DNA of 63,865 nt, counting the filler. It is 6 parts of 6 records of this genome, joined end to end, with 100 filler letters (N's around TTAATTAATTAA, not from the genome) between each part and the next. Parts side by side here need not be neighbours in the genome. Positions count along the whole stretch, not along the records: positions 1 to 15,113 come from SRR31156797_43839; 5 more parts are not named here. One strand, written 5' to 3'. Positions within the stretch are counted from its first letter, which is position 1, and each line of letters starts with the position of its first letter. Shown here one piece after another: positions 1 through 63,865 of the stretch. The translations under genes and the position numbers were made by a program. The notes under the pieces were generated by a model. It was not told the origin of the DNA and ran no database searches. It worked only from the letters and a program-made list of their open reading frames with translations.

Positions 1-1
1 T

Positions 2-391
2 GCCCTGGGCCACGCACTGGTCGATGATGTTGTTGCTCACCTGGGCCAGGCGGTACACATTGGCTTCCCTGGCCCTGAAGTCGCCACCCTTGATGGTGTC
101 GTAGAACAGGCGTTTGACGCTGTCCCCGTCATTCTGGTAATTTTTAGCGGCATTGATGCCGCCCTGGGCTGCAATGGAATGGGCCCGCCGGGGCGAATCC
201 TGGATGCAGAAGGTTTTTACATTATAGCCAAGTTCAGCCATTGAAGCCGATGCTGAAGCGCCCGCAAGCCCGGTGCCCACAACGATCACATTGAACTTTC
301 TCTTGTTTGCGGGGTTGACGAGCTTTACATTAAAACGATAATTGTCCCATTTCTTCTCTAAAGGGCCTTCAGGGATCTTTGAATCAAGCAT
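2..391 (-). CDS. sdhA: Succinate dehydrogenase/fumarate reductase flavoprotein subunit (N-terminal part; runs off window start)
   Basis: Manual translation from ATG at 391: [16 protein letters not shown]...[13 protein letters not shown]...[29 protein letters not shown]-binding GxGxxG and the covalent-FAD His motif; directly downstream of sdhC. Confidence 0.93.
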
Positions 392-406
392 AACGACAAA
401 CTTCCT

Positions 407-1048
407 TTATGAAACCATTGAAATAAAAACAGGAATACAACCAAATCCGAATGCCACCACCAGGCTCAGAAAAATCCCGGCGGTCTTGAACTTTGACTTA
501 CGGCCTGCAGTGCCCATGCCCAGTGTCTGGAAGGCGCTCCAGAAACCGTGGCTCACATGGAGGGCGGCAATCGCCATGGCCACCATGTAGAGGGCCACCA
601 TTTCCGGCCGGTGGAACCAGTTGGTCAAGATCACGAGGTCGCCGACCTTGCTCTGGGCGGCGGAATGAAAGGTGAGCAGATGAAAAACCACGAAAAGCAG
701 AATCAAGATGCCGGTAATGGCCATGCTTCTCGACCCCAGGGTTCTGCCCCCGGCGGTTTTGCTCACGGCATACCGGACCGGCCTTGCCTTGTAATTCTCA
801 TAGGCCAGAAAAAGCCCGGTGATCACATGGACGACGAACAGAATAAGCAGCACCCACTCTGCAATACGAATCAAAACGCCCAGGGAGTGAAGGTGCTCCA
901 CATACCAGTTAAACAGCTCCGGTCCGCCGTAAACCGTGAGGTTGCCAAGCAGATGGAAAACCAGAAACCCGCAGAAACTGAGGCCTGTGATGGCCATCAC
1001 CCATTTTTTACCGATGGAAGACCAAATGGTGTTCAAAAAACTGTTCAT
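407..1048 (-). CDS. sdhC: Succinate dehydrogenase/fumarate reductase cytochrome b subunit
   Basis: SSIGKKWVMAITG...HLLGN...H...HGFWSAFQTLG, five TM segments with heme His ligands. Start moved to ATG 1048 (GAGGGA RBS). Confidence 0.9.
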   Translation of the reverse strand: MNSFLNTIWSSIGKKWVMAITGLSFCGFLVFHLLGNLTVYGGPELFNWYVEHLHSLGVLIRIAEWVLLILFVVHVITGLFLAYENYKARPVRYAVSKTAGGRTLGSRSMAITGILILLFVVFHLLTFHSAAQSKVGDLVILTNWFHRPEMVALYMVAMAIAALHVSHGFWSAFQTLGMGTAGRKSKFKTAGIFLSLVVAFGFGCIPVFISMVS

Positions 1049-1494
1049 ATATCCCTCTAATACCCTTGTAATAATTATTAAACGAAAAAATCCAGGCCCA
1101 CGGTAAAGCAGGGGTGCCCGGATCTCAATTGAATCCAATTGAACCAGTTTTTCCTTGCCACATACAAAAGACTACACTGCCGGTACTACGATTGTCTCAA
1201 GAAACCGTCCGCATAAAAATGATTATCAACAAACGACCGGGACGTACGTAAAGCGCCACAGAAAGTGCAGAACCCTTTTCAAGGTTTCACATAACCAATT
1301 TTTATCACGCCGGTGGATCAAACGCGTCCGACGACTACGGCGTTCCCAGGCCGCCTCCCCCCTTTCGCCAATATTCCTGGCCATAATTCGTTAACAACGA
1401 TCATTCATTCACTTACTGTTCAGAGAATATTTCATACGCCATAATGCAGGAGGTGTCAAAAATAGTTTAAAAAAAATCAACATCCGCAAAAAAA

Positions 1495-2193
1495 TTACAG
1501 AATCGCCTTCACCAGGCGCTCCACCGCTTCCACCCCGTCCGGGGCCGGTGCACTGAAATCCGTGATCTTTCCCACCACCCCGGCCACGGGCACCCCGGAG
1601 AACCGCGCCACGGCCGCCATGTTCTCCCGGACAAGGGGATCCTCCGTCCCAAGGGCGTCCATGAACACAATGCCCCCAGGCCGCAGCCCCCGGGCCCTGA
1701 GGCACTCCACCGTCATCAGGGTGTGGTTGATGGTGCCAAGGCCCGTTCTTGCGGCAATCACGGGCAGGGCATGGCACGCCTTTATAACATCCGCCATGGT
1801 CACCGATTCGGTCACCGGCACCAGGAGCCCGCCGGCCGCCTCGATCACCAGGTGGGAATGGGCGCCCTCTTTTTCCCTGATTCTTTCCAGGGTGGTTTCA
1901 GGATCGATGGTCTCTCCCATGTCACGGGCGGCGAACCAGGGGGCCTTGGGATTTTCGTGGCAATTGAGAACGGAAGGGGCCGGGTCCCGCTTTTCCAGCC
2001 CCGGGGTGTGGCGATAGACAAAGGCGGCATCCCCCCGGGCATCCAAGGGGGAGCAGCAGCCGGTCTGGAAGGGTTTGATGTAAAAAGGCGTTTGGCCCTT
2101 TCGAATCAACGCCTGCATGATCAAGAGGGAAAGAACGGTTTTACCCACATCCGTGTCCGTGCCGATCACCGCGATTTTTTGGCACACCGCCAT
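1495..2193 (-). CDS. bioD: Dethiobiotin synthetase
   Basis: GTDTDVGKT P-loop, IKPFQTG, VIEAAGGLLVP, LGTINHT motifs. Confidence 0.96.
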   Translation of the reverse strand: MAVCQKIAVIGTDTDVGKTVLSLLIMQALIRKGQTPFYIKPFQTGCCSPLDARGDAAFVYRHTPGLEKRDPAPSVLNCHENPKAPWFAARDMGETIDPETTLERIREKEGAHSHLVIEAAGGLLVPVTESVTMADVIKACHALPVIAARTGLGTINHTLMTVECLRARGLRPGGIVFMDALGTEDPLVRENMAAVARFSGVPVAGVVGKITDFSAPAPDGVEAVERLVKAIL

Positions 2194-3330
2194 CTAGCCC
2201 ACCTCCTTCAACGCGTTCACAAGGGTTTGAATATCCGCGTCCCGGTGCAGGGCGGTCATGCCCAGCCGCAGGATCGCACGGCCCCGGGGCACGGTGGGGT
2301 ACCGGGCGGAAAACGCAAGAATGCCCCGGGCAAAAAGGGCCCCGGAGACCCGGACCGCCCGTTCCTCATCCCCCATCAACACCGAAATAATGTGGGCGTC
2401 CCCGGACACCCGGAAGCCCTGCCGGGTCAAGCGATCGCACATGGCGACACTAACATCTTTCAGGGTTTTCCTGGCATCATCCCCCTGCTCCACCAATTCC
2501 AGGGCATCCACGGCCCCCAGGGCATGGGCCGGGGGAAGAGCGGTGGTGTAGATAAAGGGGGAGGCAAAATTCACCAGATATTCCTTCACCCCGGGGGGCA
2601 GCAGCACAAAGGCGCCAAACAGCCCCAGGGCCTTGCCGAATGTGCCAAGGGCAATGTCCGCCGCTCCCCGGGCAATCCCCCTGCCCTTGTCGCCCAGCAC
2701 CCCGAAGGCGTGGGCCTCATCCACCACACTGTAAAATCCGTACCGGGCCTTCAGCTGCCCCAACGCCCTTACGGGCAACAGATCCCCGTCCATGCTGAAC
2801 AGGGACTCGGTCACCACGGCCCTGTTTTCCGGGGGCGCGGCAGCCAGCCGTTTTTCCAGGTGGGCAAGATTGTTGTGGCGATATCCCTTCATGGCGGCAT
2901 TGCTGAGGACCATGCCCTTGACCGAGCTTGCATGGACATGCTTGTCAAAGAGGAGGGTATCCCCGGGTTCGAACAAGGTGGAGAGCAGCGCCAGGTTGGC
3001 CTGGTATCCGCTGGAAAAAAAGAGGGCATCTTCATACCCGAAATAATCGGCAAAGGTTTTCTCCGCCCTGGAGATGGCGTCATAATTTCCCGCCACCAGG
3101 CGGGAGGAGGACGAGGAACCAGCGCCTGAAGACGTGTAATGGGCGGCCACCCGGGCGGCCAGTTCCGGGGACGCCCCCAGGCCCAAGTAGTCATTGGAGG
3201 CAAAGCTCAGGAGCTTTCTACCGTTGACGGTCACGAACCGTCCCTCCCGTTCTTCAATCACCGGGGGATTCCGGTAGAGCCCTTCCTGTTTTTGCAGCGC
3301 TATCCGATCCCTGAACCGCTTGTCAAACAT
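2194..3330 (-). CDS. bioF: 8-amino-7-oxononanoate synthase
   Basis: FASNDYLGL, SGYQAN, ESLFSMDGD, DEAHAFG, GTFGKALG (PLP Lys), RYPTVP. Confidence 0.95.
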   Translation of the reverse strand: MFDKRFRDRIALQKQEGLYRNPPVIEEREGRFVTVNGRKLLSFASNDYLGLGASPELAARVAAHYTSSGAGSSSSSRLVAGNYDAISRAEKTFADYFGYEDALFFSSGYQANLALLSTLFEPGDTLLFDKHVHASSVKGMVLSNAAMKGYRHNNLAHLEKRLAAAPPENRAVVTESLFSMDGDLLPVRALGQLKARYGFYSVVDEAHAFGVLGDKGRGIARGAADIALGTFGKALGLFGAFVLLPPGVKEYLVNFASPFIYTTALPPAHALGAVDALELVEQGDDARKTLKDVSVAMCDRLTRQGFRVSGDAHIISVLMGDEERAVRVSGALFARGILAFSARYPTVPRGRAILRLGMTALHRDADIQTLVNALKEVG

Positions 3331-3746
3331 GCAAACACCTCCTTGTATCGCTTCCTGAGAATTGCTTCAGGAAACCTGTCGTCGTACGCGGTTACGGAAA
3401 AAACAAACCTGCCGGAGAAAGATTCATTTTCCATCTCAGCCACAAGATCGTAGGAAAAGGCCGCCTGGCTCCGTGCCGCCTGGGTGCCGGAAAGGGCCAG
3501 TGAGCCGGAGATGCGTTCCTGCAATGGAAGGGAGCACGCCTCCACCTTGAGCAGGAAGGCATGGCTTGAAAAATCCAACAGCCTGCGCACATGGAGGGCG
3601 CCCAGCTGTGCCAGGGCCTCCATGACCACAAAAGAGGGCTGATCCGCAAAGACCGCCCTTCCCCGGATGCGTGTATCATCCGCCCGGGTAACCGAGGACA
3701 GGAGATGGAACCCCGCCATGCCGGTATCTATCGCTATTCTGTCCAT
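3300..3746 (-). CDS. Hot-dog fold, FabZ/ApeP-like dehydratase half-subunit (Glu-bearing)
   Basis: PSFVVMEALAQLGAL resembles FabZ PGVLxxEAMAQ; no HFPG His loop; overlaps bioF and fabF. Confidence 0.6.
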   Translation of the reverse strand: MDRIAIDTGMAGFHLLSSVTRADDTRIRGRAVFADQPSFVVMEALAQLGALHVRRLLDFSSHAFLLKVEACSLPLQERISGSLALSGTQAARSQAAFSYDLVAEMENESFSGRFVFSVTAYDDRFPEAILRKRYKEVFACLTSGSGIG

Positions 3747-4930
3747 TTTTTCACCACCAGGGCACCGTTCTGGCCGCCGAACCCGAAATTCTCCATCAGC
3801 AGGGTGTCAAAGGCGCTCTCCCGGGTCTCCCTTACAAAATCCAACCGGGGATCGCACGGATCCGCCAGGTTTCGAACCGCCGGCACAACTCCCCTGGCCA
3901 TGAGGGAGAGGCAGATGGCAAGCTCCACCACCCCGCAGGCCGTGGACAGATGCCCGATCCAGGACTTGAGGGCCATGATCCGGGGGGATCGGCCGGGAAA
4001 CAGCCGGGCCAGCAGGGCGGCCTCCATTTCATCGTTGAGGGGGGTGCCGGTGCCGTGGGCGGACACCACATCGATATCGGAAGGCGAAAGTTGTGCCTGT
4101 CCAAGGGCCTTTGCCACCGCCGTTTCCATCCATCGGCCCGACGGTTCCGGGGCGGTCATGCCGCCGCCGTCCATGGACGCGCCGGCCCCCGCCACCTCCG
4201 CCAGGATATGAGCCCCCCGTTTCCGGGCATGGTCCAGGGCTTCCAGGACCACAAACCCGCCCCCTTCGCCAATGACGAATCCGCTGCGGCCCCGGTCAAA
4301 CGGGCGATGGACCCGGCCGGGATCCCCCGGTGCCGTGCACAAGGCCCCGGCCATCTTATAGGCAAGGGCGGCCCCCGGGTTGACGCGGCTGTCCCCTCCC
4401 CCGGCCAGGGCAAGATCGAGACGCCCTTCCCGCACCTTCCGGAACGCCTCCCCCACCACCTGCACCGTGGTGGCGCAGGCCGTGCTCAGGGTCTGGCTTT
4501 CCCCGTGAATCCCGGCAAGGGCGGCAATGGCCGCGGCCGCGGTATTGGGAAGAAAGTTCAATATCCACAGGGCGGAGAGACTAGCGGGCTCCGCTTTTCC
4601 CCCGGTCCCAAGGTCCAGGTTGGGTCCGGCCCCCACAAACAGACCGGCCTGTTCCAGCATTCCGGGGGACAGCCCGGCATTTTTGACGGCCCTGAGGGCG
4701 GCGGCCACCCCAAAGGCGGCACCCCGGTTCAAATACCGGGCGTTCTTGTATCGCCCGGTATAGGTTTTTAAATTAAACTCCGGCACCGGCGCCACCACCA
4801 CCTCCGGATCAAACCCGGGCCGTTCAAAAACGGTCCGGTTCTGTCCCATGGCGGCCATCACCGCTTCCCCGCTGTTGCCAAGGGGAGAAAAAAACCCGGC
4901 CCCGGTAATCACCACACGACGGTTCATCAT
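3734..4930 (-). CDS. fabF: Beta-ketoacyl-ACP synthase (FabF/FabB family)
   Basis: RRVVITG, STACAT (Cys), AHGTGT (His), KSWIGH (His), NFGFGGQN. Start at ATG 4930 overlaps the upstream TGA (ATGA), with GGGAGG RBS. Confidence 0.9.
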   Translation of the reverse strand: MMNRRVVITGAGFFSPLGNSGEAVMAAMGQNRTVFERPGFDPEVVVAPVPEFNLKTYTGRYKNARYLNRGAAFGVAAALRAVKNAGLSPGMLEQAGLFVGAGPNLDLGTGGKAEPASLSALWILNFLPNTAAAAIAALAGIHGESQTLSTACATTVQVVGEAFRKVREGRLDLALAGGGDSRVNPGAALAYKMAGALCTAPGDPGRVHRPFDRGRSGFVIGEGGGFVVLEALDHARKRGAHILAEVAGAGASMDGGGMTAPEPSGRWMETAVAKALGQAQLSPSDIDVVSAHGTGTPLNDEMEAALLARLFPGRSPRIMALKSWIGHLSTACGVVELAICLSLMARGVVPAVRNLADPCDPRLDFVRETRESAFDTLLMENFGFGGQNGALVVKKWTE

Positions 4931-5571
4931 GCCTCCCAATAGATCTCTTCGGGTGATTTCCGGCCGGGACCGGCCGGGGCCTCGTCCGGGAACCCCAAGG
5001 TAAGAAAACATCGCAATCCCAGGGGATCAAGCCCCGGCACCGGATGCTCCCCGTCCAGAAAATGGAGGGGCGCGGTCAGGATACAGGTGCCAAGCCCCAG
5101 GGCCACCGCCCGCAGCATGAACAACTGAAGGGAGAGGCCAATGGTGATATCCCCGTCCGTCCCCCCAAGGGCATCACCGGCCGGGATACCGGCCCGGTTC
5201 AACCGTGTGGAAAAACGCTCCCCGCCCGTTTCCCCCCCCACGGCGAACAGGGCCGGGGCATCCCACATGAACCGGGAGTGACGCCAGTAATGGTTCAGCA
5301 CATTGATGGCCTTCCTGGGTTTCGAAAGCGCTTCCGCCCGGTTCACCATCTCCCGGTATCCTGTCTCCATCCGGGTGGAGAGCCTGTGCCGAACCTCCGG
5401 AGAAACCAGGCGAACATATCTCACCGGCTGTTGGTTGGAGGGGGACGGGGCCGTATTGGCCGAAAGAATCATCTCCCGGATATGGGATTCCGGCACCGTT
5501 CTGTCCGTGTATTTCCGGATGCTTCGCCTGGCCGCGACCAGGGCGTCAAACACGTTGGTCATCTCCGGCAA
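4927..5571 (-). CDS. Nitroreductase-family FMN oxidoreductase
   Basis: RRSIRKY, APSPSNQQP, LRAVALGLGTC, LGFPDE signatures. Confidence 0.9.
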   Translation of the reverse strand: MPEMTNVFDALVAARRSIRKYTDRTVPESHIREMILSANTAPSPSNQQPVRYVRLVSPEVRHRLSTRMETGYREMVNRAEALSKPRKAINVLNHYWRHSRFMWDAPALFAVGGETGGERFSTRLNRAGIPAGDALGGTDGDITIGLSLQLFMLRAVALGLGTCILTAPLHFLDGEHPVPGLDPLGLRCFLTLGFPDEAPAGPGRKSPEEIYWEA

Positions 5572-5924
5572 TGCTCCACATAGGCAACCAGGTCCCGGAC
5601 CTTCAGGACCGGTCCCTCCCCCAGCTCCGCCACCATCTGTCCCGCCCGTTCCGCCGGAATATGGGGAAGATTTTCAATGATCGCCGCCACAGGGTCCGCC
5701 CCCCTCTCCCTTGCCGCTGCGATCATGGCCCGAAGATGTTTCAGGAAGATGTCATCGTCCCGGACCTCGATTCCGAACTCGGTGGACAGGGCCAACGCCA
5801 CCTCAAGAAGATCGATGGATTCCGCATCCAGCTCCCGCACAAGGTAACTTTCCAAAAAAATATCCCCTTCATCCAGATCCAGAATCTCCATCAGGATCGT
5901 TCTCACCCGATTAAAATACGCCAT
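5559..5924 (-). CDS. Acyl carrier protein with internal insertion (121 aa)
   Basis: ELDAESIDLLEVALALSTEFGIEV (phosphopantetheine Ser in ESID) and C-terminal LKVRDLVAYV helix. Confidence 0.85.
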   Translation of the reverse strand: MAYFNRVRTILMEILDLDEGDIFLESYLVRELDAESIDLLEVALALSTEFGIEVRDDDIFLKHLRAMIAAARERGADPVAAIIENLPHIPAERAGQMVAELGEGPVLKVRDLVAYVEHCRR

Positions 5925-5946
5925 CGCACAATTACTCCTTTACGCC

Positions 5947-6687
5947 TTATTTGCCGGCGGTGAGGCCGCCGTCCATGATGATCGCCACCCCGTTGAAGTG
6001 CCGGGCCGTGTCCGATAAAAAGAAAACCAGGGCCTGTGCCGCCTCGGCCGGTGAAATAAACCCTTCCCCCGGCATCCTTTGGACCAGGTCCCGGCCCTGC
6101 TGCTCAATAAATTGTTTTCCCCGGCCCGACGCCACATACCCCGGCCTCAGGGCCATGGCGGTGATCCCCCGTGACGCCAGCTCAAGCCCCGCACTCCGGT
6201 AGATTCCCTCGGACCCAAGCTTGGAGGCGGCGTACAGCCCCTGTCCCTTTCCGGGGCAGCCGGCCGCGGCCGAGGAGAGAAAAATCATTCGCCCGAAGCG
6301 ATGCCGGACCATGGCTCTTGTTGCCAGGCGCACCAGCTCCGCCCGGGCCGCGACATTCCCGGCCAGGTATCGGGAGAGCCGGCCCGGATCCGCAGAGGCC
6401 ACCAGGGTTTCGTAATCCCCCTGGGCCATATCCACCAAATAATCGATGTCCGGATGGTCGGAAAAGATCTCTCCCATCCGCTCCGGACGGGCCAGGTCAA
6501 AAAAGGCGGTTTGGTATTGCCCGGCCCATGGGGAGAGCCGGTCCTCGATCTTCTCCGCTCCCTTCCGGTGCCGGAAGCAGAGGATGGGAAAAAGCCCCTC
6601 CGCCATCAACAGGGGCGCGAGCGTCAGGGCGATCCCGCAGCTGCCGCCGGTGACAAGCACCTTTTTCCCCGTAAAGACAAGGTTCAT
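5947..6687 (-). CDS. fabG: 3-oxoacyl-ACP reductase-like SDR
   Basis: TGGSCGIA, FLSS, YAASK (YxxxK), PGYV, DGG C-terminus. Confidence 0.8.
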   Translation of the reverse strand: MNLVFTGKKVLVTGGSCGIALTLAPLLMAEGLFPILCFRHRKGAEKIEDRLSPWAGQYQTAFFDLARPERMGEIFSDHPDIDYLVDMAQGDYETLVASADPGRLSRYLAGNVAARAELVRLATRAMVRHRFGRMIFLSSAAAGCPGKGQGLYAASKLGSEGIYRSAGLELASRGITAMALRPGYVASGRGKQFIEQQGRDLVQRMPGEGFISPAEAAQALVFFLSDTARHFNGVAIIMDGGLTAGK

Positions 6688-6977
6688 AACACAAGCTTCC
6701 CTGTCACCACGGCCCGGTCCTTGTCAAACAGGGTGCACCGGATACCGGAGCCGTCCCCCCGCATTCCGTACCGGTACTCCCCCGGGGAGACAAACCGCCT
6801 GAACCTGAAATTGGAAACCCGCACCGGCCTTACCCGGCCCTGCCGGGCATGGACCTTGAGAAAGGCATGGATGATCACGCTTCCCGGCACCACGGGATGT
6901 CCCGGGAAATGATCCCCATAGATCCTGTCGGCCGGGTCAAAAAAAAACACCCCTTCCCGGTAAAACGAGGTATCCAT
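6684..6977 (-). CDS. Hot-dog fold, FabZ/ApeI-like dehydratase half-subunit (His-bearing)
   Basis: DHFPGHPVVPGS motif and FRRFVSPG; the catalytic Glu position is His. Confidence 0.75.
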   Translation of the reverse strand: MDTSFYREGVFFFDPADRIYGDHFPGHPVVPGSVIIHAFLKVHARQGRVRPVRVSNFRFRRFVSPGEYRYGMRGDGSGIRCTLFDKDRAVVTGKLVL

Positions 6978-7958
6978 CTAGGACGCCACCCTGAGGCCCA
7001 GGTCTTTGATCATCTCCATATCGGTCTTGATGCTCCGGCCCCGGGTGGTGAGATAATCCCCGCCCATGAAGGCGTTGGCCCCGGCCGTAAAGATAAAGGA
7101 CTGGAAATCATCGAGAATTTTTTCCCGGCCCCCGCAGATGGTGATATTCCGGGTTGGATTGATGAACCGGAACAGGGCGATGCTCTTTAACGCGTCCACG
7201 GGCGTCACCAGGGGCCTTGATGCCATGGGGGTGCCGGGAATCGGGTTGAGAAAGTTGATGGGCACGGTGTCCACATCAAGCTCCCCCAGGGTAAAGGCAA
7301 GCTCCACCCGCTGCTCCCAGGACTCACCCAGGCCCAGGATCCCCCCGCTGCATACGGAAAAACCGGCCTCCTTGGCGATCTTCACGGTCTCCACATCGTC
7401 CCGGTAATCATGGGTGGTGCAGATCCTGTCAAAATAACTTTCCGCCGTCTCCAGGTTATGGTGGTAATTGGAAATGCCCGCCTCCCGGAGCCACCTGGCC
7501 ATGGGCAGGGTCAACGCCCCCAGGGAGGCGCACACCTTGAGGGGCGTGGCCTTGCGAATCGCCTCCGCGGCCCGGCAGACGGTGTCCAGGTCACGGCCCT
7601 TAAGGCTGAATCCGCTGGTGACCATGGAAAAATGGGTGGCGCCCTGCCCCGCCATGCGCACAGCGGTTTCCAGGATTTCATCCACCCCGCGCATGGGATA
7701 GGTTTCAACGTCGGTGCGGTGAAAGGAGGACTGGGCGCAATAGGCGCAATCCTCGGAACAGCGACCGGACTTGGCATTGATGATGGCGCATGAGAAGATC
7801 CGGTCCCCTGTCTCTTTCTCCCGGATCTTTCCCGCACAGCCGATCATGTAAAACAGATCCGCCCCGGAGACCCGGGTAAGCTCCAGCGCCTCCTCCCGGG
7901 TGATCCGACCGTCGGTCAAGATTTTTTCCGCAAGAACGGAAATAGCAATTTTGAACAT
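6978..7958 (-). CDS. bioB: Biotin synthase
   Basis: Radical SAM CSEDCAYC, YHHNLET, CSGGILGLGES, VPINFL, GDYLTT. Confidence 0.97.
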   Translation of the reverse strand: MFKIAISVLAEKILTDGRITREEALELTRVSGADLFYMIGCAGKIREKETGDRIFSCAIINAKSGRCSEDCAYCAQSSFHRTDVETYPMRGVDEILETAVRMAGQGATHFSMVTSGFSLKGRDLDTVCRAAEAIRKATPLKVCASLGALTLPMARWLREAGISNYHHNLETAESYFDRICTTHDYRDDVETVKIAKEAGFSVCSGGILGLGESWEQRVELAFTLGELDVDTVPINFLNPIPGTPMASRPLVTPVDALKSIALFRFINPTRNITICGGREKILDDFQSFIFTAGANAFMGGDYLTTRGRSIKTDMEMIKDLGLRVAS

Positions 7959-8013
7959 GGCTCCTCTCGATTTTCAGTTTTTTGTTTGCTGTATGGGATC
8001 AAATATGCACCAC

Positions 8014-8047
8014 ATTGTCAACTCAAATCTTATACAGGGTTGACAAT
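8014..8047. promoter_or_regulatory. BirA operator (bioO) upstream of bioB
   Basis: ATTGTCAAC-N16-GTTGACAAT perfect inverted repeat matching the TGTxAAC-N14/16-GTTxACA BirA consensus. Confidence 0.9.
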
Positions 8048-8065
8048 ACAAAACGGAACAGGTGT

Positions 8066-8108
8066 ATGGGAAATAGAGAAACACGGCTTAATCTGCTGGA
8101 ATCCAACC
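8066..8108 (+). pseudogene. birA: birA 5' remnant
   Basis: MGNRETRLNLLESN versus intact BirA N-terminus [14 protein letters not shown]; similarity stops after ~14 codons. Confidence 0.8.
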
Positions 8109-8237
8109 CAAAACACATTCTCAGGGTAACGCATGTAATAATTATGGGAAAAACGATACATACTTATGTGAATCTCGTCCCCCACCCCAAACCATATCCC
8201 ATTGAAATTGCAAACAAACCACTTCCCCTTATCACTC

Positions 8238-8253
8238 CGGCACAATAATTGCT
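8238..8253 (+). promoter_or_regulatory. Sigma54 (-24/-12) promoter
   Basis: CGGCAC-AATAA-TTGCT matches YGGCAC-N5-TTGCW, ~35 nt before the riboswitch. Confidence 0.8.
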
Positions 8254-8286
8254 TTTTTATTCTGATTCTGCAGCATTTAGCAAACA

Positions 8287-8366
8287 GCCCGCGACAAAGC
8301 CAAATCCTGTGCAAACAGGAGACGGAAAGCCATGGGGTCTGTGGGAGACAGCCCGGCTGCCGGGGC
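8287..8366 (+). ncRNA. Cyclic di-GMP-I (GEMM-I) riboswitch
   Basis: CGACAAAG-CC-AAA-TCCTGT-GCAA-ACAGGA-GACGG-AAAGCC...GGTCT-GTGGG-AGACAGCC-CGGCTGCCG. P2 with GNRA loop, covarying CC/GG pairs, P3 and GCCC/GGGC P1; sits in the 5' UTR. Confidence 0.88.
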
Positions 8367-8390
8367 CATTCATTAAAAAAGGAGACGTTG

Positions 8391-9236
8391 ATGATCCATC
8401 TTAAAAGGCTTGTTACTCTTTTGCTCATCCCACTGTTCCTGTGGGGTGTTGCCGGAACCGCAGGGGCATCAATCTCGGAAGGGGATTTTGCTTATGTCTG
8501 GTATGAATACACGGTTTCCGGTGAAGATGATCAGTCGGGTTTCTTCCTTGACGAACACGTTGGGAAGGACTTGCATGATTTCGGAACGGTGGAGGTGAAC
8601 AGCCGGCTCTCTTTCTTTGCGCCGGAGTCCAACTACGCCAGGGCTGAGCTGGTTCATAAAGATGTGGACTATGCAAAAGGCGCAGGCGTTCAGATCGATG
8701 TGGATCCTTGGGCCCATCCGGAATCCTTTTCTGGTGGAACGGGATGGGCGGACGCCTATGCTGAAATATATTTTTCAAAAGAGTTTGAGATAACAGCATC
8801 AGGGTATGCGGCCCTGGGCTTCTCCCTGGACGGGTGGCTCGAAGCCTCGGGGGCAGCCGAAGCGAATTGGTCTTATGTCGCTGCCGACAATTTCGACAGC
8901 TTTTTTGAAGATAGGGATTCCATAACGAATGCATCCATGGATGTGGATATCCAAGAGCTGTTTACCTATTCCTTTTCGGAAGATGATATCGGCGAGATCC
9001 TGTCGGTGGGATTTTTGCTCCAGATATATGCGGGCTTTACCGGCGAGGATGGCGGCATGACCGGCCGGGCGATGGCGGACTTCATGGACACCATGTCGAT
9101 CGATTTCATATCCGGGGGACTTGCCAATGCAGGGGGGGATGAAGTGCCGGTTCACCCCACGCCTGTTCCGGCGGCTGCCTGGCTTTTGCTCTCCGGCCTG
9201 TTAAGCCTGATCGGCTTAAGAAATAAGATCGGTTAG
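8391..9236 (+). CDS. Secreted acidic protein with VPLPA/PEP-CTERM sorting signal
   Basis: AAGGAG RBS, signal peptide ...GTAGA, C-terminal PTPVPAAAWLLLSGLLSLIGLRNK. Confidence 0.88.
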   Translation: MIHLKRLVTLLLIPLFLWGVAGTAGASISEGDFAYVWYEYTVSGEDDQSGFFLDEHVGKDLHDFGTVEVNSRLSFFAPESNYARAELVHKDVDYAKGAGVQIDVDPWAHPESFSGGTGWADAYAEIYFSKEFEITASGYAALGFSLDGWLEASGAAEANWSYVAADNFDSFFEDRDSITNASMDVDIQELFTYSFSEDDIGEILSVGFLLQIYAGFTGEDGGMTGRAMADFMDTMSIDFISGGLANAGGDEVPVHPTPVPAAAWLLLSGLLSLIGLRNKIG

Positions 9237-9262
9237 CTCACCTGACCACCTTTGCTTTCATC

Positions 9263-9296
9263 AAGGCGGGGGCCATGGCGCCCGCCTTTCCTGTTT
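9263..9296 (+). terminator. Rho-independent terminator
   Basis: AAGGCGGG...CCCGCCTT stem followed by T-rich tail, between convergent genes. Confidence 0.7.
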
Positions 9297-9306
9297 TCCG
9301 GCGGCG

Positions 9307-9699
9307 CTATTCCCTTCCCCGGGGATATTTCAATTCTATCACCAACACGATTTTCCGTTTTCCGTTTCCCGGTTCAAAGCGGAGGGAGAACAGAACGCTC
9401 ACCTTTATCGCCCGGAGCCGGGGATATGGCTCTCGTTCCCCCATACCGGCGGAGAGGATGCGCCATCCCCTCCGCTTCAACCCGGCTCGGTAAAAGTCAA
9501 CCACCTCTTCCGGGCTGGCGCCCATAGCAAAGACAGTCTTTACAGAATCCCTGGTATACCGGGTCTCAAGCGGTTCCGCCCCCTGAAAAACCGGCACCGA
9601 TTTACCGAACTCCCGGGGGAGGGTATGGTTGCACCAGGCCAGGCCGGCAAAGAGGAGCATACCGATAATGGGAATCATGATGGGGATTCGGCGAATCAT
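9307..9699 (-). CDS. Hypothetical exported protein
   Basis: AGGAGG RBS, N-terminal signal-like MIRRIPIMIPIIGMLLFAGLAW, EVVDFYRAGLKRRGW. Confidence 0.65.
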   Translation of the reverse strand: MIRRIPIMIPIIGMLLFAGLAWCNHTLPREFGKSVPVFQGAEPLETRYTRDSVKTVFAMGASPEEVVDFYRAGLKRRGWRILSAGMGEREPYPRLRAIKVSVLFSLRFEPGNGKRKIVLVIELKYPRGRE

Positions 9700-9975
9700 T
9701 CTTCCCCTCCTTTTTCCAAAGGGGGTGTATCCCGAAACGGATGGCATAATCTTTTCCCCGTCCCCCCTGTCTTACGAGGAAAAGATCACGCTCCAATCCT
9801 GTTGAGGGGCAATCGTCCCCACGGATCACTCAATTCCGCTGAAAATCGCGTTCCCGAGCTGCTTGAACGAGTTTCTGGAATGGCCCCGGAAGGTGGGATC
9901 AATCCCTATACCAATTCAGAGAGATGACGTGGAATTGCAATATGAAGCAGGGGTTTCCCCTTGAATCGCTCTTTT

Positions 9976-10104
9976 TTTGTTTGCCGTATGGGATCAAATA
10001 TGCTTTATATTGTCAACTCAAAATTCAAACAAGGTTGACAATACGAAACGGAAACAGGTGCATGGGAAATCGAGAAACATTACTGAACCTATTGAAATCC
10101 AACC
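9976..10104 (+). repeat. Direct repeat copy 2 (operator + birA start)
   Basis: See copy 1 at 7981-8108. Confidence 0.92.
10008..10043. promoter_or_regulatory. BirA operator upstream of birA-bioA
   Basis: TATTGTCAAC-N16-GTTGACAATA. Confidence 0.9.
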
Positions 10105-11054
10105 AGAACCGCTGGGTCTCCGGAGAGGTGCTGCGCCAGCACCTGGGGATCAGCCGGAATGCCGTGTCCAAGCACATCCGCACCCTCAGGGCCACCGGAT
10201 ATGAGATCCGGTCCGCCCCCCGGAAGGGATATCTCCTCCATGGCATAAAGGATCGCATCATCCCGGAAGAGATCCGGGACGGCCTTGCCACCACGGTGTT
10301 TGGCAAGCAGGAAATCCGCTGCTTCACGGAGACCGATTCCACCAGCCGGCAGGCCCGGGCCCTTGCCGATGACGGTGCCGGGGAGGGCGCCCTCATCCTT
10401 GCGGAAAGCCAGACCCATGGCCGGGGCAGAAAGGGCCGCGCCTGGTTCACCCCAAAGGGAGAGGGGATCTTCATGTCCATGATCCTGAGGCCCCCCATCG
10501 CCCCCATGGACGCCTCCCGGCTCACCCTGGTCACGGCCGTGGCCCTGGCCGAAGCCCTGATCGATACCACCGGGCTTGCGATCCGGATCAAATGGCCCAA
10601 CGATATTTTGTGCAAAGGGAAAAAGCTGGCCGGGATTCTCACGGAACTCAGCACGGAGATGGACGCGGTGAACCATGTGATCATCGGCCTGGGGCTCAAC
10701 GTCAACACCCCCCGGGAGGCGTTCCCGGAGGAACTCAGGGCTAAAGCCTCCTCCCTCCTTGCGGAATCGGGCAGGGTCCACTCCCGCTGCCTTCTCACCA
10801 AACGTTTTCTGGAACGGTTCGAGGGCCATTACACCACCCTGACCAATGACGGTTTTCCCGATCTCCTTGACCGGTGGAAGGCCCTCTCCGACACCCTGGG
10901 CCAACGGGTGTGCGTGGAGATGATCGGCAAACGCCTCACCGGCACCATCCGGGACCTGGATCCCAACGGTTTCCTGGTCCTCGAGGACGAAGCCGGCGTG
11001 CATCACCGCATCCTGTCCGGGGATCTCATACCATTGACAGGGAAAGACGCATGA
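10062..11054 (+). CDS. birA: Bifunctional biotin operon repressor/biotin-protein ligase
   Basis: N-terminal wHTH ([21 protein letters not shown]), [23 protein letters not shown]. Confidence 0.96.
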
Positions 11055-11095
11055 ACGAAAACGCGATCGTAAAATGGGCAGGCAAAAAGAAATGA
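11051..11095 (+). other. 14-codon mini-ORF coupled to birA and bioA
   Basis: ATG overlaps the birA TGA; its TGA overlaps the bio[18 protein letters not shown]. Confidence 0.4.
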
Positions 11096-12375
11096 ACCAA
11101 TGCGAAATATTGAAAACCGACCGGGAACTTCTCTGGCACCCCTACACCTCCATGGTCGATCCCCTGCCGGTCTACCCGGTGGTGGGGGCATCCGGTGTCC
11201 GGCTCGAGCTTGAAGACGGCAGATGCCTCATCGACGGCATGTCTTCCTGGTGGGCGGCCATCCACGGGTACAACCATCCGGTCCTGAACCAGGCGGCCCA
11301 CCAACAGATCAACGCCTTCTCCCACGTCATGTTCGGGGGCATCACCCACAGGCCCGCGGCCGAGCTGGGCAAGCTCCTGGTGGAGATCACCCCCGGGGGC
11401 CTTGAGCAGGTGTTCCTGGCCGACTCCGGCTCCGTCGCCGTGGAGGTGGCCATCAAGATGGCGATCCAATACTGGTTTGCCTTAGGCCGTCCCGAAAAGA
11501 ACCGGCTTTTGACCATCCGCCGGGGCTACCACGGGGACACCACCGGGGCCATGTCCGTGTGCGACCCGGTCACGGGCATGCACGGCATCTTCACCGGCAT
11601 CCTGCCAAAGCAATTGTTTGCCGACGCCCCGGCCATCCCCTTTGGCGAAAAGTTCCGGGAAGCGGATATCCAGAGCATGAAAACCCTCCTGGAAGCCCGC
11701 CACCCGGAGATCGCCGCCGTGATCCTGGAACCCATTGTCCAGGGGGCCGGCGGCATGCGGTTCTACACCCCGGGATACCTGAAACGGGTGAGGGAACTCT
11801 GCGACCAATACGAGGTGCTCCTGATCTGTGACGAGATCGCCACGGGATTCGGCCGCACCGGCAAGCTGTTCGCCTGCGACCATGCCGGGATCCGCCCGGA
11901 CATCCTCTGCCTGGGCAAGGCGCTCACCGGCGGGTACATGACCCTGGCCGCCACCCTCACCACCCGGCGGATCAGCCACGCCATCTCGGAAGAAGGAAGA
12001 TCCGTGTTCATGCACGGCCCCACCTTCATGGGCAATCCCCTGGCCTGCGCCGTTGCCCTGGCCAGCATCCGCCTGCTCCTTACGAGCCCCTGGCAGGCAA
12101 CCGTGGCCCGGATCGAAACCCAAATGAAAAAGGAGCTTGCCCCCTGCCGGGACCTTCCCCAGGTGCAGGCGGTGCGGGTGCTGGGCGCCATCGGCGTGGT
12201 GGAAATGAAAAAACCGGTCAACATGGGAGAGATCCAGAAGCGCTTTGTCGAAAAAGGGGTGTGGGTGAGACCCTTTGGCAGGCTGATCTACATCATGCCG
12301 CCCTACATCATCTCCCCCGGCGACCTGAGTATACTCACCCGGGCCCTGGTTGAAGTGGTCAGCCGGGAACACTGA
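11092..12375 (+). CDS. bioA: Adenosylmethionine-8-amino-7-oxononanoate aminotransferase
   Basis: [45 protein letters not shown]. Confidence 0.97.
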
Positions 12376-12400
12376 ATTTAACCTTATGTCAGGAGAAGAG

Positions 12401-12967
12401 ATGGAACGCTGCAACTGGTCAACCAATGACCCTGAATATATTGAATACCATGATACCGAATGGGGGGTGCCGGTCCATGACGATGGGAAGCTTTTTGAAT
12501 TCCTCATCCTTGAAGGCGCCCAGGCAGGTCTTTCCTGGATTACGATCCTGAAAAGAAGGGAAGGGTATAAAAAGGCGTTTGCCAATTTTGACCCGGAAAA
12601 AGTGGCCCGGTTCACCCCGGAGCAAATTGAAATGAGTCTCAAGGACCCGGGCATTATCCGGAACAAGCTGAAAGTCAATTCAGCCGTGACCAATGCCCGG
12701 GCGTTTTTAAAGATCCAGGAGGAATTCGGCTCTTTTGATCACTATGCCTGGAGATTTGTAAACGGACGCCAGAAAGTAAACGCGTTTACCCGTATGGATC
12801 AGATTCCCGCCACCTCCAGGGAGTCGGAGGCCTTTTCAAAGGACCTGAAACAACGGGGATTCAAATTCGTCGGTTCCACCATCATCTATGCCTATATGCA
12901 GGCCACCGGCATGGTCAACGACCACCTGGTCTCCTGCTTCAGATACCATGAAGTGATGGAGGCCTGA
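12401..12967 (+). CDS. tag: DNA-3-methyladenine glycosylase I
   Basis: RCNW...YHDTEWG, LEGAQAGLSW, IIRNKLK, NDHLVSC. Confidence 0.96.
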   Translation: MERCNWSTNDPEYIEYHDTEWGVPVHDDGKLFEFLILEGAQAGLSWITILKRREGYKKAFANFDPEKVARFTPEQIEMSLKDPGIIRNKLKVNSAVTNARAFLKIQEEFGSFDHYAWRFVNGRQKVNAFTRMDQIPATSRESEAFSKDLKQRGFKFVGSTIIYAYMQATGMVNDHLVSCFRYHEVMEA

Positions 12968-12979
12968 TATCTCAAACCG

Positions 12980-13684
12980 CTAGCCCATGAAGGGCGCCAC
13001 GATAAAATAGATCCCCAACAGGATAATTGTGGAACCGGCCAGTTTCCGAAACCACTGGCCGGCCCCGTTCCATGCGCTGTTTTCAAGCAGTTTTTTGACA
13101 ACAGCCGTTGAACTGCCGGCAATGGCAATGGGCAGACAATGGCCGAGCCCGAACACGATGATCAGGATCACGCCGGTCATGACCTTTTCCTGGATGGTGA
13201 TGATCGCCAGGATCGGCGCAATGAACCCAAAGGTGCATGAGCCGGACAACACCCCGTAAGCAAGCCCCAGCACAAGGGCGCCGGTCAGTCCCCTCAACTG
13301 GAACCGGCCCAAAAGGCTTCCGGACATGGCACATTTTTCCACCCCGAGCATGCCCAGGGCCACCCAGATGAGAATGATGCCGATGAGAACCTGCCAATAC
13401 TCACCCACATCCCCCAGCATCCTGCCAAGCAGGGCACAGATAATACCGATCAGGGCAATGGTCAAAAATAATCCCAGGGTAAAAAGCGCGGAATAGATCC
13501 CGGCCTGCCTGGGGTGAATCATTTTTTCCTGGCCGCCCACATACCCGACAATCAGCGGAATGGAAGCCAGGTGACAGGGGCTGAAGAGCACACTGATCAT
13601 CCCCCATACAAAACATCCAAAGGCGGCCAATGCGATCTCGCCGGTCATCCATTGGTTCACAATGATAAAAAGTTGATCAAACAT
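12980..13684 (-). CDS. ccdA: Cytochrome c biogenesis CcdA/DsbD-like membrane protein
   Basis: FSPCHLASIP and SGSCT cysteine motifs, ~6 TMs. Confidence 0.85.
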   Translation of the reverse strand: MFDQLFIIVNQWMTGEIALAAFGCFVWGMISVLFSPCHLASIPLIVGYVGGQEKMIHPRQAGIYSALFTLGLFLTIALIGIICALLGRMLGDVGEYWQVLIGIILIWVALGMLGVEKCAMSGSLLGRFQLRGLTGALVLGLAYGVLSGSCTFGFIAPILAIITIQEKVMTGVILIIVFGLGHCLPIAIAGSSTAVVKKLLENSAWNGAGQWFRKLAGSTIILLGIYFIVAPFMG

Positions 13685-13724
13685 TCGCTTTTTCCTTACG
13701 GTTCAAATTTTTCAATCTTTCCAT

Positions 13725-14249
13725 TCATAGGTCCAGATTGAACCCGCCCATATAATCCGCCAGCTGCCGGCGCTCGGGATCACTTATCTGGGGACAATCT
13801 TCCGGGCCTTTGGCGCCTTCGGCCACCTTGGAGGCAAAAACCAGGCAGGTGGGGTCATTGCACTCCCTGCAATTGGTTTTTGGCAAAAATTTCAGGATTT
13901 CAACGATTCCCGGTCTCGGCATCCCGGTGAAACAGGGTTCGATTTCATCCTTTTGCTCCCAGGCCGCATTGATTTCGTTTTTCATCCATTCAACGATTTT
14001 TTCGGCCTCTTCCGCTGTTTTAAGGGCATTGACGGCAATTTTATCGCCATGAACGGTGATCAGTTTTCCCTGGGACTTGAAGATCACAGCCGGTGGATCC
14101 GACAGGTATTCAAACCCGCCCAGCACCGAGTTAAGATAGGGCAAGGCCTCGCTCACATCCTGGTCCAGGTGGGCAAAGCAATGGACCCCCTGTGCATCCG
14201 CCTGGCATTTTGACCTGAAGATTTCCAGTCGATAGGATTTTAAAAGCAT
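13725..14249 (-). CDS. Fe-S cluster domain protein
   Basis: C-terminal LPKTNCRECNDPTCLVFA...CP 4Fe-4S motif. Confidence 0.8.
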   Translation of the reverse strand: MLLKSYRLEIFRSKCQADAQGVHCFAHLDQDVSEALPYLNSVLGGFEYLSDPPAVIFKSQGKLITVHGDKIAVNALKTAEEAEKIVEWMKNEINAAWEQKDEIEPCFTGMPRPGIVEILKFLPKTNCRECNDPTCLVFASKVAEGAKGPEDCPQISDPERRQLADYMGGFNLDL

Positions 14250-14298
14250 TTTTACTCTCCTTTACCATCTGTATTCAGCAGGGGCTTCCACCCGACGA

Positions 14299-14688
14299 TC
14301 ACCCTTTATTGGTGAGATCCGGCTGGGCCACGCCCATTTTTGTCATCTGTTCAATGATGCTTTTCTCATCCAGGAACCCCACATGGCGAAACACCTCTTC
14401 ACCTTTTTCGTTAAAAAAGATCTGGGTGGGAATCGCCCGGACTTTGAACCGCGGTGCCTGGGACCGGTTCTCCCAGACATCGATAAAAACGATGTGGGCC
14501 TTTCCCTGGTATGCTTTTTCAAGTTTTGCCAATATGGGTGCCATCATTTTACAGGGAATACATTTTTTCGCCCCCAAATCAATCATGGTCACCGCCCCCT
14601 TGGTCGGGACATTTGAAAAATCCGCGGCATGGGCACCCGTTGCGAAAAGGAGAACAAGAACAGAGAGGGATATCAAAATTTTATGCAT
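14299..14688 (-). CDS. Exported thioredoxin-family protein
   Basis: Signal peptide, CIPC, AIPT cis-Pro motif. Confidence 0.9.
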   Translation of the reverse strand: MHKILISLSVLVLLFATGAHAADFSNVPTKGAVTMIDLGAKKCIPCKMMAPILAKLEKAYQGKAHIVFIDVWENRSQAPRFKVRAIPTQIFFNEKGEEVFRHVGFLDEKSIIEQMTKMGVAQPDLTNKG

Positions 14689-14815
14689 GGTTATTCCTTT
14701 GACTCAAATTTACAATTTTTAAGGTAGTAAAAGCATCACTGTTTCCCACATTGGACCCACCGGAACAGGTAAGTATCATGACATTTTGGAAATCACAGCA
14801 GCAATCGTCGGACAT
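14681..14815 (-). pseudogene. Truncated DGC-domain zinc-binding protein
   Basis: AAGGAGG RBS; MSDDCCCDFQNVMILTCSGGSNVG matches the DGC N-terminus, then loses similarity and stops after 44 aa. Confidence 0.6.
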
Positions 14816-14932
14816 GGTCTCTCCTCCTTTTAAAAAGTGACAAATTGAACTTGGTTGTTTTTAATTCCAAGATGCGTCGCCATCAACACTATATGGTCAT
14901 ATGTCGATGTTTGAAAGCAAAATTTTTTAAGA

Positions 14933-15112
14933 CTATTCCTTTCCAACAATATTATGACGGTCGATCCCCGGAAGTATCCGGTTCAGCTCCCGGATCTCAG
15001 ACGCATCAGCCAGCCAGTGCTTCAGGTTGCCGATCATGCTGGCCGAATACGGGGACCCACTCCCATCGGCAAGGGCATAATTCACCCACAATCCATCCTT
15101 GAAACTTCTCAC
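14933..15112 (-). CDS. ArsR/SmtB-family regulator (C-terminal part, contig edge)
   Basis: Manual translation VRSFKDGLWVNYALADGSGSPYSASMIGNLKHWL...*; wHTH wing motif; context. Confidence 0.75.
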   Translation of the reverse strand: MRSFKDGLWVNYALADGSGSPYSASMIGNLKHWLADASEIRELNRILPGIDRHNIVGKE

Positions 15113-15113
15113 A

Positions 15114-15213
15114 NNNNNNNNNNNNNNNNNNNNNNNNNNNNNNNNNNNNNNNNNNNNTTAATTAATTAANNNNNNNNNNNNNNNNNNNNNNNNNNNNNNN
15201 NNNNNNNNNNNNN
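15114..15213. other. Contig-join spacer
   Basis: N44-TTAATTAATTAA-N44 (stops in all six frames). Confidence 0.98.
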
Positions 15214-17865
15214 AAGAACAACCTCAATCAGTGTATAGATGCAGTAGGGGCGCTTATTGAAGATGCAGAGATGCTGGCAGAAGCAGCCACAAATGGGCAC
15301 TTTGACACCCGTGCCGATGGTACCAGGCATAACGGTGACTTCCGTAAGGTTGTAGATGGTGTGAACAGCACTCTTGATACTGTTGTGAACAAAGTATACT
15401 GGTATAATTCTATTCTTGACGGCATTCCTTTCCCGATATCAGTAACAGATAACGATCGAAACTGGACTTTCATTAACAAAAACGCCGAGGAAGTTACAGG
15501 TATGAAACGTGAGGATATCCTTGGTAACCAGTGTAGTCAATGGGGAGCCAGCATATGCGGTACTGAAAAATGTGGTGTGTGCAGACTAGAAGATGGAGAT
15601 TCAATTACGTTCTTCGAACAACCCAGGACAAGTGGAGAGAATAGCCACCTTCAAGCAGATACTTCGTATATATATAATTCTGAAGGTGAACAGATCGGCC
15701 ATATCGAGGTATTTCAGGATGTCTCAGCCTCAAAGGTAAATGCAATTTACACTGCAAAAGAGATTGAGCGCCTGGTGGAAAATCTGGAAAATATTGCATC
15801 CGGTAATCTGAATATTGACTCTAACATAACCGCTGCAAATGAGCACACTGCTGTTCAGCATGAGAATTTCACAAACATATATGCATCACTTGATGATATG
15901 GCAGCAGCAGTTTCCAATCTGATAATTGATGCTGATATGCTTGCAACAGCAGCAATCGAAGGTCGTCTTGAGACACGTGCCGATGCTTCAAAACACGAAG
16001 GTGATTTCCGTAAGGTTATCGAAGGTGTGAACTCTACACTTGATGCAGTCATCAATCCTCTCAATGTAGCCGCAGACTATGTCGAGCAGATTGCAAGAGG
16101 AGAGATACCTGAAAAGATCACTGAAGAATACAATGGTGATTTCAATATTCTCAAGAACAACATCAATCACTGTATTGATGGTCTCGGTGGTCTTGTAGAA
16201 GCAAATGAAGTTCTGCAACTAATGGTTGATAATGATCATACCAAGCAGGTAGAGGGCGATTATCAGGGTATCTATGCTGAAGTTGCATCTGCAACCAATG
16301 GCATTCGTGAAAGGATCCTTACTGTCATGGGTGTGAACAAAAAGATTGCAGTTGGTGACCTGAGTGACCTTGAAGGACTTAAAAAAGTTGGAAAACGCTC
16401 TGAGAACGACGAGCTTATCCCATGTTATATCTCAATGATGAGCAATATTGAAGGCATCGTCGATGAGTTCATAAAGCTTGGTAATGCAGCAGATGCCGGA
16501 GATCTGGCATACAGAGCCGATGAATCTCAGTTTGAAGGAAGTTTCAGTGATGCGATCAGCACTGTGAATATGGCATTTGATGCACTGGCAGCACCTATCA
16601 ATGAATCTATGCGTATAGTCAATGAATACGGAGCAGGTCGGCTTAGTGCAAGGTTTGAGTTAGAGGCAAACGGTGATTTCAAGGACTTTGCTGATGCCCT
16701 TAATATCTTTGGAGATAAACTGCAGGGACTGATAGAAGAGTCAAGTGCAGTTCTTGAGGCAATTTCAAGTAATGATCTGTCAAAGCCACTGACCCTAGTT
16801 GCTGAGGGTGATATCAGAAAGCTAACTGATGGAATAGAGAACGCCAGAAGATCATTGAATGATGTTGTATCAATGGTACATGGCACTTCAAGGAACGTTG
16901 CGTCAACAGCTGAAGAGATGTCAGCTTCCGTTGAAGAGATGACATCTTCATCATACCAGGTTGCAGATACGGTGTCAGAGATTTCAAGAGGTGCACAGAG
17001 TCAGGCATCAAAGACTGAAGAAGTCTCTCGTGCAATGGTTGATATGACCATGACAGTGCAGGAAGTTGCCACAAACTCACAAAAAGCGGCAGAGAATGCA
17101 AAGGAGTCAAATGAACTTATTAACAACCTTGGCGAAAACGCACACTCTCTCCTTCTGAAGATGGATTCGATCAAAGAAGCTACTGGTGAATCATCAAATG
17201 TTATAATGGAGCTTGACGGCAAATCCAAACAGATTGGTGAAATTGTCAATCTGATCACGAGTATTGCCGATCAGACTAACCTTCTTGCACTTAATGCAGC
17301 AATTGAGGCAGCGCGTGCAGGTGAACATGGTCGTGGATTCGCAGTGGTTGCTGATGAAGTAAGAAAGCTTGCTGAGGATTCAGGTAGTGCAGCTAAAGAG
17401 ATATCCAGTCTAATTGGTGAGATCCAGGAAGGAACACATAATGCAGTTACATCAATGCAACAGGGTTCAGAAGAAGTTGAGTCTGGAGCAACTGCACTTC
17501 ATGAAGCTGTCTCCATCATTGAGAATGTAGTAGAATCAGGAAACACAATAGCAAACATGGTTCAGGATATTGCAGCTGCTGCTCAGGAACAGTCTGCTTC
17601 CATTGAAGAAGTTACTTCCTCAATTGAAGAGGTCAGTGCTATCTCCGAGGAATCCGCAGCAGGAACCGAAGAAGCATCTGCAGCAGTGCAGGAACAGAGT
17701 GCTACTATGCAGGAACTCTCAAGATCAGCAGAGGATCTTTCAGGTCTTGCAGGTGAGATGAAACTTGTAGTTGACAAGTTCATCCTGGATTCAATGTCAG
17801 CATCTGATGATTCAAATGATGTCAATACGAATGATGCTGAAATGAAAGAACACGCTTTAGTTTAA
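15214..17865 (+). CDS. Methyl-accepting chemotaxis protein with PAS and tandem HAMP domains (5' truncated)
   Basis: Open from contig edge; PAS (PFPISVTD...FIN), repeated HxGDFRKVxxGVNxTLD HAMPs, [35 protein letters not shown]. Confidence 0.95.
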
Positions 17866-17879
17866 AGAGATGATGCATT

Positions 17880-18374
17880 ATGGATGATGTTTCGGTAGCA
17901 GCAGGATCAGGTCCTGCAGACGAACTATTACAGATGGTCGTCTTCCAGCTAGGAGGCGAGGAGTTCGGTGTAGAGATCATGAAAGTGCAGGAGATCATAA
18001 GGATGCCTGAGATTACTCAGATCCCCCAATCTCCTGATTATGTTGAAGGTGTGATCAATCTCAGGGGCAGGATAATCGTTGTTATTAATCTGGATAAGCG
18101 CTTTAATCTTGTCTCTAAGGAAATAGACGATGATTCACGCATAATAGTCGTTGAAATAGGCAACAATGTTGTGGGCATGATCGTTGATTCTGTAAATGAA
18201 GTCCTGAGAATTCAAAAATCAAGTGTGGATCCTGCACCTGAACTTGTCATGTCTAATGTAAGCAGAGAATATATCACAGGAGTAGGCAAAATGGATGACC
18301 GCCTCCTGATACTTCTTGACCTTGGAAAAGTACTTGACAAGAAAGAAGTAGAAGAGATCTCATCCCTTGCCTGA
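17880..18374 (+). CDS. cheW: Chemotaxis coupling protein CheW
   Basis: VVFQLGGEEFGV, GVINLRGRII, GMIVDSV. Confidence 0.95.
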   Translation: MDDVSVAAGSGPADELLQMVVFQLGGEEFGVEIMKVQEIIRMPEITQIPQSPDYVEGVINLRGRIIVVINLDKRFNLVSKEIDDDSRIIVVEIGNNVVGMIVDSVNEVLRIQKSSVDPAPELVMSNVSREYITGVGKMDDRLLILLDLGKVLDKKEVEEISSLA

Positions 18375-18385
18375 TATCCAGGCAA

Positions 18386-18447
18386 TTCTTTTTTTATTTT
18401 TTTGCTTATTTTTATTTTTAGCTTTGTTTTCTGTTTTTTTGATTTTG
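18386..18447 (+). terminator. Archaeal oligo-T terminator region
   Basis: Multiple T-runs immediately after cheW. Confidence 0.55.
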
Positions 18448-18545
18448 TTCATGCTACCCTTATATGTGGCGTTGAGCTCCATTCACTTTGAACATGATAT
18501 ATATATTTATGAACATATAGTTACTATTATGTAGGAGAGATAAAA

Positions 18546-19145
18546 ATGGCTTTCACATATTTCTTTAGAGACTTACAAACACTTGAAATGATCAGGGACT
18601 ATGTTGTTCCGGAACTTAGAAGTCGCCGTTATATCCATATATGGGATGCGGGGTGTGCCATGGGTCCGGAACCATATTCACTGGCTATGGTTCTAAGAGA
18701 GAATATGGGTATGATCTTCAGGAATGTGAGGATACACGCAACAGACATAGACAACAGTAACCTTTTTGAAGATATCATAAAGGAAGGTATATACCCAAGG
18801 GAAATGGTTCAGAGGATACCCAAACCCATATTTGATAAGTATTTCTCACCAGCAGATGAACCTGATCACCACATTATTTCAGATGAAATCAGAAAGAGTG
18901 TTGAGTTCACAAAGCATAACCTTCTGGATATGAAACCGATCAGGAATGGCCTGAATCTGGTTCTCTGTAAAAATGTACTCCTGCACTTCAAGCAAGAAGA
19001 GAGAATAGAAGTTCTTCAGATGTTCCATGACTCTCTTGACGGTGGATATTTTGCCACAGAGCAGACCCAGAAGATACCTGATGAAATGCAGGATTTTTTT
19101 GAACCGGTTGTAGCTAATGCACAACTCTATCGTAAGATTAACTGA
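18546..19145 (+). CDS. cheR: CheR-type methyltransferase (SAM domain only)
   Basis: TYFFRD, IWDAGCAMGPEPYS, ATDID, HNLL, CKNVLLHF. Confidence 0.9.
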   Translation: MAFTYFFRDLQTLEMIRDYVVPELRSRRYIHIWDAGCAMGPEPYSLAMVLRENMGMIFRNVRIHATDIDNSNLFEDIIKEGIYPREMVQRIPKPIFDKYFSPADEPDHHIISDEIRKSVEFTKHNLLDMKPIRNGLNLVLCKNVLLHFKQEERIEVLQMFHDSLDGGYFATEQTQKIPDEMQDFFEPVVANAQLYRKIN

Positions 19146-19156
19146 CGATATATACT

Positions 19157-19489
19157 ATGAATATAACAGGTTTTCAGATGCCGGACGAACTATCATTCAA
19201 CCTCCTTCCTCCTGTACAGAGTTCACATTACAGGTGGATGAACATCGATCGGCATGGCATAAGGGTTGGAAAGGTCAGGAGTAAGATTGAGAATAGTATC
19301 CTGTACATTTATTCGATAACGATCTTTCCTGAATTTGAGGGAAAGAACTATGGAAGAAAGACTATCGATGTATTTAAGGAACAATTTTCAATCATTGTTG
19401 CTGACAGGGTACGCCCAACTGCCATAGGATTCTGGGAGAAGATGGGGTTTTCGAACAATGGTGACGGATCCTTTGTATTCAGTAAATGA
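19157..19489 (+). CDS. GNAT-family acetyltransferase
   Basis: IFPEFEGKNYG and AIGFWEKMGF motifs. Confidence 0.75.
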   Translation: MNITGFQMPDELSFNLLPPVQSSHYRWMNIDRHGIRVGKVRSKIENSILYIYSITIFPEFEGKNYGRKTIDVFKEQFSIIVADRVRPTAIGFWEKMGFSNNGDGSFVFSK

Positions 19490-19539
19490 ATGTGTTCCTG
19501 AGTAGAAGATTTTTAACTCAGGAATAAGTATCTCTCTTT

Positions 19540-20793
19540 ATGGAAATTGAAGCCAAGTTCATTGTATCGGAACGTGACCTTTTTGATAGTCTTATGAACA
19601 TTGACCAGATAGACGGATATGATGTTCGGGAAGCAGTTGTTAAAGAGTTCAGGGATACTTATATTGATACGGTGGATATGGCCATATACGGTTCAGGTTT
19701 TTCATTCCGTTGCAGGGAGAAGCAGGATAAAGTAGTCTATACTCTTAAGTCCCTGAAAAGCTCCGGTTCCTTAATACACATGAGGGAAGAGGTTGAGTTC
19801 AGCATGCCAGAGAAGCTTCCTGTTAGTGAGTGGGATAATTGCATACTGAGAAAGAGAGTGCTGGGGATGATCGGAAGGGGTGAATTGTATCCCCTCTTTA
19901 CAGTGGAACATAAAAGAACAGACCTTAAGGTCATGGGCCCCACCAAGCAAATTGCAGAATTGAGTTTCGATGATGTGATCATCGTCTGTGATGAGAATGA
20001 TAAGAGCTACCTTGAGCTTGAAGTTGAGCTGACGGATGAAGGCAAAGAAGAGGAACTTCAAAAAATAGCTGAATTCTTCAGGGATGAGATAGGTCTTACA
20101 GTGGGAAATAGTTCCAAATTCGACAATGGCTTTGGGCTCTATATGGAGAATCTCCACAGTGATGCCGGAAACTATGATTGTGATGAGATCCCGGAACCAG
20201 AGAATATGACATTCCTTCCCCTCAGGGATTTGTTCCAGGAGTATAATATAGAACAGGATCACGCCCGAAAAGTAACAGAAAACGCCTTGATACTTTTCGA
20301 TGCCTTAAAGCCGATACATGGACTGGATAATGAACTTCGCCAGACAATGAGATTCGCAGCCCTGGTTCATGATATCGGAGTCATGACAGATGCAAAGACA
20401 CACCATAAAGTTGGCAGAAATATTCTTTTAAAATCCTGCCCCGAGGAACTGCCCCATCCTATGTGCATGTTCCTCCCCTGGACCACATTTCTTCATAAGA
20501 AAAGGATCGATAAAAACAAGCTATTGAAGCTGGCCCAGAAAAAAAAGTTCTCCGCCCTGCCATTGAAGATGCATGATGATATTCTTAAAATGGCATCCAT
20601 TCTCCGAATAGCAGACGGAATGGATATTAGCAGGATGAGCAGCAGAATCGTTGATGTCAACCTCGATAAAGAGGACATTGTAGTCAGATTACAGGGAAGA
20701 GCTGCCGGAGTGGACGCCGACAGGGCAGATACCAAAGCTGATCTCTGGAGACTGCTTTTTGAAAAGGATATCTATTTCAGGGAAGATTACTGA
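19540..20793 (+). CDS. CYTH (triphosphate tunnel) + Ppx/GppA-type HD domain protein
   Basis: MEIEAKF, DTYIDT, ELEVEL, SSKF; HARKV...AALVHDIG...HHKVG...LRIADGMD. Confidence 0.85.
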   Translation: MEIEAKFIVSERDLFDSLMNIDQIDGYDVREAVVKEFRDTYIDTVDMAIYGSGFSFRCREKQDKVVYTLKSLKSSGSLIHMREEVEFSMPEKLPVSEWDNCILRKRVLGMIGRGELYPLFTVEHKRTDLKVMGPTKQIAELSFDDVIIVCDENDKSYLELEVELTDEGKEEELQKIAEFFRDEIGLTVGNSSKFDNGFGLYMENLHSDAGNYDCDEIPEPENMTFLPLRDLFQEYNIEQDHARKVTENALILFDALKPIHGLDNELRQTMRFAALVHDIGVMTDAKTHHKVGRNILLKSCPEELPHPMCMFLPWTTFLHKKRIDKNKLLKLAQKKKFSALPLKMHDDILKMASILRIADGMDISRMSSRIVDVNLDKEDIVVRLQGRAAGVDADRADTKADLWRLLFEKDIYFREDY

Positions 20794-22289
20794 AGCCCGC
20801 GTTGCTCCAGTTCTTCTTCTATTCGTTCAGTGACTGTATTCAGAATCTTTACCCTTGCATAATACTTGTCATTTGCTTCTACGATGGACCAGGGTGCACG
20901 GGATGTACTTGTCTTCTGTAGCATCTCGTTTGCAGCATCAAGATAAAGGTCCCATTTTTCCCTGTTGCGCCAGTCGTCGGGCGTGATCTTCCATTGCTTA
21001 TGGGAAGTATCCTCACGCTGCTTGAACCTTTTAAGCTGCTCTTCTTTATCAATGTGAATCCAGAATTTGATAATTATGGCACCATAGTTAGTAAGAGTCT
21101 CTTCGAATTCATTGATTTCCCTGTAGGCGCGTTTCCATTCACTTGTATTGCACAGATCCTCAACCCTTTCCACAAGCACCCTTCCATACCAGCTTCTGTC
21201 AAATATGCCGATATGCCCTGCTTCAGGTATGTCATTGTAGAATCTCCACAGGTAGTGATGTGCCAGGTCGTACTCGGAAGGGACTCCAACAGGAGTCACG
21301 CGGTATAAGCGGGGATTCAGTTTCTGTACAAGCCGCCTGATACCACCACCCTTGCCAGAGGCATCCCAGCCTTCAAACACTAAGACAAGCGGTATCTGGT
21401 TCCTGAACAGTTCATATTGCAGCTTCGCCATCTTTTTCTGGCCTGCTTTTTTCTGCTTTTTGTATTCTTTGTACGCGAGGGTCCTGTTCATGTCAACCTT
21501 TTCAAGTATCGATGAATTAATGTGAGGTATAATGCAGTTCTCAACATGTGTATTCTGAACTGCTTTGACAGTGCTTTCAAGCTCGATGATCCTGCTTTCT
21601 ATAGATTCGATGGTCTTTGCCAGTACTTTAACCGTAGCGAAATTCCTGTCCTCTGCTTCGACAATAGTCCAGGGTGCATGGACCCTGTCTGTCCTTTCAA
21701 GGATTCCTTCTATCATGGGCAGGTGCCTGTCATACTCATTGAGATATTCCTGCTCTTCTTCCTCTACGATAAAAAGTGGGATCCCATCTTTTTTCAGGTC
21801 ACTGTATCTTTTGGCCTGTTCTTTTTTGCTGACATGAAGGAAGAATTTTATCAGCAGATATCCTTCGTCAGTAAGCTGTCTTTCAAAGTACGTAATGCCA
21901 TCAAGACATTTTGGCATATGTTTATCCGCTTTTCCTTTCCCATCATGTTCTATTATCGCCCTTCTATACCAGCTTCTGTCAAAAATGGCAATACTTCCTT
22001 TCTTTGGTATATTTGTCCAGAAACGCCACAGGAGTGGTTTCTGTTCTTCCTTGTAGCAGGGTTTGCCGGTGGTATGAAGGTCAAATCCCATAGGGTTGAG
22101 ACTTAGAAGGAACCTGTTAATGATATCTGCCATACCGGATGCGTGCCAGCCTTCAAAAACTATGATGATGGGTATTTCCATTTTCCATGCTTTTCTCTGC
22201 AGCTCTCCCATGTGTATTTTCAGGTCTTCAATTACATTATCATACTCTTTTTTACTGAGCTTTTTTGAGAGATCCACGTTTTCAAGCAT
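20787..22289 (-). CDS. pap: Two-domain PPK2, polyphosphate:AMP phosphotransferase
   Basis: Two PPK2 domains (FEGWHASG / FEGWDASGKGG, FDRSWY twice). Confidence 0.93.
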   Translation of the reverse strand: MLENVDLSKKLSKKEYDNVIEDLKIHMGELQRKAWKMEIPIIIVFEGWHASGMADIINRFLLSLNPMGFDLHTTGKPCYKEEQKPLLWRFWTNIPKKGSIAIFDRSWYRRAIIEHDGKGKADKHMPKCLDGITYFERQLTDEGYLLIKFFLHVSKKEQAKRYSDLKKDGIPLFIVEEEEQEYLNEYDRHLPMIEGILERTDRVHAPWTIVEAEDRNFATVKVLAKTIESIESRIIELESTVKAVQNTHVENCIIPHINSSILEKVDMNRTLAYKEYKKQKKAGQKKMAKLQYELFRNQIPLVLVFEGWDASGKGGGIRRLVQKLNPRLYRVTPVGVPSEYDLAHHYLWRFYNDIPEAGHIGIFDRSWYGRVLVERVEDLCNTSEWKRAYREINEFEETLTNYGAIIIKFWIHIDKEEQLKRFKQREDTSHKQWKITPDDWRNREKWDLYLDAANEMLQKTSTSRAPWSIVEANDKYYARVKILNTVTERIEEELEQRGLQ

Positions 22290-22346
22290 TTTTCATCACT
22301 AAAAATATCGGCGTACTAAATATATATAATTATGTGTATTAAAAAA

Positions 22347-23699
22347 TTAAGCAAGGTATGAGCGCATGTAATAACCCCAGATCAACAGAGTAATTGCTCC
22401 TCCTATCACAATCGCAAGGAACGAATATAAGGATGTCCTGAAAAGGTCCGGTGAGCCGGTGATTCTTATGTAAAAGATCTTGCTAAGGGTGCTGATAAGC
22501 CCGGCAAGTATCGCTATCTCTGCTGCAACAGGTGTTGACAGGTTACCCGAGAATGCCAGCGCAGCTACTGATGCTGTAACAGCCGAACTACTGACTATAC
22601 CTCCAAGAGCTGTCACATAGGCTCCCCCTGTTCCACCATATTCGTTAGCAAAACTGGCAACTATCAGAAGTATTGTGAATACAGCCCCGAACCGAAATGC
22701 TGGTCCAAGTGCAAATGGCGAACCGATTTCTATGCTCTCTTCCATGATAAATGTCTTCTTCCATTTCAGTGCAACAACCACAAGGGCAATTATTCCCATT
22801 ACAATAAATGGAGGTGCCATCATAAGGGCAGTTCCCGCACCGGGATCTGCTATTAGTGCAATCAGTGTATTGCTTATGATCATGGAGACCACCGAAAGCG
22901 TGGCACCTATGTGGATGGAACCTGTGAGTATAGTCCTTCTTTTCGATAATGTGGAGAGTGCTGCCACTGTTGCTTCGCTGCTTATGAATCCTCCAAACAG
23001 TCCTGAGTATGGGATACCAGCCTGGGGACCCATTCTTTTCAGGGCCAGGTAGCTTACAAAGCTGATGAATGAGACCAGTACCACGATGAGTATTGCAGAT
23101 TTGAGCCTCAATATCCCGTAAATAGGTTCTTCCGGCATGATTGGGTAGAGCACAAAAGCAACTGCTAAAAATTTCAAAGCACTGCTAATGTCACCTTCGG
23201 ATAGATGTTCTGCAAATAAGTGAAGTGGTTTTTTCTCTATCAAAAGGAATGTCAATATAAGTGCGGCAACTATGGCTATAAGGTATAGTTCATAGGCAAC
23301 AACGATTCCGAGAAGATATGTACAGAAGAGTGCAATGGCTGTAGTGAGCCCTGACTTTCCTTTTTGGACATTGACCGAATATATAAGAGCTGTCGAAGCA
23401 AATACTGCAAGAAAGCTTGTCAGGACAAGTATCCACATGCCTGTATAGTATGTGAGTATGGTAGCAATGGTCCCTGTCATACAGGTTATTGCAAAAGTTC
23501 TCACACCAGCGAATATCTTTTTATCTGCACGCCAGTGTTCCCTCTCAAGACCTACAAGTATACCTATCATCAACGAGAGTAATATCTTTTCCAGAAATTC
23601 GAAGTGTAAAGGTTCAATGCCCCATTGTATTTCAGGTATAATGACAAACTCTCCTTGAGCAAGTGATCTGAATATTGTCTTTGTAATAAGAAGTTTCAA
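22347..23699 (-). CDS. MgtC/SapB + DUF4010 membrane protein (start uncertain)
   Basis: GILVGLERE, AGVRTF, GLTTA, GGFISS, many TMs. Confidence 0.85.
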   Translation of the reverse strand: MKLLITKTIFRSLAQGEFVIIPEIQWGIEPLHFEFLEKILLSLMIGILVGLEREHWRADKKIFAGVRTFAITCMTGTIATILTYYTGMWILVLTSFLAVFASTALIYSVNVQKGKSGLTTAIALFCTYLLGIVVAYELYLIAIVAALILTFLLIEKKPLHLFAEHLSEGDISSALKFLAVAFVLYPIMPEEPIYGILRLKSAILIVVLVSFISFVSYLALKRMGPQAGIPYSGLFGGFISSEATVAALSTLSKRRTILTGSIHIGATLSVVSMIISNTLIALIADPGAGTALMMAPPFIVMGIIALVVVALKWKKTFIMEESIEIGSPFALGPAFRFGAVFTILLIVASFANEYGGTGGAYVTALGGIVSSSAVTASVAALAFSGNLSTPVAAEIAILAGLISTLSKIFYIRITGSPDLFRTSLYSFLAIVIGGAITLLIWGYYMRSYLA

Positions 23700-23773
23700 T
23701 GAACAGTCACAGTAGTTATATAAATTATATACACTATATAATTTTTATAGGTAACTGACAACAGGAGTATACC

Positions 23774-24118
23774 ATGCCATTGGTAATTAAGAAAAAATGC
23801 GTGTCATGTAAGAAATGTGTCAAGAAGTGCCCTGTAGATGCCATTGATATGGTAAAAGGGAAAGCCCTTATCATTGAGGAAAAATGCATCAACTGTGGAA
23901 AGTGCATAAAAATATGTCCGGTAAAAGCTATACTTAAAGACAAAGATATTGTAAAGTACCGGATCAAGTCCGAACTTGACGAAGTGAAGGATTCACTTTC
24001 AAAATCTAAGAACCAGAAAGCAAAAAAGATACTGGTGAAAAGCCAGCTCAGGCAAATAAAGATAGAGCAGAAGATACTGCAGGGAAAGATGAAGGCACTA
24101 AAGCACCTTAAACTCTGA
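23774..24118 (+). CDS. 2[4Fe-4S] ferredoxin with Lys-rich C-terminal tail
   Basis: CVSCKKCVKKCP and CINCGKCIKICP; AGGAG RBS. Confidence 0.88.
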   Translation: MPLVIKKKCVSCKKCVKKCPVDAIDMVKGKALIIEEKCINCGKCIKICPVKAILKDKDIVKYRIKSELDEVKDSLSKSKNQKAKKILVKSQLRQIKIEQKILQGKMKALKHLKL

Positions 24119-24159
24119 ACATAAACCTTACAGTTGATCAATATAAAAGGAGAGATAAA

Positions 24160-26079
24160 TTGTCATCGAATACATTTGTCAGGAAATATTCCTTAGTCGC
24201 TTCACTGGGTTTTCTTACTGGCCTGGTATTCTGTATGACAGGTCTGCTTTTTGCCATGGTAAGCAGGCTTAACCGGGGTTCCGGTTCGGAAGTAATACTG
24301 ACGGTGTGCTTCCTCTTAGGTGCCGGAATATTGCTGATACTTGCAGGCATTAGTATTGCAGGACTGCGGCAGCCCCTCTCACGTAGTTATTCTTTCCTGG
24401 CAGGTCTGTTATTCCCTACAGCGGGACTTTTTGTGTTTGTATCCTCTTTCCCGGATAGCTGGCTATATCCACGGGTATCTTATGTAATAGTGTTCTATTC
24501 CCTCGGGATATTCCTTCTGCTTATCAACATCTTTGTTAATTATTTCCTGCAGGCATTTACCCAGGGAGAACAGGGAACAGCAACAAATGAACAAAGTACT
24601 AAAGATGAAGACTCCGGCGGGTACAATGATCGCTCAATGCTTGCAACGTTTGCAGGTATAATGGTAACCAATATAACATCCGGTTCCTACGAGCCCACCT
24701 TCCTTACGGATACAAGTGAAACAGATACTACTTACAGTTTAAATGATAACACTCCTGAAAACGAAGATTATGAGGCGCAAATAATGGAGACGGTTGAGGA
24801 AAACACGACAATAGTTGCTTTGCAGAATGAAGTTGCAGAAACAAACACAGAGAAAGATGCATATTCTGAAGATAACAGTTTTACTGAACCTGTAAGTCCT
24901 GAGCCTGAACAAATCCCTGAGGCAGCAGAGCCTGAAGAATCAGATAAGATTGAAGTATTGGCCAAGACATCAGATGAAACATCAAGTGAAATTCCTGTTC
25001 CTGATGCTGCAGTGGTCCCTTATTCAGATGTGAAAGAAGATTCTCCTGCAAATGCTCCGCTTGTGCCATTCTCTGAATTCAGGTCTATGAAAAAAACCGG
25101 TATCAAATCAACAGATACCATGCGTGAGGCTGCACGAAAAATATTGATGTTCCATTTCGGAGTGATGATTGAGCACGAAAGGGGTACCAAGGTAGGAAGG
25201 GATATCGAGGAACTGCATGATATGAGAGTAGCCGCAATGCGTATGCGATCTATTATTGAAGTTCTCGAGGACTATCTTGATATGAAAAAGATATATCCCC
25301 ATTACAGGAACATCAAAAGAACAAGAAAAGTCCTTGGTTCAGTGCGTGATCTGGATGTTTTCCTTGAGGTGATCGATCACTATCTTAAGGACAAGCCACC
25401 TGAAACCGGCCCGGGAATGGACCCGCTTACTGACTCGATCCTGATTGAGAGGGCAAAACAGCGTGGCAACATGCTTGTGTACCTGGATGACATAGAATAT
25501 AACAAGTTCAAAAATAATTTTGCTGATTACCTGCTAAAAAAGAAATTCTGGAAAACAAAGGCGGTGAAAAAGAATGACGAACCTGTCCCATGCAGGGTTG
25601 TGGATGTACTTCCTGTCCTCATATATACTCAGTTCGCAACTGTCCGGTCATATTCAGCGATCATTGAACATGAGACAATAGATCCATATCTTGAAAAATA
25701 TCATCAGCTTCGCATTGATGTGAAGATACTGCGTTATACACTTGAGTTCTTCAAAGAGGTACTTGGTACTGAGTCAAAGGGATTGATAAAGGACCTTAAG
25801 GCCCTGCAGGATAATCTTGGAGATATGCACGATACGGTAGTAGCCCTGGAACTTCTTGAGAACTTTGAGAAGTATGGCAGGTGGGGTGCAGCAGATAAGA
25901 AACAGATCGCTGCTTCAAACGGACTTCGCGACTATCCGGGTGTTGATGCATACATTGAGTACAGGAAACAGGAACTCCAGAATCTTGTAGACGGCTTCCC
26001 TGAAGCCTGGGCAAGGGTTATTGAACCTGATTTCAGTGTAAGGCTTTCGCAGGCTATAGCAGGCATGTATAATTCCTGA
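24160..26079 (+). CDS. Membrane-anchored CHAD-domain protein
   Basis: Four N-terminal TMs, acidic linker, LHDMRVAAMRMRS, LGSVRDLDV, HQLRIDVKILRY, LQDNLGDMHD. Confidence 0.88.
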   Translation: MSSNTFVRKYSLVASLGFLTGLVFCMTGLLFAMVSRLNRGSGSEVILTVCFLLGAGILLILAGISIAGLRQPLSRSYSFLAGLLFPTAGLFVFVSSFPDSWLYPRVSYVIVFYSLGIFLLLINIFVNYFLQAFTQGEQGTATNEQSTKDEDSGGYNDRSMLATFAGIMVTNITSGSYEPTFLTDTSETDTTYSLNDNTPENEDYEAQIMETVEENTTIVALQNEVAETNTEKDAYSEDNSFTEPVSPEPEQIPEAAEPEESDKIEVLAKTSDETSSEIPVPDAAVVPYSDVKEDSPANAPLVPFSEFRSMKKTGIKSTDTMREAARKILMFHFGVMIEHERGTKVGRDIEELHDMRVAAMRMRSIIEVLEDYLDMKKIYPHYRNIKRTRKVLGSVRDLDVFLEVIDHYLKDKPPETGPGMDPLTDSILIERAKQRGNMLVYLDDIEYNKFKNNFADYLLKKKFWKTKAVKKNDEPVPCRVVDVLPVLIYTQFATVRSYSAIIEHETIDPYLEKYHQLRIDVKILRYTLEFFKEVLGTESKGLIKDLKALQDNLGDMHDTVVALELLENFEKYGRWGAADKKQIAASNGLRDYPGVDAYIEYRKQELQNLVDGFPEAWARVIEPDFSVRLSQAIAGMYNS

Positions 26080-26229
26080 AACCCAAAAAACCCGGTATTT
26101 GTATTGACTATATCGACTATATTGTACTATATATAACTACATATGAATCTGTATGAAGTGTTAAATAATAGAATAGCTGTTGTTCTTTCAAAAAACAGTG
26201 GCTTTCTAACGTTTTTGAAGTTGAGAAAT

Positions 26230-27427
26230 ATGAGTTTTACATCAAGTGAAGTAGACGAGTATGTTAACAGGGAAATAAGCTGGCTTTCTTTCAATGCAAG
26301 AGTGCTTCAGGAAGCAAAAGATCCGCAGGTACCATTAGTTGAACGCCTGAAGTTCCTTGGCATCTTTTCTTCCAATCTTGATGAGTTCTTCAGTGTAAGA
26401 GTAGGTACGCTGCAACGTATGATCGATGCCGGGGTGAAATCCAAGGCAATGGTGGGTGTTTCGCCGAAAAAGGTCATGAAAGAGGTACATAGCACCGTGC
26501 TATCGTTGCGTGATGAGTTTGACAGCACGTTCAGGGAAGTAACACAGGAGCTTGAAAAACATAATATATTCATCGTTGATGAAACACAGCTAGACGAGCA
26601 GCAGAAGTCCTTCCTCAAGGTCTATTTCCAGGAAAAAGTGCGTCCACGCCTTATTCCGGTCATGCTCAAGGATGTCCCTGATTTTCCATACCTCAAGAAC
26701 CAGGTAATCTATCTCTTGATTGATGTACGAAAGAAGTGGAACCCTCAGGCATCAAAATTTGCTCTTATAGAAGTTCCTGCCGATGTGCTTCCACGTTTTA
26801 TTATGCTACCGGAATCAGATGACAGGAAGTGTGTAATCATGATGGATGATGTGATCCGTTTTGGCCTTGATGATATATTCTCGACATTTGATTATGATTC
26901 CATCGGCGCGTATACGATAAAACTGACAAGGGATGCTGAACTTGATATCGATGATGATGTGACCAAGAGTTTCTTCGAGAAAGTATCCGAAAGTCTTGAG
27001 GAAAGGAAGAAGGGCCAACCCGTGCGTTTTGTATACGATAGGGATATGCCTTATTACCTTCTTGACTTTGCTTTGAATAGACTGGATATACAGAAATTTG
27101 AGAACCTTGTACCGGGTGGGAAATATCATAATGCAAAGGATTTCATGGGCTTCCCGCATGTAGGTCCAGATTCTTTCTACTATAAAAAGAAGCATCCTTT
27201 GCCACATAAGGACCTTTTAAGCCGCAAAAGTATCTTTAATGCTATAAGGGAACGCGACATCCTGCTTCATTACCCGTATCAGTCCTTCGATTCTTTCATA
27301 GACCTTCTGAGGGAAGCTGCAATTGACCCGGATGTATCAAGCATAAAGGTCACTCTTTACAGGGTTGCCAGGAACTCAAATGTCATCAACGCACTTATCA
27401 ATGCAATAAAGAACGGAAAGGATGTCA
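26230..27427 (+). CDS. ppk1: Polyphosphate kinase 1 (3' truncated at contig edge)
   Basis: NREISWLSFNARVL, SNLDEFF, LLHYPYQSF, TLYRVA. Confidence 0.96.
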
Positions 27428-27527
27428 NNNNNNNNNNNNNNNNNNNNNNNNNNNNNNNNNNNNNNNNNNNNTTAATTAATTAANNNNNNNNNNNNNNNNN
27501 NNNNNNNNNNNNNNNNNNNNNNNNNNN
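27428..27527. other. Contig-join spacer
   Basis: N44-TTAATTAATTAA-N44. Confidence 0.98.
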
Positions 27528-28048
27528 AGATCCTTCTTGGCGTTGGAGGTGATGATGATAACCGGCCTGTTTTTAGCGGTAACGGTTTTATCAATCTCGA
27601 TGATATCAAATTCCATCTGGTCCAGGACATCCAGCATGTCATCCTGAAAGTCCGTATCCGCCTTGTCGATTTCATCGATGAGCAGTACCACTTTCTCATC
27701 CGTTTTAAAAGACTGGCCGATTTTACCCATTTTGATGTATTCTTCAATGTCGCTCACGTCCCGCTTGGAATCCCCGAAACGGCTGTCGTTCAACCGGGTA
27801 AGCGTGTCGTACTGATACAAGGCCTCGATCAGTTTCATACTGGATTTAACATTTAAAACAATAAGCTTCATTTTCAGGGCTTCACTGATGGCGTGTGCCA
27901 GCATGGTCTTACCGGTGCCGGGCTCACCCTTGAGCAAAAGCGGCATCTCAAGCGCCATTGAGATATTGACGATCTGGGCTAATTCTTCATCGAGGACATA
28001 TCGGGTGGCACCGGCAAATTTCCGCCGGGCGCTGTTTTCTGGCTGCAT
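27528..28048 (-). CDS. MoxR-family AAA+ ATPase (3' truncated)
   Basis: GEPGTGKT, LLIDEIDKAD, IITSN; AGGAG RBS before 28048. Confidence 0.9.
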
Positions 28049-28231
28049 GTTTTTGCTCCTTGATAAAAACGGGATTTTTTCATAGATTTTGTCAAACATT
28101 GATGGCCTTCTATGGTAAGGTTGGACCCTGACGGGGCAACCTCAAAATTACAATTTTAGAAATTAAGCATTTTTGGGTATCGGTCAACATCATTTCTTCA
28201 AAAAGAACGGATCACAAGAAAGGATCCAACC

Positions 28232-28819
28232 ATGCCGTTAGCCTTTGAATCCATGAGCCACGGCACCATCGCCTTTGGCTTTTTCAATATTGATTCCGAT
28301 ATGTTGCTTCTGGATCGGTACTTCTTTTTTTCCACGGCCTTTTGCGGATATATGGATGACATTGCAGCATGTAAGCCCAATGAATCCAAACAGTTCCCCT
28401 GGCAGGTGTATCACATACCGGACCCTTTGAAGATCGGTGATCTCATGGGAGCCATTCACGGGGTTCACTTTTCCGGGTTCATGGGAGAAGTGTACAAAAA
28501 ATATCCCTTCCCCCAAAAAGAAGCGGATTTCAAACAGAAGCCCGAAGGGACCCGAACACAGGATATTGTTGAGGAGATCATCCGGAAATACGGGGAACGC
28601 GCCGAAGCACTCTTCACCATGGATGAAGTACAAAATGAGGCGGCCATCGGTCCGTACCGGTTCAGCAGAAGTTCATTTCAGGCATTGATCCGTTATGTAT
28701 GGCAGGGGGGATATCCCAGGTGGAAAGATGAGCAACCCCCCGGTTATGTCCTGGCCATGAAAGAGAGGATCCATGAAAGTAAGTGCTCCCTGTTCCAGGG
28801 ACTGGACCTCTCATTTTGA
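28232..28819 (+). CDS. Hypothetical protein
   Basis: 195-aa ORF with AAGGA RBS; no recognised family. Confidence 0.7.
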
Positions 28820-29752
28820 CAAATGGTCCCACATGGATTTGGCCGCCTGTTGCCCCCTGTTTTCTCCGGTTCCACCGTATTCATGGATCTCCCCGGGGGG
28901 AATATACCCCCCGCCACCCTTCAAGCGGGCGATTCGATCCGCAAGCGGCGGGTGCGTGGAAAACAGGTTCGCCATCTTTCGGCCGGACAGGGGATTGACA
29001 ATGAACATATGGGCTGTCGCGGGTTGGGCCTTCATGGGAATCTGTCTGGAATAAGCGCCCAGTTTGCCCAGTGCATTTGCCAAGCCCTCCGGATTTCCCG
29101 CAAGCTGTGCCCCCGTGGCGTCGGCCAGGTATTCCCGTGAACGACTGATGGCCATCTGGATCAGCATGGCCGCAATGGGCGCCAGGATAGACATGGCAAT
29201 GAGGCCGATCACTCCCATGCCGCCCCCTTCCTCATCCTGATTTCCACCTCCGAAAAAGGCGGACCAACGTGCCATTGATGCAATGATCATAATGGCGCCC
29301 GCCATGGTGGCGGCGATGGAGCCGATGAGAATATCCCTATTCTTAATGTGACTCATTTCATGGGCCAGTACACCGGTGGCCTCTTCGTTGTTCATGGTCC
29401 GAAGTAGCCCTTCGGTGACCGCAATCACGGCGTGCTCCGGATCCCGGCCCGTGGCAAAGGCGTTGGGAGAGTCGTCGGGAATGATGTAAACCCGCGGCAT
29501 GGGGAGCCCGGCGTTCCGGGCCAGACGGCTCACCGCATGAAACAGGGTTGGAAAATCTTGCGGATTCACCTCTCTTGCCCGGTACATGCGGAGCACCATC
29601 TTGTCCGAATACCAGTAACTGAAAAAATTCATGCCCATTGCCAGCACAAAGGCCAATATCATCCCCTGTTTGCCGCCGAAAAGACCGCCGATAAAGACGA
29701 TAAGGGCGGTCATGAGGCCCAGCAAAAAGGTCGTTTTCATCCAGTTTCCCAT
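28811..29752 (-). CDS. htpX: Zinc metalloprotease HtpX
   Basis: [27 protein letters not shown]. Confidence 0.96.
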
Positions 29753-29936
29753 TTCGTTAATCCTCCCTTGGGGGCAGACTCGATTTTTTCCAACTTGTCA
29801 TCACCAATATAAAGCGAATAATCTTCCAAAATCATCGCCTCACATTTCTTTTAACCGTGAACCGGCAACTGTCAACGGCAAACTTCTCCAAAAAACATAA
29901 GAATAGGAATTTGGGTAGTCAAGACAACAGGGCGAC

Positions 29937-30488
29937 CTAAATGGCAGGCGCATACTCCATAAAATATCGGTAAAAGGCAGCGAGCACCAGGGAATGGGTG
30001 ATCTCTCCTTTTTGAATCATGCCCGGGATCTCGGCAAGGGGTCTGAGAACCACCTGAATATCTTCCTTATCATCCTGGTCCTGTTTGCCGGACAGAACTA
30101 CATTTTTTGCCAGATAGGTATAACAGGCATTGTTCTGTATGGCCGGGTTGGGATGGACGGTACCCAGGAGAATAATTTCCGAAGCCCCATAGCCGGTTTC
30201 TTCCATCAACTCCCTTGCAGCAGCCCCTTCCGGTGAATCGGATGCCTCCACGAGACCACCGGGAATTTCCAGTGTGACGCTCTGTGTACCGTGGCGGTAC
30301 TGTTTTACCAGCACCACTTCCTTTTGAGCAGTCAGGGGAATGACGTTGACCCAGGGTGTGGATTCAATGATGAAAAAATGATGTTCTTTTCCTGTGCGGG
30401 GTGAAATGGCCAGGTCCGTACGCAGATTAAAGACGCGATAGCTCTTGTCCTTTGTACTGGATACGATTTGCCATGGTTTTGGACCCAT
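29937..30488 (-). CDS. NUDIX hydrolase (ADP-ribose pyrophosphatase-like)
   Basis: EIPGGLVE...AARELMEETG Nudix box; QYRH. Confidence 0.92.
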   Translation of the reverse strand: MGPKPWQIVSSTKDKSYRVFNLRTDLAISPRTGKEHHFFIIESTPWVNVIPLTAQKEVVLVKQYRHGTQSVTLEIPGGLVEASDSPEGAAARELMEETGYGASEIILLGTVHPNPAIQNNACYTYLAKNVVLSGKQDQDDKEDIQVVLRPLAEIPGMIQKGEITHSLVLAAFYRYFMEYAPAI

Positions 30489-30490
30489 AT

Positions 30491-32428
30491 TCAATGCTCC
30501 TCATAAGATTCGAAAAACCGATCGATTTCCGTCACGTGGTGAATAAGCGGAATGGGGGGGAGACTTTTCAAAAACATGCCGCCATACCGGCTTGTCACAA
30601 TCCTTTTGTCCAGAATGGCCATTATCCCCCGATCCGACGCCTTTCGAATCAATCGCCCCAACCCCTGTTTCAGGGAAATAATGGCAGAGGGAACCTGATA
30701 ATCCATAAAAGGGTTCCCGCCACCCTCCCGTATGGCTTCGATCCTGGCGGCAACCAGGGGATCGCCGGGGGAGGCAAAGGGCAATTTATCGATAATGAGG
30801 CAGCTTAACGCCTCACCCGGTACGTCTACGCCCTGCCAGAAAGATCCCGTGGCCAGAAGGACCGACTGAATATCCTTTTTGAATTTTTCAAGGAGGATGG
30901 ATCTGGGCCCATCCCCCTGCTTGAAAACCGCATAAGGGAGTTGACCCGCGATGGCTTCGTAAACCCTGTTCAGGTTGAAATGGCTGGTAAACAGGACCAG
31001 TGCCCGACCCTTTGATTTTGCAAGAATCCGCATGATTTCGCCGGCCGCTTCAACGGGGAAGTGGGGGTCATTGGGTGCCGGAAGGTTCTTGGGCAGATAA
31101 AGCAGTGTCTGAATTTCAAAATCGAAATGGGATGCATGAAGGCCTTCAAGGGTCTCTTCCGGAAGACCCAGGCGGCCTCTGATGTAATCGAATTTGTTGT
31201 TGGTGGAGAGGGTGGCGGATGTCAATACCACGGAATGTACTTTTTCATAGAGGAACCGGTTCATGGAACCCGACACATCGAGGGGGGACGCATGAAGTAC
31301 CAGGCTTCGCTTTCTTCTTTCATACCAGTTCAGCCAGGTATCATCCTTCTTGCTGACAACCTGCTCCATCCGGTGATCCAGATCTCCCGCGCGTTCCAGG
31401 AGCGACGCCCACTGTAAATCATTTATTTTCTTAAGGGCCGGCAATCTGGAAAAGGCCTCAAGGCCGCGGCGAATTTCACGGGCCGAACCATTTCTGATGT
31501 GGGAAAGGGTTTTCGGGTCAATCCGTCCTTTATTTTCAGAAACATCAAAAAGAGCCTTCAAGACCTCCGTTGCCCCTCTTATGTCATCCAGAGATTTCCC
31601 GGCGCCACCCCTTTCTTCGGGGGAGAGGGTCTTGATGTGTTTTTCCAGTTCGTTTGCAAATTCCGTAATCTGGCGGGTGCTGATGCTTTCTCCGAAATGG
31701 GTGGTGGCAATTTCCTCTATGGTGTGGGCCTCATCGAAAACCGCCACCTGAAATCGGGGTATGATTTCACCAAAACCCCCTTTTTTAACTTTCATGTCTG
31801 CAAAAAAGAGGTGATGGTTAACGATGATAAGCCTGGCCCTGGCCGCCCTGCTGCGCAGTTTTGCCAGAAAGCAATCGTCCAGGAACATGCAATCCAGGCC
31901 GATGCATTGATCGGACGATGCGGAGAGTGCATCCCAGAGGGGATCATCATCGGCCAGCCACCCCAGTTCTCCACGGTCCCCGAATGGGGTTGATTCAAGC
32001 CATCCCTCAATCCTTTCCCGTGCTTCGGAGAGGGCCGTATTCAAAAGGGATTGCTGCTGAAAGTGCTGGTGATATTTGTGCAAACAGAGGTAGTTTTTTC
32101 GACCCTTCATGATCATGGCGTCTATTTTCAGGCCCGTGGCTTTTTTGAGAAGAGGGATGTCCTTTTTATAGATCTGCTCTTGAAGGTTTTTGGTGCCGGT
32201 TGAAACAACGGTTTTTTTCCCGCTCAGTAAAACCGGAACGAGATACCCGAATGTTTTCCCTGTACCCGTTCCCGCCTCTACAATGGCGGAGGATCGTTCA
32301 TGGAGGGCTTTTTCGATGAGACGTGCCATTTCCAACTGAGAGGGGCGGGGTTCAAAGCCCTGAAGGTGCCGGCGCAGCAGACCTTCCGGCCCCAGAATAT
32401 CTTTACTGGTGAGGGATATCTGAATCAT
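30491..32428 (-). CDS. DinG/YoaA-family ATP-dependent DNA helicase
   Basis: EAGTGTGKT, Fe-S cysteines, DEAH, TSAT, GVDVPG, QGLGRLIR. Confidence 0.95.
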   Translation of the reverse strand: MIQISLTSKDILGPEGLLRRHLQGFEPRPSQLEMARLIEKALHERSSAIVEAGTGTGKTFGYLVPVLLSGKKTVVSTGTKNLQEQIYKKDIPLLKKATGLKIDAMIMKGRKNYLCLHKYHQHFQQQSLLNTALSEARERIEGWLESTPFGDRGELGWLADDDPLWDALSASSDQCIGLDCMFLDDCFLAKLRSRAARARLIIVNHHLFFADMKVKKGGFGEIIPRFQVAVFDEAHTIEEIATTHFGESISTRQITEFANELEKHIKTLSPEERGGAGKSLDDIRGATEVLKALFDVSENKGRIDPKTLSHIRNGSAREIRRGLEAFSRLPALKKINDLQWASLLERAGDLDHRMEQVVSKKDDTWLNWYERRKRSLVLHASPLDVSGSMNRFLYEKVHSVVLTSATLSTNNKFDYIRGRLGLPEETLEGLHASHFDFEIQTLLYLPKNLPAPNDPHFPVEAAGEIMRILAKSKGRALVLFTSHFNLNRVYEAIAGQLPYAVFKQGDGPRSILLEKFKKDIQSVLLATGSFWQGVDVPGEALSCLIIDKLPFASPGDPLVAARIEAIREGGGNPFMDYQVPSAIISLKQGLGRLIRKASDRGIMAILDKRIVTSRYGGMFLKSLPPIPLIHHVTEIDRFFESYEEH

Positions 32429-32788
32429 GGGGCAAATATAGTGGCTGGAAAGTGAAGGCGTCAATGGAAAAGGGTATAATGAAAGAGAAAGAAAAATCTT
32501 GACGCCAAAAATAGGCCACGGCGCTTCCATATGTGAATCACCTGATGGCAGCGGACAGCCTGCAAAGTCTCAAAAGAATTGGGCGACCCCTTTCACCGGT
32601 GATGGGGCACTGGAACAAGATTTTGACGGTTGAAAGAATTTTTGACGATTATTGAAAACCACAGGGGGCTTGGGAATGCCCTTGTAAATACTTGTTATAA
32701 CCATTAAATAAAAATTAATCGGCATATTCTGTTTTTCTTGCACGGTTATTGCATTGGTTTCTTCATCAAATCAGCGAGGAGATTACCC

Positions 32789-33085
32789 ATGATAACGACG
32801 AAAAGCATGTCAGGAACAGAATCTAATTTGAACCTTGTTAACAGGCAACTAAACCAACCCAACCAAAGCGCAGGATCCGATTCCGTGGGCATCAATGATA
32901 CCATTTTGAAAGGATCTGATAAGGTAACGCTGAGTGAAACCATTCTGAGAAAACCGCTAACAATAGGCGATGATATGAATCAACAGGATGCCATATCCCT
33001 TTCCCTGTTGGTTGCCGAGGGTCTGAAAAAGCTCTCTTTCGGAATATCCAGCCGGGCGGGCGTGGATGTCCTCAGAAGCTTTTAG
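32789..33085 (+). CDS. Hypothetical protein (FlgM-like DKVTLS motif)
   Basis: GAGGAG RBS; low-complexity N-terminus with SDKVTLS. Confidence 0.55.
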   Translation: MITTKSMSGTESNLNLVNRQLNQPNQSAGSDSVGINDTILKGSDKVTLSETILRKPLTIGDDMNQQDAISLSLLVAEGLKKLSFGISSRAGVDVLRSF

Positions 33086-33122
33086 AAAAATCTAACCTTG
33101 CATTCGAGATGTGAGAAAAAAC

Positions 33123-33149
33123 TAAAGTTACTGTTATTTCTGCCGATAT
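33123..33149 (+). promoter_or_regulatory. Sigma28 (FliA) promoter
   Basis: TAAA-N15-GCCGATAT (TAAAGTT...GCCGATAT). Confidence 0.8.
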
Positions 33150-33207
33150 TAAAATTAAGTGCAACAAGGTTTTAAAAAATCTGATTTCAGCGCTTCGGTG
33201 GAATATA

Positions 33208-33375
33208 ATGGAAAAAGCAAAAAGAGTCCAAGAGATCCTGGAGATAATGAGGGACGATCAGCGATGCTTCGATAAGACGTTTGTTGAAATAAAAGCGCAG
33301 GCAACAGGGTTTTCGAAGCGGAGCGGCGTGACGAGAAAGGAATACGGAAATTTCACATTTATTAAGTGTCGGTGA
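33208..33375 (+). CDS. Small hypothetical protein (55 aa)
   Basis: MEKAKRVQEILEIMRDDQRCFDKTFVEIKAQATGFSKRSGVTRKEYGNFTFIKCR; just downstream of the sigma28 promoter; below the ORF-track cutoff. Confidence 0.5.
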   Translation: MEKAKRVQEILEIMRDDQRCFDKTFVEIKAQATGFSKRSGVTRKEYGNFTFIKCR

Positions 33376-33691
33376 TCAACTTTAACACCGAATAAATAGC
33401 CGGGTGAAGGATAAATCCTTTACAAAGGTTACATTTAAAAAGAGAAAGTTAAAACGGCACTTAATTGGCAGGTTTCTCGAATGTGCGTGCATCTTTTTCA
33501 ATGGAAAAATTAACGGCATTTTGGGAAACTTTAACAAGCATATCGTTGGTATTTAACGAAATATGAAACCCCTTTTCATTTTTTCTTCCTCAAGAAAGGC
33601 AGGGTCCAATAAAGGCCCTGCCTTTCCTTGTTCCATCTCAAAAAAACCATGAGATTTCGGCGTGGGTTTTCTCTTTTTTGGAGCATAAGAT

Positions 33692-34786
33692 ATGATAAAT
33701 TTTCTCAGGAAAAAAAAGGGGGCATCCCATGGAAAAAACCTATCCTCGGAGTTCCCCTGGGGGAACCGGGAAGCTCAGCTTTTCCTCCCGGAATTCATCG
33801 GAACACTGCTGTCGTTTCTCAAGGATTTTTCCTTGGATGCAAAGGAGTTGAATACCGAGGAATTCAGGCGGTTAGTGAAAGAGCTTTCCGAAAAAATAAA
33901 GACCGGTCAAAAATTAAAGGACATGCGATCATTTTTCGAGAAAAATAGAAAAATGATGCAGCTTTTCATCAAGAAACAGAATCATTACCTGTTCGCCAAG
34001 GAAACGGAATTTAAGGAAATGATTGATCTGCTGACCCATGCCATGGCGAAAATCAGTGTGGACAACAGTGATTTTTCCGAAAAGATGCTGGAACAAAGCA
34101 CCAAAATTGAACACGCAACAACCCTGAGCGATATCAAGGAAATGAAAAGCGCCCTGAAAAAAGTGGTCGCGGAGGTGCGGAAAAGGGTTCACGAGAAGCA
34201 GTCCAGGGAAAGTAAACAAATCGAGATCCTTTCGAAAAAGGTAAAAACCCTTTCCGGAGAACTGGAAAATGCGGAGAAGGGGACCTTGAGAGATGGTTTG
34301 ACGGGCATTTACAACTTCAATGTTTTTGAAAAGTATATCAGACAGGCCGTACAGAGAAATACCGATGAGCATGGAACCTTTTCAATGTTGGCCTTGGATA
34401 TTGACGAGTTCAACAAGATAATAGAAAACTATGGGCGCAAACTGAGTGATCGGGTTGTACTGGCCATCGCGGAAAAATGCCGGGGATTTCTAAAACCGAA
34501 CGATTTTCTGGCGCGCTACAAAGGGGGGGTTTTTATCATAATCCTTCCCGACGAATCCCTGAGGAAGGCCGCCAAACGGGCAAAACAATTTTGCAAAAGC
34601 GTTTCCAAGAGCAAATATACATTGGGAGATATGCAAAGCGAACATGTTCTTTCATTCACGATTTCCTCAGGCGTGACCCGGTTTATAAACGGAGAAACCG
34701 CGGGAGCAGTGACACGCCGTACCCTTGAGGCTCTTCATGCTGCAAAAAAAGCAGGTGGCAACAGGGTCGTCACGAAGAAACATTGA
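33692..34786 (+). CDS. Coiled-coil + degenerate GGDEF domain protein
   Basis: RDGLTGIYN, DIDEF, ARYKGGVF in place of RxGGDEF, AKKAGGNRV. Confidence 0.88.
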   Translation: MINFLRKKKGASHGKNLSSEFPWGNREAQLFLPEFIGTLLSFLKDFSLDAKELNTEEFRRLVKELSEKIKTGQKLKDMRSFFEKNRKMMQLFIKKQNHYLFAKETEFKEMIDLLTHAMAKISVDNSDFSEKMLEQSTKIEHATTLSDIKEMKSALKKVVAEVRKRVHEKQSRESKQIEILSKKVKTLSGELENAEKGTLRDGLTGIYNFNVFEKYIRQAVQRNTDEHGTFSMLALDIDEFNKIIENYGRKLSDRVVLAIAEKCRGFLKPNDFLARYKGGVFIIILPDESLRKAAKRAKQFCKSVSKSKYTLGDMQSEHVLSFTISSGVTRFINGETAGAVTRRTLEALHAAKKAGGNRVVTKKH

Positions 34787-34837
34787 GCCCACTGGCCAAC
34801 TGTCTCATACACCATGTAAACGGTTCTAATTTCATAA

Positions 34838-34874
34838 AAAAAGCATCTTCTCCTTCCCGGGAAAAAATGCTTTT
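34838..34874. terminator. Probable bidirectional terminator
   Basis: AAAAGCAT...ATGCTTTT imperfect stem between convergent genes. Confidence 0.5.
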
Positions 34875-34900
34875 CGTGGTTAAATATCTATTTTAGTGGA

Positions 34901-35101
34901 TCAAAGTTTGACGACGTTCTTGGCCTTCAGGCCGCGATCGCTCTCCTCAATTTCAAAACTCACTCGGTCGCCCTCGTTAAGGGTTTTAAATCCGGGCATG
35001 TCAATGCCGGTATGATGAACAAACAGATCCTGTCCATCTTCCTGGGAAATAAAACCAAATCCTTTTCGGTCGCTAAACCATTTTACAGCGCCTTCTCCCA
35101 A
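34901..35101 (-). CDS. csp: Cold-shock protein
   Basis: VKWF, KGFGFI (RNP1), LFVH (RNP2); TTG start with GGAGG RBS. Confidence 0.95.
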   Translation of the reverse strand: MGEGAVKWFSDRKGFGFISQEDGQDLFVHHTGIDMPGFKTLNEGDRVSFEIEESDRGLKAKNVVKL

Positions 35102-35306
35102 AGTCTTGACCTCCTTGATCTAAAGATTCATGAGATTTCATGGGCCGAATCAAACGATTCAGAAAAAGCTTTTTCAAAATCACTCAATCCGCACATGCTG
35201 CACCATTAATGCGGATGGTATTACAGGGGTTTTGACGGGTCAAGAAAAAAATGGGCTTATAGTGATGCCTGCTTAACTAGTGCCCATCCACAAATGGCCA
35301 ATTTGC

Positions 35307-35406
35307 NNNNNNNNNNNNNNNNNNNNNNNNNNNNNNNNNNNNNNNNNNNNTTAATTAATTAANNNNNNNNNNNNNNNNNNNNNNNNNNNNNNNNNNNNNN
35401 NNNNNN
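35307..35406. other. Contig-join spacer
   Basis: N44-TTAATTAATTAA-N44. Confidence 0.98.
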
Positions 35407-35408
35407 CC

Positions 35409-36314
35409 AAAAAAGAGGCGAGGGCAAGGGTGGATCTGGTGCTGCTCCCCAAGATCGAGCAGGAGACCATCGCCCGGGGAGACGTATTCAGGGATATTGT
35501 TGATATGGATGCCATCTGTCATGTGGTCAGGGCCTTTGAGGACGAGGCGGTTTACCATGCCGAGGGGTCGGTGGACGCCCTCCGGGACGCGGAAATGGTC
35601 AACCAGGAGCTGATCATCCACGATCAGATCTTTGTTGAAAAGCGGATCGCCCGGATCAGGGAGATGGTAAAGAAAATCAAGGATGAGGAGCAGTTGAGGG
35701 AGCTTGCCCTCATGGAAAAGATGCTCGCCCATCTGGAGCAGGAAAAGCCGTTGCGGCTCATGGAGATCTCGCCGGAGGATGAGCTGTTGATCCGCAGTTA
35801 CCCGTTTATTACCCGTAAGGAGATGATCCTTGTCCTCAATGTCTCAGAGGAGGCACTCAACGAGACCTCCCTGCTTTCGCGCCTCGAGGCGTTGTGCCGT
35901 CCCCACGGGATGGCGGCCATGCAGGTCTCGGCCAAGGTGGAATCTGAGATCGCCCTGCTTGACCTTGAAGAGGAAAAGCAGGAGTTCCTGCAGGACCTGG
36001 GCATTGAAGAGACCGCCCTGGGCCTGTTGACCCGGCTTTGCCTCAAGGCCCTGGGCCTGGTGTCGTTTTTCACCGTTGGCGAGGATGAGGTGCGGCAGTG
36101 GCTGGTGAGGGAGGGATCGCCTGCTCCCAGGGCGGCCGGGGTGATCCATTCGGACCTGGAGCGGGGCTTTATCCGGGCCGAGGTGATCAAGTATGACGAG
36201 CTCATGGCATTCGGGTCCGAGGCGGAGCTCAAAAAGGCGGGCAAGCTCTACCTCCAGGGAAAGGATTACGTGGTGGTTGACGGGGATATCCTTAACATAC
36301 GGTTCAAGGTGTAG
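35409..36314 (+). CDS. ychF: YchF ribosome-binding ATPase (5' truncated)
   Basis: HVVRAF, FFTVGEDEVRQW, AGVIHSDLERGFIRAEV, GKDYVVVDGD. Confidence 0.93.
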   Translation, partial: KKEARARVDLVLLPKIEQETIARGDVFRDIVDMDAICHVVRAFEDEAVYHAEGSVDALRDAEMVNQELIIHDQIFVEKRIARIREMVKKIKDEEQLRELALMEKMLAHLEQEKPLRLMEISPEDELLIRSYPFITRKEMILVLNVSEEALNETSLLSRLEALCRPHGMAAMQVSAKVESEIALLDLEEEKQEFLQDLGIEETALGLLTRLCLKALGLVSFFTVGEDEVRQWLVREGSPAPRAAGVIHSDLERGFIRAEVIKYDELMAFGSEAELKKAGKLYLQGKDYVVVDGDILNIRFKV

Positions 36315-36322
36315 GGGGAATC

Positions 36323-37141
36323 ATGGTCAAGATACGCTGGACAGGGGCGGCGGGCCTGGATATTTTCCTTGACGGGCGAAGTTTTCTGCTGGATCCCTAT
36401 GTGTCCCGGCCCAACAAGTTCTCTATTTTTTTCAAGGCCCTTGTTTCCGACAAGCGGGCGGTGCAATCCTTTGTGCAGGGCCGGAACGGCAGGATCGCTG
36501 GCATGATTGCCGGTCATACCCATTTCGACCATGTGCTTGATATCCCCGGGATGCTTCCCTTTTGCCGGGGACCTGTGGTGGGAAGCAAAAGCCTGGACAC
36601 CCTGTTGACCCGCAATGGCCTGAAACACAGGGTGAGGGTCTGCAAAGGGGGGGAGACCGTTCCCCTTGACCATGATATCTCGGTCACCATGATTCCGTCC
36701 GCCCACGGCAGGGTGATGATGGGACGGGTTCCCTGGCCCGGCGAGATCGACGGGGCTGCCCGGCTTCCCATGAAAGCCAGGGGATACGGGTTGGGGGCCA
36801 TGTTCATGCCTAAGGTTGTGATCAACGGTATCACCATTCTCCATGCCGGCAGCGCAGGGGTTGACTGGCGTGCCATGGAAGGTCACACCTGTGATGTGCT
36901 GTTCATGTGCGTTCCCGGCTGGCAGCGCTCGCCGGGCTATGTCACACGGTTTCCCCGGATGGTGGACCCGAAGATCATCGTTCCCTTTCACTATGACGAT
37001 TTCACCCGTCCTCTGGGGCCGGGCCCTGGTTTTCCGGTCCTGTCCCGCCTTGATATGGACGGGTTTGTCCGCGCCGTGTCCCAGAGCTGCCCCACAGCCG
37101 ACATGGTGTTTTTGAACCCAAACGAGGGGCTTGAGATTTGA
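36323..37141 (+). CDS. Metallo-beta-lactamase-fold hydrolase
   Basis: LLDPY, HTHFDH, PFHYD. Confidence 0.88.
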   Translation: MVKIRWTGAAGLDIFLDGRSFLLDPYVSRPNKFSIFFKALVSDKRAVQSFVQGRNGRIAGMIAGHTHFDHVLDIPGMLPFCRGPVVGSKSLDTLLTRNGLKHRVRVCKGGETVPLDHDISVTMIPSAHGRVMMGRVPWPGEIDGAARLPMKARGYGLGAMFMPKVVINGITILHAGSAGVDWRAMEGHTCDVLFMCVPGWQRSPGYVTRFPRMVDPKIIVPFHYDDFTRPLGPGPGFPVLSRLDMDGFVRAVSQSCPTADMVFLNPNEGLEI

Positions 37142-37144
37142 TCC

Positions 37145-38635
37145 ATGGATCGTTATGACACAAGGTTATTCTGCCACGACCTTCCCACCGAGCCCGATAC
37201 TTCCATGGGCACGGTGCTGGTCACCGGCGCCACCGGCTATATCGGGGGGCGGCTGGTCACGGAGCTGATGGCCAGGGGCTATCGGGTCCGCATCATGGTG
37301 AGGGTGCATTCCGACGATCACCGGGAACGGTGGCCGGATGCGGAGATCGTGGTCGGGGACGCCCTGAGCGTTCCCTGTCTCAATGATGCCCTCAAGGGGG
37401 TTCACACGGCCTTTTACCTGATCCACTCCCTGCTCCTTGGGCCGGAGGACCTGGAGGCCGTGGAGATCATGGCCGCCGTTAATTTCAGGGAGGCCGCTGA
37501 AAATCAGGGCGTGGAACGGATCATCTACCTTGGCGGGCTGGGGGATTCCCGGGATGCCCTTTCCCGGCACCTGAGGAGCCGGAACCAGGTGGGGGTGGAG
37601 CTGCAGAAGGGCAGGGTGCCGGTGACCGTCCTGCGGGCCGCCATCATCGTGGGGTCGGGCTCTGCCTCCTATGAGATCATCAAGTCCCTTGTCCAGGATG
37701 CCCCCCTGGTGCTCATGCCCTCCTGGACCCGGACAAAGTGCCAGCCCCTGGGGATCCGGGACGTGATCAAATATCTGGTGGGGGTGCTGGAAACCCCTGA
37801 AACCGGGGGCCGTTCCTTTGATATCGGGGGCCCGGACATCCTGACCTACGGTGATATGATGCGGATCATGGCAGAGATCCTGAACAGAAACCAGTGGTTT
37901 GTTCCGTCTCCCATCCGGAGCGTGGGCTTCAACGCTTACCTTGTGAGCCTGATGACCCCGGTGCCGGCCACCATCACCTCCTGTCTCCTGGAAGGGATCG
38001 TCAACGAGGTGGTGTGCCATGACCATCTTATCCGTGAGGTGATCCGTTTCGACCTGGTGCCCTACCGGGAGGCCCTGAAACGGGCCCTTGCCAGGGAGGA
38101 TCTCCAAACCGTCGACACCCGGTGGTCCGATGCCTATCCCAGGGATTACTCCCTGGCCCCAAAGCTGGAACATCTGCCCCGGCCGCCCCTCTATATCTGT
38201 TCTTACTCCATTAAAAGCGCTAAGCCGGCCCGGGATATTTTCCGTTCCGTGTGTCGGATCGGCGGGGACAGGGGGTGGTTCAACAGTAACCTGCTCTGGA
38301 AGCTTCGGGGAATGGGGGACCGGATGTTGTTCGGGGTGGGCACCTCCAGGGGACGGAAGCGCTCCGGGGAGTTGAGGCTCAACGATGTGATCGATTTCTG
38401 GCGGGTGGAGCGCATCACCTATGACGAGCACCTGCTGCTGCGGGCCGAGATGCAGGTGCCGGGTTTTGCCTGGCTCGAATTCACGGTCAAGCCCAAGGGG
38501 ATCGGGAATGTTCTGACCGTGACCGCCTATTTTCATCCCAGGGGGGTCTGGGGCAAGCTATACTGGTACGTTTTTCTGCCCTTTCATCACTTTATCTTCA
38601 CCGATCTCATCGAGCAGATCGAGGCGGTCAGCTGA
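37145..38635 (+). CDS. NAD(P)-binding SDR + DUF2867 (YbjT-like)
   Basis: TGATGYIG, YLIHS, HLRSR, GSGSASYE, IGG..GW, AEMQVPG, G.WGKLYWY. Confidence 0.88.
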   Translation: MDRYDTRLFCHDLPTEPDTSMGTVLVTGATGYIGGRLVTELMARGYRVRIMVRVHSDDHRERWPDAEIVVGDALSVPCLNDALKGVHTAFYLIHSLLLGPEDLEAVEIMAAVNFREAAENQGVERIIYLGGLGDSRDALSRHLRSRNQVGVELQKGRVPVTVLRAAIIVGSGSASYEIIKSLVQDAPLVLMPSWTRTKCQPLGIRDVIKYLVGVLETPETGGRSFDIGGPDILTYGDMMRIMAEILNRNQWFVPSPIRSVGFNAYLVSLMTPVPATITSCLLEGIVNEVVCHDHLIREVIRFDLVPYREALKRALAREDLQTVDTRWSDAYPRDYSLAPKLEHLPRPPLYICSYSIKSAKPARDIFRSVCRIGGDRGWFNSNLLWKLRGMGDRMLFGVGTSRGRKRSGELRLNDVIDFWRVERITYDEHLLLRAEMQVPGFAWLEFTVKPKGIGNVLTVTAYFHPRGVWGKLYWYVFLPFHHFIFTDLIEQIEAVS

Positions 38636-38654
38636 TTCAGTGGTCCAATACGAA

Positions 38655-38697
38655 AAAAAGGATCGAATCCGGGTTTTGACCGGATTCGGTCCTTTTT
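38655..38697. terminator. Bidirectional Rho-independent terminator
   Basis: AAAAAGGATCGAATCCGG-loop-CCGGATTCGGTCCTTTTT between convergent genes. Confidence 0.85.
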
Positions 38698-38715
38698 ATT
38701 TCAGGGCAGGGGGGA

Positions 38716-39123
38716 TCAGGAGGCCTTGGCGGCCTTGTAGGCGTCGTTCAGCCGCTCCTTAATATATGCCACGCCCTGTTCGTCATACTCGTCAAGGTCG
38801 AAGCAGTAGCCGTCCGATCCCAGCAGGCCTTCGGGGATGAGGTCCCCTTCTTCGTCCGGATCGGTGACCATGTCTCCGTAGAAGCAGACCGACAGCCAGC
38901 GGGCGGAGGGATCGTCATCGATCACATCGGCCATGGCAAACAGGGTGCGCTCGGTCTGGTTTGCGTGTTTGGGCCGCAGGGAGTAGCTGACCCCGGGCCG
39001 TGCGACAAATTCAACGGTGACGCCTTCCATGGCCATGATGTGCTCCTTGAGCTCCATAAAGGCCTGTTTGGTTCGGGTGTCGGTCTCTTCCCAGGTTTCC
39101 AGGAATGCATCAATCTCTTTCAT
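38716..39123 (-). CDS. Hypothetical protein
   Basis: 135-aa acidic ORF with GAGG RBS. Confidence 0.7.
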   Translation of the reverse strand: MKEIDAFLETWEETDTRTKQAFMELKEHIMAMEGVTVEFVARPGVSYSLRPKHANQTERTLFAMADVIDDDPSARWLSVCFYGDMVTDPDEEGDLIPEGLLGSDGYCFDLDEYDEQGVAYIKERLNDAYKAAKAS

Positions 39124-39230
39124 GGTGATCCTCTCTTAATTCGGTTGTGTGGTTGAACGTCAGAATCCGGTATTATCGTTCCTCGATATGATCCGGTCCC
39201 AATTGAAGTGAAAACTGCGATGGCAAGGGA

Positions 39231-39740
39231 TCAGGGGGCTTCCGACATGTGATTGACCATATGGCCGAGCTCCGGGAATATCAGCTGGTTGCAGGCTAAC
39301 TTGCACGCCTTGAGACTGCCGGGCATGCAGAATACCAGGGCTTTGTTGATGATGCCGGCCGTGGCCCTGGAGAGCAGGGCGGCGGAATCGATCTCCTCAA
39401 AGCTGAGCTGGGCAAACAGGGTAGAGAAGGCGGTGAGTTCCTTTTGGAACAGGGGGGAGACGGCCTCCACGGTCACGTCCCTGGGGCTGATGCCCGTTCC
39501 CCCGGTCATGAGAATGGCATGGGGGGCGATCTGGGCGACCACATGGTCCACAAGCTCCCGGATGGCCGTGATCTCGTCGGTGACCACATGGTGAACCACC
39601 ACCTCATGGCCCTCCTTCTTGGCTTGTTTTTTTATCCAGCTGCCGCTCTTGTCTTCGGCAAGGCTCCGTGTGGTGGAGACGGAGATGACGGCCACCCGCA
39701 GGCGGCCCGGATTTTTTTTCTTGTGCAGCAAAGTGCCCAT
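39231..39740 (-). CDS. moaB: MoaB/MogA molybdopterin adenylyltransferase
   Basis: DKSG, TGGTGISPRDVTVEA, SRATAG, MPGS. Confidence 0.9.
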   Translation of the reverse strand: MGTLLHKKKNPGRLRVAVISVSTTRSLAEDKSGSWIKKQAKKEGHEVVVHHVVTDEITAIRELVDHVVAQIAPHAILMTGGTGISPRDVTVEAVSPLFQKELTAFSTLFAQLSFEEIDSAALLSRATAGIINKALVFCMPGSLKACKLACNQLIFPELGHMVNHMSEAP

Positions 39741-39742
39741 GG

Positions 39743-40282
39743 TTAATCTTCCTGTTCGATGAATACCCGGTCTTCGTTGTCGTGCTCCTTGAGGAGGACG
39801 TTGACCGTATCCGAGTGAAGGGTGGCAAGGGTGGTTCCCTTGTAATCGGCCTGGAGGGGCAGTTCCCGGTGGCCCCGGTCCACGAGTACGGCAAGTTCGA
39901 TCCTTGCGGGACGACCGAAATCCATGATGGCATCCATGGCGGCCCGGATGGTGCGGCCGGTAAAGAGAACGTCATCCACCAGGATGATCTTTTTGTGATC
40001 CACGGAAAAGGAGATCTTTGACGGCCTCACAATGGGGTGATGGCTGATCTGGGTCCAGTCGTCCCTGTAGAGGTTGATGTCCATGGCTCCCACCGGCACC
40101 TTAATCCCCTCGATCTTAAGGATCTTTTCCTGAAGTCGCTTTGCAAGAAAGTCTCCCCGGGTCATGATCCCTGCCAGGGCAACGTCCTTTACTCCCTTGT
40201 GGGCTTCGATAATCTCATAGGACATCCGGGTGACTGCCCGCTCAATGTCTTCGGCGTTTAGAATGGTTCTCTGTTTTTTCAT
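39743..40282 (-). CDS. pyrR: PyrR bifunctional regulator/uracil PRTase
   Basis: DINLYRDD, LVDDVLFTGRT, DRGHRELP. Confidence 0.95.
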   Translation of the reverse strand: MKKQRTILNAEDIERAVTRMSYEIIEAHKGVKDVALAGIMTRGDFLAKRLQEKILKIEGIKVPVGAMDINLYRDDWTQISHHPIVRPSKISFSVDHKKIILVDDVLFTGRTIRAAMDAIMDFGRPARIELAVLVDRGHRELPLQADYKGTTLATLHSDTVNVLLKEHDNEDRVFIEQED

Positions 40283-40530
40283 ATATGATCCTTGAAGTAT
40301 AAACAGCACCGGTCCCGCATCCTTTTACGAAAGGCTGGCAACCGTTGCCCATACGCCCGGCAGAAACGGTTTTGCCGGATTTTGATTCCAAATTTATGGG
40401 TAAACTGTTATCATCTTTTTTTCTACTGGGCAACACCTTGATTTTAACTTTCACATACTATACTTATTGGCCCGACGGCTTATTGGAATGTAGTGGGTGT
40501 TGAGGGGCTTATAAACGAGATCGTGATGTA

Positions 40531-41190
40531 ATGAAACATGACTGCACCGGCGTTATCCTGGCTGGCGGCCTCAACAAGAGGCTTCCGGGAATAAAAAAAT
40601 CCTTTCATGAGATCCGGGGCAGGATGATCATGGAGATTATCCATGACCTCTTCTCCTCCCTGTTTGACGAGGTGATCATCGTGGCCAATGATCCCGCGGC
40701 CTTTGCCGGATGGAACGGGACCATTGTCTCGGATATCTATCCCTGCGGATGTTCCCTTGCCGGCATCCATGCCGGGCTCTTTTACGCGTCCACCCGTCAT
40801 GTGTTTGTCTCTGCCTGTGACACCCCCTTTCTCGAAAGGCGGCTGGCCGAGTATCTTCTCTCCCGGACGGGTCCCGGGATCGATGTCGTGATCCCTGATA
40901 CCGACGCGGGAATGGAGCCCCTGTGCGCCGTCTATTCAAAGGAATGCCTGCCCCTGATCGAGCGGAATCTTGAGAACAACATCTTCATGATAAAGAAATT
41001 CTTCAAGATGCGGCGGGTGCGTAAAGTTCCCATGGATAAGCTCCAGGAGCTCGATCCCGGGATCGATTCATTTTTTAACATCAACACCCCGGAAGACCTT
41101 GCCAGGGCAAGGCAGATGGCGGTGAAAAAAGGAGAAACCGATGGATATCAATGCAATGATTCAGCAGATAAAATCCCTGCCCGGCTATGA
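40531..41190 (+). CDS. mobA: Molybdenum cofactor guanylyltransferase
   Basis: ILAGG..KR, ACDTPF, EPLCAVY, FFNINTPEDL. Confidence 0.93.
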   Translation: MKHDCTGVILAGGLNKRLPGIKKSFHEIRGRMIMEIIHDLFSSLFDEVIIVANDPAAFAGWNGTIVSDIYPCGCSLAGIHAGLFYASTRHVFVSACDTPFLERRLAEYLLSRTGPGIDVVIPDTDAGMEPLCAVYSKECLPLIERNLENNIFMIKKFFKMRRVRKVPMDKLQELDPGIDSFFNINTPEDLARARQMAVKKGETDGYQCNDSADKIPARL

Positions 41191-41500
41191 CGGGGTGGGG
41201 ATGATCCTCTGCCACAACGGCGTGGTGAGAAAGGCCACCCGGGAGGGCAGGGAGGTGACAGGCCTTCGGGTGGCGGTGGACCATGAAGGTCTTGAGCGCC
41301 TTGTTGCGGCCCAGAAACAGAAAGAGGGGATCTTGGAGGTGCTTGTTCGCATCGAAGAGGGACGGGACCTTGCCGTGGGCGAGGATATCATGGCCATTGT
41401 GGTGGCGGGGGACATCCGGGAACGGGTGATAGAAACCCTTAGCGACACCCTGGAAGCGGTCAAGACGAAGATCACCACGAAAGAACAGTTTTACAAGTAA
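41141..41500 (+). CDS. moaE: Molybdopterin synthase large subunit (MoaE-like)
   Basis: GMILCHNGVVR, L.VGEDI, VAGDIR, K...KEQF; between mobA and moaC. Confidence 0.8.
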   Translation: MDINAMIQQIKSLPGYDGVGMILCHNGVVRKATREGREVTGLRVAVDHEGLERLVAAQKQKEGILEVLVRIEEGRDLAVGEDIMAIVVAGDIRERVIETLSDTLEAVKTKITTKEQFYK

Positions 41501-41514
41501 GGGATGGAAAATAG

Positions 41515-42006
41515 ATGACAGAGTTTACGCACCTGGACGACCAGGGCAGGGTCCGGATGGTGGATGTGGCGGACAAGGATGTGACAAAGCGGGTGGCCGT
41601 TGCCAGGGGCCGGATCGAGATGACGGCCGATACCATGGAGCGAATCACGGGCCAGAATGTCAAAAAGGGCAATGTGTTTGAAGCGGCTCGGATCGCAGGC
41701 GTCATGGCCGCCAAGAAAACCGCCGACCTGATTCCCATGTGCCATCCCTTGAATATTACCCATGTGCGGGTGGATTTTTTCCCGGACCCGGCCAGCAACG
41801 CCATCGAGATCGAGGCGGAAGCCTCCCTTGCCGGTAGAACCGGGGTGGAGATGGAGGCCCTGACCGCCGTATCCGTTGCGGCCCTTACCATCTACGACAT
41901 GTGCAAATCCTATGACAAGGGCATGGTGATCTCCGACATTCACCTCAAGACCAAGCAGGGGGGAAAGAGCGGCACCTTTGTGGCGGAGCGGTATGATCAC
42001 ACCTGA
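41515..42006 (+). CDS. moaC: Cyclic pyranopterin monophosphate synthase
   Basis: MVDV, LIPMCHP, TGVEMEAL, IYDMCK, GGKSG. Confidence 0.97.
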   Translation: MTEFTHLDDQGRVRMVDVADKDVTKRVAVARGRIEMTADTMERITGQNVKKGNVFEAARIAGVMAAKKTADLIPMCHPLNITHVRVDFFPDPASNAIEIEAEASLAGRTGVEMEALTAVSVAALTIYDMCKSYDKGMVISDIHLKTKQGGKSGTFVAERYDHT

Positions 42007-43162
42007 AAACCTGATGTTCCTGGGCGGCGGGTTCCTGGCCGGGCTGGTCCTGTGCCTGGTGCTCCAGCGCCTGGGACTCTCCATTGTCACCCGGCGGTTG
42101 AGAAGCATTTCGGCTGAGGCGCTCCAGGAGAACTCCAGCCAGTTCCTGGAGCTTGCCGATCATTATTTTGCAGGCTATGTCAAGGAGGCGAAAAAGGACC
42201 TCGGCATCAAGGGTGACGAGATCATCCGTAGCGTTGACCCGGTCCGCCAGGCCCTGGACCGGTACGAGAGCCGTCTGGGCCGGATGGAGCTTGAGCGGGA
42301 AAAGGCCTTTGGTTCCCTTTCCGCCCAGCTGCTGGAGATGGCACGGACCCAGCAGAACCTGCGGAAAGAGACCGGAAACCTGGTGAAATCCCTGCGCCTT
42401 CCCCATGTGAGGGGACGGTGGGGGGAGATTACCTTACGACGGGTGGCGGAGCTTGCCGGCATGGCCGACCAGTGCGATTTCACCGAGCAGCTCCAGAAGG
42501 GATCGGGAAAGGGGGCCCTCCGGCCGGACATGGTGATTCACCTGCCCGGGGACCGCAATATCGTGGTGGACTCCAAGGTGCCCCTTTCCGCATACCTGGA
42601 CGCCCTTGAGGCGTCGACCCGGGAGGAGCGGCGGGAAAAGTTCCGGAACCACGCCCGCCAGGTCCAGGTCCACATCAAGGCGTTGTCCGCCAAGGAGTAT
42701 TGGAAACAGTTCGTTCCCTCGCCCGAGTTTGTGGTGCTCTTCATTCCCGGGGAGAACTTTTTCAGCGCGGCCCTGGCCCAGAAGCCCGATCTCATTGAGG
42801 CGGCCATTGAAAAAGGGGTGGTCCTGGCAACCCCCGCAACCCTGATCTCCCTTCTCAAGGCGGTCTCCTACGGGTGGCGCCAGGAGAAGAGCCACGAAAA
42901 CGCCAAAGAGATCACAAAACTCGGCACCGAGCTGTTCCAGCGTCTCTCCGCCATGGCCGGGAACATGAACCGTTTGGGAAAGGATATCGAAAAGGTGACC
43001 GGAACCTACAACCGAACCGTGGGATCCATGGAAAGCCGGGTCATGGTCTCCGCCAGGAAACTTTCAAGCCTCGGCATTTCCCAGGACGAGGAGATGCCGC
43101 CCCTGGAGCCGGTCAACGGGGAAACACGAATTAAGGAACTTCAGGAGGAAACATGCGCATAG
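41993..43162 (+). CDS. rmuC: DNA recombination protein RmuC
   Basis: RGRWGE, RPD, VDSKVPL, FVVLFIPGE, ATPATL. Confidence 0.93.
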   Translation: MITPENLMFLGGGFLAGLVLCLVLQRLGLSIVTRRLRSISAEALQENSSQFLELADHYFAGYVKEAKKDLGIKGDEIIRSVDPVRQALDRYESRLGRMELEREKAFGSLSAQLLEMARTQQNLRKETGNLVKSLRLPHVRGRWGEITLRRVAELAGMADQCDFTEQLQKGSGKGALRPDMVIHLPGDRNIVVDSKVPLSAYLDALEASTREERREKFRNHARQVQVHIKALSAKEYWKQFVPSPEFVVLFIPGENFFSAALAQKPDLIEAAIEKGVVLATPATLISLLKAVSYGWRQEKSHENAKEITKLGTELFQRLSAMAGNMNRLGKDIEKVTGTYNRTVGSMESRVMVSARKLSSLGISQDEEMPPLEPVNGETRIKELQEETCA

Positions 43163-44367
43163 GATCATTCAGGACCCTGGCTATCTGCGGGGTGGCCCTG
43201 ATCGCCCTTAATATTTTTTCGGGCTGCGGCCATAAAAAACCAGTGCCGGTGACCCGGTATACCTCCCTTTCGCTGCTGGAGCCCGCGGATTATCCGCGAT
43301 TCCATGATGCCCTTGACCGGGAGAGCATTGAGCACTCCCTTTCACAGAGCCTTGTTTACTTCAACCGGGTGCCTGAATCCCGGACCTTCCAATTCGGCCC
43401 GGACGGGTTCGATGCCCGTCACATGCGGCGATCCATGGAGGTGTTCCTGGCGTTCCTCAGGACCGATCCCCTGCCTTCGGCCCTGGACCGGTTTATCCGG
43501 GAGCACTATCACGTCTACGGATCCGTGGGAAACAAGGGGGACGGGGTGCTTTTCACCGGTTACTACGAACCGAGCATGGAAGGCAGCCTCGTTCCGGATG
43601 ATGAGTACCGGTATCCCCTTTTTTCGGTGCCGGATAATCTGTTGACCGTTGACCTTTCCGCCTTTTCCGATAAATACGATGACCTTCCCAGGCTGACGGC
43701 CCGGGTGAACGAGAAGAACCAGGTGGTGCCCTATTTTTCGCGCCAGGAGATAAACTCCCTTGAGAACTTTGAGGCGCGGGCCAAACCCCTTGCCTGGGTT
43801 CGGAACCGGACCGACCGGTTCTTCCTGGAGATCCAGGGGTCGGGCAGGATCAACCTCAAGCAGGGCGGGGTGATGCATGTCCACTACAGCACCAAGAACG
43901 GCCATCCCTACAAGGCCATCGGCCGTTATCTCATCGACCAGGGCGAGATCCCAAGGGAAGAGGTTTCCATGCAGTCCATCCGGGCCTGGCTTGAGAACAA
44001 CCCCGCCCGCCAGGACGAGGTGTTCGACTATAACCCGAGCTTTGTCTTTTTCCAGGAGGAGCAGGGCGGCCCCTTCGGCAGCATCAATGTCCAGGTGACC
44101 CCCATGCGATCCATTGCGACGGACCGGACCCTCTTTCCCAAGGGCGCCCTCTGCTTCATAGAGACGGCGGTCCCCTCCCCTGACAGCCATGAAAGGCCTG
44201 AACTGTGGAAACCCTTTTCCGGCTTTGTTATGAACCAGGATACCGGCGGTGCCATCAAAGGGCCTTCACGGTGTGATCTCTTCTACGGCAACGGCCGGTA
44301 TGCCGAGTTCGGGGCGGGTCACATGAAGCACAGGGGGAACCTCTATTTCCTGGTTTTACGTCGGTAG
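43153..44367 (+). CDS. mltA: Membrane-bound lytic murein transglycosylase A (lipoprotein)
   Basis: Lipobox FSGC, FTGYYEP, IQGSG, NPSFVFF, QDTGGAIKG..R.D. Confidence 0.95.
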   Translation: MRIGSFRTLAICGVALIALNIFSGCGHKKPVPVTRYTSLSLLEPADYPRFHDALDRESIEHSLSQSLVYFNRVPESRTFQFGPDGFDARHMRRSMEVFLAFLRTDPLPSALDRFIREHYHVYGSVGNKGDGVLFTGYYEPSMEGSLVPDDEYRYPLFSVPDNLLTVDLSAFSDKYDDLPRLTARVNEKNQVVPYFSRQEINSLENFEARAKPLAWVRNRTDRFFLEIQGSGRINLKQGGVMHVHYSTKNGHPYKAIGRYLIDQGEIPREEVSMQSIRAWLENNPARQDEVFDYNPSFVFFQEEQGGPFGSINVQVTPMRSIATDRTLFPKGALCFIETAVPSPDSHERPELWKPFSGFVMNQDTGGAIKGPSRCDLFYGNGRYAEFGAGHMKHRGNLYFLVLRR

Positions 44368-44386
44368 GGGGCGGTTTCCCGGAAGG

Positions 44387-44605
44387 TTAGAAATGTTTGC
44401 AGTTCCGATGGCATGCCAGGAATTCGCATTCATCGGAGACCCCGGTGCAGTGGGTCAGGTCCCGGCCGTTTCGTCTCTGCAGGAAAACTTCGAGTTTCGG
44501 ATATACCGGATACTCGAAGTTCGCCCGCCTGTTGCTGTTGCTCCGTCGATCGATAAAGGAACGTCTGTCATTCAAGGCTCTCTTTTCAACATAGTTGGCG
44601 TTCAT
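44387..44605 (-). CDS. Small hypothetical protein
   Basis: Strong AGGAGGT RBS; EKR..DRRS..DRRS..RR N-terminus and Cys-rich C-terminus. Confidence 0.55.
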   Translation of the reverse strand: MNANYVEKRALNDRRSFIDRRSNSNRRANFEYPVYPKLEVFLQRRNGRDLTHCTGVSDECEFLACHRNCKHF

Positions 44606-45004
44606 CAAAGGTGACCTCCTGTTTTTTATTAACGGTTTAATAAAAACACGGTTGATTGGGCCTGGTTTTTTCGCAACTTTTTTTGTTTTTTCTTTAAAAC
44701 GCTGTTATCGGCGCGGTGCAGACGAGGAGTGTGATTCGTATTTACATATTTCAGAGTGACTATATGAATTTTGTTTAGTGAATGAATACAACTCATATCT
44801 TAAAGTTTCTGCCCTGTCAATTAAAAAAAAAGGAGGGCGCGGAAAACCCCGTGGGGTGGATTTTATCTTGCAAATCAGCATCGGGTCGAATATTATTGGT
44901 AGGTTGTTAACACATTTGTCCCGGGCTATACCGGCATGGAAATCCGGTGCCGGGAGCGGGCCCCTTGACCGGGCCGGAACGATTACAGGGAGACGCATTG
45001 ACGC

Positions 45005-45373
45005 ATGATTCCGGGGTTTGAAGCCATTGTTGAAGAGAGAATACGCAAGGCACAGCAAGAAGGGCAGATGGATAATTTGCCGGGGGAGGGCCGGCCGCTG
45101 CCGGATGAAGAGATCGATCCCAACGACGAATTCAGGCTTGCCCACAAGATCTTGAAGAATGCCGGTTTTCTTCCCCCTGAGGTGGCGCTTCGGAAAAAGA
45201 TCTTTTCCACGGAACAGCTTCTTGCATCTGTTGTGCCCGATTCGCCGGAACAGGCGCGTCTCCGGAAAAAACTCGATTTTCTCATGAACCGGCTCAGCAT
45301 GACGCGAAATTCCGCGTCAACGCCGGCTCTTCTTTCCAGATATAGGAAATCTATCATAAACAGGATGTCATGA
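45005..45373 (+). CDS. DUF1992 (DnaJ-related) protein
   Basis: EERIRKAQQEG.MDNLPGEGRPL, ILKNAGFLPPE. Confidence 0.88.
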   Translation: MIPGFEAIVEERIRKAQQEGQMDNLPGEGRPLPDEEIDPNDEFRLAHKILKNAGFLPPEVALRKKIFSTEQLLASVVPDSPEQARLRKKLDFLMNRLSMTRNSASTPALLSRYRKSIINRMS

Positions 45374-45870
45374 AAGCAAAAAAGAAAGATAAAGAAGGGA
45401 TTTTCAAAAGTCTCTTTGCGGCATATTTTGTTATTCTTCTCCATGTGTTTCTCCTTGCGGGAACGGGAATCACCGTTGTCCTTTTCAGGGGGGTCTACCA
45501 CTATCTGCCCTGGATCATGGGCGGACTTGCCGTGCTGATCGTCGCCCTGTTCTGGATCTTTTACATAAAGATGAAACAGAGCAGCAGGGATATGAAGGAT
45601 ATCCTTTCCTTTCCCGAATTCAGGGGACGCACCGTTGAGGTCAAGTTGCTCGGCGGCATGGCCACCTTTACCGTAAAGGGCGGAGAGGGCCACGACGCCA
45701 CGCCCCTGATCGGTCAGGACGGCTTCCACGGCAATGGCGGGCAGCTGCGGCTTGCGGCCCCGGAAGAGGGGATCGAACAGCGGCTTGCGGAACTTGCCAA
45801 ACTCTACGAAGAACAGCTCATCACCAAGGATGAGTTTGACACGGCCAAGAGACGTATCCTTTTCGATTGA
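45370..45870 (+). CDS. Two-TM protein with C-terminal SHOCT domain
   Basis: LAELAKLYEEQLITKDEFDTAKRRIL. Confidence 0.8.
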   Translation: MKAKKKDKEGIFKSLFAAYFVILLHVFLLAGTGITVVLFRGVYHYLPWIMGGLAVLIVALFWIFYIKMKQSSRDMKDILSFPEFRGRTVEVKLLGGMATFTVKGGEGHDATPLIGQDGFHGNGGQLRLAAPEEGIEQRLAELAKLYEEQLITKDEFDTAKRRILFD

Positions 45871-45996
45871 TACCGGTTGCCGGATATCATAGGATACGGT
45901 AAGTCAATTGTTGGAGCGGGCTGTCTCTCTTATTGCCCGCCCCATCAAAAACTGAAGCCCGAAAGTTAAGTGTACAATAACCAGTTGGGGGAAAAT

Positions 45997-46461
45997 ATGG
46001 GAAAGATAAAGCTTGCGCTGTTGTCAGGCGGCATCTCGTCGGAACGTGAGGTTTCCCTGAGCGGCGCCTACCAGGTGTATGATGTTCTGGACAAGGAAAA
46101 ATACGATATTACCAGATACGATCCTGCCACGGATCTTGCGCAGCTGGTCGAGGATGCGGAAAGTATTGATGCGGCCCTGTTGATTCTCCACGGGCCCTAT
46201 GGCGAAGACGGCACGGTACAGGGCCTGCTCGAACTGCTGGACATCCCCTACCAGGGGGCGGGGGTGCTTGGAAGCGCCCTTGCCATGAACAAGCTTGCGT
46301 CAAAGCGGGTGTATGAACAGGCTGGCATTCCGGTTCCGGCCTACCTGGAGTTTGCCAGGGGCGACAAGGTCGATATCCCTGAGTGTGTCCGGGCCCTTGG
46401 CCTTCCCATTGTGGTGAAACCCGTGTCGGCCGGATCCAGCGTGGGCATGACCATCGTCAAA
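45997..46461 (+). CDS. ddl: D-alanine-D-alanine ligase (3' truncated)
   Basis: GGISSEREVSL, LHGPYGEDGTVQG, VVKP..GSSVG. Confidence 0.95.
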
Positions 46462-46561
46462 NNNNNNNNNNNNNNNNNNNNNNNNNNNNNNNNNNNNNNN
46501 NNNNNTTAATTAATTAANNNNNNNNNNNNNNNNNNNNNNNNNNNNNNNNNNNNNNNNNNNN
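46462..46561. other. Contig-join spacer
   Basis: N44-TTAATTAATTAA-N44. Confidence 0.98.
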
Positions 46562-47080
46562 ACATTCCCGTCCGATTTGCGGGAAACTATGAAGGCCGCC
46601 GCCAACAATTTCGGGTACTGCGCAGGGCCCGACGACTGTTATTTAGGCCTCCGCGGAATCCGAAGCCTTGGGGTTCGCATGGCCCGCCATCAGGAAAGCG
46701 GATTGTATTTGGCGAATTGGCTTGCTGGCCGACCCGAGGTAGAAGCCGTCCTGCACCCGGCCCTGCCATCCAGTCCTGGGCACGAGATTTGGAAGCGCGA
46801 TTTTTTAGGCGCTTGCGGGCTTTTTGGTGTCGTTTTGAAACCGGCCGCGAAGAAAGCTGTCGCGGCAATGCTTGACGGGTTAAACCTTTTTTCGATGGGC
46901 TACAGCTGGGGTGGTTTCGAAAGCCTGATTATTCCAACCAATCCGGCCAAAATCCGAACGGCGACACGATGGGAAAACACCGGTCCCACTCTCCGCATCC
47001 ATACAGGGCTTGAAGATGTAGATGATCTGGTTGCCGATCTTGATGCCGGTTTTAAGCGGTTGAATTCCGCTAGCGGTTGA
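46562..47080 (+). CDS. metC: Cystathionine beta-lyase (5' truncated)
   Basis: LRG.RSL, HPAL, WKRDF.G..GLF, GYSWGGFESL, GLED. Confidence 0.92.
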   Translation, partial: TFPSDLRETMKAAANNFGYCAGPDDCYLGLRGIRSLGVRMARHQESGLYLANWLAGRPEVEAVLHPALPSSPGHEIWKRDFLGACGLFGVVLKPAAKKAVAAMLDGLNLFSMGYSWGGFESLIIPTNPAKIRTATRWENTGPTLRIHTGLEDVDDLVADLDAGFKRLNSASG

Positions 47081-47855
47081 TTTTTACAATTCCTGAAATC
47101 GCGAACAAAAGACAAGCTGCAACCACGATCGATGGGCCGGTTGGAGTATCAAGTTTGAAGGATCCGAAAATTCCCGCGAAGACTGCCAACCAGCCGAAGA
47201 AGACCGAAAATCCGGCCATCTGCTCCGGCGTTCGCGAAAATCGACGCGCGGTGGCGGCCGGGATGATCAGCAATGATGTTACCAGAAGAATGCCAACAGC
47301 TTTCATGGCCAACGCGACGGCAATTGCCAACAAGACAACGAATGCGAGACGTGCCCGTTTTACCGCAACTCCCTCGACGAATGCCAAGTCCTGGTGGGTT
47401 GTAATTGCCAGCAAGGGCCTCCAAAGAAATGTCAATGCGACAAGTACTGCCGTGCCGCCGCCAATGACCCAAAAAACATCTGTAGTTGAGACTGCCAGGA
47501 TATCTCCAAACAGGTAGCCGACAAGGTCAACCCGTAGATTTTCCATGAATCCGAGTGCCACTAGCCCCAAGGCGAGTGACCCGTGTGCGAGGATTCCCAA
47601 CAGTGTATCGCTGCCAAGGGCCGGATTCCGTTCGAGCGAAAGCAGCAAAAGCGCAACCGCCAAACAAACTGCAACGACACCGAGAGTCAGGTCGATTCCA
47701 AGCATGAATCCCAGTGCAACGCCAAGCAGTGCCGAATGAGCCAAAGTCCCGCCGAAGAAAGCCATGCGTTGCCAGACAACGAAACAACCGAGTGGCCCGG
47801 ATACCGCGGCAACACCGAGGCCAACAGCGAGAGCGCGAAGGGCGAAATCATCCAT
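47070..47855 (-). CDS. znuB: Zinc ABC transporter permease
   Basis: GPLGCFVVWQRMAFFG, YLFGDIL, DTPTGPSIV. Confidence 0.95.
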   Translation of the reverse strand: MDDFALRALAVGLGVAAVSGPLGCFVVWQRMAFFGGTLAHSALLGVALGFMLGIDLTLGVVAVCLAVALLLLSLERNPALGSDTLLGILAHGSLALGLVALGFMENLRVDLVGYLFGDILAVSTTDVFWVIGGGTAVLVALTFLWRPLLAITTHQDLAFVEGVAVKRARLAFVVLLAIAVALAMKAVGILLVTSLLIIPAATARRFSRTPEQMAGFSVFFGWLAVFAGIFGSFKLDTPTGPSIVVAACLLFAISGIVKINR

Positions 47856-48672
47856 TGTTCGCCTCCTCTTGCTCGATCACTGTTTCCAGCGGTTCAAGCG
47901 TACCGTCCGGAAGATGTCGGTGTCCTGGATGGTGTTGGTAAACAGCATAGGCGTGTGCGATCGCAGAATCGCCGAACAGATCGATATAACTCTGATCCTG
48001 CGTCACCGCTTCTGGGTGTCCGGCACACTGAACTTTCTGGTTTAGGCAGATGACCCTGTCGGTTGCTGCCATGACCAAGTGCAAGTCATGGGAAACCATT
48101 AACACACCGCACTTTCGCTCGTCGCGAATGCGACCGATCAGCTTATAGAGTTCTGCCTGGCCGCCGATGTCTACGCCGCGAACGGGTTCGTCCAGAACAA
48201 GCAAATCGGGATCGCGTAAAAGCGCTCGCGCCAGCAGCACACGTTGCAGTTCGCCGCCGGAAATTTCCTGAATTGGGCTTCTCAAAACATGGTCGGCGCC
48301 GACCTCCTCAAGCGAGGAGATTAGCCTCTTATGTTCCCGTCCGTTTTCTGCAGTGCAGGCAAAAGAAAGAAAACGCCGAACCGTCATCGGCAGGGTGGCA
48401 TCGACCGCCAGTTTTTGCGGCATATAGCCGATGCGCAATCCGGCTCGGCGAACAATTCTGCCTTCATTCGGTTTGATTAGGCCAAGCATCACCCTTACCA
48501 AAGTGGTTTTACCAGCACCATTGGGACCAATAACGGTGACGGCTTCGCCTACGCCGACCTCGGCATGAACCTCGAAAAGTGCGGCAGAACTGCCAAATTT
48601 AACGGTGATTCCTATGGCTTCGATAAGGTTGGATTCGTTCTCAGCCACGATCATGTCCTTTGGGGACTTCAT
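47848..48672 (-). CDS. znuC: Zinc ABC transporter ATPase
   Basis: GPNGAGKT, SGGELQR, LDEP, SHDLHLV, His-rich tail. Confidence 0.95.
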   Translation of the reverse strand: MKSPKDMIVAENESNLIEAIGITVKFGSSAALFEVHAEVGVGEAVTVIGPNGAGKTTLVRVMLGLIKPNEGRIVRRAGLRIGYMPQKLAVDATLPMTVRRFLSFACTAENGREHKRLISSLEEVGADHVLRSPIQEISGGELQRVLLARALLRDPDLLVLDEPVRGVDIGGQAELYKLIGRIRDERKCGVLMVSHDLHLVMAATDRVICLNQKVQCAGHPEAVTQDQSYIDLFGDSAIAHAYAVYQHHPGHRHLPDGTLEPLETVIEQEEANNG

Positions 48673-49180
48673 CTTCAGTTTGCTTGTTTTCGCTTTTGCA
48701 GAAGGGGCAGGTGCCGCTCAACTCAATGGAACGGCTTTCAATCGAAAATCCAGTCTTCTGTGCCACTTTGGTGATTGCTTCGTCTAAAATTTTATCCCTC
48801 AATTCCAATGCCTTCCCGCAATCCCGGCAGATAAGGAACTGCCCTCCATGTCGTTGTCCCGCATTTGCGCAACCGACAAACGCATTCAAGCTTTCAACTC
48901 GGTGAATCAGGCTGTTCTCCAAAAGGAAATCAAGGGCGCGATAAGCGGTTGGAGGCGCGGCCCCTCCTCTTTCAGACCTCAGAACATCCAGAATTTCATA
49001 TGCACCGATAGGTCGGTGACTGCTCCAGACGAGTTCAAGGACGCGCTCACGAAGCGGCGTCAACCTGATTCCCTTTTCCGTGCAGAGCAAACGTGCCTGG
49101 GAAACAGCAGTTTCTACACAGAATTCGTGGTCGTGACCGGGATCCAGGATACTGTCGGAACTGTTGGATTTGGCTTTCAT
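48641..49180 (-). CDS. zur: Zinc uptake regulator
   Basis: Fur family: HDH..C, RLTPLRERVL, PPTAYRAL, CRDC, CPFC. Confidence 0.93.
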   Translation of the reverse strand: MKAKSNSSDSILDPGHDHEFCVETAVSQARLLCTEKGIRLTPLRERVLELVWSSHRPIGAYEILDVLRSERGGAAPPTAYRALDFLLENSLIHRVESLNAFVGCANAGQRHGGQFLICRDCGKALELRDKILDEAITKVAQKTGFSIESRSIELSGTCPFCKSENKQTEDEVPKGHDRG

Positions 49181-49218
49181 CGTATATGTGACCGCTCTCA
49201 CTTGACATGATATTAGGT

Positions 49219-49233
49219 TGTAACGATATAACA
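49219..49233. promoter_or_regulatory. Secondary Zur box
   Basis: TGTAACGATATAACA, a degenerate copy of TGTTATAnTATAACA. Confidence 0.6.
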
Positions 49234-49234
49234 C

Positions 49235-49265
49235 ACTCATAATGTTATAATATAACATTATGAGT
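49235..49265. promoter_or_regulatory. Zur box
   Basis: Perfect 15-1-15 palindrome ACTCATAATGTTATA-A-TATAACATTATGAGT containing ATGTTATAnTATAACAT, between divergent zur and znuA. Confidence 0.93.
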
Positions 49266-49287
49266 AAATAATTACGGACTTAGCAAC

Positions 49288-50337
49288 ATGCAACTTTTCC
49301 AAGTGAGTTTTAGCACAGTTGTGGCATTCGTCGTGATGGCTTTAGCGTTCGGAATGCCCGTACGTGCTGCTGGACCTGAAGTCGTTGTCAGTATTCCACC
49401 GATCCATTCCCTGGTTTCCGGAGTGATGAAAGGTGTGGGATCACCCGATTTGTTGATCGGGGGGGGGAAGTCGCCGCATACCTTTTCCCTGCGTCCTTCT
49501 GACGCCAGGGCATTGAATCAAGCCGACCTGATTTTTTGGGTCGGAGAAGGAATCGAAAGTTTCTTGGTCAAAACGCTTCGATCTTTGGATGGTGATGCGA
49601 CGATAGTTGAGTTGGCATCAATACCAGAGCTTGATCTTCTTCCCGCGCGCGAAGGTGATGCATGGAGCAGTCATGTTCACGAATACGCAGCACACGAAAA
49701 GGACGAGCACGATCATCATTCAGTTGGCAAAAAAGAAAGTGATTTGCAAAAAGATGAAGATCATCATGAACAAACAACTCATCACGACGGCCATGGTCAT
49801 GCGGAGCAGGAGATGGATCCGCATATTTGGTTGAGCACTGACAATGCCAAGGCCATCGTCGCAGCCATTGTATCCGCGTTGGCAGAGGCGGATCCTGATC
49901 ATTCGGCCCAATACCGCGCAAACGGCCAATTGCTTGAGGAAAAAATCGATGCCATGCGCATTGTGTTGGCTGAGAAACTTAACCCTATTTCGGGAAAGGG
50001 ATTCATCGTTTTTCACGATTCTTTCCAGTATTTCGAAAAGGAGTTTGGTCTGAACGCAGTTGGTTCGATTTCGATCAGCCCCGATCGCCTTTCCGGTGCT
50101 CGCCGATTGGGAGAATTGCGAGATAGGATCGAACGATTTGACGCTCTATGCGTGTTTAAGGAGCCACAATTTACCCCGAAACTAGCCGAGGCTATAGTCG
50201 AGGGCACATCGGCGCGATTGGGAACCCTGGATCCCGTCGGTGCTGATTTGAAACCCGGACAGGAATTGTATTTTAACCTGATGCGGTTCAACACTCGCTC
50301 GCTCGTTTCGTGTTTGGCTGCAAACGGCGGCGGTTGA
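49288..50337 (+). CDS. znuA: Zinc ABC transporter periplasmic protein
   Basis: Signal peptide, SPH, His-rich loop, DPHIWL, VFHD, CVF.EPQF. Confidence 0.96.
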   Translation: MQLFQVSFSTVVAFVVMALAFGMPVRAAGPEVVVSIPPIHSLVSGVMKGVGSPDLLIGGGKSPHTFSLRPSDARALNQADLIFWVGEGIESFLVKTLRSLDGDATIVELASIPELDLLPAREGDAWSSHVHEYAAHEKDEHDHHSVGKKESDLQKDEDHHEQTTHHDGHGHAEQEMDPHIWLSTDNAKAIVAAIVSALAEADPDHSAQYRANGQLLEEKIDAMRIVLAEKLNPISGKGFIVFHDSFQYFEKEFGLNAVGSISISPDRLSGARRLGELRDRIERFDALCVFKEPQFTPKLAEAIVEGTSARLGTLDPVGADLKPGQELYFNLMRFNTRSLVSCLAANGGG

Positions 50338-50399
50338 CACAACGCCCCAATGGCCCGATGTAGGGAGCCGGACAATCCGAACGGATGGCAATACGACAG

Positions 50400-50825
50400 A
50401 TGACCGAAAAGACGATGATTGAAAACGAAAACGCGGGCGCAGCAACACAAGTACCCGATGGTATCAAATTCAATACTGACGGCCTGGTGCCGGCAATTGC
50501 CCAACAATTTGATTCTGGTGAAGTTCTGATGATGGCCTGGATGAATGCCGAGGCCATTGCCGAAACTTTGAAAACCGAGCGCGTTTGTTACTGGTCCCGC
50601 TCGCGATCTAAGCTTTGGCGGAAAGGCGAGTCTTCTGGGCAAGTGCAGATGCTGAAGGATTTCCGTTGGGATTGTGACGGGGATACCCTGCTTCTGATGG
50701 TCGATCAAAAGGGCGTTGCTTGCCACACTGGACGTCGCAACTGTTTTTTCTATGCTGTTCGCGATGGGAAAACATCCGTGATTGCAGACGTAGAAGTCTC
50801 TCCCGAGGATCTTTACGGAAAATGA
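50400..50825 (+). CDS. hisI: Phosphoribosyl-AMP cyclohydrolase
   Basis: GLVPAIAQ, YWSRSR..LW.KGESSG, DCDGD, ACHTGRRNCF. Confidence 0.96.
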   Translation: MTEKTMIENENAGAATQVPDGIKFNTDGLVPAIAQQFDSGEVLMMAWMNAEAIAETLKTERVCYWSRSRSKLWRKGESSGQVQMLKDFRWDCDGDTLLLMVDQKGVACHTGRRNCFFYAVRDGKTSVIADVEVSPEDLYGK

Positions 50826-51865
50826 CCGATAGCAGGAATCCGGACACCACCGCCATTCCGGTGTCGGTGATCACCGGGTTCCTGGGCAGCGGAAAAACCA
50901 CTCTGATTAACGCCCTCCTGGCAAGACCGGGAATGGGAGACATGGCGGTTCTCGTCAACGAGTTTGGCGAGATCGGAATTGATCATCTACTTTTGCGTAA
51001 GATCGACGAGAATATCGTTCTGCTCAACTCTGGATGTCTTTGCTGCAGTATTCGTGGCGATCTGATCACCGGATTGCGTGATCTTTTCCTGAAACGGGTC
51101 CGAGGCGAAGTTCCCCAATTTGGGCGCGCCGTAATCGAAACAACCGGATTGGCGGATCCTGCTCCTATCATTCATACTTTGATGACCGACCCCTTGATTG
51201 GCGCGCGCTTTCGTTTGGATGGCGTGATTGCCACAATCGATTCCGTTCACGGCGACAAACAGTTGGACGACCACCCAGAGGCGATCAAACAGACGGCAAT
51301 GGCTGAACGCCTCGTTGTCACCAAGTCCGACATCGCGAAAAGGTTGGCCACGGAGGCGTTGCGTGATCGGTTGCGAAGGCTTAACCCGACGGCGGATATT
51401 CTTGACGGATGCCACGGCGATGTCGCGCCCGAGGAACTGTTCAACACTGGCTTGTACGATCCGAATTCGCATACTGCCGATGTCGAGGGATGGTTGAAGG
51501 AAGAGGCGCTCGAACAGCAAGATAGCCATCATCACGATCACAAAGATTGTCATGACGTCAATCGGCACGATAAACGCATCCGGGCGTTTTGCCTTTCCTT
51601 CGATGATCCGATTTCCTGGGACCGTTTCACGCAATGGGTGGGGATTTTACAATCCACACGCGGCGAGAGCCTCTTGCGTATCAAGGGCGTGCTCAACATC
51701 GTTGACGAACCCGGGCCCGTCGCTATTCACGGCGTGCAGCATGTGTTCCATCCGCCCTCGGCATTGGGCAAGTGGCATTCGAAAGACCGGCGATCCCGCA
51801 TCGTATTTATTACACGAGACCTCGGCCGCGAAGTTGTCGAAGCAGCTTGGCGAGCGACGGCCTGA
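50822..51865 (+). CDS. COG0523/CobW-family GTPase metallochaperone
   Basis: TGFLGSGKTT, GCLCCS, IETTGLADP, TKSD, His-rich, CobW_C; ATGA overlap with hisI. Confidence 0.95.
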   Translation: MTDSRNPDTTAIPVSVITGFLGSGKTTLINALLARPGMGDMAVLVNEFGEIGIDHLLLRKIDENIVLLNSGCLCCSIRGDLITGLRDLFLKRVRGEVPQFGRAVIETTGLADPAPIIHTLMTDPLIGARFRLDGVIATIDSVHGDKQLDDHPEAIKQTAMAERLVVTKSDIAKRLATEALRDRLRRLNPTADILDGCHGDVAPEELFNTGLYDPNSHTADVEGWLKEEALEQQDSHHHDHKDCHDVNRHDKRIRAFCLSFDDPISWDRFTQWVGILQSTRGESLLRIKGVLNIVDEPGPVAIHGVQHVFHPPSALGKWHSKDRRSRIVFITRDLGREVVEAAWRATA

Positions 51866-51962
51866 AAGCCGACACTCGCCTCCGATGTTTACCTTTCGTT
51901 TACAGAGCGACTTTAAGTTTCAATCTTAGCGAAGTGTCGCTTTGACTGCGGAGGGTTTTTTG

Positions 51963-52289
51963 ATGTTCGATTCACCTCGTTATCACCCGGCCATCAGGCC
52001 GATCCCACGAAACTTAGCTACCTCCATTGGGCACCGGGATCGTGATGTCGAAATTGGCGGCAGCATTGATGGAACTTTTGATGGGCGCTCGATCACCATT
52101 CTAAAAGGGGCATCCGTGACCGGTGAACTCGGCGCCGATGTTATAGAAATTCATGGTGTGGTACGTGGGATAATACGCGGCACTTCGATACACGTTCGAA
52201 CCACAGGCTTGGTTGAAGGAGAGATGGAATACGAGACCCTTTCGGTCGAACCCGGCGCCACCATCAATGCCCGTTGTCTACCCAGTTAA
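51963..52289 (+). CDS. Bactofilin (polymer-forming cytoskeletal protein)
   Basis: Repeating beta-helix pattern: V.GEL.AD.I.I.G.V.G.I ... G.VEGE..Y..LSVE.GA.I. Confidence 0.75.
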   Translation: MFDSPRYHPAIRPIPRNLATSIGHRDRDVEIGGSIDGTFDGRSITILKGASVTGELGADVIEIHGVVRGIIRGTSIHVRTTGLVEGEMEYETLSVEPGATINARCLPS

Positions 52290-52618
52290 GTTGTATGGCA
52301 GCAACGGGCTGTTTAGAAAAGACAACAAGGCCTATTTCTTGAGTAGGTCGGGGTTCTCTGGATCTTCAGTAGTTGAATCCCCAGGAACATGCAGATTTAG
52401 CCGTCAGTCTATTCCAAACCCGGAATCGCGACCGGAGAGAATTCAGAGTTCTAGGTATCGACCCCGAATGCCTGAGCATGATGACGGCCAATTCCTGAAG
52501 AAGCGCGGCACATTCCAAAAACAACATTTTTAGTGCACGATTCAGTCTCCCACCTTAGGGTGAGTCAAAGAGCGGAAACAAGGGATTGCGCCTTCGTGCC
52601 GGTCCCGGGAGGCGACCT

Positions 52619-53413
52619 GTGACCCCACAGTCAGCCGAGACTGCTGCTGAGCGTTTGTCTTATTGGCGAATTCACAAGATCGCAATGCCGGTCTTGGTTG
52701 ATGAATTGAGGCCAAAAACCGAGGACGAAGGGTATCAAGTCCAGAAACTCCTTCATCCAAAACTAACAGCCGAAGGATTCGGTCCGGTTGCCGGTTATAA
52801 AATCGGATGCACAACACCGGTGATGCGGGAATATCTGAAGATCGACCAACCCTGTGCTGGCGCAGTTTTTTCGACCGCAGTGCATCATGATTCGGCAAAC
52901 GTTTTTGCCAAGAGTTACATTCGACTTGGTGTTGAATGCGAAATGGCGGCATGTCTGAATGCGGATATGCATCCCTCACTCGCACCCTACGATCGGCAAT
53001 CGGTTGCCGGTTTTGTGGGGGCGGTCATGGTGGCCATGGAACTCGTCGATGATCGGTATGAGAATTACGGGGATTTTGGAGTTGCCAGTTTGATCGCCGA
53101 CGATTTTTTCAATGCGGGTTGTGTCTTGGGAGCGCCAATTCGGAATTGGCGGAAATATGATCTAACCAAGCTATCAGGCGATATGCGTATCAATGGACAA
53201 GTTGTCGGAAAAGGTGTCGGCGCGGATATCTTGGGGCACCCATTGGATGCCTTGGCCTGGATCTCAAACCGGTGGGCGGAACGGGGGTTAACGCTTTATG
53301 CGGGGTCGTTCGTGCTTCTTGGTAGTCTGGTTCAAACCCAGTGGCTGCGATCTGGTGATCGCGTAAGCATTTCAGTCGAAACTTTGGGAGAAGCAAGCTT
53401 GCATGTTGATTAG
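52619..53413 (+). CDS. 2-keto-4-pentenoate hydratase-like (FAH superfamily)
   Basis: GYKIGCT, VECE, ELVDDR, IADD, LGHPL; GTG start with GGGAGG RBS. Confidence 0.85.
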   Translation: MTPQSAETAAERLSYWRIHKIAMPVLVDELRPKTEDEGYQVQKLLHPKLTAEGFGPVAGYKIGCTTPVMREYLKIDQPCAGAVFSTAVHHDSANVFAKSYIRLGVECEMAACLNADMHPSLAPYDRQSVAGFVGAVMVAMELVDDRYENYGDFGVASLIADDFFNAGCVLGAPIRNWRKYDLTKLSGDMRINGQVVGKGVGADILGHPLDALAWISNRWAERGLTLYAGSFVLLGSLVQTQWLRSGDRVSISVETLGEASLHVD

Positions 53414-54212
53414 GTCTGGGAAAGGCAGTTCGGTATTCCGGTTGGCGGCAGTTTTCGTTGCCATCTCAAGCATTTTTGTGATCGAGTGGGCACAGGCTGC
53501 CGATGTTCGTATTTTTGCCGCTGCCAGTACAACAACTGCTATTCAGGATATTGCAATAGAGTTCAAATCTGTCTCTCCAGGTGTTCAGATAAGAACTTCG
53601 TTCGCGGCCAGTTCGGTTCTTGCCAAACAGATTGCAAACGGTGCCCCGGCCGACATTTTTCTTTCGGCCAGCCAACAATGGATGGATTATGTCGTAGAGG
53701 AACATGCGGTTGATACAGATTCGATCGTCAAACTCCTAAGCAATCGACTGACGTTGATCGCTCCCGTCGATGCGAATTGGAGCATCGAAATAACACCCAA
53801 TTTCGATCTGTTGGGCGTACTAAAAGGCGGTTACCTGGCGATCGGAGATCCCGATCATGTTCCCGCCGGTATCTATGCTCGACAGGCTCTCGAGGCATTG
53901 GGGGTTTGGCCGGAAATATCCGGTCGAGTCGCCCGTGCCGCGAATGTGCGAGCAGCACTTGTTCTTGTCGAACGAGGGGAAGTCAACGCCGGCATTGTCT
54001 ACGCGACGGATGCGGCTATTAGCCGAAAGGTGGTTGTTAAGGCCGAAATTCCGCCCGCCTTTCACGATCGCATTGTCTATCCTGTTGTGATGGTACGAAC
54101 CGATCCACCGGTAGAAGTTAGGCAGTTTTTCAAGTTTATGAATTCTGAAAACGCGCATCATGTTTGGAAACGTAACGGTTTCGAGCTGGCCAACAGGGAG
54201 CAGCGGTTTTAA
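53403..54212 (+). CDS. modA: Molybdate ABC substrate-binding protein
   Basis: FAAAS, FAASS.LA.QI..GAPAD.F.SA, VPAGIYA, GIVYATD. Confidence 0.96.
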   Translation: MLIRSGKGSSVFRLAAVFVAISSIFVIEWAQAADVRIFAAASTTTAIQDIAIEFKSVSPGVQIRTSFAASSVLAKQIANGAPADIFLSASQQWMDYVVEEHAVDTDSIVKLLSNRLTLIAPVDANWSIEITPNFDLLGVLKGGYLAIGDPDHVPAGIYARQALEALGVWPEISGRVARAANVRAALVLVERGEVNAGIVYATDAAISRKVVVKAEIPPAFHDRIVYPVVMVRTDPPVEVRQFFKFMNSENAHHVWKRNGFELANREQRF

Positions 54213-54223
54213 ACCTTCCGACT

Positions 54224-54934
54224 ATGGTTGATCAGGGCTCATTTTTAACATTGTCGGCGCTTGAAGTTGAGGCCATCGGTCTCAGTCTCAAGGTTGCTTT
54301 CTCAGCGGTAGCGATTTCCCTACCATTCGGTGTTTTCGTGGCATGGATTTTGGCGCGCTGTGAATTCTGGGGACGGTCGGTCTTGAACGTTGCCGTTCAT
54401 CTACCATTAATTCTCCCACCGGTAGTCGTTGGATATCTATTGCTTCTTCTCCTGGGCCGCCGCGGACCTTTGGGTGCTTGGCTTTTTGACGTATTCGGAA
54501 TTACCGTTGCCTTCACCTGGAAGGGTGCCGCGATCGCTGCTGGCGTAATGGCCTTTCCGTTAATGGTCAGGGCGATCCGCCTATCACTCGAAGCGGTTGA
54601 CCGACGCCTGGAACAGGTGGCGCGTACGCTTGGAGCGCGGCCGGAACGGGTATTCTTTTCGGTCACCCTCCCCTTATGCTTACCGGGAATAGTGACCGGT
54701 TCGGTTCTCGCATTCGCCCGATGTCTCGGTGAATTCGGCGCAACAATCACTTTTGTATCCAATATCCCCGAGGAAACGCGGACATTGCCGCTGGCTCTGT
54801 ATTCGCTGGTTCAGACGCCTGGTGGAGATGCCGGCGCTATTCGCCTCGTTTTGATTTCTGTAGCCCTTGCCATGGCAGCACTTGCTTGTTCAGAGATCAT
54901 GGCCCGTCGTGTCGCCGCCCGCGTGGGGGGGTGA
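54224..54934 (+). CDS. modB: Molybdate ABC permease
   Basis: LPLILPPVVVG, FAR.LGEFGAT. Confidence 0.96.
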   Translation: MVDQGSFLTLSALEVEAIGLSLKVAFSAVAISLPFGVFVAWILARCEFWGRSVLNVAVHLPLILPPVVVGYLLLLLLGRRGPLGAWLFDVFGITVAFTWKGAAIAAGVMAFPLMVRAIRLSLEAVDRRLEQVARTLGARPERVFFSVTLPLCLPGIVTGSVLAFARCLGEFGATITFVSNIPEETRTLPLALYSLVQTPGGDAGAIRLVLISVALAMAALACSEIMARRVAARVGG

Positions 54935-54938
54935 TTGC

Positions 54939-56042
54939 ATGCTCGAGGTTGATATTCATTTGCAAAAAGGAGACTTCGAACTGGATGCCCGTTTCACAGC
55001 AGAGGCTGGCCTTACCGCTCTGTTCGGTCGCTCCGGTGCCGGCAAATCCAGTTTGGTCAATGCCCTTGCAGGTCTCGAAAGGCCGGACAGGGGAAAAATT
55101 GCCATCGATGGCACGGTATTGTTCGATTCCAGTGCCGGCATTGACCTTCCGGTCGAAAAACGCCGACTCGGTTATGTATTTCAGGAGTCTCGGCTTTTTC
55201 CCCATTTGACGGTTAAGGGAAATCTATTTTTCGGAATGCGCCTTTTACCGCGTACCGAAAAGCCAAAGGATATCGAAACGATTATCGAGATGCTCGACCT
55301 CGGCCCTCTCCTGACGCGCCGTCCGCGTACCCTTTCTGGAGGGGAAAGGCAACGCGTCGCAATCGGCCGGGCTTTGCTCGCTTCGCCAAGAATTTTGCTG
55401 ATGGATGAGCCTTTGGCGTCTCTTGATGCAGGCAGAAAAGCCGAAATATTGCCGTTCATAGAACGCTTGCGTGACGTTATCGGGTTACCCATCGTTTACG
55501 TCAGCCATGCAATTGCCGAGGTGATTAGGATTGCCGATACCTTGGTCGTCATGAGTGACGGCATGATCGCAGCGACGGGTCCGGTCGAGACAATTATGAG
55601 CCGACTTGATCTCTATCCCCTCACCGGCCGATACGAAACCGGCGCGGTTCTAGCCGCGACAGTATGTGGAAAGGATCTTAGATACGGATTGTCCGAACTT
55701 GCTTTCGGACAAAATAGACTGTGGATTCCCAAGTTGGATTTACCGATAGGCACGCCTTTGCGTGTGCGAATTAGGGCCCGGGATGTGGCGCTGAGCCTTG
55801 AAAAGCCCAACGACATTTCGTGTCAGAACATCTTCGAAGGAACAATTCGCGAAATGGACGGCAGTGATGCTCCGCTGTTGGATGTTCTGATCGATGTCGG
55901 CTCGCCGTTGATCGCGCGCGTCACGCGCCGTTCAGCCGAACAACTGGGCCTGAAACCTGGTAAACGCGTTTTCGCCTTGATCAAGGCCGTGGCTATTGAT
56001 CGACCGAGCCTTGGCCGCCATGGGGCGACAAGTCGGCTCTAA
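54939..56042 (+). CDS. modC: Molybdate ABC ATPase
   Basis: GRSGAGKS, LSGGERQR, DEPL, C-terminal TOBE/Mop domain. Confidence 0.96.
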   Translation: MLEVDIHLQKGDFELDARFTAEAGLTALFGRSGAGKSSLVNALAGLERPDRGKIAIDGTVLFDSSAGIDLPVEKRRLGYVFQESRLFPHLTVKGNLFFGMRLLPRTEKPKDIETIIEMLDLGPLLTRRPRTLSGGERQRVAIGRALLASPRILLMDEPLASLDAGRKAEILPFIERLRDVIGLPIVYVSHAIAEVIRIADTLVVMSDGMIAATGPVETIMSRLDLYPLTGRYETGAVLAATVCGKDLRYGLSELAFGQNRLWIPKLDLPIGTPLRVRIRARDVALSLEKPNDISCQNIFEGTIREMDGSDAPLLDVLIDVGSPLIARVTRRSAEQLGLKPGKRVFALIKAVAIDRPSLGRHGATSRL

Positions 56043-56074
56043 CTGGTTTGTCTGCCGCAAAGGTTCCCCGCAGT

Positions 56075-56599
56075 TTAGTTGATTGGTGTGAGATCACGTC
56101 TGAATCGTTGCCAGTTTTTAATGTATTCCTGTACGCCGTGGGCGATACGCGCAATCTCTTCGTCGCTTAATTGTCGGACAATCTTTCCGGGAGATCCCAA
56201 AACCAAACTGCCATCCGGGATCTCTTTGCGTTCGGAAATGAGCGAATTCGCCCCGATTAGACAGTTTTTCCCGATTCTCGCTTGGTTCAGCACGATACTG
56301 CCGATGCCGATTAGCGATCCATCACCGATCTCGCACCCGTGCAGCATGGCCATATGACCGACGGTAATATTGGCGCCTATATGCAGCGGTTTTCCGTAGT
56401 CGGTATGAAGCACACAACCGTCCTGGACGTTGGTATTTTCGCCGATTGTGATGCGATCGAAATCTCCTCGAACGGTGCTGTTCCACCAAATGCTAGCATT
56501 CCGTCCCAATTGAACATTTCCAATAACCGCTGCATTCGGGGCGATCCAATAATCGTCCCCGTCGGTGGTCACGCCAGTATTTCCCAACGCATATCTCAT
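56075..56599 (-). CDS. Gamma carbonic anhydrase family protein
   Basis: Hexapeptide repeats, RGD, NVQD..VLH, GH..MLHGC. Confidence 0.92.
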   Translation of the reverse strand: MRYALGNTGVTTDGDDYWIAPNAAVIGNVQLGRNASIWWNSTVRGDFDRITIGENTNVQDGCVLHTDYGKPLHIGANITVGHMAMLHGCEIGDGSLIGIGSIVLNQARIGKNCLIGANSLISERKEIPDGSLVLGSPGKIVRQLSDEEIARIAHGVQEYIKNWQRFRRDLTPIN

Positions 56600-56622
56600 T
56601 ATTTGGTGGTATCTCCTGGTTC

Positions 56623-57264
56623 TTAGACAATCCCATTCAACCAGCCTACCTCGTTGGCGACCTGATTGAAGCCTCGCCAGATCATGTCGACGGCAACATA
56701 GGCAATCAGGGCAACACCGACATAGGTGATCCACCGATAGCGATCCATCAGGCCTGCGATAAAATTGGCGGCTATCCCCATCAGGGCGATGGATAGGGCC
56801 AAACCGAATATCAGGATAAAGAGATGGTCTTTTGCAGCGCCAGTGACCGCCAAGATATTGTCCAGGGACATGGTGACGTCGGCGATGACGATGGCTACCA
56901 AGGCGCTTCGAAAGCTCTTCGTTGGTGGCGGTTCTGCCATATTTTCCGACTCGCCGTTCTTTTCTCTCTCGGCGCGGGACTTGGCCTCGGCTCTAATTTG
57001 GCGCCACATATTCCATGCCACCCAAAGCAGAAGCAAACCACCGGCAAGAAGAAGTCCGATTATCTTAAGCAGATAAAACGCCACAAAGGCGAATGCCATG
57101 CGGGTCACGGCGGCGATTATAATGCCAATGGTGATGGCTTTTTGCCGTTGTGCGGCGTGCAATCCAGCTGCTGCGGTTCCAATTATGATTGCGTTGTCAC
57201 CGGAGAGAACAAGATCAATTCCGATAACCTGTATAAACGCTGAAAATTCCTCGCCAGAGAACAT
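56623..57264 (-). CDS. TerC/YjbE-family membrane protein
   Basis: DLVLSGDNA, AD.TMSLDN.LA. Confidence 0.92.
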   Translation of the reverse strand: MFSGEEFSAFIQVIGIDLVLSGDNAIIIGTAAAGLHAAQRQKAITIGIIIAAVTRMAFAFVAFYLLKIIGLLLAGGLLLLWVAWNMWRQIRAEAKSRAEREKNGESENMAEPPPTKSFRSALVAIVIADVTMSLDNILAVTGAAKDHLFILIFGLALSIALMGIAANFIAGLMDRYRWITYVGVALIAYVAVDMIWRGFNQVANEVGWLNGIV

Positions 57265-57533
57265 TTGATCTCGACTTTCTCGTTTGAATTAATTTCCGGC
57301 TAAGGGATCGCCAATAAGGACGATGCTATTCCGGTGACTTCACTAAGAGGTGTGGCGGCGGGAAATTCAACAGCAAAATCAAAGGTCCATCCATTATGTG
57401 GCGAAAAAAATCGAAATTTGCGCTGTCAAAAAGTGGGATCTTGTTCTCGCGCAAGGCTAACCCCATTCTCTGCGGTAGCCCGTGTGGCTCCATAATATAG
57501 CGAAGGAACATCAAACCAAATGGAACCATCTGT

Positions 57534-58275
57534 ATGGTGAATCAACAAAATACGATCAACAAACCCATGCTAGGTTGTATTGCCGATGATTTTACCGGTG
57601 CCACAGATCTTGGCAGCACTCTGGTAAAAAACGGAATGCGGGTGGTCCAACTGTTGGGTGTCCCCGACCAGAATATGCCTGTTCCCGACGCTGATGCGGT
57701 CGTAATTGCATTGAAATCGCGGACGGCCCCCATTCAGGAGGCTATGGAAGATTCGATCGCGGCTTTGAATTGGCTTCGAGCGGCCAATGCTCGCCAGTTT
57801 TTTTTTCAAATACTGTTCAACCTTTGATTCGACCCCGCAGGGAAATATCGGCCCCGTTGTCGAGGCTCTGATGGAAGCGTTGGGTGCCGAATTTACGATT
57901 GCCTGTCCTGCTTTTCCCGAGAACGGTCGGACCGTTTTTCAGGGGCATCTTTTTGTCGGTGATACGCCGCTTGCGGAATCCAGCATGCGCAATCATCCGC
58001 TAACGCCAATGCGTGATTCGAACCTCGTACGTTTTCTCGGGAAGCAAACCGACTTTCCAGTCGATTTAGTCCCCTTCTCCGCCGTCGATGCCGGTCCGGA
58101 ACCAATCAAGCAGAAATTCGCCGACCTTCAGAAGGAAGGAAAACGGATTGCCATCGTTGACGCGCTGACAGATGCTCATCTTCGCGCAATCGGCCGGGCC
58201 TGTGCCAATATGGATTTGGTGACCGGTGGGTCCGGCGTCGCAATGGAATTGCCAGTGAATTTTCGCGAAACCGGA
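57534..58275 (+). pseudogene. otnK: 3-oxo-tetronate kinase (DUF1537/four-carbon acid sugar kinase), frameshifted and 3' truncated by contig edge
   Basis: LGCIADDFTGATD...ALKSRT in one frame, FKYCSTFDST..GNIGPV...TGGSG in the next; T9 run at 57798-57806. Confidence 0.8.
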
Positions 58276-58375
58276 NNNNNNNNNNNNNNNNNNNNNNNNN
58301 NNNNNNNNNNNNNNNNNNNTTAATTAATTAANNNNNNNNNNNNNNNNNNNNNNNNNNNNNNNNNNNNNNNNNNNN
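58276..58375. other. Contig-join spacer
   Basis: N44-TTAATTAATTAA-N44. Confidence 0.98.
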
Positions 58376-58428
58376 AGAGATTGGGAAAAATAACCATTTA
58401 TGGGCCGGCGCTAATAAAGTGTTCACAA

Positions 58429-59010
58429 CTATAATGGCGCCGGATTCATAACGTCCGGCATGCAGTTGCTTTTTGTAATTTGGGCAGGATTTCCAACAAC
58501 AACCGAATATGGAGGGACGCTTTCCGTTACAAAGGCCCCTCCGGCGATTCTGCTGCCTTTCCCTATTGTTACCCCTCCAACTATTATGGCGTGAGGGCCT
58601 ACCCAAACTTCATCTTCCAGAGTTGGATATTCAATCTGTCGCACTCCCTGGTTGGATATACGGTCGCGGCGGCCGATTGTCACGCCATTAAATAAAGTCA
58701 CATTGTTTCCAATTACGGCGCCTTCACTAACAACCAATCCCCAACCATGAGTCAATGCGAGTCCCTTGCCTATTTGCGTTCTATAAGGAAGTTCTGTCGC
58801 CGCCAAAGATGAAACAATACGATAAAGAATTTTAAAAAACGGTCTGATTAGCCGCAAGGCGCCCAAAGAGTTTGATAGAGCATTACAGATCCTCATGGTT
58901 ATAACCACTCGAAAATTTCTATCCTGAAGGAATCCTTTTGCGACGCATTTCCAGCCGAACTGGCCGAATATTCTGTAGGTATCTGCTATGATATGGTTTT
59001 TTAGGGGCAT
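58429..59010 (-). CDS. Serine acetyltransferase-like hexapeptide O-acetyltransferase (probably polysaccharide-related)
   Basis: IGKGL..THG.G.V, GVTIG, P.LED.VWVG, VVVGNPA. Confidence 0.85.
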   Translation of the reverse strand: MPLKNHIIADTYRIFGQFGWKCVAKGFLQDRNFRVVITMRICNALSNSLGALRLIRPFFKILYRIVSSLAATELPYRTQIGKGLALTHGWGLVVSEGAVIGNNVTLFNGVTIGRRDRISNQGVRQIEYPTLEDEVWVGPHAIIVGGVTIGKGSRIAGGAFVTESVPPYSVVVGNPAQITKSNCMPDVMNPAPL

Positions 59011-59053
59011 TAATATACAAACAACCTTCTATCTCTATAGTAAACTACATGTA

Positions 59054-60934
59054 CTAGGGATTAGCCGGCGCCGGGCCGTTTTGTTGACGGCCTTTTTTTT
59101 CATCAACCGCCTTCTTGAATTTTTCCTTTTGAGACAAATAATAGTCCCTGTTTCCCTGAGGCCCTACCCGAGCCAGGGCGCGATCGATTAATTCCAGCGC
59201 CTCATCCGGAAGATCATTCAAATACAAGGCTTCGGCCATTGTGTCAAGAATGTGGGGAGCGGGTTTTATCATCACGGCCCTGTACGCCAGGTTCAGGGCT
59301 CTGGATTTTTCCTTGGGCGTGGGATTTTCCTTGGTAGCCAGGGTCCAGGCCAGATGGTTCAATATTTCCGGGTCCATTGGCGCCAGGGCCAGTGCTCGCT
59401 CATAAGAGGCAATGGCTTTTTCCGGCCTCTCCGCAAGGCGGTAGACTTCTCCCAACAGCAAATGGTTGAGGGCCGTGTTCGGATTCTTTTGCCGTATATT
59501 AGCTTCAAATACCTGGATAGCGGTCAGCCATTGATTGGCTTTTTCACCAATTCCTTTCTCTTTGAATAAATGGCCTCCGCCCCAAATCAGGGCCAGGGCC
59601 AGAAAATAGACCACGATCATCGACCGAACCTTCCGGTCGTGCTTTTTCACGAGCGAAGGATCGCTTTCACACTCATTGAGAAAGTCAACTCTTTGGGCCA
59701 CGGAAAAATGATGCCAACTGGGCAGGGACCGGCTTTGACCCGAGTAATAAGCTATTTTTTCCAGCGAGCCGACCAGGCCCCGCACGGTTCCATTGATCTT
59801 AAAGGAAAAAAGATCGGCCTGCCGTTCGAAGTTGCGCATGAAATATCCGAAAACAAAACGGAAATACAGGATCATGAGCAGCAGAAAAGGAACCGCCATG
59901 ATGATCGATAAAAGCGTACCCGGGTTTTGCTCTATGGCGCCCCAAAGGTCTATGGCCCAAATTGCCAATACCAAAAAGTAAATAAGAAAGTCGAAAAGAG
60001 GATAGGCCGCTATTATGTATCCTACAAAGAATAGAAAATAAAATATTAAGTGGCGCTGTTCGACATGCCCGAACTCATGCCCCATAACCGCGTCCATCTC
60101 TTCACGGTCCAATATGCGAAGCAGGGAATTGGTTATGAGCAGGTATCGCCAGCGCTTGGTCAACCCCATGACTCCGGCGGTCAATCCCTCGCCCTCGTAC
60201 AAGGGCCACAGCATTATATCCCTGTATTTGAATCCTCTCTGCTCGCAAAAATCCTCAATAGCCTTCCTGGCCGGCCCTTCCGGCAGAGGCGTGAGACCCC
60301 AAAGGGGCTTGATAAGCACAGGAAAGAAAATGACCAGCACGAGCATGAAGACCAGGACGTACACCATCTCTCCCACAGGCGAGTCCAGCCATGCTTTTAA
60401 AGCCCCGTCCGGAAGAAGTCCGGTCAGGTCCGCGATCAGGGAAATGCCAAAATAGGGGAGTATAATAGGCAGGTTAAATCTGAGCTGGCTCCAAACGAAC
60501 CTGGGTTTGTTTAATTTGCTGTTGTAAATAAGGAAGTAGGCCTGAAAAGCTTCCCACCAAAGCAGGCAGAGGTATATGGCGAAAAAAACCAGGCCTAAAA
60601 ACCCGGTCAGAGCTGTGGATTTTCCTACAACCGGTAAGGCTAAAATGAGATCCTTGAGACCGAAAAAATGAACGTCCAACGTGAAGAATATAATGGCCCC
60701 TATGGACATGCGCGTAATCAGGCGGTTGTATATCAGGCTGTACGACGCGCCCGTTCCACTGGTAATCTGATTCACCAATCTGCGGAAAAGAAAACGGGAC
60801 CAGAACCAATACAGCATGTAAAAGAAAAAAATAATCGCCGGCCCGGAAAACACTGACACTTCACGGGCTTCTTCCGGCTGATAAATGGAAAAAACCAGTA
60901 AAACGAGCAGGAAATAAATTAGGTTATTGTACAT
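59054..60934 (-). CDS. M48-family zinc protease with C-terminal TPRs
   Basis: Multiple TMs, HEFGH, ERQAD, TPR (LNHLAW.LA, LDT.AEA). Confidence 0.9.
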   Translation of the reverse strand: MYNNLIYFLLVLLVFSIYQPEEAREVSVFSGPAIIFFFYMLYWFWSRFLFRRLVNQITSGTGASYSLIYNRLITRMSIGAIIFFTLDVHFFGLKDLILALPVVGKSTALTGFLGLVFFAIYLCLLWWEAFQAYFLIYNSKLNKPRFVWSQLRFNLPIILPYFGISLIADLTGLLPDGALKAWLDSPVGEMVYVLVFMLVLVIFFPVLIKPLWGLTPLPEGPARKAIEDFCEQRGFKYRDIMLWPLYEGEGLTAGVMGLTKRWRYLLITNSLLRILDREEMDAVMGHEFGHVEQRHLIFYFLFFVGYIIAAYPLFDFLIYFLVLAIWAIDLWGAIEQNPGTLLSIIMAVPFLLLMILYFRFVFGYFMRNFERQADLFSFKINGTVRGLVGSLEKIAYYSGQSRSLPSWHHFSVAQRVDFLNECESDPSLVKKHDRKVRSMIVVYFLALALIWGGGHLFKEKGIGEKANQWLTAIQVFEANIRQKNPNTALNHLLLGEVYRLAERPEKAIASYERALALAPMDPEILNHLAWTLATKENPTPKEKSRALNLAYRAVMIKPAPHILDTMAEALYLNDLPDEALELIDRALARVGPQGNRDYYLSQKEKFKKAVDEKKGRQQNGPAPANP

Positions 60935-61255
60935 TCGCTGCCTTTCCCAAATTGCATCACTGTCGCGAGTCAACAATTGCCTCGCCGGTAAATATTCACT
61001 ATATCATGTTTTTTAATTCAACTCTGTGATAATAGGCATATATGCTCCAACTTGGGCGCAATATCCAACTGCCATGCTGTTGCATATGCATGTTGAGTCC
61101 GTGCGTTTCATAACCGGAATCGGCAGTGTCTGTCCGGAAATGAGAATATTTCCAAAGCTCGGCATTTATAGTGTTTGCCAAAAGTTCGGCCTGATTGCGT
61201 GACTTTCTGTTTATGCCGGTTTGGTCTGAAAACCAGGAAAAGCTGATTATAGCTT

Positions 61256-61281
61256 GTAGGGGCGCCCCCCTGTGGGCGCCC
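61256..61281 (+). repeat. GTAG-family REP-like palindrome
   Basis: GTAG-GGGCGCCC-CCCTGT-GGGCGCCC hairpin in intergenic DNA. Confidence 0.5.
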
Positions 61282-61386
61282 GTTTTCCGAAAGTATTTAT
61301 GGCGATCCCTATATCCTCCGGGGCGGAAAGAAATTGGGAAAAATAACTATTTCTGGACAGGCGCCAGGGAAATCAAGGAGAAAAGG

Positions 61387-62706
61387 ATGTGTGATACATT
61401 TGTCGCTCTGCCTTCAATAACATCCGACGGCTCCATAATTCTGGCCAAGAACAGCGACCGGGAGCCAAATGAAACTCAAGCCCTTGAATATATCCCGGCC
61501 CGCGAATACGATCCGGGAACCAAACTGCGCTGCACGTACATGGAAATTCCACAGGCCGCGGAAACATTCGCGGTAATTATTGGCCGGCCGTTCTGGATGT
61601 GGGGCGCCGAAATGGGCGCCAATGAAAAAGGCGTGGCCATAGGCAATGAAGCCGTATTCACCAAAATGCCCATTAATCGCAAAAGCGGGCTGACGGGAAT
61701 GGACCTGCTGCGTCTTGCCCTGGAGAGGTCCGCGAAAGCATCCGAGGCCATGGAATCCATTATTCGTAACCTCCATGATTACGGTCAGGGAGGAATTTGC
61801 GGTTTTGAAGATAAAAAAATGGCCTACCACAACAGCTTTATTATCGCCGACCCGGATGAAGCCTGGGTTCTGGAAACTGCCGGCCCAATCTGGGCGGCCC
61901 TTAAAATAAAAGATTATTACGCCATAAGCAACGGCCTGACCATTGGAGAGCATTACGATGAAGCCCATCCGGATATAATCGATCTGGCCCGAAAAAAAAG
62001 ATGGCTAAAAAAGGGGGCCGATTTCAGTTTTGCCAATGCCTATTCCGACCGGCTTTTCACAACTTTTTCCGCCTGCCGGGCCAGGAGAAAGCGTTCCAAC
62101 GACCTGTTGGGCCAAAGCCGTAAGCTGGATATTCCCTCTGTAATGGATATGTTAAGGGATCATGGCCGGGAAGATTATCAGCCGGATTCACATTTCCTCA
62201 TCGACCGGCTTTGCGTACATGCAGCCAACGGACTCACCAGGAATTCCCAAACAACCGGATCCTTGATCGCGCACCTGCAAAAAGAGAAAAAGACATACTG
62301 GGCGACCGGCACGTCCTCTCCGTGCCTGTCGGTTTTTAAACCTCTATGGTTCGACAAACAAATGAATATCCCCTCCGAACCCGCCCCGGCCGAAAGCAAT
62401 AATGAAAACTCGCTTTGGCGGCGCCATGAAATACTTCACCGCAGCGTTATACTTGATTACCGGGAGCGCTCCGGCGTGTTCATGAACGAAAGGGATAGGC
62501 TTCAACAGGAATTTATACAAAGAATTTACGACGGTAGTGAGTCGCGCGACGCCGCCCTTGTAAGGTCCTGCTTTGAAAAGGACCGAATAGAAAGGGAAAA
62601 ATGGATTGATGTTGTCCAAAACACGCCTGTTAAAAGACCCGCCAAGGCGGGATTCAGGCGCTATTGGATGAAGCAGAATAAAAAAGCCGGCATTGTTGTC
62701 CGTTGA
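61387..62706 (+). CDS. C69-family dipeptidase (secernin-like Ntn hydrolase)
   Basis: N-terminal MCDT nucleophile, AKNSDREPNE, WGAEMGANE.GVAIGNEAV, GMDLLRLALER. Confidence 0.92.
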   Translation: MCDTFVALPSITSDGSIILAKNSDREPNETQALEYIPAREYDPGTKLRCTYMEIPQAAETFAVIIGRPFWMWGAEMGANEKGVAIGNEAVFTKMPINRKSGLTGMDLLRLALERSAKASEAMESIIRNLHDYGQGGICGFEDKKMAYHNSFIIADPDEAWVLETAGPIWAALKIKDYYAISNGLTIGEHYDEAHPDIIDLARKKRWLKKGADFSFANAYSDRLFTTFSACRARRKRSNDLLGQSRKLDIPSVMDMLRDHGREDYQPDSHFLIDRLCVHAANGLTRNSQTTGSLIAHLQKEKKTYWATGTSSPCLSVFKPLWFDKQMNIPSEPAPAESNNENSLWRRHEILHRSVILDYRERSGVFMNERDRLQQEFIQRIYDGSESRDAALVRSCFEKDRIEREKWIDVVQNTPVKRPAKAGFRRYWMKQNKKAGIVVR

Positions 62707-62887
62707 CCATGTAAGGTTCAAATACGTCCGGCATAATTCCCTGTGAAGCTGTTACTTTCCGCTGAAATACGCCGAATGGCCCGCCAAGCAGGAAGGTTGA
62801 CACAAATCTTTAAAAAAGTTATTCTTAACCGATTGTTATCAGGACAATGCAAATTAAATCGGTTGGAATCGTATGGATAAAACTGGG

Positions 62888-63397
62888 ATGAAAATTGTCT
62901 TTTCCAAAGACGAAATCGAAAATCGAATAAAAGCTTTGGCGCATGAAATATCAAAGGATTATGCCGGAAAGGACCTTGTTCTTCTAGGCGTGCTAAACGG
63001 CGTGTTCATGTTTTTTTCAGATTTGGCAAAAAACCTGTCAATCCCGGCCGGTGTTGATTTTATAAGGCTCGCCAGTTACGGGGCTGGAATGGATTCTTCA
63101 GGACGAGTTGTCATGACCAAGGACGTGGAAACCGATTTGACCGGCAGACACGTGCTTATTATTGAGGACATCGTTGATAGCGGACTGACCATGAACTGGC
63201 TTAAAAAGCACTTGGCCAATTTAGGGGCCGAATCGATAAAGACATGTGTGTTTATTGATAAGCATGAGCGGAGAAGTATTGAATTATCTCTTGATTATGT
63301 TGGTTTTGAGGTGAATGAAGGTTTTCTGATCGGCTATGGATTGGACTATGACGGCAAATATAGATGCTTGCCGGAAGTATATCACTTGGAGGCCTGA
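62888..63397 (+). CDS. hpt: Hypoxanthine phosphoribosyltransferase
   Basis: VLIIEDIVDSGLT, F..GYGLDY...R.LP. Confidence 0.95.
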   Translation: MKIVFSKDEIENRIKALAHEISKDYAGKDLVLLGVLNGVFMFFSDLAKNLSIPAGVDFIRLASYGAGMDSSGRVVMTKDVETDLTGRHVLIIEDIVDSGLTMNWLKKHLANLGAESIKTCVFIDKHERRSIELSLDYVGFEVNEGFLIGYGLDYDGKYRCLPEVYHLEA

Positions 63398-63415
63398 GAT
63401 CCAGGGAGGCGGGTC

Positions 63416-63865
63416 ATGATCGTCGAATGTGAAAGTTGTAATACGAGATTCAATGTTGATTCGGACCGCATCAAGGATGGGGGCTCTAAAGTCAGGTGTT
63501 CGAAATGCAAAAATGTATTCGTAATATTTAAACCCGCCCCTGAAGAAGCGGCCCCTCCCGTTCTGGATGAACAGCCGGAAGAGCCTGACGCCCATGAACC
63601 TCCGGAAGAGGAAACAGGCTTTGGAGACCTGGGAGATGACCAGGGATTTGAAGAACCAGGCGCCGAAACTCCGGAATCCGGGCTGGCGGATGAACCAGGC
63701 GGCGACACATTCGCCGATATGGACTTTGGCGATCTTGACGCTGATTCGGGCATAAGCGAGCCGGGCGCTGAAACATCTGAAGCTGGAATGGATCCGGAAA
63801 GCGCTCCTGACGATTTCGGCGATATGGACTTCGGCGATCTTGACGCCGACCTGGGCCTTGACGAG
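63416..63865 (+). CDS. MJ0042-type zinc-ribbon protein with acidic repeats (runs off window end)
   Basis: Manual translation MIVECESCNTRFNV...KVRCSKCKNVF then D/E/P-rich linker; GGGAGG RBS. Confidence 0.88.
   Translation, partial: MIVECESCNTRFNVDSDRIKDGGSKVRCSKCKNVFVIFKPAPEEAAPPVLDEQPEEPDAHEPPEEETGFGDLGDDQGFEEPGAETPESGLADEPGGDTFADMDFGDLDADSGISEPGAETSEAGMDPESAPDDFGDMDFGDLDADLGLDE
63653..63862 (+). repeat. 105-nt (35-aa) coding tandem repeat, two copies visible
   Basis: EPGAET.E.G...F.DMDFGDLDAD.G at 63653 and 63758. Confidence 0.8.

Follow-up and report, generated by a model that had tools for sequence, protein, structure and literature searches.

A biotin operon of nine genes with its own small FAS-like gene set is present in the stretch of DNA analysed here (the window; 63,865 nucleotides, filler included). 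The operon probably encodes the Desulfovibrio-type, BioC/BioH-independent pimeloyl route, in the form with a nitroreductase gene inside the cluster, and would be repressed by BirA when biotin is plentiful. The sequence-only reading had implied that the pathway was novel, which did not hold: it was predicted in 2004 and mutant data appeared in 2023. Rodionov et al. (2004; PMC545781) have predicted the same route for Desulfovibrio, matching the earlier mention of a FAS-like route proposed by comparative genomics. Trotter et al. (2023; PMC10102598) have reported, using RB-TnSeq in D. vulgaris, that nine clustered genes (DVU2558:DVU2565) are required when biotin is not supplied, and that the nitroreductase DVU1220 is also required for growth under this condition. 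The need for the cluster and for a nitroreductase comes from these other workers and from that other species. No published biochemistry was found for any pathway member in the literature searched, with most subscription journals outside its coverage, and within that coverage the search agrees with the earlier statement that the route lacks biochemical characterisation.

Operon anatomy and the FAS-like genes

The genes run on the minus strand from 7958 to 1495 in the order bioB, FabZ-like hotdog, SDR, ACP-like carrier, nitroreductase, FabF-like beta-ketoacyl-ACP synthase (KS), 148-aa hotdog, bioF and bioD, and all nine reading frames are intact at the positions first assigned to them. From bioB to bioD the eight junctions measure 0, -4, +22, -4, -1, -13, -31, and 0 nt: five gene pairs overlap, two abut, and one is separated by 22 nt. 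With seven of eight junctions overlapping or abutting, the tightly packed operon described earlier is borne out, and so is the BirA operator ahead of it. This perfect site, TTGTCAACC-N14-AGTTGACAA, lies at 8015 to 8046 (minus strand) and ends 57 nt ahead of the ATG of bioB. Rodionov et al. (2004; PMC545781) list a site of identical form for G. sulfurreducens bioB in their Table 1. Exact matches to the operator pattern number two in the window and none in 100 shuffles.

The second exact match (10010 to 10041, minus strand) lies upstream of birA and controls birA-bioA. The birA gene (10062 to 11054, plus strand) encodes a bifunctional biotin ligase/repressor of 330 aa with HTH_11, BPL_LplA_LipB, and BPL_C domains. 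It is followed by bioA (11074 to 12375, plus strand), a late-pathway aminotransferase of 433 aa (Aminotran_3, 411.7 bits) that is 85–89% identical to the bioA adjoining birA in three relatives' loci (L001–L003). The idea that bioA is missing was rejected, as the gene is found with birA at 10062–12375 under the second operator. About 135 bp, in which the operator is followed by the opening codons of birA, are present as a duplicate beside bioB, with a mean column identity of 84% in a 200-base alignment. Compared with the relatives' loci, the bioB-birA interval of the window has an insertion of about 2 kb that carries the duplicated operator.

The flanking biotin genes are recognizable by family. 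BioB (6978 to 7958, minus strand, 326 aa) is a biotin synthase with Radical_SAM and BATS domains (TIGR00433, 393.4 bits, cut-off 225), and BioD (1495 to 2193, minus strand, 232 aa) is a dethiobiotin synthase (TIGR00347, 116 bits, cut-off 83.3). For BioF (2194 to 3330, minus strand, 378 aa), 8-amino-7-oxononanoate synthase TIGR00858 is the best family match, but its 348 bits do not reach the cut-off of 426, and this shortfall was counted against the pathway reading; Aminotran_1_2 is matched at 157.9 bits.

Between them, the SDR (5947 to 6687, minus strand, 246 aa) is a candidate FabG-like 3-oxoacyl-ACP reductase (adh_short, 89 bits) whose best NCBIfam match is FabG NF009466 (109 bits, under the cut-off of 222). 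Its S...YxxxK motif is conserved, and RPGY...GRG is specific to the family. The dedicated ACP-like carrier (5559 to 5924, minus strand, 121 aa) scores 28.4 bits for PP-binding (cut-off 20.8) and 45.3 bits against NCBIfam ACP models, under their cut-off of 71. Alignment with E. coli AcpP and 16 orthologues places its serine in an ESIDLLE motif and reveals an insertion of about 40 residues ahead of the last helix. The KS (3734 to 4927, minus strand, 397 aa) belongs to a distinct subfamily, with 278 bits against TIGR03150 (cut-off 493.75) and matches to PF00109 and PF02801. A 425-aa reading from 5011 was rejected as too long because orthologues begin at MNRRV. Aligned to T. thermophilus FabF (1j3n), the triad is intact, with Cys in TACAT, His in AHGT, and His in IGH, and R68, R181, R352, and a PNLD insertion are subfamily-specific in 15–17 of 17 sequences. 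The same genomes also encode a housekeeping FabF, from which the KS is distinct (264–284 bits vs 609–661 bits). As a new observation, the alignment indicates a KS that keeps Cys-His-His, has conserved extra arginines and is reshaped in its pocket region; these arginines may bind a free carboxylate.

Scores of this kind leave room for the view that the product of the FAS-like genes is a different acyl compound (a lipid or a polyketide) and that they stand among bio genes by chance. None of the KS, SDR, ACP, and hotdog reaches the equivalog cut-off of its FAS family, and aryl-polyene clusters are described as having dedicated ACP/KS/KR/heterodimeric-DH sets as well (PMC8041823). Such a product is nevertheless highly improbable, given that a BirA operator precedes the set, that the genes lie in overlapping frames with bioB on one side and bioF on the other, that this embedding is repeated in at least four named lineages, and that the D. 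vulgaris genetics point to biotin (PMC10102598).

Relatives and known routes to pimelate

The closest relatives are Desulfobacterium sp. MAGs, which carry the cluster together with birA-bioA at 61–89% identity per protein (81–83% for the KS). The order hotdog-SDR-ACP-(nitroreductase)-KS-hotdog-bioF is kept in all 10 genome-contig loci examined (the contig of L023 shows KS-hotdog-bioF only) and in the loci of all eight marker-positive genomes from a sample of 401 genomes of the phylum; one genome (G004) is common to both sets. Homologs above cut-off of BioC, BioW, and BioH were found in none of five relatives' genomes. In the phylum-wide co-occurrence check, BioC at E≤1e-40 was detected in none of the eight marker-positive genomes vs 100 of the 401 sampled. 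Overall, none of 12 cluster-bearing relatives has BioC. Zero of eight has a chance of about 0.1 at a 25% background, and the anticorrelation is weak taken alone. The window itself agrees with the earlier statement that the contig holds no rival pimelate genes. A Pfam scan of 49 ORFs (the nine operon genes, 10 neighbours and 30 of the 51 greedy ORFs beyond 14 kb, picked for lengths of 190–640 aa) returned no BioC-type methyltransferase, alpha/beta hydrolase, BioW, P450, or KSIII, and when three of the phylum's BioC proteins were searched against the window by six-frame tblastn, the best E was 0.082.

One of the closest counterparts is the cluster of D. vulgaris Hildenborough, in which a FabF-like KS, a 3-oxoacyl-ACP reductase, a dedicated ACP, and two FabZ-like proteins are likewise reported between bioB and bioF, with BirA control, no bioC/bioH in the published account and a proposed synthesis of pimeloyl-ACP without methyl esters. 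The window differs in having the nitroreductase inside the operon, whereas DVU1220 lies outside the cluster, and in having bioA placed with birA rather than in the operon. Trotter et al. (PMC10102598) have noted in-cluster nitroreductase genes in Syntrophobacter fumaroxidans as well as in Desulfobacter vibrioformis DSM 8776, and describe such copies as distant relatives of DVU1220. The clusters of D. vibrioformis DSM 8776 and S. fumaroxidans MPOB have the same gene order as the window, including the nitroreductase; the D. vibrioformis locus (L004) is 57–76% identical protein by protein and belongs to a different organism.

In the BioC-BioH route of E. coli, as proposed for the window, two FAS-type rounds build the pimeloyl chain from a malonyl thioester and an ACP thioester is passed to BioF. 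The window route would lack methyl-ester masking, BioC, and BioH, with dedicated enzymes and carrier replacing the housekeeping FAS. BioZ of alpha-proteobacteria is a ketosynthase that takes a primer with a free omega-carboxylate, as the window KS may do; it belongs to the FabH-type KSIII enzymes and works with glutaryl-CoA and the housekeeping FAS, whereas the window KS is FabF-type with Cys-His-His and is accompanied by its own KR, DH, ER, and ACP.

A one-round, BioZ-like logic could operate in the window as well. Here the KS would take a C5 dicarboxyl primer that is already formed (glutaryl-CoA or glutaryl-ACP, supplied for instance by the breakdown of benzoyl-CoA or lysine) and condense it with malonyl-ACP, and KR, DH, and ER would act once. 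BioZ shows that a ketosynthase can use a glutaryl primer (PMC12625853), and many cluster-bearing lineages are Syntrophales or Desulfobacterales. In one relative, ACP-nitroreductase-bioF-bioD adjoins Had (TIGR03201, 467 bits) and Oah (TIGR03200, 490 bits) of the benzoyl-CoA pathway, both above cut-off, and C7/C5 dicarboxyl-CoA metabolism can therefore sit nearby. The one-round scheme is still unlikely: the KS is of the FabF type, which takes acyl-ACP primers, and not a KSIII, and family profile searches revealed no CoA:ACP transacylase or ligase in the operon. Desulfovibrio carries the pathway and is not known as a benzoate degrader.

The nitroreductase and the two hotdog proteins

The nitroreductase-fold FMN protein (4927 to 5562, minus strand; PF00881, 76.8 bits, cut-off 23.5) is a candidate enoyl-ACP reductase. 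Its ATG at 5562 (211 aa; an alternative TTG at 5571 would give 214 aa) overlaps the ACP stop codon (ATGA). Among PDB sequences it matches 3gfa (E 1.6e-8) and then the FbiB C-terminal domain, FbiB-C (4xom, E 6.6e-8), with which it shares the FMN nitroreductase fold. FbiB-C is also its best NCBIfam match, and membership of that family was rejected at 43.7 bits vs a cut-off of 249.55; the window protein further differs in being stand-alone, with enoyl-ACP as proposed substrate. The FbiB C-terminal domain, a dehydro-F420-0 reductase, is reported to carry out FMNH2-driven reduction of a C=C bond next to a carboxylate (PMC6450877). In the window protein's family, RRSIRxY and APSPxNxQP are invariant in 7 of 7 sequences. 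Only seven of the 401 genomes have a strong orthologue (at least 221 bits, with 97 bits for the next match down), always beside a bio-type ACP.

An accessory redox role, such as flavin reduction or electron supply to the radical-SAM BioB, with housekeeping FabI, FabK, or FabV closing the cycle, must be weighed against enoyl reduction. Of the 16 clusters in which the ACP-KS interval is visible, 12 have the gene there; the other four lack it and their genomes hold no orthologue (best 31–40 bits), so the nitroreductase in this form is not universally required and a housekeeping ER could serve instead. Trotter et al. (PMC10102598) offer a promiscuous FAS enzyme as an alternative, and the word nitroreductase does not occur in a 2022 review of bacterial enoyl-ACP reductases (PMC9260719). 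Against this, the gene is translationally coupled to ACP and KS, stays between them in L004, where bioB is not adjacent, and has as its closest characterised relative a reducer of a C=C bond (PMC6450877). In two of the seven orthologue-bearing genomes (G078 and G112) the gene is kept in a bare ACP-nitroreductase-bioF unit that lacks KS, KR, DH, and bioB, an arrangement that links it to the carrier and to BioF. On balance the accessory role is rather doubtful, and enoyl reduction is the preferred reading.

The first hotdog (6684 to 6977, minus strand, 97 aa) is a truncated FabZ-like protein with a weak PF07977 match (22.9 bits, cut-off 23). It carries the His motif DHFPGxPVVPG with His23, and has His37 at the FabZ Glu position. 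Its profile matches FabZ structures (4h4g, E 3.2e-6) with His aligned and Glu replaced by His, and D22-H23-F24-P25-G26 is invariant in 9/9 orthologues. The 148-aa protein (3300 to 3746, minus strand) has no Pfam or NCBIfam match and is assigned as hotdog at the fold level only (AF2 pLDDT 86). Foldseek places FabZ 1u1z first for this model (E 6.8e-6), and also matches 6qsr_B of ApeI:P (E 5.8e-5, TM 0.60). Its Glu43 (vmEalAQ) is present in 137/137 sequences of a family of 236 representatives. Sequence and profile comparison found no significant match for it, the hhalign probability being 1.6% with FabZ and 0.2% with the 97-aa protein. The grounds for equating Glu43 with the glutamate of FabZ are therefore fold, motif, and predicted interface.

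A complex of the two proteins was predicted with an ipSAE of 0.92 in three runs, vs 0.09 for the best of three controls, with at least 96% contact agreement and partner pLDDT of at least 90. The mark used for such scores is reached by 51 of 78 solved complexes vs two of 108 mismatched pairs; memory of solved hotdog dimers (FabZ, ApeI:P) may be the source of this score. In the model, residues 31–34 of the His subunit contact Glu43. A heterodimer with the FabZ catalytic pair split between His23 and Glu43 is a new prediction here. ApeI:ApeP (6qsr; PMC8041823) offers the precedent of a dehydratase that is built from two unlike hotdog subunits and has a single active site, and the 97-aa profile matches 6qsr_A with an E of 0.009; sequence similarity is very low, pathway and substrate are other, and the window heterodimer is predicted, not solved. 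The earlier His and Glu labels suit the subtype of the window and not the Desulfovibrio-type first hotdog, which keeps Glu in clusters L026 and L027 (called Desulfovibrio-like as nitroreductase-less clusters with Glu in the first hotdog). There a homodimer could work.

Proposed route to pimeloyl-ACP

The private KS/KR/DH/ER/ACP set feeding BioF that was claimed earlier fits everything tested here and the published work. Calling the cycle complete was an overstatement, because we infer the ER role of the nitroreductase, the primer (malonyl or glutaryl) and the tolerance of a free omega-carboxyl. In the proposed scheme, malonate would be loaded onto the dedicated ACP, probably by the housekeeping FabD, and the KS would condense an ACP-bound dicarboxylic primer with malonyl-ACP. 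The SDR would then reduce the 3-oxo group, the hotdog heterodimer would dehydrate at one composite site (the 97-aa subunit giving His23, the 148-aa subunit Glu43), and the FMN nitroreductase-fold protein would reduce the enoyl thioester. Two such rounds, C3 to C5 to C7, would yield pimeloyl-ACP for BioF, after which BioA, BioD, and BioB would complete biotin, with BirA repressing the operon once biotin is plentiful.

The biotin operon, its control and its published counterparts

The operon consists of nine intact genes on the minus strand, from bioB at 7958 to the end of bioD at 1495, and the tight packing behind a BirA operator described in the sequence-only reading was confirmed. The first gene, bioB (326 aa), and the ninth, bioD (232 aa), are over their equivalog cut-offs. 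The second to seventh genes encode a 97-aa protein with a weak FabA/FabZ signal (22.9 bits), a FabG-like ketoreductase candidate (SDR, 246 aa), an ACP-like protein (121 aa), a nitroreductase (211 aa from an ATG at 5562), a FabF-like ketosynthase (KS, 397 aa from 4927) and a 148-aa protein without any Pfam or NCBIfam match. The eighth gene is bioF (2194-3330, 378 aa). The intergenic junctions measure 0, -4, +22, -4, -1, -13, -31 and 0 nt, and the whole operon is probably translationally coupled. With a KS, a 3-oxoacyl-ACP reductase, an ACP and two FabZ-like genes between bioB and bioF, it has the layout of the Desulfovibrio-type extended bio operon. BioF reaches 348.3 bits against TIGR00858, below the equivalog cut-off of 426.45; this is still its top family, with Kbl next at 267 bits, and synteny with bioD supports BioF function. 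The score may reflect adaptation to a dedicated carrier. A scan after bioD gave no convincing terminator, and no sigma-70-like promoter was found in 1150-10150 (3.4 expected). On this strand, the region downstream of bioD (2-1138) holds a succinate dehydrogenase/fumarate reductase cytochrome b subunit gene and the start of the gene for the FAD-binding flavoprotein subunit, which are unrelated to the biotin operon.

Rodionov et al. (2004; PMC545781) have described an extended Desulfovibrio bio operon with homologues of ACP, 3-oxoacyl-ACP synthase, reductase and dehydratase. Trotter et al. (2023; PMC10102598) have used RB-TnSeq with avidin to show that nine clustered genes of D. vulgaris (DVU2558:DVU2565) and an unlinked nitroreductase, DVU1220, are specifically needed in the absence of biotin; such a requirement has been shown by RB-TnSeq for D. 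vulgaris only. The same authors considered that the enoyl reductase might be this nitroreductase or else a housekeeping enzyme, and noted that Syntrophobacter fumaroxidans and Desulfobacter vibrioformis DSM 8776 have comparable clusters in which a nitroreductase gene is included. Proteins of the D. vibrioformis locus are 57-76% identical to their counterparts here, and the present operon differs from that of Desulfovibrio in having the reductase inside the cluster and not unlinked. The proposal that the genes between bioB and bioF form a private route to pimeloyl-ACP thus matches a published model and is not new. Since both the pathway hypothesis and the genetics are already in print, little is added as a discovery claim; the additions made here are modest and concern a split catalytic pair, peculiarities of the KS and ACP, an ACP-nitroreductase-bioF core in relatives and a duplicated operator. 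Biochemical characterization of the route was not found in the literature searched, which covered few subscription journals. A 2025 paper on BioE counts BioC-BioH, BioI-BioW and BioZ ahead of its own 'fourth' pimeloyl pathway and never mentions Desulfovibrio, and the Desulfovibrio-type route is likewise absent from a 2024 review of microbial biotin production. The possibility that the module is unrelated to biotin was rejected on synteny, the operator and the published genetics.

As in the Desulfovibrio type, a BirA operator stands in front of the operon. It is a perfect palindrome, TTGTCAACC-N14-AGTTGACAA, that occupies 8015-8046, with its end 57 nt upstream of the ATG of bioB. Two matches to the pattern exist in the window, against none in 100 shuffles, and Rodionov et al. 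(PMC545781) list a site of the same form for bioB of Geobacter sulfurreducens. A search with the BirA consensus TTGTAAACC-N15-GGTTTACAA, allowing up to three mismatches, gave no match; the real sites differ from it in their N14 spacing and in C/G variants. The second copy (10010-10041) lies ahead of birA (10062-11054; HTH_11, BPL and BPL_C domains) and bioA (11074-12375; an Aminotran_3 protein, 412 bits), so that the late pathway is complete on the window, distributed over two units under BirA control. The three closest relatives have bioB and birA directly divergent from each other. Here, about 135 bp containing the operator and the first birA codons are duplicated (7975-8110 and 9975-10110), with a mean column identity of 84% over a 200-base alignment, and an insert of about 2 kb (8110-9975) separates the operator copies and hence bioB and birA. 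The insert holds two ORFs without a Pfam family: a putative secreted protein on the plus strand (8391-9236), whose tail is PEP-CTERM-like, and a 146-aa ORF on the minus strand (9307-9747).

Other neighbourhoods were also recorded on the window. A polyphosphate-related one (19540-27483) comprises a CYTH and Ppx/GppA protein (19540-20793), PPK2 (20787-22289, minus strand), an MgtC/DUF4010 protein (22347-23699, minus strand), a CHAD protein (24160-26079) and a PPK1-like ORF (26143-27483). The last has only 446 aa, ends inside the first C-terminal domain and may be truncated or mis-delimited. A zinc-homeostasis set at 47070-51865 consists of an ABC-3 permease, an ABC ATPase, a Fur-family regulator, ZnuA and a CobW-family GTPase, and a molybdate- or tungstate-type ABC transporter (SBP_bac_11, BPD_transp_1, ABC_tran with TOBE) is found at 53403-56042.

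Ketosynthase, carrier and the two hotdog proteins

The KS falls outside the FabF equivalog (TIGR03150, 278 bits against a cut-off of 493.75). The housekeeping FabF proteins of three relatives score 609-661 bits, and the bio-type KS of the same genomes are distinct from them. The protein aligns over its full length with Thermus thermophilus FabF (1j3n), and the Cys-His-His triad is in place (TACAT, AHGT, IGH). When 17 bio-type KS were compared with four FabF sequences (E. coli and three relatives), R68, R181 and R352 were each present in 17/17 of the bio type and conserved in that type only. Also confined to it are a PNLD insertion directly after the glycine aligned with E. coli G108 (numbered from the translated gene, initiator included), a tyrosine in place of F203, and leucine and tryptophan in place of F133 and F134. 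In E. coli, the aligned positions presumably belong to the acyl pocket and the Ile108 gate or to their surroundings. The SDR keeps the S...YxxxK residues and has family-specific RPGY...GRG motifs; its scores against the FabG models TIGR01830 and NF009466 (101-109 bits) are below the cut-offs of 222-298. The ACP is recognized by the PP-binding domain (PF00550, 28.4 bits against 20.8) and lies below the NCBIfam ACP equivalogs (45.3 against 71). Its serine motif, ESID, aligns to DSLD of E. coli AcpP, and conserved arginines occur in an insertion of some 40 residues that precedes the last helix. These features of the KS, SDR and ACP would agree with a published proposal in which the active sites are less hydrophobic and accommodate a free carboxylate.

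Both hotdog proteins are candidates for the dehydratase, and neither combines the histidine and glutamate of FabZ in one chain. The 97-aa family profile matches FabZ structures (4h4g, E 3.2e-6), and His23 of its invariant DHFPG motif aligns with the FabZ catalytic histidine. At the FabZ glutamate position, eight of the nine sequences in the family alignment have a histidine (His37) and one an aspartate; against the FabZ models TIGR01750 and NF000582 the protein scores 21 bits, where the cut-offs are 113-155. Conversely, the 148-aa protein has Glu43 and lacks the HFP motif. Its profile found nothing meaningful among PDB sequences (best E 0.077, an unrelated protein), and hhalign gave its family non-significant probabilities of 1.6% against E. 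coli FabZ and 0.2% against the 97-aa family, so that the hotdog assignment rests on the fold. The AF2 model (pLDDT 86.1) has a central helix (40-56) wrapped by antiparallel strands, with an extra C-terminal helix, and the top Foldseek matches are FabZ chains with TM 0.61-0.63 (1u1z_B, E 6.8e-6, TM 0.63). Glu43, in the motif vmEalAQ, is the fourth residue of the central helix and occurs in 137/137 family representatives of 125-200 aa. A word-index search gave 13 close relatives of this protein, and an exhaustive profile search was needed for the wider family.

The 97-aa and 148-aa proteins are predicted to form a complex, with an ipSAE of 0.92 in each of three runs and 0.09 in the best of three controls; the runs share at least 96% of contacts, with a partner pLDDT of 90 or more. 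The mark applied is reached by 51 of 78 solved complexes and by two of 108 mismatched pairs, and a pass here may reflect likeness, because hotdog dimers have already been solved. In the modelled interface, residues 31-34 of the His subunit would touch Glu43, and residues 16-27, including His23, would also take part. The model supports binding, short of a demonstration. Thioesterases of the 4HBT type also occur among the fold neighbours of the 148-aa protein, which could point to a thioesterase role; the relatives have no BioW-type ligase to re-activate free pimelate, and the protein is predicted to pair with the His subunit, so that a thioesterase is less likely. That the two hotdog proteins together form a dehydratase is fairly probable. 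A precedent exists in the aryl-polyene dehydratase ApeI:ApeP, which is described as heterodimeric with one active site (PMC8041823) and whose two chains match the 97-aa and 148-aa proteins weakly. In two clusters without a nitroreductase gene, L026 (6680-7333) and L027 (13374-12691), the first hotdog keeps glutamate at the FabZ position (CLLET, CLLEA), and it is in this sense that we call them Desulfovibrio-like; having the catalytic pair divided between two chains is therefore particular to the window's subtype. No description of such a split was found in the literature searched.

The nitroreductase as candidate enoyl reductase

The nitroreductase gene overlaps the stop codon of the ACP gene (ATGA) and the start of the KS gene. 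Its product scores 76.8 bits against PF00881 (gathering score 23.5), RRSIRxY is invariant in the family, and the domain carries putative FMN-binding motifs. It is the only enoyl reductase candidate in the operon, and its fold is neither the SDR nor the FabK TIM-barrel fold of FabI, FabL, FabV, FabK and FabMG; a 2022 review of enoyl-ACP reductases includes no mention of nitroreductase. The nearest characterized relative is FbiB's C-terminal domain (PDB 4xom, E 6.6e-8), for which FMNH2-driven reduction of a C=C bond beside a carboxylate has been described (PMC6450877). An AF2 model built from a seq­uence alignment of seven members reached a mean pLDDT of 45.7. Taken together, the arguments for an enoyl reductase are evenly poised.

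The gene lies between those of ACP and KS in 12 of the 16 clusters in which that interval is visible. The best nitroreductase profile matches in four genomes with clusters lacking it are only 31-40 bits, and in two such clusters (L008, L024) no alternative enoyl reductase gene follows bioD, as the genes beyond it lie on the opposite strand. Strong orthologues (at least 221 bits; next best 97) occur in seven of 401 genomes sampled evenly across the phylum, five of them in clusters that also encode the 148-aa protein. The remaining two genomes, G078 and G112, have neither this protein nor a KS at the locus. Both carry a bare bio-type ACP-nitroreductase-bioF unit devoid of KS, SDR and hotdog genes (L052, G078:C76, 200-8152; L053, G112:C1, 8325-10397), which ties the nitroreductase to the carrier and BioF and not to BioB. 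Neither is on the list of BioC-positive genomes in the sample. The G078 unit also includes bioD, followed by a PcaD-like alpha/beta hydrolase, and is preceded by a FabG-like SDR, beyond which are the benzoyl-CoA pathway genes Had and Oah (both over cut-off) and a dienoyl-CoA-hydratase-like gene. The product of Oah is 3-hydroxypimeloyl-CoA. This arrangement may represent a different feed into the same ACP, nitroreductase and BioF core.

Distribution, rival pimelate routes and significance

The nearest loci belong to two Desulfobacterium sp. MAGs, with a KS identity of 81-83%, and the gene order is kept in all ten loci from assembled genome contigs. A profile built on the 148-aa protein serves as a specific marker: at E<=1e-3 it matches 236 of 1.84 billion cluster representatives. 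It was found in 8 of the 401 sampled genomes, adjoining a FabF-like KS and bioF in every one. No bioC, bioH or bioW was found on the 63.9-kb window, in domain scans of 49 ORFs and a six-frame tblastn with three BioC proteins. BioC (E<=1e-40, full length) was present in 100/401 sampled genomes, 23 of them over the cut-off, and in none of the eight with the marker. Such an absence has by itself a chance of roughly 0.1 by our arithmetic, and the pattern is consistent with a BioC-independent route, not decisive. No BioC, BioW or BioH was over the cut-off in five relatives' genomes (G001-G005); the genome searches covered these three genes only, with BioW and BioH sought in those five, one of which (G004) is among the eight marker-positive genomes. 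The best FabF-like matches of two cluster-bearing genomes, G001 and G004, are 355 and 379 bits, below the TIGR03150 cut-off, which may be due to incomplete assembly or a divergent FAS.

Overall, it is likely that the operon supplies the pimeloyl moiety to BioF by a BioC-independent, ACP-bound route. Whether this takes two rounds from malonyl-ACP is an even call. A joint reading, which we hold as tentative and more doubtful than probable, would make the nitroreductase a new structural class of FMN-dependent enoyl-ACP reductase for omega-carboxy enoyl thioesters (glutaconyl- and 2,3-didehydropimeloyl-ACP). The insert-bearing ACP, the nitroreductase and BioF would form a conserved core fed from varied sources, namely a private KS, ketoreductase and split-dyad heterodimeric dehydratase here and benzoyl-CoA ring-cleavage products in some relatives. 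Conserved arginines of the KS, SDR, ACP and hotdog proteins would bind the free carboxylate, replacing the methyl-ester trick of BioC/BioH.

The operon bears on the enzymes by which organisms without BioC, BioW, BioI, BioZ or BioE make the pimeloyl moiety. Because every proposed activity is encoded in one co-translated unit, the operon is a convenient template for complementation or in vitro reconstitution. If confirmed, the route would establish methyl-ester-free FAS chemistry on dicarboxylates, add a nitroreductase-fold enzyme to the known classes of enoyl reductase, and provide a second case of a heterodimeric hotdog dehydratase with a single site.

Follow-up and report, generated by a model that had tools for sequence, protein, structure and literature searches.

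In the double hot-dog dehydratase domains of animal fatty acid synthases and polyketide synthases, the catalytic histidine resides in the first hot dog and the acidic residue in the second, both being part of a single polypeptide. In FabZ, a homodimeric (hexameric) dehydratase from fatty acid synthesis with the same fold, a His/Glu site is formed across the dimer, as illustrated by the Helicobacter pylori enzyme, where His58' and Glu72, located 14 residues apart in sequence, originate from two monomers that dimerise via β3 (PMC5143422, in its available part). Since both residues are found on each chain, a FabZ dimer contains two sites. In the mycobacterial FAS-II dehydratases HadAB and HadBC, two hot-dog proteins share one active site, and the accessible text of PMC4491049 describes HadAB as a hot-dog heterodimer in which HadB contains His41 and Asp36 and HadA binds the acyl chain. 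A related organization is found in ApeI and ApeP, which were described as dehydratases that form heterodimers and have only one active site (PMC8041823, as far as its text is available) and which are encoded apart from each other in their cluster (PMC8253772, Table 1). In the complex from Xenorhabdus doucetiae (PDB 6QSR), the ApeI chain is a short, His-bearing subunit of 119 residues, and the ApeP chain (6qsr_B) has retained the glutamate but contains a serine in place of the histidine. ApeI:ApeP acts on a growing aryl polyene and is encoded in a pigment cluster that includes a KS-CLF pair.

A pair of FabZ-like genes has also been described in a different context. The first prediction of the Desulfovibrio-type bio cluster dates from 2004 (PMC545781), and the composition of this cluster, including both genes, is already published (PMC545781; PMC10102598, in the sections available). 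According to these sections of PMC10102598, the cluster of Desulfovibrio vulgaris Hildenborough is required for growth without biotin, its genes DVU2560 and DORF42491 code for proteins with FabZ-like domains and are 3.3 kb apart (Supplementary Table 5), and a nitroreductase-family protein, encoded elsewhere in that genome as DVU1220, is proposed to act as enoyl-ACP reductase. The same sections mention neither a heterodimer nor a hot dog for DVU2560 and DORF42491 and assign no residues, and we did not find a heterodimer interpretation of the two FabZ-like genes in print.

A cluster of this type is present in the window, the 63,865 nucleotides of DNA that were analysed. Its genes are found on the minus strand and begin with bioB (6978..7958; NCBIfam bioB 393 bits, cut-off 225), whose stop codon directly abuts the ATG of a 97-residue ORF (6684..6977). 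The end of the latter overlaps as ATGA with the start of a FabG-like short-chain dehydrogenase, a candidate 3-oxoacyl-ACP reductase (5947..6687), which is followed by a dedicated acyl carrier protein of 121 residues (5559..5924; PP-binding domain at residues 6-68 and a C-terminal extension), a nitroreductase-family protein as candidate enoyl-ACP reductase (4927..5571; Pfam Nitroreductase, E 3e-21) and a FabF-like ketoacyl-ACP synthase (3734..5011), the dehydrogenase and the synthase having been assigned in Pfam and NCBIfam scans. The start of the synthase is probably Met28 at position 4930, where the start codon overlaps with the preceding stop codon as ATGA. A 148-residue ORF (3300..3746) overlaps at its end by 31 nt with bioF (2194..3330; 348 bits, not reaching the model cut-off of 426), which codes for the 8-amino-7-oxononanoate synthase that consumes pimeloyl-ACP, and bioD (1495..2193; NCBIfam bioD 116 bits, cut-off 83) completes the series with a dethiobiotin synthase. 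The successive spacings are 0, -4, +22, -13, -85, -13, -31 and 0 nt. On the plus strand, we find the biotin-protein ligase birA with its N-terminal HTH repressor domain (9924..11054; Pfam BPL_LplA_LipB, HTH_11 and BPL_C), whose probable start, as judged from the sequence, is Met47 of the long ORF at position 10062, and a bioA-like class-III aminotransferase (11074..12375; Pfam Aminotran_3, E 3.4e-123), whose name is taken from its context only. The consensus of BirA operators in Table 1 of PMC545781 has two matches in the window compared to zero expected by chance, one being the palindrome TTGTCAAC-N16-GTTGACAA at 8015..8046, which precedes the bioB start by 57 nt and agrees with the sites listed there, and the other located at 10010..10041, immediately before the probable start of birA. 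With genes for an ACP, a ketosynthase, a ketoreductase and FabZ-like proteins placed between bioB and bioF, both hot-dog genes are, on sequence grounds, part of a BirA-controlled, Desulfovibrio-type bio operon. An assignment as aryl-polyene cluster, for which we looked for a KS-CLF pair, tandem ACPs, an ApeH-type loader and Lol-like export genes, was rejected, as the neighbours comprise bioB, bioF, bioD, one ketosynthase, one ACP, the short-chain dehydrogenase and the nitroreductase.

The 97-residue protein contains the His loop of FabZ, with His23 being part of the motif HFPGHPVVPG. In a phmmer search of PDB chains, its loop region DHFPGHPVVPGSVIIHAF was matched to HFPGHPIYPGVLILEGM of a FabZ protein (3d6x, E 0.012) and to the FabZ counterpart HFPKRPVMPGVLIIEAL (4h4g), thus placing His23 on the FabZ histidine and His37 on the FabZ glutamate 14 residues later. 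A profile of 25 relatives (alignment A1) aligns to FabZ in the same register (E 1.4e-6), which bears out the sequence-only reading that this ORF combines a FabZ-type His loop with a histidine at the place of the glutamate. Within this claim, the loss of the glutamate holds, although the histidine itself is not conserved. His23 is found in all 25 relatives, and position 37 is occupied by His in 15, Gln in three, Asn in two and Glu, Arg, Cys, Tyr and Lys in one each, so that His37 marks the loss of the glutamate and not a replacement residue. Similarly, the nine biotin-type loci identified in genomes all retain the loop histidine and contain at position 37 Gln (three), His (two), Asn, Glu, Gly or Arg (one each), in contrast to 40 loci that lack both a bio-type cluster and an ApeP-like ORF, mostly ordinary FabZ by their residues, where this position is Glu in 30, Asp in four, Gln in three and Ala, His and Arg in one each. 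The separation is incomplete, as indicated by the glutamate in one of the 25 relatives and in one of the nine loci (L003, from Desulfoluna), the latter nonetheless containing the gene of the 148-residue protein. ApeI-like proteins of ApeP-containing loci carry an acid at this position in 15 of 31 cases.

The assignment of the 97-residue protein within known families is less uniform. Its Pfam FabA score of 22.9 bits is just below the cut-off of 23, and FabA alone was matched by all 25 family members in our Pfam scan, where the window protein did not match ApeI-like. Conversely, a precomputed ApeI-like assignment (PF22818) is found on all 51 homologues among the matches listed, and the three best Atlas clusters for the protein are 88-100% ApeI-like. 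A classification as FabZ (NCBIfam TIGR01750 and NF000582) was discarded in light of scores of 20.9 and 21.3 bits, far below the cut-offs of 155 and 113, and of the missing glutamate. The A1 profile matches the ApeI chain 6qsr_A with an E-value of 0.028, more weakly than FabZ, and a tree did not resolve the branching order among biotin-, ApeI- and FabZ-type proteins. The AF2 model (pLDDT 89.8) displays the hot-dog order of secondary structure elements, and of its 53 Foldseek matches in the PDB at E ≤ 0.001, FabZ chains are closest, with 6qsr_A at rank 6.

In the 148-residue protein, the stretch FADQPSFVVMEALAQLGALH encompasses the helix with Glu43 and Gln47 as part of a MEALAQ motif. The profile of 72 relatives aligns its segment lllEalAQ with LIVEALAQ of an anammox FabZ (8ayc, E 0.006), and the GHFP loop of FabZ falls onto unconserved columns. 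Both Glu43 and Gln47 are found in 72 of 72 sequences, and no conserved histidine precedes Glu43, the maximum in any earlier column being nine of 72, which agrees with the earlier description of an ORF that keeps MEALAQ but lacks the His loop. Further residues conserved throughout the family, which comprises 215 representatives at E ≤ 1e-3, are His52, Arg54 and His62. With both ORFs belonging to conserved families, the residue pattern reflects more than chance. Pfam and NCBIfam scans of the protein returned no match, and all eight profile matches of the family are FabZ dehydratases. The hot-dog fold, named beforehand in the sequence-only reading as a point on which it could fail, is apparent in the model of this protein (pLDDT 75.4), in which, as in that of the shorter protein, a long central helix is packed into an antiparallel sheet. 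Among 115 Foldseek matches in the PDB at E ≤ 0.001, the best is FabZ (1u1z, TM 0.63, E 1.5e-5), and hot-dog thioesterases follow closely at 6e-5.

A comparison of the 148-residue family with 18 ApeP-like ORFs (alignment A4), which are neighbours of the ketosynthase in loci of the aryl-polyene type and match 6qsr_B, the ApeP chain, at E 3e-18, gave an hhalign probability of 96.5% (E 8.2e-10) over 108 columns, with Glu aligned on Glu and a histidine nine residues later also aligned. In the Atlas, the protein is linked to ApeP-like clusters with a score of 0.91. As judged from these alignments, it is a remote relative of ApeP and not a scored member of Pfam PF22817, ApeP-like being matched by none of the 72 family members in our scan. 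Its family is, unlike ApeP, too diverged for this Pfam entry, and it contains a conserved Arg54 and His62 of its own. The ApeI/ApeP precedent invoked earlier therefore turns out to be closer than an analogy, with homologues of the short protein assigned as ApeI-like and the long one related to ApeP. As in ApeI:ApeP, two different hot-dog proteins are encoded apart from each other within one cluster, one of them short and His-bearing, the other longer and with a glutamate but no His loop. In the present case, however, the pair resides in a biotin operon, and it presumably acts on a short dicarboxylic acyl-ACP, which undergoes reduction at a later step. Profile comparison detected no relation between the 97- and 148-residue families (probability 0.1%), and a fused two-module form was not found among the best 150 representatives of the latter, which do not exceed 251 residues and whose extra length is due to insertions and not to a His module.

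Structure prediction of the complex, suggested at the outset as a check, yielded an ipSAE of 0.92 in all three runs compared to 0.08 for the best control, a high score that may reflect memory of solved FabZ dimers and 6QSR. In calibration, 51 of 78 solved complexes attained the mark for this quantity, as did 2 of 108 mismatched pairs. Built without the family alignments generated in this analysis, the runs share at least 98% of contacts with a partner pLDDT of at least 91. In the predicted complex, the subunits interact by a FabZ-type strand-strand interface, with residues 54-59 of the 97-residue protein contacting residues 65-71 of the 148-residue protein, residues 1-14 of the latter contacting residues 7-14 of the former, and Glu43 in contact with residues 31, 33 and 34 of the His-bearing chain. 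The gene order bioB, short hot dog, short-chain dehydrogenase, ACP, (nitroreductase), ketosynthase, long hot dog and bioF is also found in L003, L004 and L008, the three of nine biotin-type loci that extend beyond the ketosynthase, so that both hot-dog genes are present in each of these three, the remaining six ending before the position of the second gene. Clusters containing both occur in Thermodesulfobacteriota and Elusimicrobiota. DVU2560 and DORF42491 occupy the same positions in the same cluster type, and from this placement and the Nitratidesulfovibrio locus L010 they would be orthologous to the pair in the window, the D. vulgaris cluster differing by its lack of a nitroreductase gene. 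On the basis of complementary conservation, folds, the modelled complex and the three loci, the proposal of a heterodimer sharing one His/Glu site is strengthened, and we regard it as likely that the two ORFs each code for one half of a heterodimeric 3-hydroxyacyl-ACP dehydratase of the ApeI:ApeP type in the biotin pathway. We infer that the two proteins would bind each other and catalyse this reaction.

Alternatively, only the 97-residue protein might be catalytic, either as homodimer or by employing another acid, and the 148-residue protein might serve as a non-catalytic partner determining substrate or chain length in analogy to HadA. There is precedent in HadAB, where the whole His-Asp dyad is located on one subunit (PMC4491049, in its accessible part), and potential acids are available in the invariant Asp17 and the nearly invariant Asp14. 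We nevertheless consider this unlikely, in light of the strict conservation of Glu43 and Gln47 and their alignment to the catalytic glutamate region of FabZ and ApeP, the variability of the FabZ Glu position in the short family and the contact of Glu43 with the His-loop region in the predicted complex. An arrangement of the HadAB type, with both residues in one subunit, was rejected since the histidine is confined to the 97-residue and the glutamate to the 148-residue family. It is even harder to assume that both proteins form separate homodimers with their own tasks, such as one for each round of elongation, or with one being a decayed remnant, and that their complementary residues are a coincidence. 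Their genes are 3 kb apart and not adjacent, but ApeI and ApeP are likewise encoded apart in their cluster (PMC8253772). Moreover, neither protein contains a complete dyad by the FabZ mechanism, both families are conserved and recur together in the two phyla, and the genes of the D. vulgaris cluster are required in the absence of biotin (PMC10102598, available sections).

Hot-dog thioesterases also carry an acidic residue on their central helix, and the 148-residue protein could instead release or edit acyl chains, for example by freeing pimelate, independently of a 97-residue dehydratase. Such a role is compatible with Foldseek matches to 4-hydroxybenzoyl-CoA thioesterase and the thioesterases HI1161/PA1618 at E-values between 6e-5 and 1.8e-4, compared to 1.5e-5 for FabZ. 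However, a thioesterase would oppose the pathway, since BioF, the product of the next gene, takes a thioester, and Pfam and NCBIfam scans found no bioW-like ligase among the operon genes. Together with the profile matches to FabZ dehydratases, the kinship to ApeP and a modelled heterodimer above its mark, this leaves the thioesterase the most improbable of the explanations considered.

In the proposed heterodimer, the 97-residue protein, as shortened hot dog, would provide the catalytic His23 and the oxyanion-hole loop (HFPGxPVVPGS), and the 148-residue protein would contribute the catalytic Glu43, located where its central helix begins. Pairing would proceed via the strand following each central helix, as in FabZ homodimers, and would result in one working site, composed of His23 and Glu43, and one dead pseudo-site. 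Unlike FabZ, which is the nearest structure of both models, each chain would thus hold a single catalytic residue, and in contrast to the double hot-dog domains these chains are encoded by two genes 3 kb apart. The 14 N-terminal residues of the 148-residue protein are predicted to pack against the first strand of the shorter chain, where they may replace the N-terminal part that is absent from the latter. Likely substrates of the enzyme would be 3-hydroxyglutaryl-ACP and 3-hydroxypimeloyl-ACP, the free-carboxylate intermediates in two rounds of elongation from malonyl-ACP to pimeloyl-ACP, which would then be used by BioF. Operon context and published genetics make such a dicarboxylic C5/C7 acyl-ACP the most likely substrate. 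The enzyme would operate with an ACP, ketosynthase, ketoreductase and nitroreductase-like candidate enoyl reductase from its own, putatively BirA-repressed operon. From evidence that is entirely computational, the pair is probably a new representative of the ApeI:ApeP kind that serves vitamin synthesis and, if the heterodimer is real, it would help to build the seven-carbon precursor of biotin.

In the 97-aa protein (6684–6977, minus strand), His23 aligns with the His of FabZ chains and His37 with their Glu, and the same register was obtained with a profile of 25 sequences of its family (E 1.4e-6). Single-sequence and profile alignments thus agree with the sequence-only reading, which had placed a His at the FabZ Glu site. 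His23 is kept in all 25 family members, and position 37 is occupied by His (15), Gln (3), Asn (2) and by Glu, Arg, Cys, Tyr and Lys in one sequence each. The predicted model, a minimal hot dog (pLDDT 89.8), matches FabZ chains, with 6qsr_A, the ApeI chain of the ApeI:P heterocomplex, at rank 6, and 51 of 51 listed homologs carry the precomputed ApeI-like assignment PF22818. A scan of a local Pfam copy gave no ApeI-like match for this family and no ApeP-like match for the 148-aa family. In a tree of 81 His modules (90 alignment columns), the biotin-type sequences group together (SH-aLRT 92) along with one long-branch intruder (L080), and the tree, with 50 of its 78 branches open, places the biotin type nearer to neither the ApeI-type nor the FabZ-type sequences. 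Cys81 is likewise invariant (25/25 relatives).

For the 148-aa protein (3300–3746, minus strand), neither Pfam, NCBIfam nor a single-sequence search of the PDB provided a match. The phmmer hits in the latter, a globin and a cadherin, were rejected as chance matches, and a family profile was therefore needed. A library of 1.84 billion proteins contains 215 representatives of the family at E ≤ 1e-3, and the alignment comprises the window protein and 71 full-length matches chosen from the best 150 of them. Searched against the PDB, this 72-sequence profile retrieves eight sequences with E values up to 10, each of them a FabZ dehydratase (best E 0.006), with Glu43 aligned to the FabZ Glu and unconserved columns opposite the His loop of FabZ, as expected for an ORF that had been described as keeping the Glu of its MEALAQ motif and lacking the His loop. 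Glu43, Gln47 and Leu65 are invariant and His52 (69/72), Arg54 (68/72, with Lys in the other four) and His62 (67/72) nearly so, and the latter three residues are candidates for binding of the omega-carboxylate or the ACP; His is found in at most 9 of the 72 sequences in every column preceding Glu43. The predicted model (pLDDT 75.4, pTM 0.73) consists of two strands, a long helix, four strands and a C-terminal helix, and its top PDB match is FabZ (1u1z, TM 0.63 over about 134 columns) with hot-dog thioesterases close behind, which bears out the earlier assignment to the hot-dog fold. Among the best 150 of the 215 representatives, we found no fused form combining His and Glu and no protein exceeding 251 aa; seven of the longer members (P0149, P0211, P0200, P0208, P0203, P0160 and P0194) contain insertions or N-terminal extensions and no HFPG module.

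As judged from these alignments, only the His is retained in the 97-aa family and only the Glu in the 148-aa family. We surveyed position 37 in the His-module ORFs of 80 genome loci, divided into three groups. In the nine biotin-type loci (L001–L008 and L010), the His is present in 9/9 and position 37 is Gln (3), His (2), Asn, Glu, Gly or Arg (1 each). The 31 loci that also contain an ApeP-like ORF have Asp (12), Gln (6), His (5), Glu (3), Arg (2), Gly (2) or Thr (1) at this position, and the remaining 40, by their residues mostly ordinary FabZ, have Glu (30), Asp (4), Gln (3), Ala, His or Arg (1 each). The split is not absolute, since the biotin-type His subunit of Desulfoluna spongiiphila (L003:9983-10273) carries a Glu at the FabZ Glu site (LVVEAF), and thus both residues, and its locus retains the gene of the 148-aa partner. 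Alignment of the two families against each other gave an hhalign probability of 0.1%, a value that is uninformative either way.

According to PMC8041823, ApeI and ApeP form heterodimeric dehydratases that have one active site. A family of 18 ORFs from aryl-polyene-type loci, positioned upstream of the SDR and next to the ketosynthase, matches ApeP (chain 6qsr_B, E 3e-18) and aligns with the 148-aa family over 108 columns (hhalign probability 96.5%, E 8.2e-10), with Glu43 on its invariant Glu and His52 on its His; 6qsr_B itself retains the Glu and has a Ser in place of the would-be His. The ApeI:ApeP design is already known from a solved structure, and by profile alignment the 148-aa family is a diverged relative of ApeP. 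His52 is common to the 148-aa family and ApeP-like proteins, Arg54 and His62 are not, nor are these two conserved in FabZ. In the aryl-polyene-type loci (e.g. L035:17382-17870, L018, L025), a His that is missing from 6qsr_B is kept within an SHR motif by nearly all of the 18 aligned ApeP-like ORFs (90% or more), and 15 of 31 ApeI-like modules contain an acidic residue (Asp or Glu) at the site of the FabZ Glu; judged by these residues, some pairs may have two working sites. A long His-module ORF (267–806 aa) is found in 11 of the 31 loci (L018, L022, L024, L025, L027, L029, L044, L060, L072, L077 and L080), consistent with the ApeH-ApeI fusion mentioned in PMC8041823.

The proposed heterodimer was also modelled as a complex, which passes the ipSAE mark with 0.92 in 3/3 runs compared to 0.08 for the best of three controls, a score that may stem from similarity to solved hot-dog dimers. 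In calibration, 51 of 78 solved complexes attained this mark, as did 2 of 108 mismatched pairs. At least 98% of contacts are shared between the runs, and the pLDDT of the partner is at least 91. In the modelled interface, strand 54–59 of the 97-aa protein pairs with strand 65–71 of the 148-aa protein, the same mode in which FabZ monomers pair through β3 (PMC5143422). The interface includes residues 16–27 of the 97-aa protein, and thus His23, and Glu43 contacts Pro31, Ser33 and Val34 at the head of its helix. Residues 1–14 of the 148-aa protein, with pLDDT below 50 in the monomer model, lie on strand 7–14 of the 97-aa protein in the complex, a contrast that is only suggestive as different programs were used for the two models.

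Both genes belong to a tightly packed minus-strand operon of nine genes (7958–1495), which comprises bioB (7958–6978), the 97-aa ORF (6977–6684), a FabG-like SDR (6687–5947), a 121-aa ACP (5924–5559), a nitroreductase-family gene (5571–4927), a FabF-like ketosynthase (5011–3734 in its longest reading), the 148-aa ORF (3746–3300), bioF (3330–2194) and bioD (2193–1495), with successive spacings of 0, −4, +22, −13, −85, −13, −31 and 0 nt. The 85-nt overlap belongs to the longest reading of the ketosynthase; translation probably starts at Met28 (4930), which would reduce it to an ATGA stop-start overlap and fits a Pfam domain beginning at residue 31. The nitroreductase-family gene inside this pimeloyl-ACP gene set is also present in L001, L004, L006 and L008 and absent from L003; such a protein has been proposed as the missing enoyl-ACP reductase (PMC10102598). 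The PP-binding domain of the ACP covers only residues 6–68, and the ACP ORFs of L001, L003, L004 and L008 are comparably long (113–127 aa), so the C-terminal extension, about 50 aa in length, appears to be characteristic of the ACP of this pathway.

birA and a bioA-like gene are located on the opposite strand. The palindrome TTGTCAAC-N16-GTTGACAA occurs twice in the window, at 57 nt upstream of bioB and in front of birA (vs. no occurrence expected by chance), in agreement with the BirA sites in Table 1 of PMC545781. A direct duplication (about 131 bp; 7978–8108 and 9973–10104; 81 nt at 86% and 59 nt at 78% identity) contains in both copies this palindrome and the first birA codons (MGNRET.LNLL). 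The 1.9-kb stretch between the copies has a GC content of 0.52 vs. 0.61 and two ORFs (8202–9236, plus strand; 9307–9747, minus strand) for which a Pfam scan gave no match; the stretch resembles an insertion into the control region between bioB and birA by which the operator was duplicated. Across the window, GC in 2-kb windows ranges from about 0.40 (14–28 kb, 32–34 kb) to about 0.63 (2–8 kb, 36–38 kb).

Only three of the nine biotin-type loci extend past the ketosynthase (L003, Desulfoluna; L004, a Thermodesulfobacteriota MAG; L008, an Elusimicrobia MAG), and a gene for a homolog of the 148-aa protein lies between those of the ketosynthase and BioF in all three. In D. vulgaris, 9 of 10 genes needed without biotin are reported to lie within DVU2558:DVU2565 (PMC10102598). 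Since these eight locus tags and DORF42491 add up to nine, both FabZ-like genes (DVU2560 and DORF42491), placed 3.3 kb apart by Supplementary Table 5 of that study, are presumably among the required set. The cluster was predicted in 2004 (PMC545781), and its genetics and the two FabZ-like genes were published in 2023 (PMC10102598), in a main text where the words heterodimer and hot dog are not present; a literature search whose coverage excluded most subscription papers found no proposal of a heterodimer for the biotin cluster. New here are the way in which these facts are combined, the placement of the 148-aa family as a diverged relative of ApeP and the residue-level prediction.

Most likely, each heterodimer contains one composite site formed by His23 and Glu43. 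Three other arrangements would be a HadAB-like pair in which one partner is inert, a 148-aa protein acting as thioesterase, and two independent homodimers. All are disfavoured by the invariant and correctly aligned Glu of the 148-aa family, by the acid missing from the His subunit and by the logic of the operon. For the composite His23/Glu43 enzyme, the context of the genes points to 3-hydroxyglutaryl- and 3-hydroxypimeloyl-ACP as the most likely putative substrates, which would be carried by the ACP of the cluster. Dehydration would fall between the SDR step and a reduction, perhaps by the nitroreductase-like protein as suggested in PMC10102598, before pimeloyl-ACP is handed to BioF. Arg54, His62 and perhaps His52 of the Glu subunit might line a short and polar pocket in which the omega-carboxylate is recognised and which, as a ruler, admits only C5 and C7 dicarboxylic chains, and the shortened His subunit might have its fold completed by the N-terminal arm of the Glu subunit, leaving neither protein stable alone. 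That an asymmetric heterodimer with such a C5/C7-selective pocket and fold-completing arm permits free-carboxylate intermediates without the methyl-ester disguise of BioC/BioH is a speculative and rather unlikely extension.

The question of how Desulfovibrio and other anaerobes synthesise the pimelate moiety of biotin in the absence of bioC/bioH or bioW has stood open since the prediction of the cluster in 2004, and the 2023 genetics established that the genes are needed and left their biochemistry undefined (PMC10102598). If the two FabZ-like genes encode one enzyme of the ApeI:ApeP type, co-expression would be required and His23 and Glu43 would be its key residues, and its tolerance of a free carboxylate might stem from a few conserved polar residues. 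The heterodimer would give a likely function to an unnamed family of 215 representatives without a Pfam model, it would make an old open pathway easier to test, and it would imply that the ApeI:ApeP design serves primary metabolism and not only the synthesis of pigments.

Follow-up and report, generated by a model that had tools for sequence, protein, structure and literature searches.

An extended biotin cluster of the Desulfobacterota that contains nitroreductase-like genes was described by Trotter et al. (2023), with Syntrophobacter fumaroxidans MPOB as well as Desulfobacter vibrioformis DSM 8776 as examples, and the in-cluster nitroreductases were suggested to be enoyl-ACP reductases (PMC10102598). 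According to the same paper, DVU1220, a nitroreductase of D. vulgaris Hildenborough that is predicted to carry FMN and 4Fe-4S and is unlinked to the bio cluster, was the only gene outside this cluster that was needed without biotin. It belongs to the same superfamily as the in-cluster proteins but is only distantly related to them, and it carries an Fe-S domain (PMC10102598). The biochemical question addressed by such systems is the origin of the pimelate moiety in anaerobes without BioC/BioH, BioW, BioI or BioZ.

It has been reported for two other enzymes that a nitroreductase fold can reduce a conjugated C=C bond. FbiB's C-terminal domain (PDB 4xom, 4xoo and 4xoq), which has this fold and FMN, is reported to reduce the carboxylate-conjugated C=C bond of dehydro-F420-0 with the flavin hydride of FMNH2 (PMC6450877), although it differs in its substrate, forms part of a fusion with a glutamyl ligase and does not depend on an ACP. 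CLA-ER of Lactobacillus plantarum (PDB 4qlx), an enone reductase of the nitroreductase family, hydrogenates a carbonyl-conjugated C=C bond in a fatty-acyl chain, and its substrates are free 10-oxo-trans-11 fatty acids and not ACP thioesters (PMC13365329). FabI, FabL and FabV, which are SDR proteins, and FabK, which is an FMN TIM barrel, catalyze the reaction proposed here but have unrelated folds. FabK uses FMN as its hydride carrier.

The biotin operon and its nitroreductase-fold gene

The locus lies in a window of 63.9 kb, the whole stretch of DNA that was analyzed, from an organism that differs from the examples of Trotter et al. Nine genes on the minus strand form an operon in the order bioB, hotdog subunit 1, ketoreductase (KR), ACP, nitroreductase, beta-ketoacyl-ACP synthase (KS), hotdog subunit 2, bioF and bioD. 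The features are as follows:

11074-12375, plus strand: bioA (PF00202), divergent from the operon
9924-11054, plus strand: birA, HTH and biotin ligase (PF08279, PF03099, PF02237), divergent from the operon
8014-8047: BirA-operator-like inverted repeat ATTGTCAAC-N16-GTTGACAAT, 56 nt upstream of bioB, from an inverted-repeat scan
6978-7958, minus strand: bioB, biotin synthase (PF04055 and PF06968), first gene of the operon
6684-6977, minus strand: short hotdog subunit 1, 97 aa, with the FabZ-type His motif DHFPGHPVVPG (PF07977, FabZ NCBIfam)
5947-6687, minus strand: FabG-like 3-ketoacyl-ACP reductase, an SDR with a YAASK motif (PF00106, E 3.7e-25)
5559-5924, minus strand: dedicated ACP of 121 aa, conserved also in its C-terminal extension (PF00550, E 2e-6)
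4927-5562, minus strand: FMN protein of 211 aa with a nitroreductase fold, put forward as enoyl-ACP reductase for the pimeloyl-ACP module (PF00881, ATGA overlaps, alignment, AF2)
3734-4930, minus strand: FabF-like beta-ketoacyl-ACP synthase, 398 aa from the ATG at 4930 (PF00109 and PF02801)
3300-3746, minus strand: candidate for hotdog subunit 2 (148 aa), with a helix (EALAQ) in which E43, A46 and Q47 are invariant, from alignment
2194-3330, minus strand: bioF, 8-amino-7-oxononanoate synthase, the consumer of pimeloyl-ACP (PF00155, E 5e-46; position conserved in the loci)
1495-2193, minus strand: bioD, dethiobiotin synthetase (PF13500, E 1.3e-37)

The protein encoded at 4927-5562 lies, as in the subfamily of Trotter et al., inside an extended bio cluster with ACP, KS, KR and FabZ-like genes, and it is 66% identical to the copy of D. 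vibrioformis DSM 8776, which is likewise flanked by these ACP and KS genes; the bio-cluster subfamily is delimited by more than 40% identity to the in-cluster proteins of S. fumaroxidans and D. vibrioformis. The module content that had been read from this DNA in an earlier note, namely a KS (fabF), a KR, a dehydratase (DH) and an ACP, was borne out by the Pfam and NCBIfam searches as a FabF-like KS, an SDR, a short FabZ-like hotdog protein and an ACP. The KS is a divergent FabF, because its TIGR03150 score of 278 bits is under the cut-off of 493.75. The FabG models of NCBIfam were the top matches of the SDR, yet below their cut-offs, and hotdog subunit 1 scored just below the cut-off for PF07977 (22.9 against 23 bits) and matched the FabZ model of NCBIfam with an E of 2e-4. 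For the ACP all NCBIfam models were below their cut-offs, while Ser36 in ESID was invariant and the C-terminal extension was also kept across the loci. An exchange of roles, with the SDR as the enoyl reductase and the nitroreductase as the ketoreductase, is unlikely, because FabG is the top match of the SDR and its YAASK motif has the YxxxK spacing of ketoreductases, the FabI type being Yx6K. The nitroreductase gene had also been held to be the only unassigned gene of the module, and here the earlier note was mistaken, since the 148-aa ORF at 3300-3746 gave no match at all in Pfam and NCBIfam; this ORF, which was kept in 65 of the 80 loci compared below, looks like the second hotdog subunit.

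The nitroreductase ORF had been placed at 4927-5571. This is a real minus-strand ORF of 214 aa when it is read from the TTG, but alignment of homologues and reading of the sequence set the start at the ATG at 5562 and not at the TTG at 5571, which gives 211 aa, with the TGA at 4927-4929 as the stop. The overlaps with the ACP and fabF genes are likewise real but short: the longest ORFs would overlap by 13 and 85 nt, whereas the overlaps are 4 nt each with the corrected starts, which are the ATG at 5562 and, because residue 28 of the longest KS ORF is where its matches to the FabF models of NCBIfam start, the ATG at 4930 (MMNRRVVITG...). Both are ATGA overlaps, one formed with the ACP stop codon TGA at 5559-5561 and the other by the nitroreductase stop codon with the KS start codon, a pattern that is typical of translational coupling and would link the ACP to the nitroreductase gene and the nitroreductase to the KS gene.

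Upstream of bioB, the inverted repeat resembles a BirA operator, and the pattern recurs in 20 of 138 loci, just upstream of bioB or, in Syntrophus, of bioA, although the published consensus half-sites (TGTAAACC...GGTTTACA) had no match in the window. This putative operator suggests that the nine-gene operon is under BirA control.

The assignment to the FMN nitroreductase family was confirmed by PF00881 (E 3e-21, 76.8 bits against a gathering cut-off of 23.5), and the Pfam search gave no signal for PF13561, PF12241 or PF03060, that is, no match to the FabI/FabL/FabV/FabK families. Every NCBIfam model was below its cut-off, including those of BluB (TIGR02476, 27.5 against 150), NfsA (NF008033, 30.3 against 223) and RutE-type malonic semialdehyde reductase (NF003768, 33.5 against 152; E 2.8e-8). 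The top model was that of the FbiB C-terminal domain (TIGR03553, 43.7 against 249.55 bits), in which residues 12-84 of the protein aligned with profile positions 3-74 of 194, so that only the N-terminal ~70 residues are covered. The AF2 model (pLDDT 86.6, pTM 0.83) has the alpha+beta nitroreductase fold, with TM scores of 0.72-0.81 to PDB structures of this fold, and Foldseek gave 192 PDB matches at E <= 0.001, all those listed being nitroreductase-fold or related flavoproteins. The best fold matches (TM 0.76-0.81, 20-22% identity) were 3eo8 and 3gfa, uncharacterized structural-genomics nitroreductases of Clostridium difficile, which are not known to stand in a biotin context and were also the top profile matches over the full length (E 2e-24 and 3e-24). 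Among the characterized proteins FbiB was structurally closest (TM 0.72-0.81, and 0.75-0.81 for 4xoo) at 18-20% identity, and the similarity to CLA-ER was weak (profile E 3.2e-6, residues 3-67 only). In an alignment of 22 subfamily members the FMN-phosphate-type residues R12, R13, S14 and R16 of the N-terminal RRSxR motif and a PSPSNxQP motif were invariant or nearly so. Invariant residues also include R48 and C160, with R94 nearly so, and these three are candidates for a proton donor or for a basic pocket that would take up the omega-carboxylate. Bound FMN and a homodimeric state mark the superfamily, and the window protein is a putative FMN protein.

Proposed reaction and pimeloyl-ACP cycle

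Comparative evidence backs the view that all activities of reductive elongation except enoyl reduction are encoded in this cluster, and that the nitroreductase gene is the one extra conserved gene. We therefore put forward, with about even confidence, that the operon encodes a self-contained mini fatty-acid synthase for pimeloyl-ACP, regulated by biotin, in which the FMN-dependent nitroreductase-fold protein acts as the enoyl-ACP reductase. Reduction of conjugated C=C bonds by this fold has precedents in the FbiB C-terminal domain and CLA-ER, which makes this reading the most economical one. The earlier note had arrived at the same function, which agrees with the synteny, the regulation, the precedent of the fold and a weak pass in the prediction of ACP binding; the gene is not universal to such clusters, and the idea is not new, since it was put forward by Trotter et al. 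2023 (PMC10102598). The comparative data, which comprise the ACP-nitroreductase-KS unit, the BirA control and the lack of canonical reductases in several hosts, sharpen that published suggestion.

In the proposed cycle, the FabF-like KS would condense malonyl units on the dedicated ACP, as we infer after Trotter et al. 2023, the 3-keto group would be reduced by the SDR, and the two-subunit hotdog dehydratase would then form the 2-enoyl thioester. The nitroreductase-fold enzyme, with electrons from NAD(P)H or some other donor, would pass a hydride from N5 of its flavin to C3, first of glutaconyl-ACP and subsequently of 2,3-dehydropimeloyl-ACP, so that two turns of the cycle would yield pimeloyl-ACP for BioF.

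Co-prediction of the nitroreductase with the cluster ACP and FMN gave an ipSAE of 0.36 (0.38, 0.36 and 0.35 in the single runs) against 0.00 for the best control, with a partner pLDDT of at least 89 and with at least 92% of the contacts in agreement between runs. In a calibration that did not include FMN, 51 of 78 solved complexes passed the mark used for this score, as did 2 of 108 mismatched pairs, but scores of 0.60 or lower belonged to only 5 of these 78 and to all 4 passing mismatches, and in an older test run 7 of 44 neighboring gene pairs drawn blind also passed. The prediction thus lends weak support to binding of the cluster ACP by the nitroreductase-fold protein.

Somewhat more tentatively, the subfamily may represent a fifth structural class of enoyl-ACP reductases, with a nitroreductase fold, FMN dependence, omega-carboxy-enoyl-ACPs as substrates and a private ACP. 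If this is true, a new fold would join the four known classes, which are antibiotic targets, and the fifth class would close the gap in a methyl-ester-free route by which anaerobes reach pimeloyl-ACP; the nine-gene operon would then be a complete, portable and oxygen-independent pathway that could be reconstituted.

Conservation of the ACP-nitroreductase-KS unit

The subfamily is discrete: it comprises 36 database clusters with E values from 4e-107 to 1e-33 and 41-80% identity, the next match being at E 1e-11 and 28%, and only 64 representatives were found at E <= 1e-30 among 1.84 billion proteins. The loci were collected with a search by the subfamily profile, from which the best 80 of 110 relatives were taken, and, because all 80 were found via the nitroreductase itself, its presence is given by construction and its position alone is informative. 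The nearest of these best 80 of 110 relatives, with 67-68% identity to the window protein, are from Desulfobacterium sp. MAGs. Gene order was strict: the ACP gene was directly upstream of the nitroreductase gene in 72 of the 73 loci with enough flank, and the KS gene was directly downstream in 76 of the 78 testable loci. In one locus (L053) the ACP-nitroreductase pair remains beside bioB-bioA while the KS gene is elsewhere. For 13 of the 80 loci, bioB was seen on the other strand at a distance of about 2.5-4 kb from the module, and in some further loci it is absent from the examined stretch, with the ACP, nitroreductase and KS genes contiguous in both cases. Since bioB moves away while the ACP-nitroreductase(-KS) unit persists, the linkage of the nitroreductase is to the carrier and condensing module. 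Fusions with an ACP, KS or DH were not found among relatives of 371-2000 aa at E <= 1e-15, which is weak evidence.

That this linkage is tightest to the ACP and KS and not to the KR or DH, and that in six Syntrophus-type loci (L009, L015, L019, L021, L026 and L038) the KR gene has left the cluster while ACP-nitroreductase-KS is kept, could also mean that the protein serves the pimeloyl-ACP module in another redox step, such as the forming or unmasking of a primer or a flavin or electron relay, with enoyl reduction done elsewhere. Other members of the nitroreductase superfamily carry out deiodination, the chemistry of BluB, or the reduction of flavins and of carbonyls, the RutE-type match being an example of the last, and according to Trotter et al. 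the priming and the tolerance of a chain with a free omega-carboxyl group are unexplained (PMC10102598). We nevertheless consider this rather unlikely, because enoyl reduction is the only step required from malonyl to pimeloyl that would otherwise be without a candidate, and the closest characterized structural relative, FbiB, is a C=C reductase.

For the enoyl-ACP reductase reading, conservation of the gene in homologous clusters was thus seen in its fixed position, but the gene is missing from clusters of the Desulfovibrio type. In two such genomes (G182 and G348) the ACP gene is followed directly by the KS gene, and no orthologue was found genome-wide (best E 4e-9). Hotdog subunit 2, used as a marker, was present in 8 of 401 sampled genomes, five of which had the nitroreductase and two did not, the remaining one not being tested. 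Because a version without the gene exists, the nitroreductase is not universal to the cluster. G182 and G348 both encode a fusion of a ferredoxin domain and a nitroreductase, and the two fusions are orthologues of each other with 54% identity; three of four genomes with the in-cluster gene had no orthologue of this fusion, and the fourth had a 30% relative. Our guess is that these fusions are the orthologues of DVU1220.

Canonical reductases and enzymes outside the cluster

The absence of canonical reductases from the module, also claimed in the earlier note, was upheld for FabI and FabK by tblastn searches that used FabI of E. coli and a FabK-like protein as queries and gave no match at E <= 0.01 in the whole window. 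Housekeeping reductases were then surveyed in ten genomes of related loci (G001-G005 and G405-G409). In the first five, matches of the E. coli FabI query were confined to generic SDRs, the best of them with 50.6 bits and 29% identity, and full-length stand-alone FabK-like genes were present in G005 only; FabV (PF12241) was found in none of these five, a result that is uninformative because the control genomes gave none either. In the other five, stand-alone FabK-like genes were found in two and a FabI-like gene in one. Several cluster-bearing genomes appear to be without a recognizable FabI, FabK or FabV, which implies that they own some unrecognized housekeeping reductase. If the enoyl-ACP reductase reading is true, lineages such as Syntrophus and Desulfobacter, in which FabI, FabK and FabV were not found, may use non-canonical reductases in acyl-ACP chemistry generally.

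Such housekeeping enzymes, whether FabK, FabI or the unrecognized one, could carry out enoyl reduction from outside the cluster, with the nitroreductase as an accessory that, for instance, protects, repairs or brings an improvement that is not essential. Candidates for the step are the FabK-like or FabI-like genes of the cluster-bearing genomes G005, G406 and G409, and an acyl-CoA-dehydrogenase-family gene within the fab cluster of S. buswellii also speaks for this possibility. The BioC/BioH and BioZ routes depend on housekeeping reductases and so provide a precedent. Trotter et al. named this explanation, citing the essential DVU2064, and clusters of the Desulfovibrio type function without an in-cluster copy (PMC10102598). 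We regard it as quite improbable, since a fixed position and translational coupling that span orders of the Thermodesulfobacteriota favor a core role. Furthermore, the cluster holds a dedicated copy for each of the other elongation activities, which suggests, as the same paper also infers, that housekeeping enzymes reject omega-carboxy substrates, and a D. vulgaris nitroreductase mutant is described there as a biotin auxotroph despite its intact fatty-acid reductase (PMC10102598).

It is highly improbable that BioB is what the protein serves in place of the pimelate module, for example by donating electrons or reducing flavin for the radical-SAM reaction: the two genes share one operon in the window and the Fe-S domain described for DVU1220 would suit electron transfer (PMC10102598), but the in-cluster proteins have no such domain, and bioB is on the opposite strand in the 13 loci, or absent from the examined stretch in others, while ACP-nitroreductase-KS is contiguous throughout.

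Two other regions were considered in the course of this survey. In S. buswellii, the surroundings of the best FabG (L118) are not a fab cluster; the real one is at L123 and holds the acyl-CoA-dehydrogenase-family gene. A D. vibrioformis megasynthase of 4718 aa (L139) also has a nitroreductase domain, which was rejected as an in-line enoyl reductase, the module being an NRPS module of the order C-A-NTR-PCP; a nitroreductase domain between adenylation and carrier domains occupies the known position of an oxidase-type domain and not that of an enoyl reductase.

The biotin operon and its probable control

Nine tightly packed genes on the minus strand (window 1495-7958) form the biotin operon, from which birA and bioA diverge.

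6978-7958, minus strand, bioB
6684-6977, minus strand, hotdog-1, FabZ-like, 97 aa
5947-6687, minus strand, FabG-like SDR (KR)
5559-5924, minus strand, ACP, 121 aa
4927-5562, minus strand, nitroreductase-fold ORF, between ACP and KS
start ATG 4930, minus strand, FabF-like KS, after the nitroreductase gene
3300-3746, minus strand, hotdog-2, 148-aa ORF without family match
2194-3330, minus strand, bioF
1495-2193, minus strand, bioD
9924-11054, divergent from the operon, birA with HTH domain
11074-12375, divergent from the operon, bioA

The nitroreductase ORF described in the earlier note was confirmed; its span of 4927-5571, however, is that of the longest ORF, from TTG 5571, and the start was corrected to ATG 5562, where both the sequence and the aligned homologues place it. 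This ATG and the stop codon of the ACP gene overlap in an ATGA, and the nitroreductase stop codon, TGA 4927-4929, shares an ATGA with the KS start at ATG 4930. Read in this way, the gene encodes a protein of 211 aa predicted to be translationally coupled to both neighbours. Within the long version of the KS ORF, the NCBIfam FabF models start only at residue 28.

A perfect inverted repeat, ATTGTCAAC-N16-GTTGACAAT, lies at 8014-8047, 56 nt 5' of bioB, and is probably a BirA operator, its form being like that described for delta-proteobacteria in the pertinent part of Rodionov et al. 2004 (PMC545781). The pattern TTGTMAAC-N12-20-GTTKACAA was found in 20 of 138 loci, each time just 5' of bioB (bioA in Syntrophus). 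Biotin thus very probably represses the whole operon, with the nitroreductase gene in it. A stretch of lower GC content (0.48) 5' of bioB holds two overlapping ORFs (8030-8934, minus strand), of 132 and 169 aa, the first of which overlaps the repeat; they had no Pfam or NCBIfam match and no tblastn match among 80 related loci, and could be artefacts or an insertion peculiar to this strain.

The nitroreductase subfamily and its gene neighbourhood

For the additional, fatty-acid-like genes in the bio operon of Desulfovibrio, Rodionov et al. 2004 (PMC545781) proposed a role in making the pimelate moiety. In the passages of Trotter et al. 2023 concerned with biotin (PMC10102598), growth of D. vulgaris without biotin needs the DVU2558-DVU2565 cluster and one unlinked gene, DVU1220, encoding a nitroreductase with predicted FMN and 4Fe-4S; similar clusters with a nitroreductase-like gene are noted there for S. 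fumaroxidans and D. vibrioformis, the two proteins sharing more than 40% identity and both being distant from DVU1220. With the D. vibrioformis copy, the window protein shares 66% identity. Full-text searches of literature outside subscription journals found only Trotter et al. 2023 and its preprint on the subject. The enoyl-ACP reductase hypothesis is already published, as are the gene family and where it lies, so the window nitroreductase is a new member of a described, biochemically uncharacterised group.

The protein matched PF00881 with 76.8 bits. None of the curated NCBIfam models was matched above its cut-off; the highest score was with that of the FbiB C-terminal domain (43.7 bits versus a cut-off of 249.55, with only the N-terminal third aligned). 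An AF2 model built from 22 subfamily sequences (mean pLDDT 86.6, pTM 0.83) was closest to two uncharacterised C. difficile structures, 3eo8 and 3gfa (TM 0.76-0.81), followed by the FbiB C-terminal domain (4xoo, 4xom and 4xoq, TM 0.72-0.81). A profile search of PDB sequences again placed 3eo8 and 3gfa at the top (E 2e-24 and 3e-24), then iodotyrosine deiodinases, with CLA-ER (4qlx) and albonoursin synthase among the weaker matches. In a collection of 5.8 billion proteins, 36 clusters matched at E 4e-107 to 1e-33 (41-80% identity), after which the next match was only at E 1e-11 and 28% identity; against 1.84 billion representatives, the profile found 64 proteins at E <= 1e-30 and 19,461 at E <= 0.001. 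By these searches, the subfamily is small and discrete. Residues invariant across the 22 members include R12, R13, S14, R16, P39, S40, N43, V47 and R48, as well as G156-L157-G158-x-C160 and T163-A164-P165.

When the subfamily profile was run against contigs of one genome per species, the best 80 of 110 relatives were kept for locus comparison, and neighbours were counted by tblastn with the window's proteins. Because these loci were retrieved with the nitroreductase itself, its position counts as evidence and its presence does not. Of the 73 loci whose upstream flank reached 450 nt, 72 had the ACP gene directly 5'; the other, L018, has a 6.4-kb insertion between the two genes (L018 1539-8001). 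Of the 78 loci whose downstream flank reached 450 nt, 76 had the KS gene directly 3'; the other two were L073, where the contig stops, and L053, in which bioB-bioA-ACP-nitroreductase is followed by unrelated genes. Contig ends notwithstanding, hotdog-2 was found in 65/80 loci, hotdog-1 in 64/80, KR in 62/80, bioF in 62/80, bioD in 54/80 and bioB in 45/80; six Syntrophus-type loci (L009, L015, L019, L021, L026 and L038) had no KR between hotdog-1 and ACP. By label, the loci belong to Desulfobacterales, Syntrophales, Syntrophobacterales, Desulfarculales and unclassified delta-proteobacteria or Thermodesulfobacteriota, plus one Methanosarcinaceae archaeon MAG (L057), which carries a complete bacterial-type module and whose label likely reflects binning contamination.

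Proposed enoyl reduction in the pimeloyl-ACP module

The details of the other module proteins fit a complete elongation cycle. The SDR carries YAASK, with the YxxxK spacing typical of ketoreductases. Hotdog-1 has the FabZ histidine motif (DHFPGHPVVPG) without the glutamate helix, and hotdog-2, which has no Pfam match, has an invariant EALAQ-type helix (E43, A46, Q47, H52 and R54 in its alignment) resembling the FabZ glutamate helix in E43-A46-Q47. The two motifs complement each other, as though the dehydratase were split, and the proteins may pair as a heterodimer that shares a single composite active site. The ACP has an invariant Ser36 and, after the carrier domain, a conserved C-terminal extension of ~45 residues (...R93...GPVLKV.DL..Y), which is also present in the Desulfovibrio-type locus L132.

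FabK performs FMN-dependent enoyl-ACP reduction, and nitroreductase-related domains in NRPS modules act on carrier-bound thioesters. One such domain was found in a 4718-aa hybrid PKS/NRPS of D. vibrioformis (L139 4933-19089, G001:C5), which has, by its best stretches, the order KS-AT-DH-KR-ACP-C-A-nitroreductase-PCP and then a second adenylation domain (3733-4085) and a methyltransferase domain (4375-4541); the nitroreductase domain occupies the oxidase position of the NRPS module. Enzymes of the nitroreductase fold are known that reduce conjugated C=C bonds. The FbiB C-terminal domain, of the nitroreductase fold, reduces the conjugated C=C of dehydro-F420-0 with FMNH2, docking having placed the methylene above flavin N5 and the carboxylate in the hold of an arginine, as stated in the relevant portion of the FbiB study (PMC6450877). 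CLA-ER, assigned to the nitroreductase family by its PDB title (4qlx), hydrogenates the C=C of 10-oxo-trans-11 fatty acids, according to a passage in PMC13365329. The best explanation, which we consider to have about an even chance of being correct, sees in the nitroreductase an FMN-dependent enoyl-ACP reductase dedicated to omega-carboxy acyl-ACPs. Were this proven, the enoyl-ACP reductases would gain a new structural class, and a gap that has long stood in anaerobic biotin synthesis would be closed.

A complex of two nitroreductase copies, two FMN and the ACP was predicted with alignments left out. The median ipSAE was 0.36 (runs 0.38, 0.36 and 0.35; best control 0.00), in a range, at or below 0.60, that held only 5 of the 78 solved complexes versus every one of the 4 passing mismatches. 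At least 92% of contacts were common to the runs, with a partner pLDDT of 89 or higher. In the calibration, run without a riding ligand, 51 of the 78 solved complexes passed the ipSAE mark, as did 2 of 108 mismatched pairs. The prediction faintly suggests that the nitroreductase may bind the ACP, and would shift the odds for the enoyl-reductase reading only slightly.

That the protein has some other redox role in the module is appreciably less probable. Somewhat less probable again is that an outside enzyme performs the enoyl reduction, with the nitroreductase as an accessory. That the nitroreductase would serve as a helper of BioB, the product of the bioB gene of the same operon, we regard as very improbable.

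The earlier claim that the module lacks FabI and FabK was borne out, with no relative of either in the whole window. Ten cluster-bearing genomes (G001-G005 and G405-G409) were surveyed for host reductases. Among G001-G005, the E. coli FabI query gave generic SDR similarity only (best 50.6 bits, 29%); 10 proteins, made up of the leading PF13561 matches of G001, G003 and G004 plus the best one of G002, are FabG-like or other SDRs. Full-length stand-alone FabK-like genes were found in G005 only (three copies, 241-265 bits), the remaining NMO-type matches being weak or inside ORFs of 1968-3930 aa, and the FabV search of these five genomes found nothing, as it did in control genomes. Of G405-G409, two genomes, G406 and G409, have stand-alone FabK-like genes, and G406 has a FabI-like gene (208 bits) as well. 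Canonical reductases were thus undetected in six of the ten genomes, two of them complete chromosomes, and these must have some unrecognised housekeeping reductase. FabI, FabK and FabV were not found in the complete S. buswellii genome (control genomes were also blank for FabV). Its only FabD gene lies in a cluster (L123 5356-11797, minus strand; chromosome G003:C1:331000-350900) of KS, FabZ-like, FabG, FabA-like, FabH, an acyl-CoA-dehydrogenase-family protein (398 aa) and FabD, and the acyl-CoA-dehydrogenase-family gene sits at the expected place of an enoyl reductase. That the nitroreductase would serve as a helper of BioB, the product of the bioB gene of the same operon, we regard as very improbable.

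The reverse test and other nitroreductases

In a reverse test, the hotdog-2 profile matched 8 of 401 genomes sampled from the phylum. In five of the eight a nitroreductase orthologue is present, by origin in G001 and G005 and with matches of E 1e-83 to 1e-88 in G236, G343 and G349. None was found in G182 and G348 (best E 4e-9); the eighth, G373, stood outside this count. The clusters of G182 and G348 run KR-ACP-KS-hotdog-2-bioF, with KS immediately after ACP, which is the Desulfovibrio-type architecture of the literature.

In a 276-aa protein of G182 (L137 776-1603), a two-cluster ferredoxin domain, with two CxxCxxCxxxCP motifs, is fused to a nitroreductase, and this protein has a 54% orthologue in G348 (G348:C11:13522-14337); no close relative was found in G001, G005 or G343, and G003 has a 30% relative. 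The fusion fits the published description of DVU1220 and may be of that type. It is possibly complementary to the in-cluster nitroreductase, two probably related genomes being too few for any conclusion. The Syntrophus locus L009 has another nitroreductase-family gene, unrelated to the one in the cluster (13766-14518; 250 aa, PF00881 E 4e-33), ~1.6 kb 3' of bioD, and such a gene also occurs near L019 13913-14470 and L021 8826-9380.
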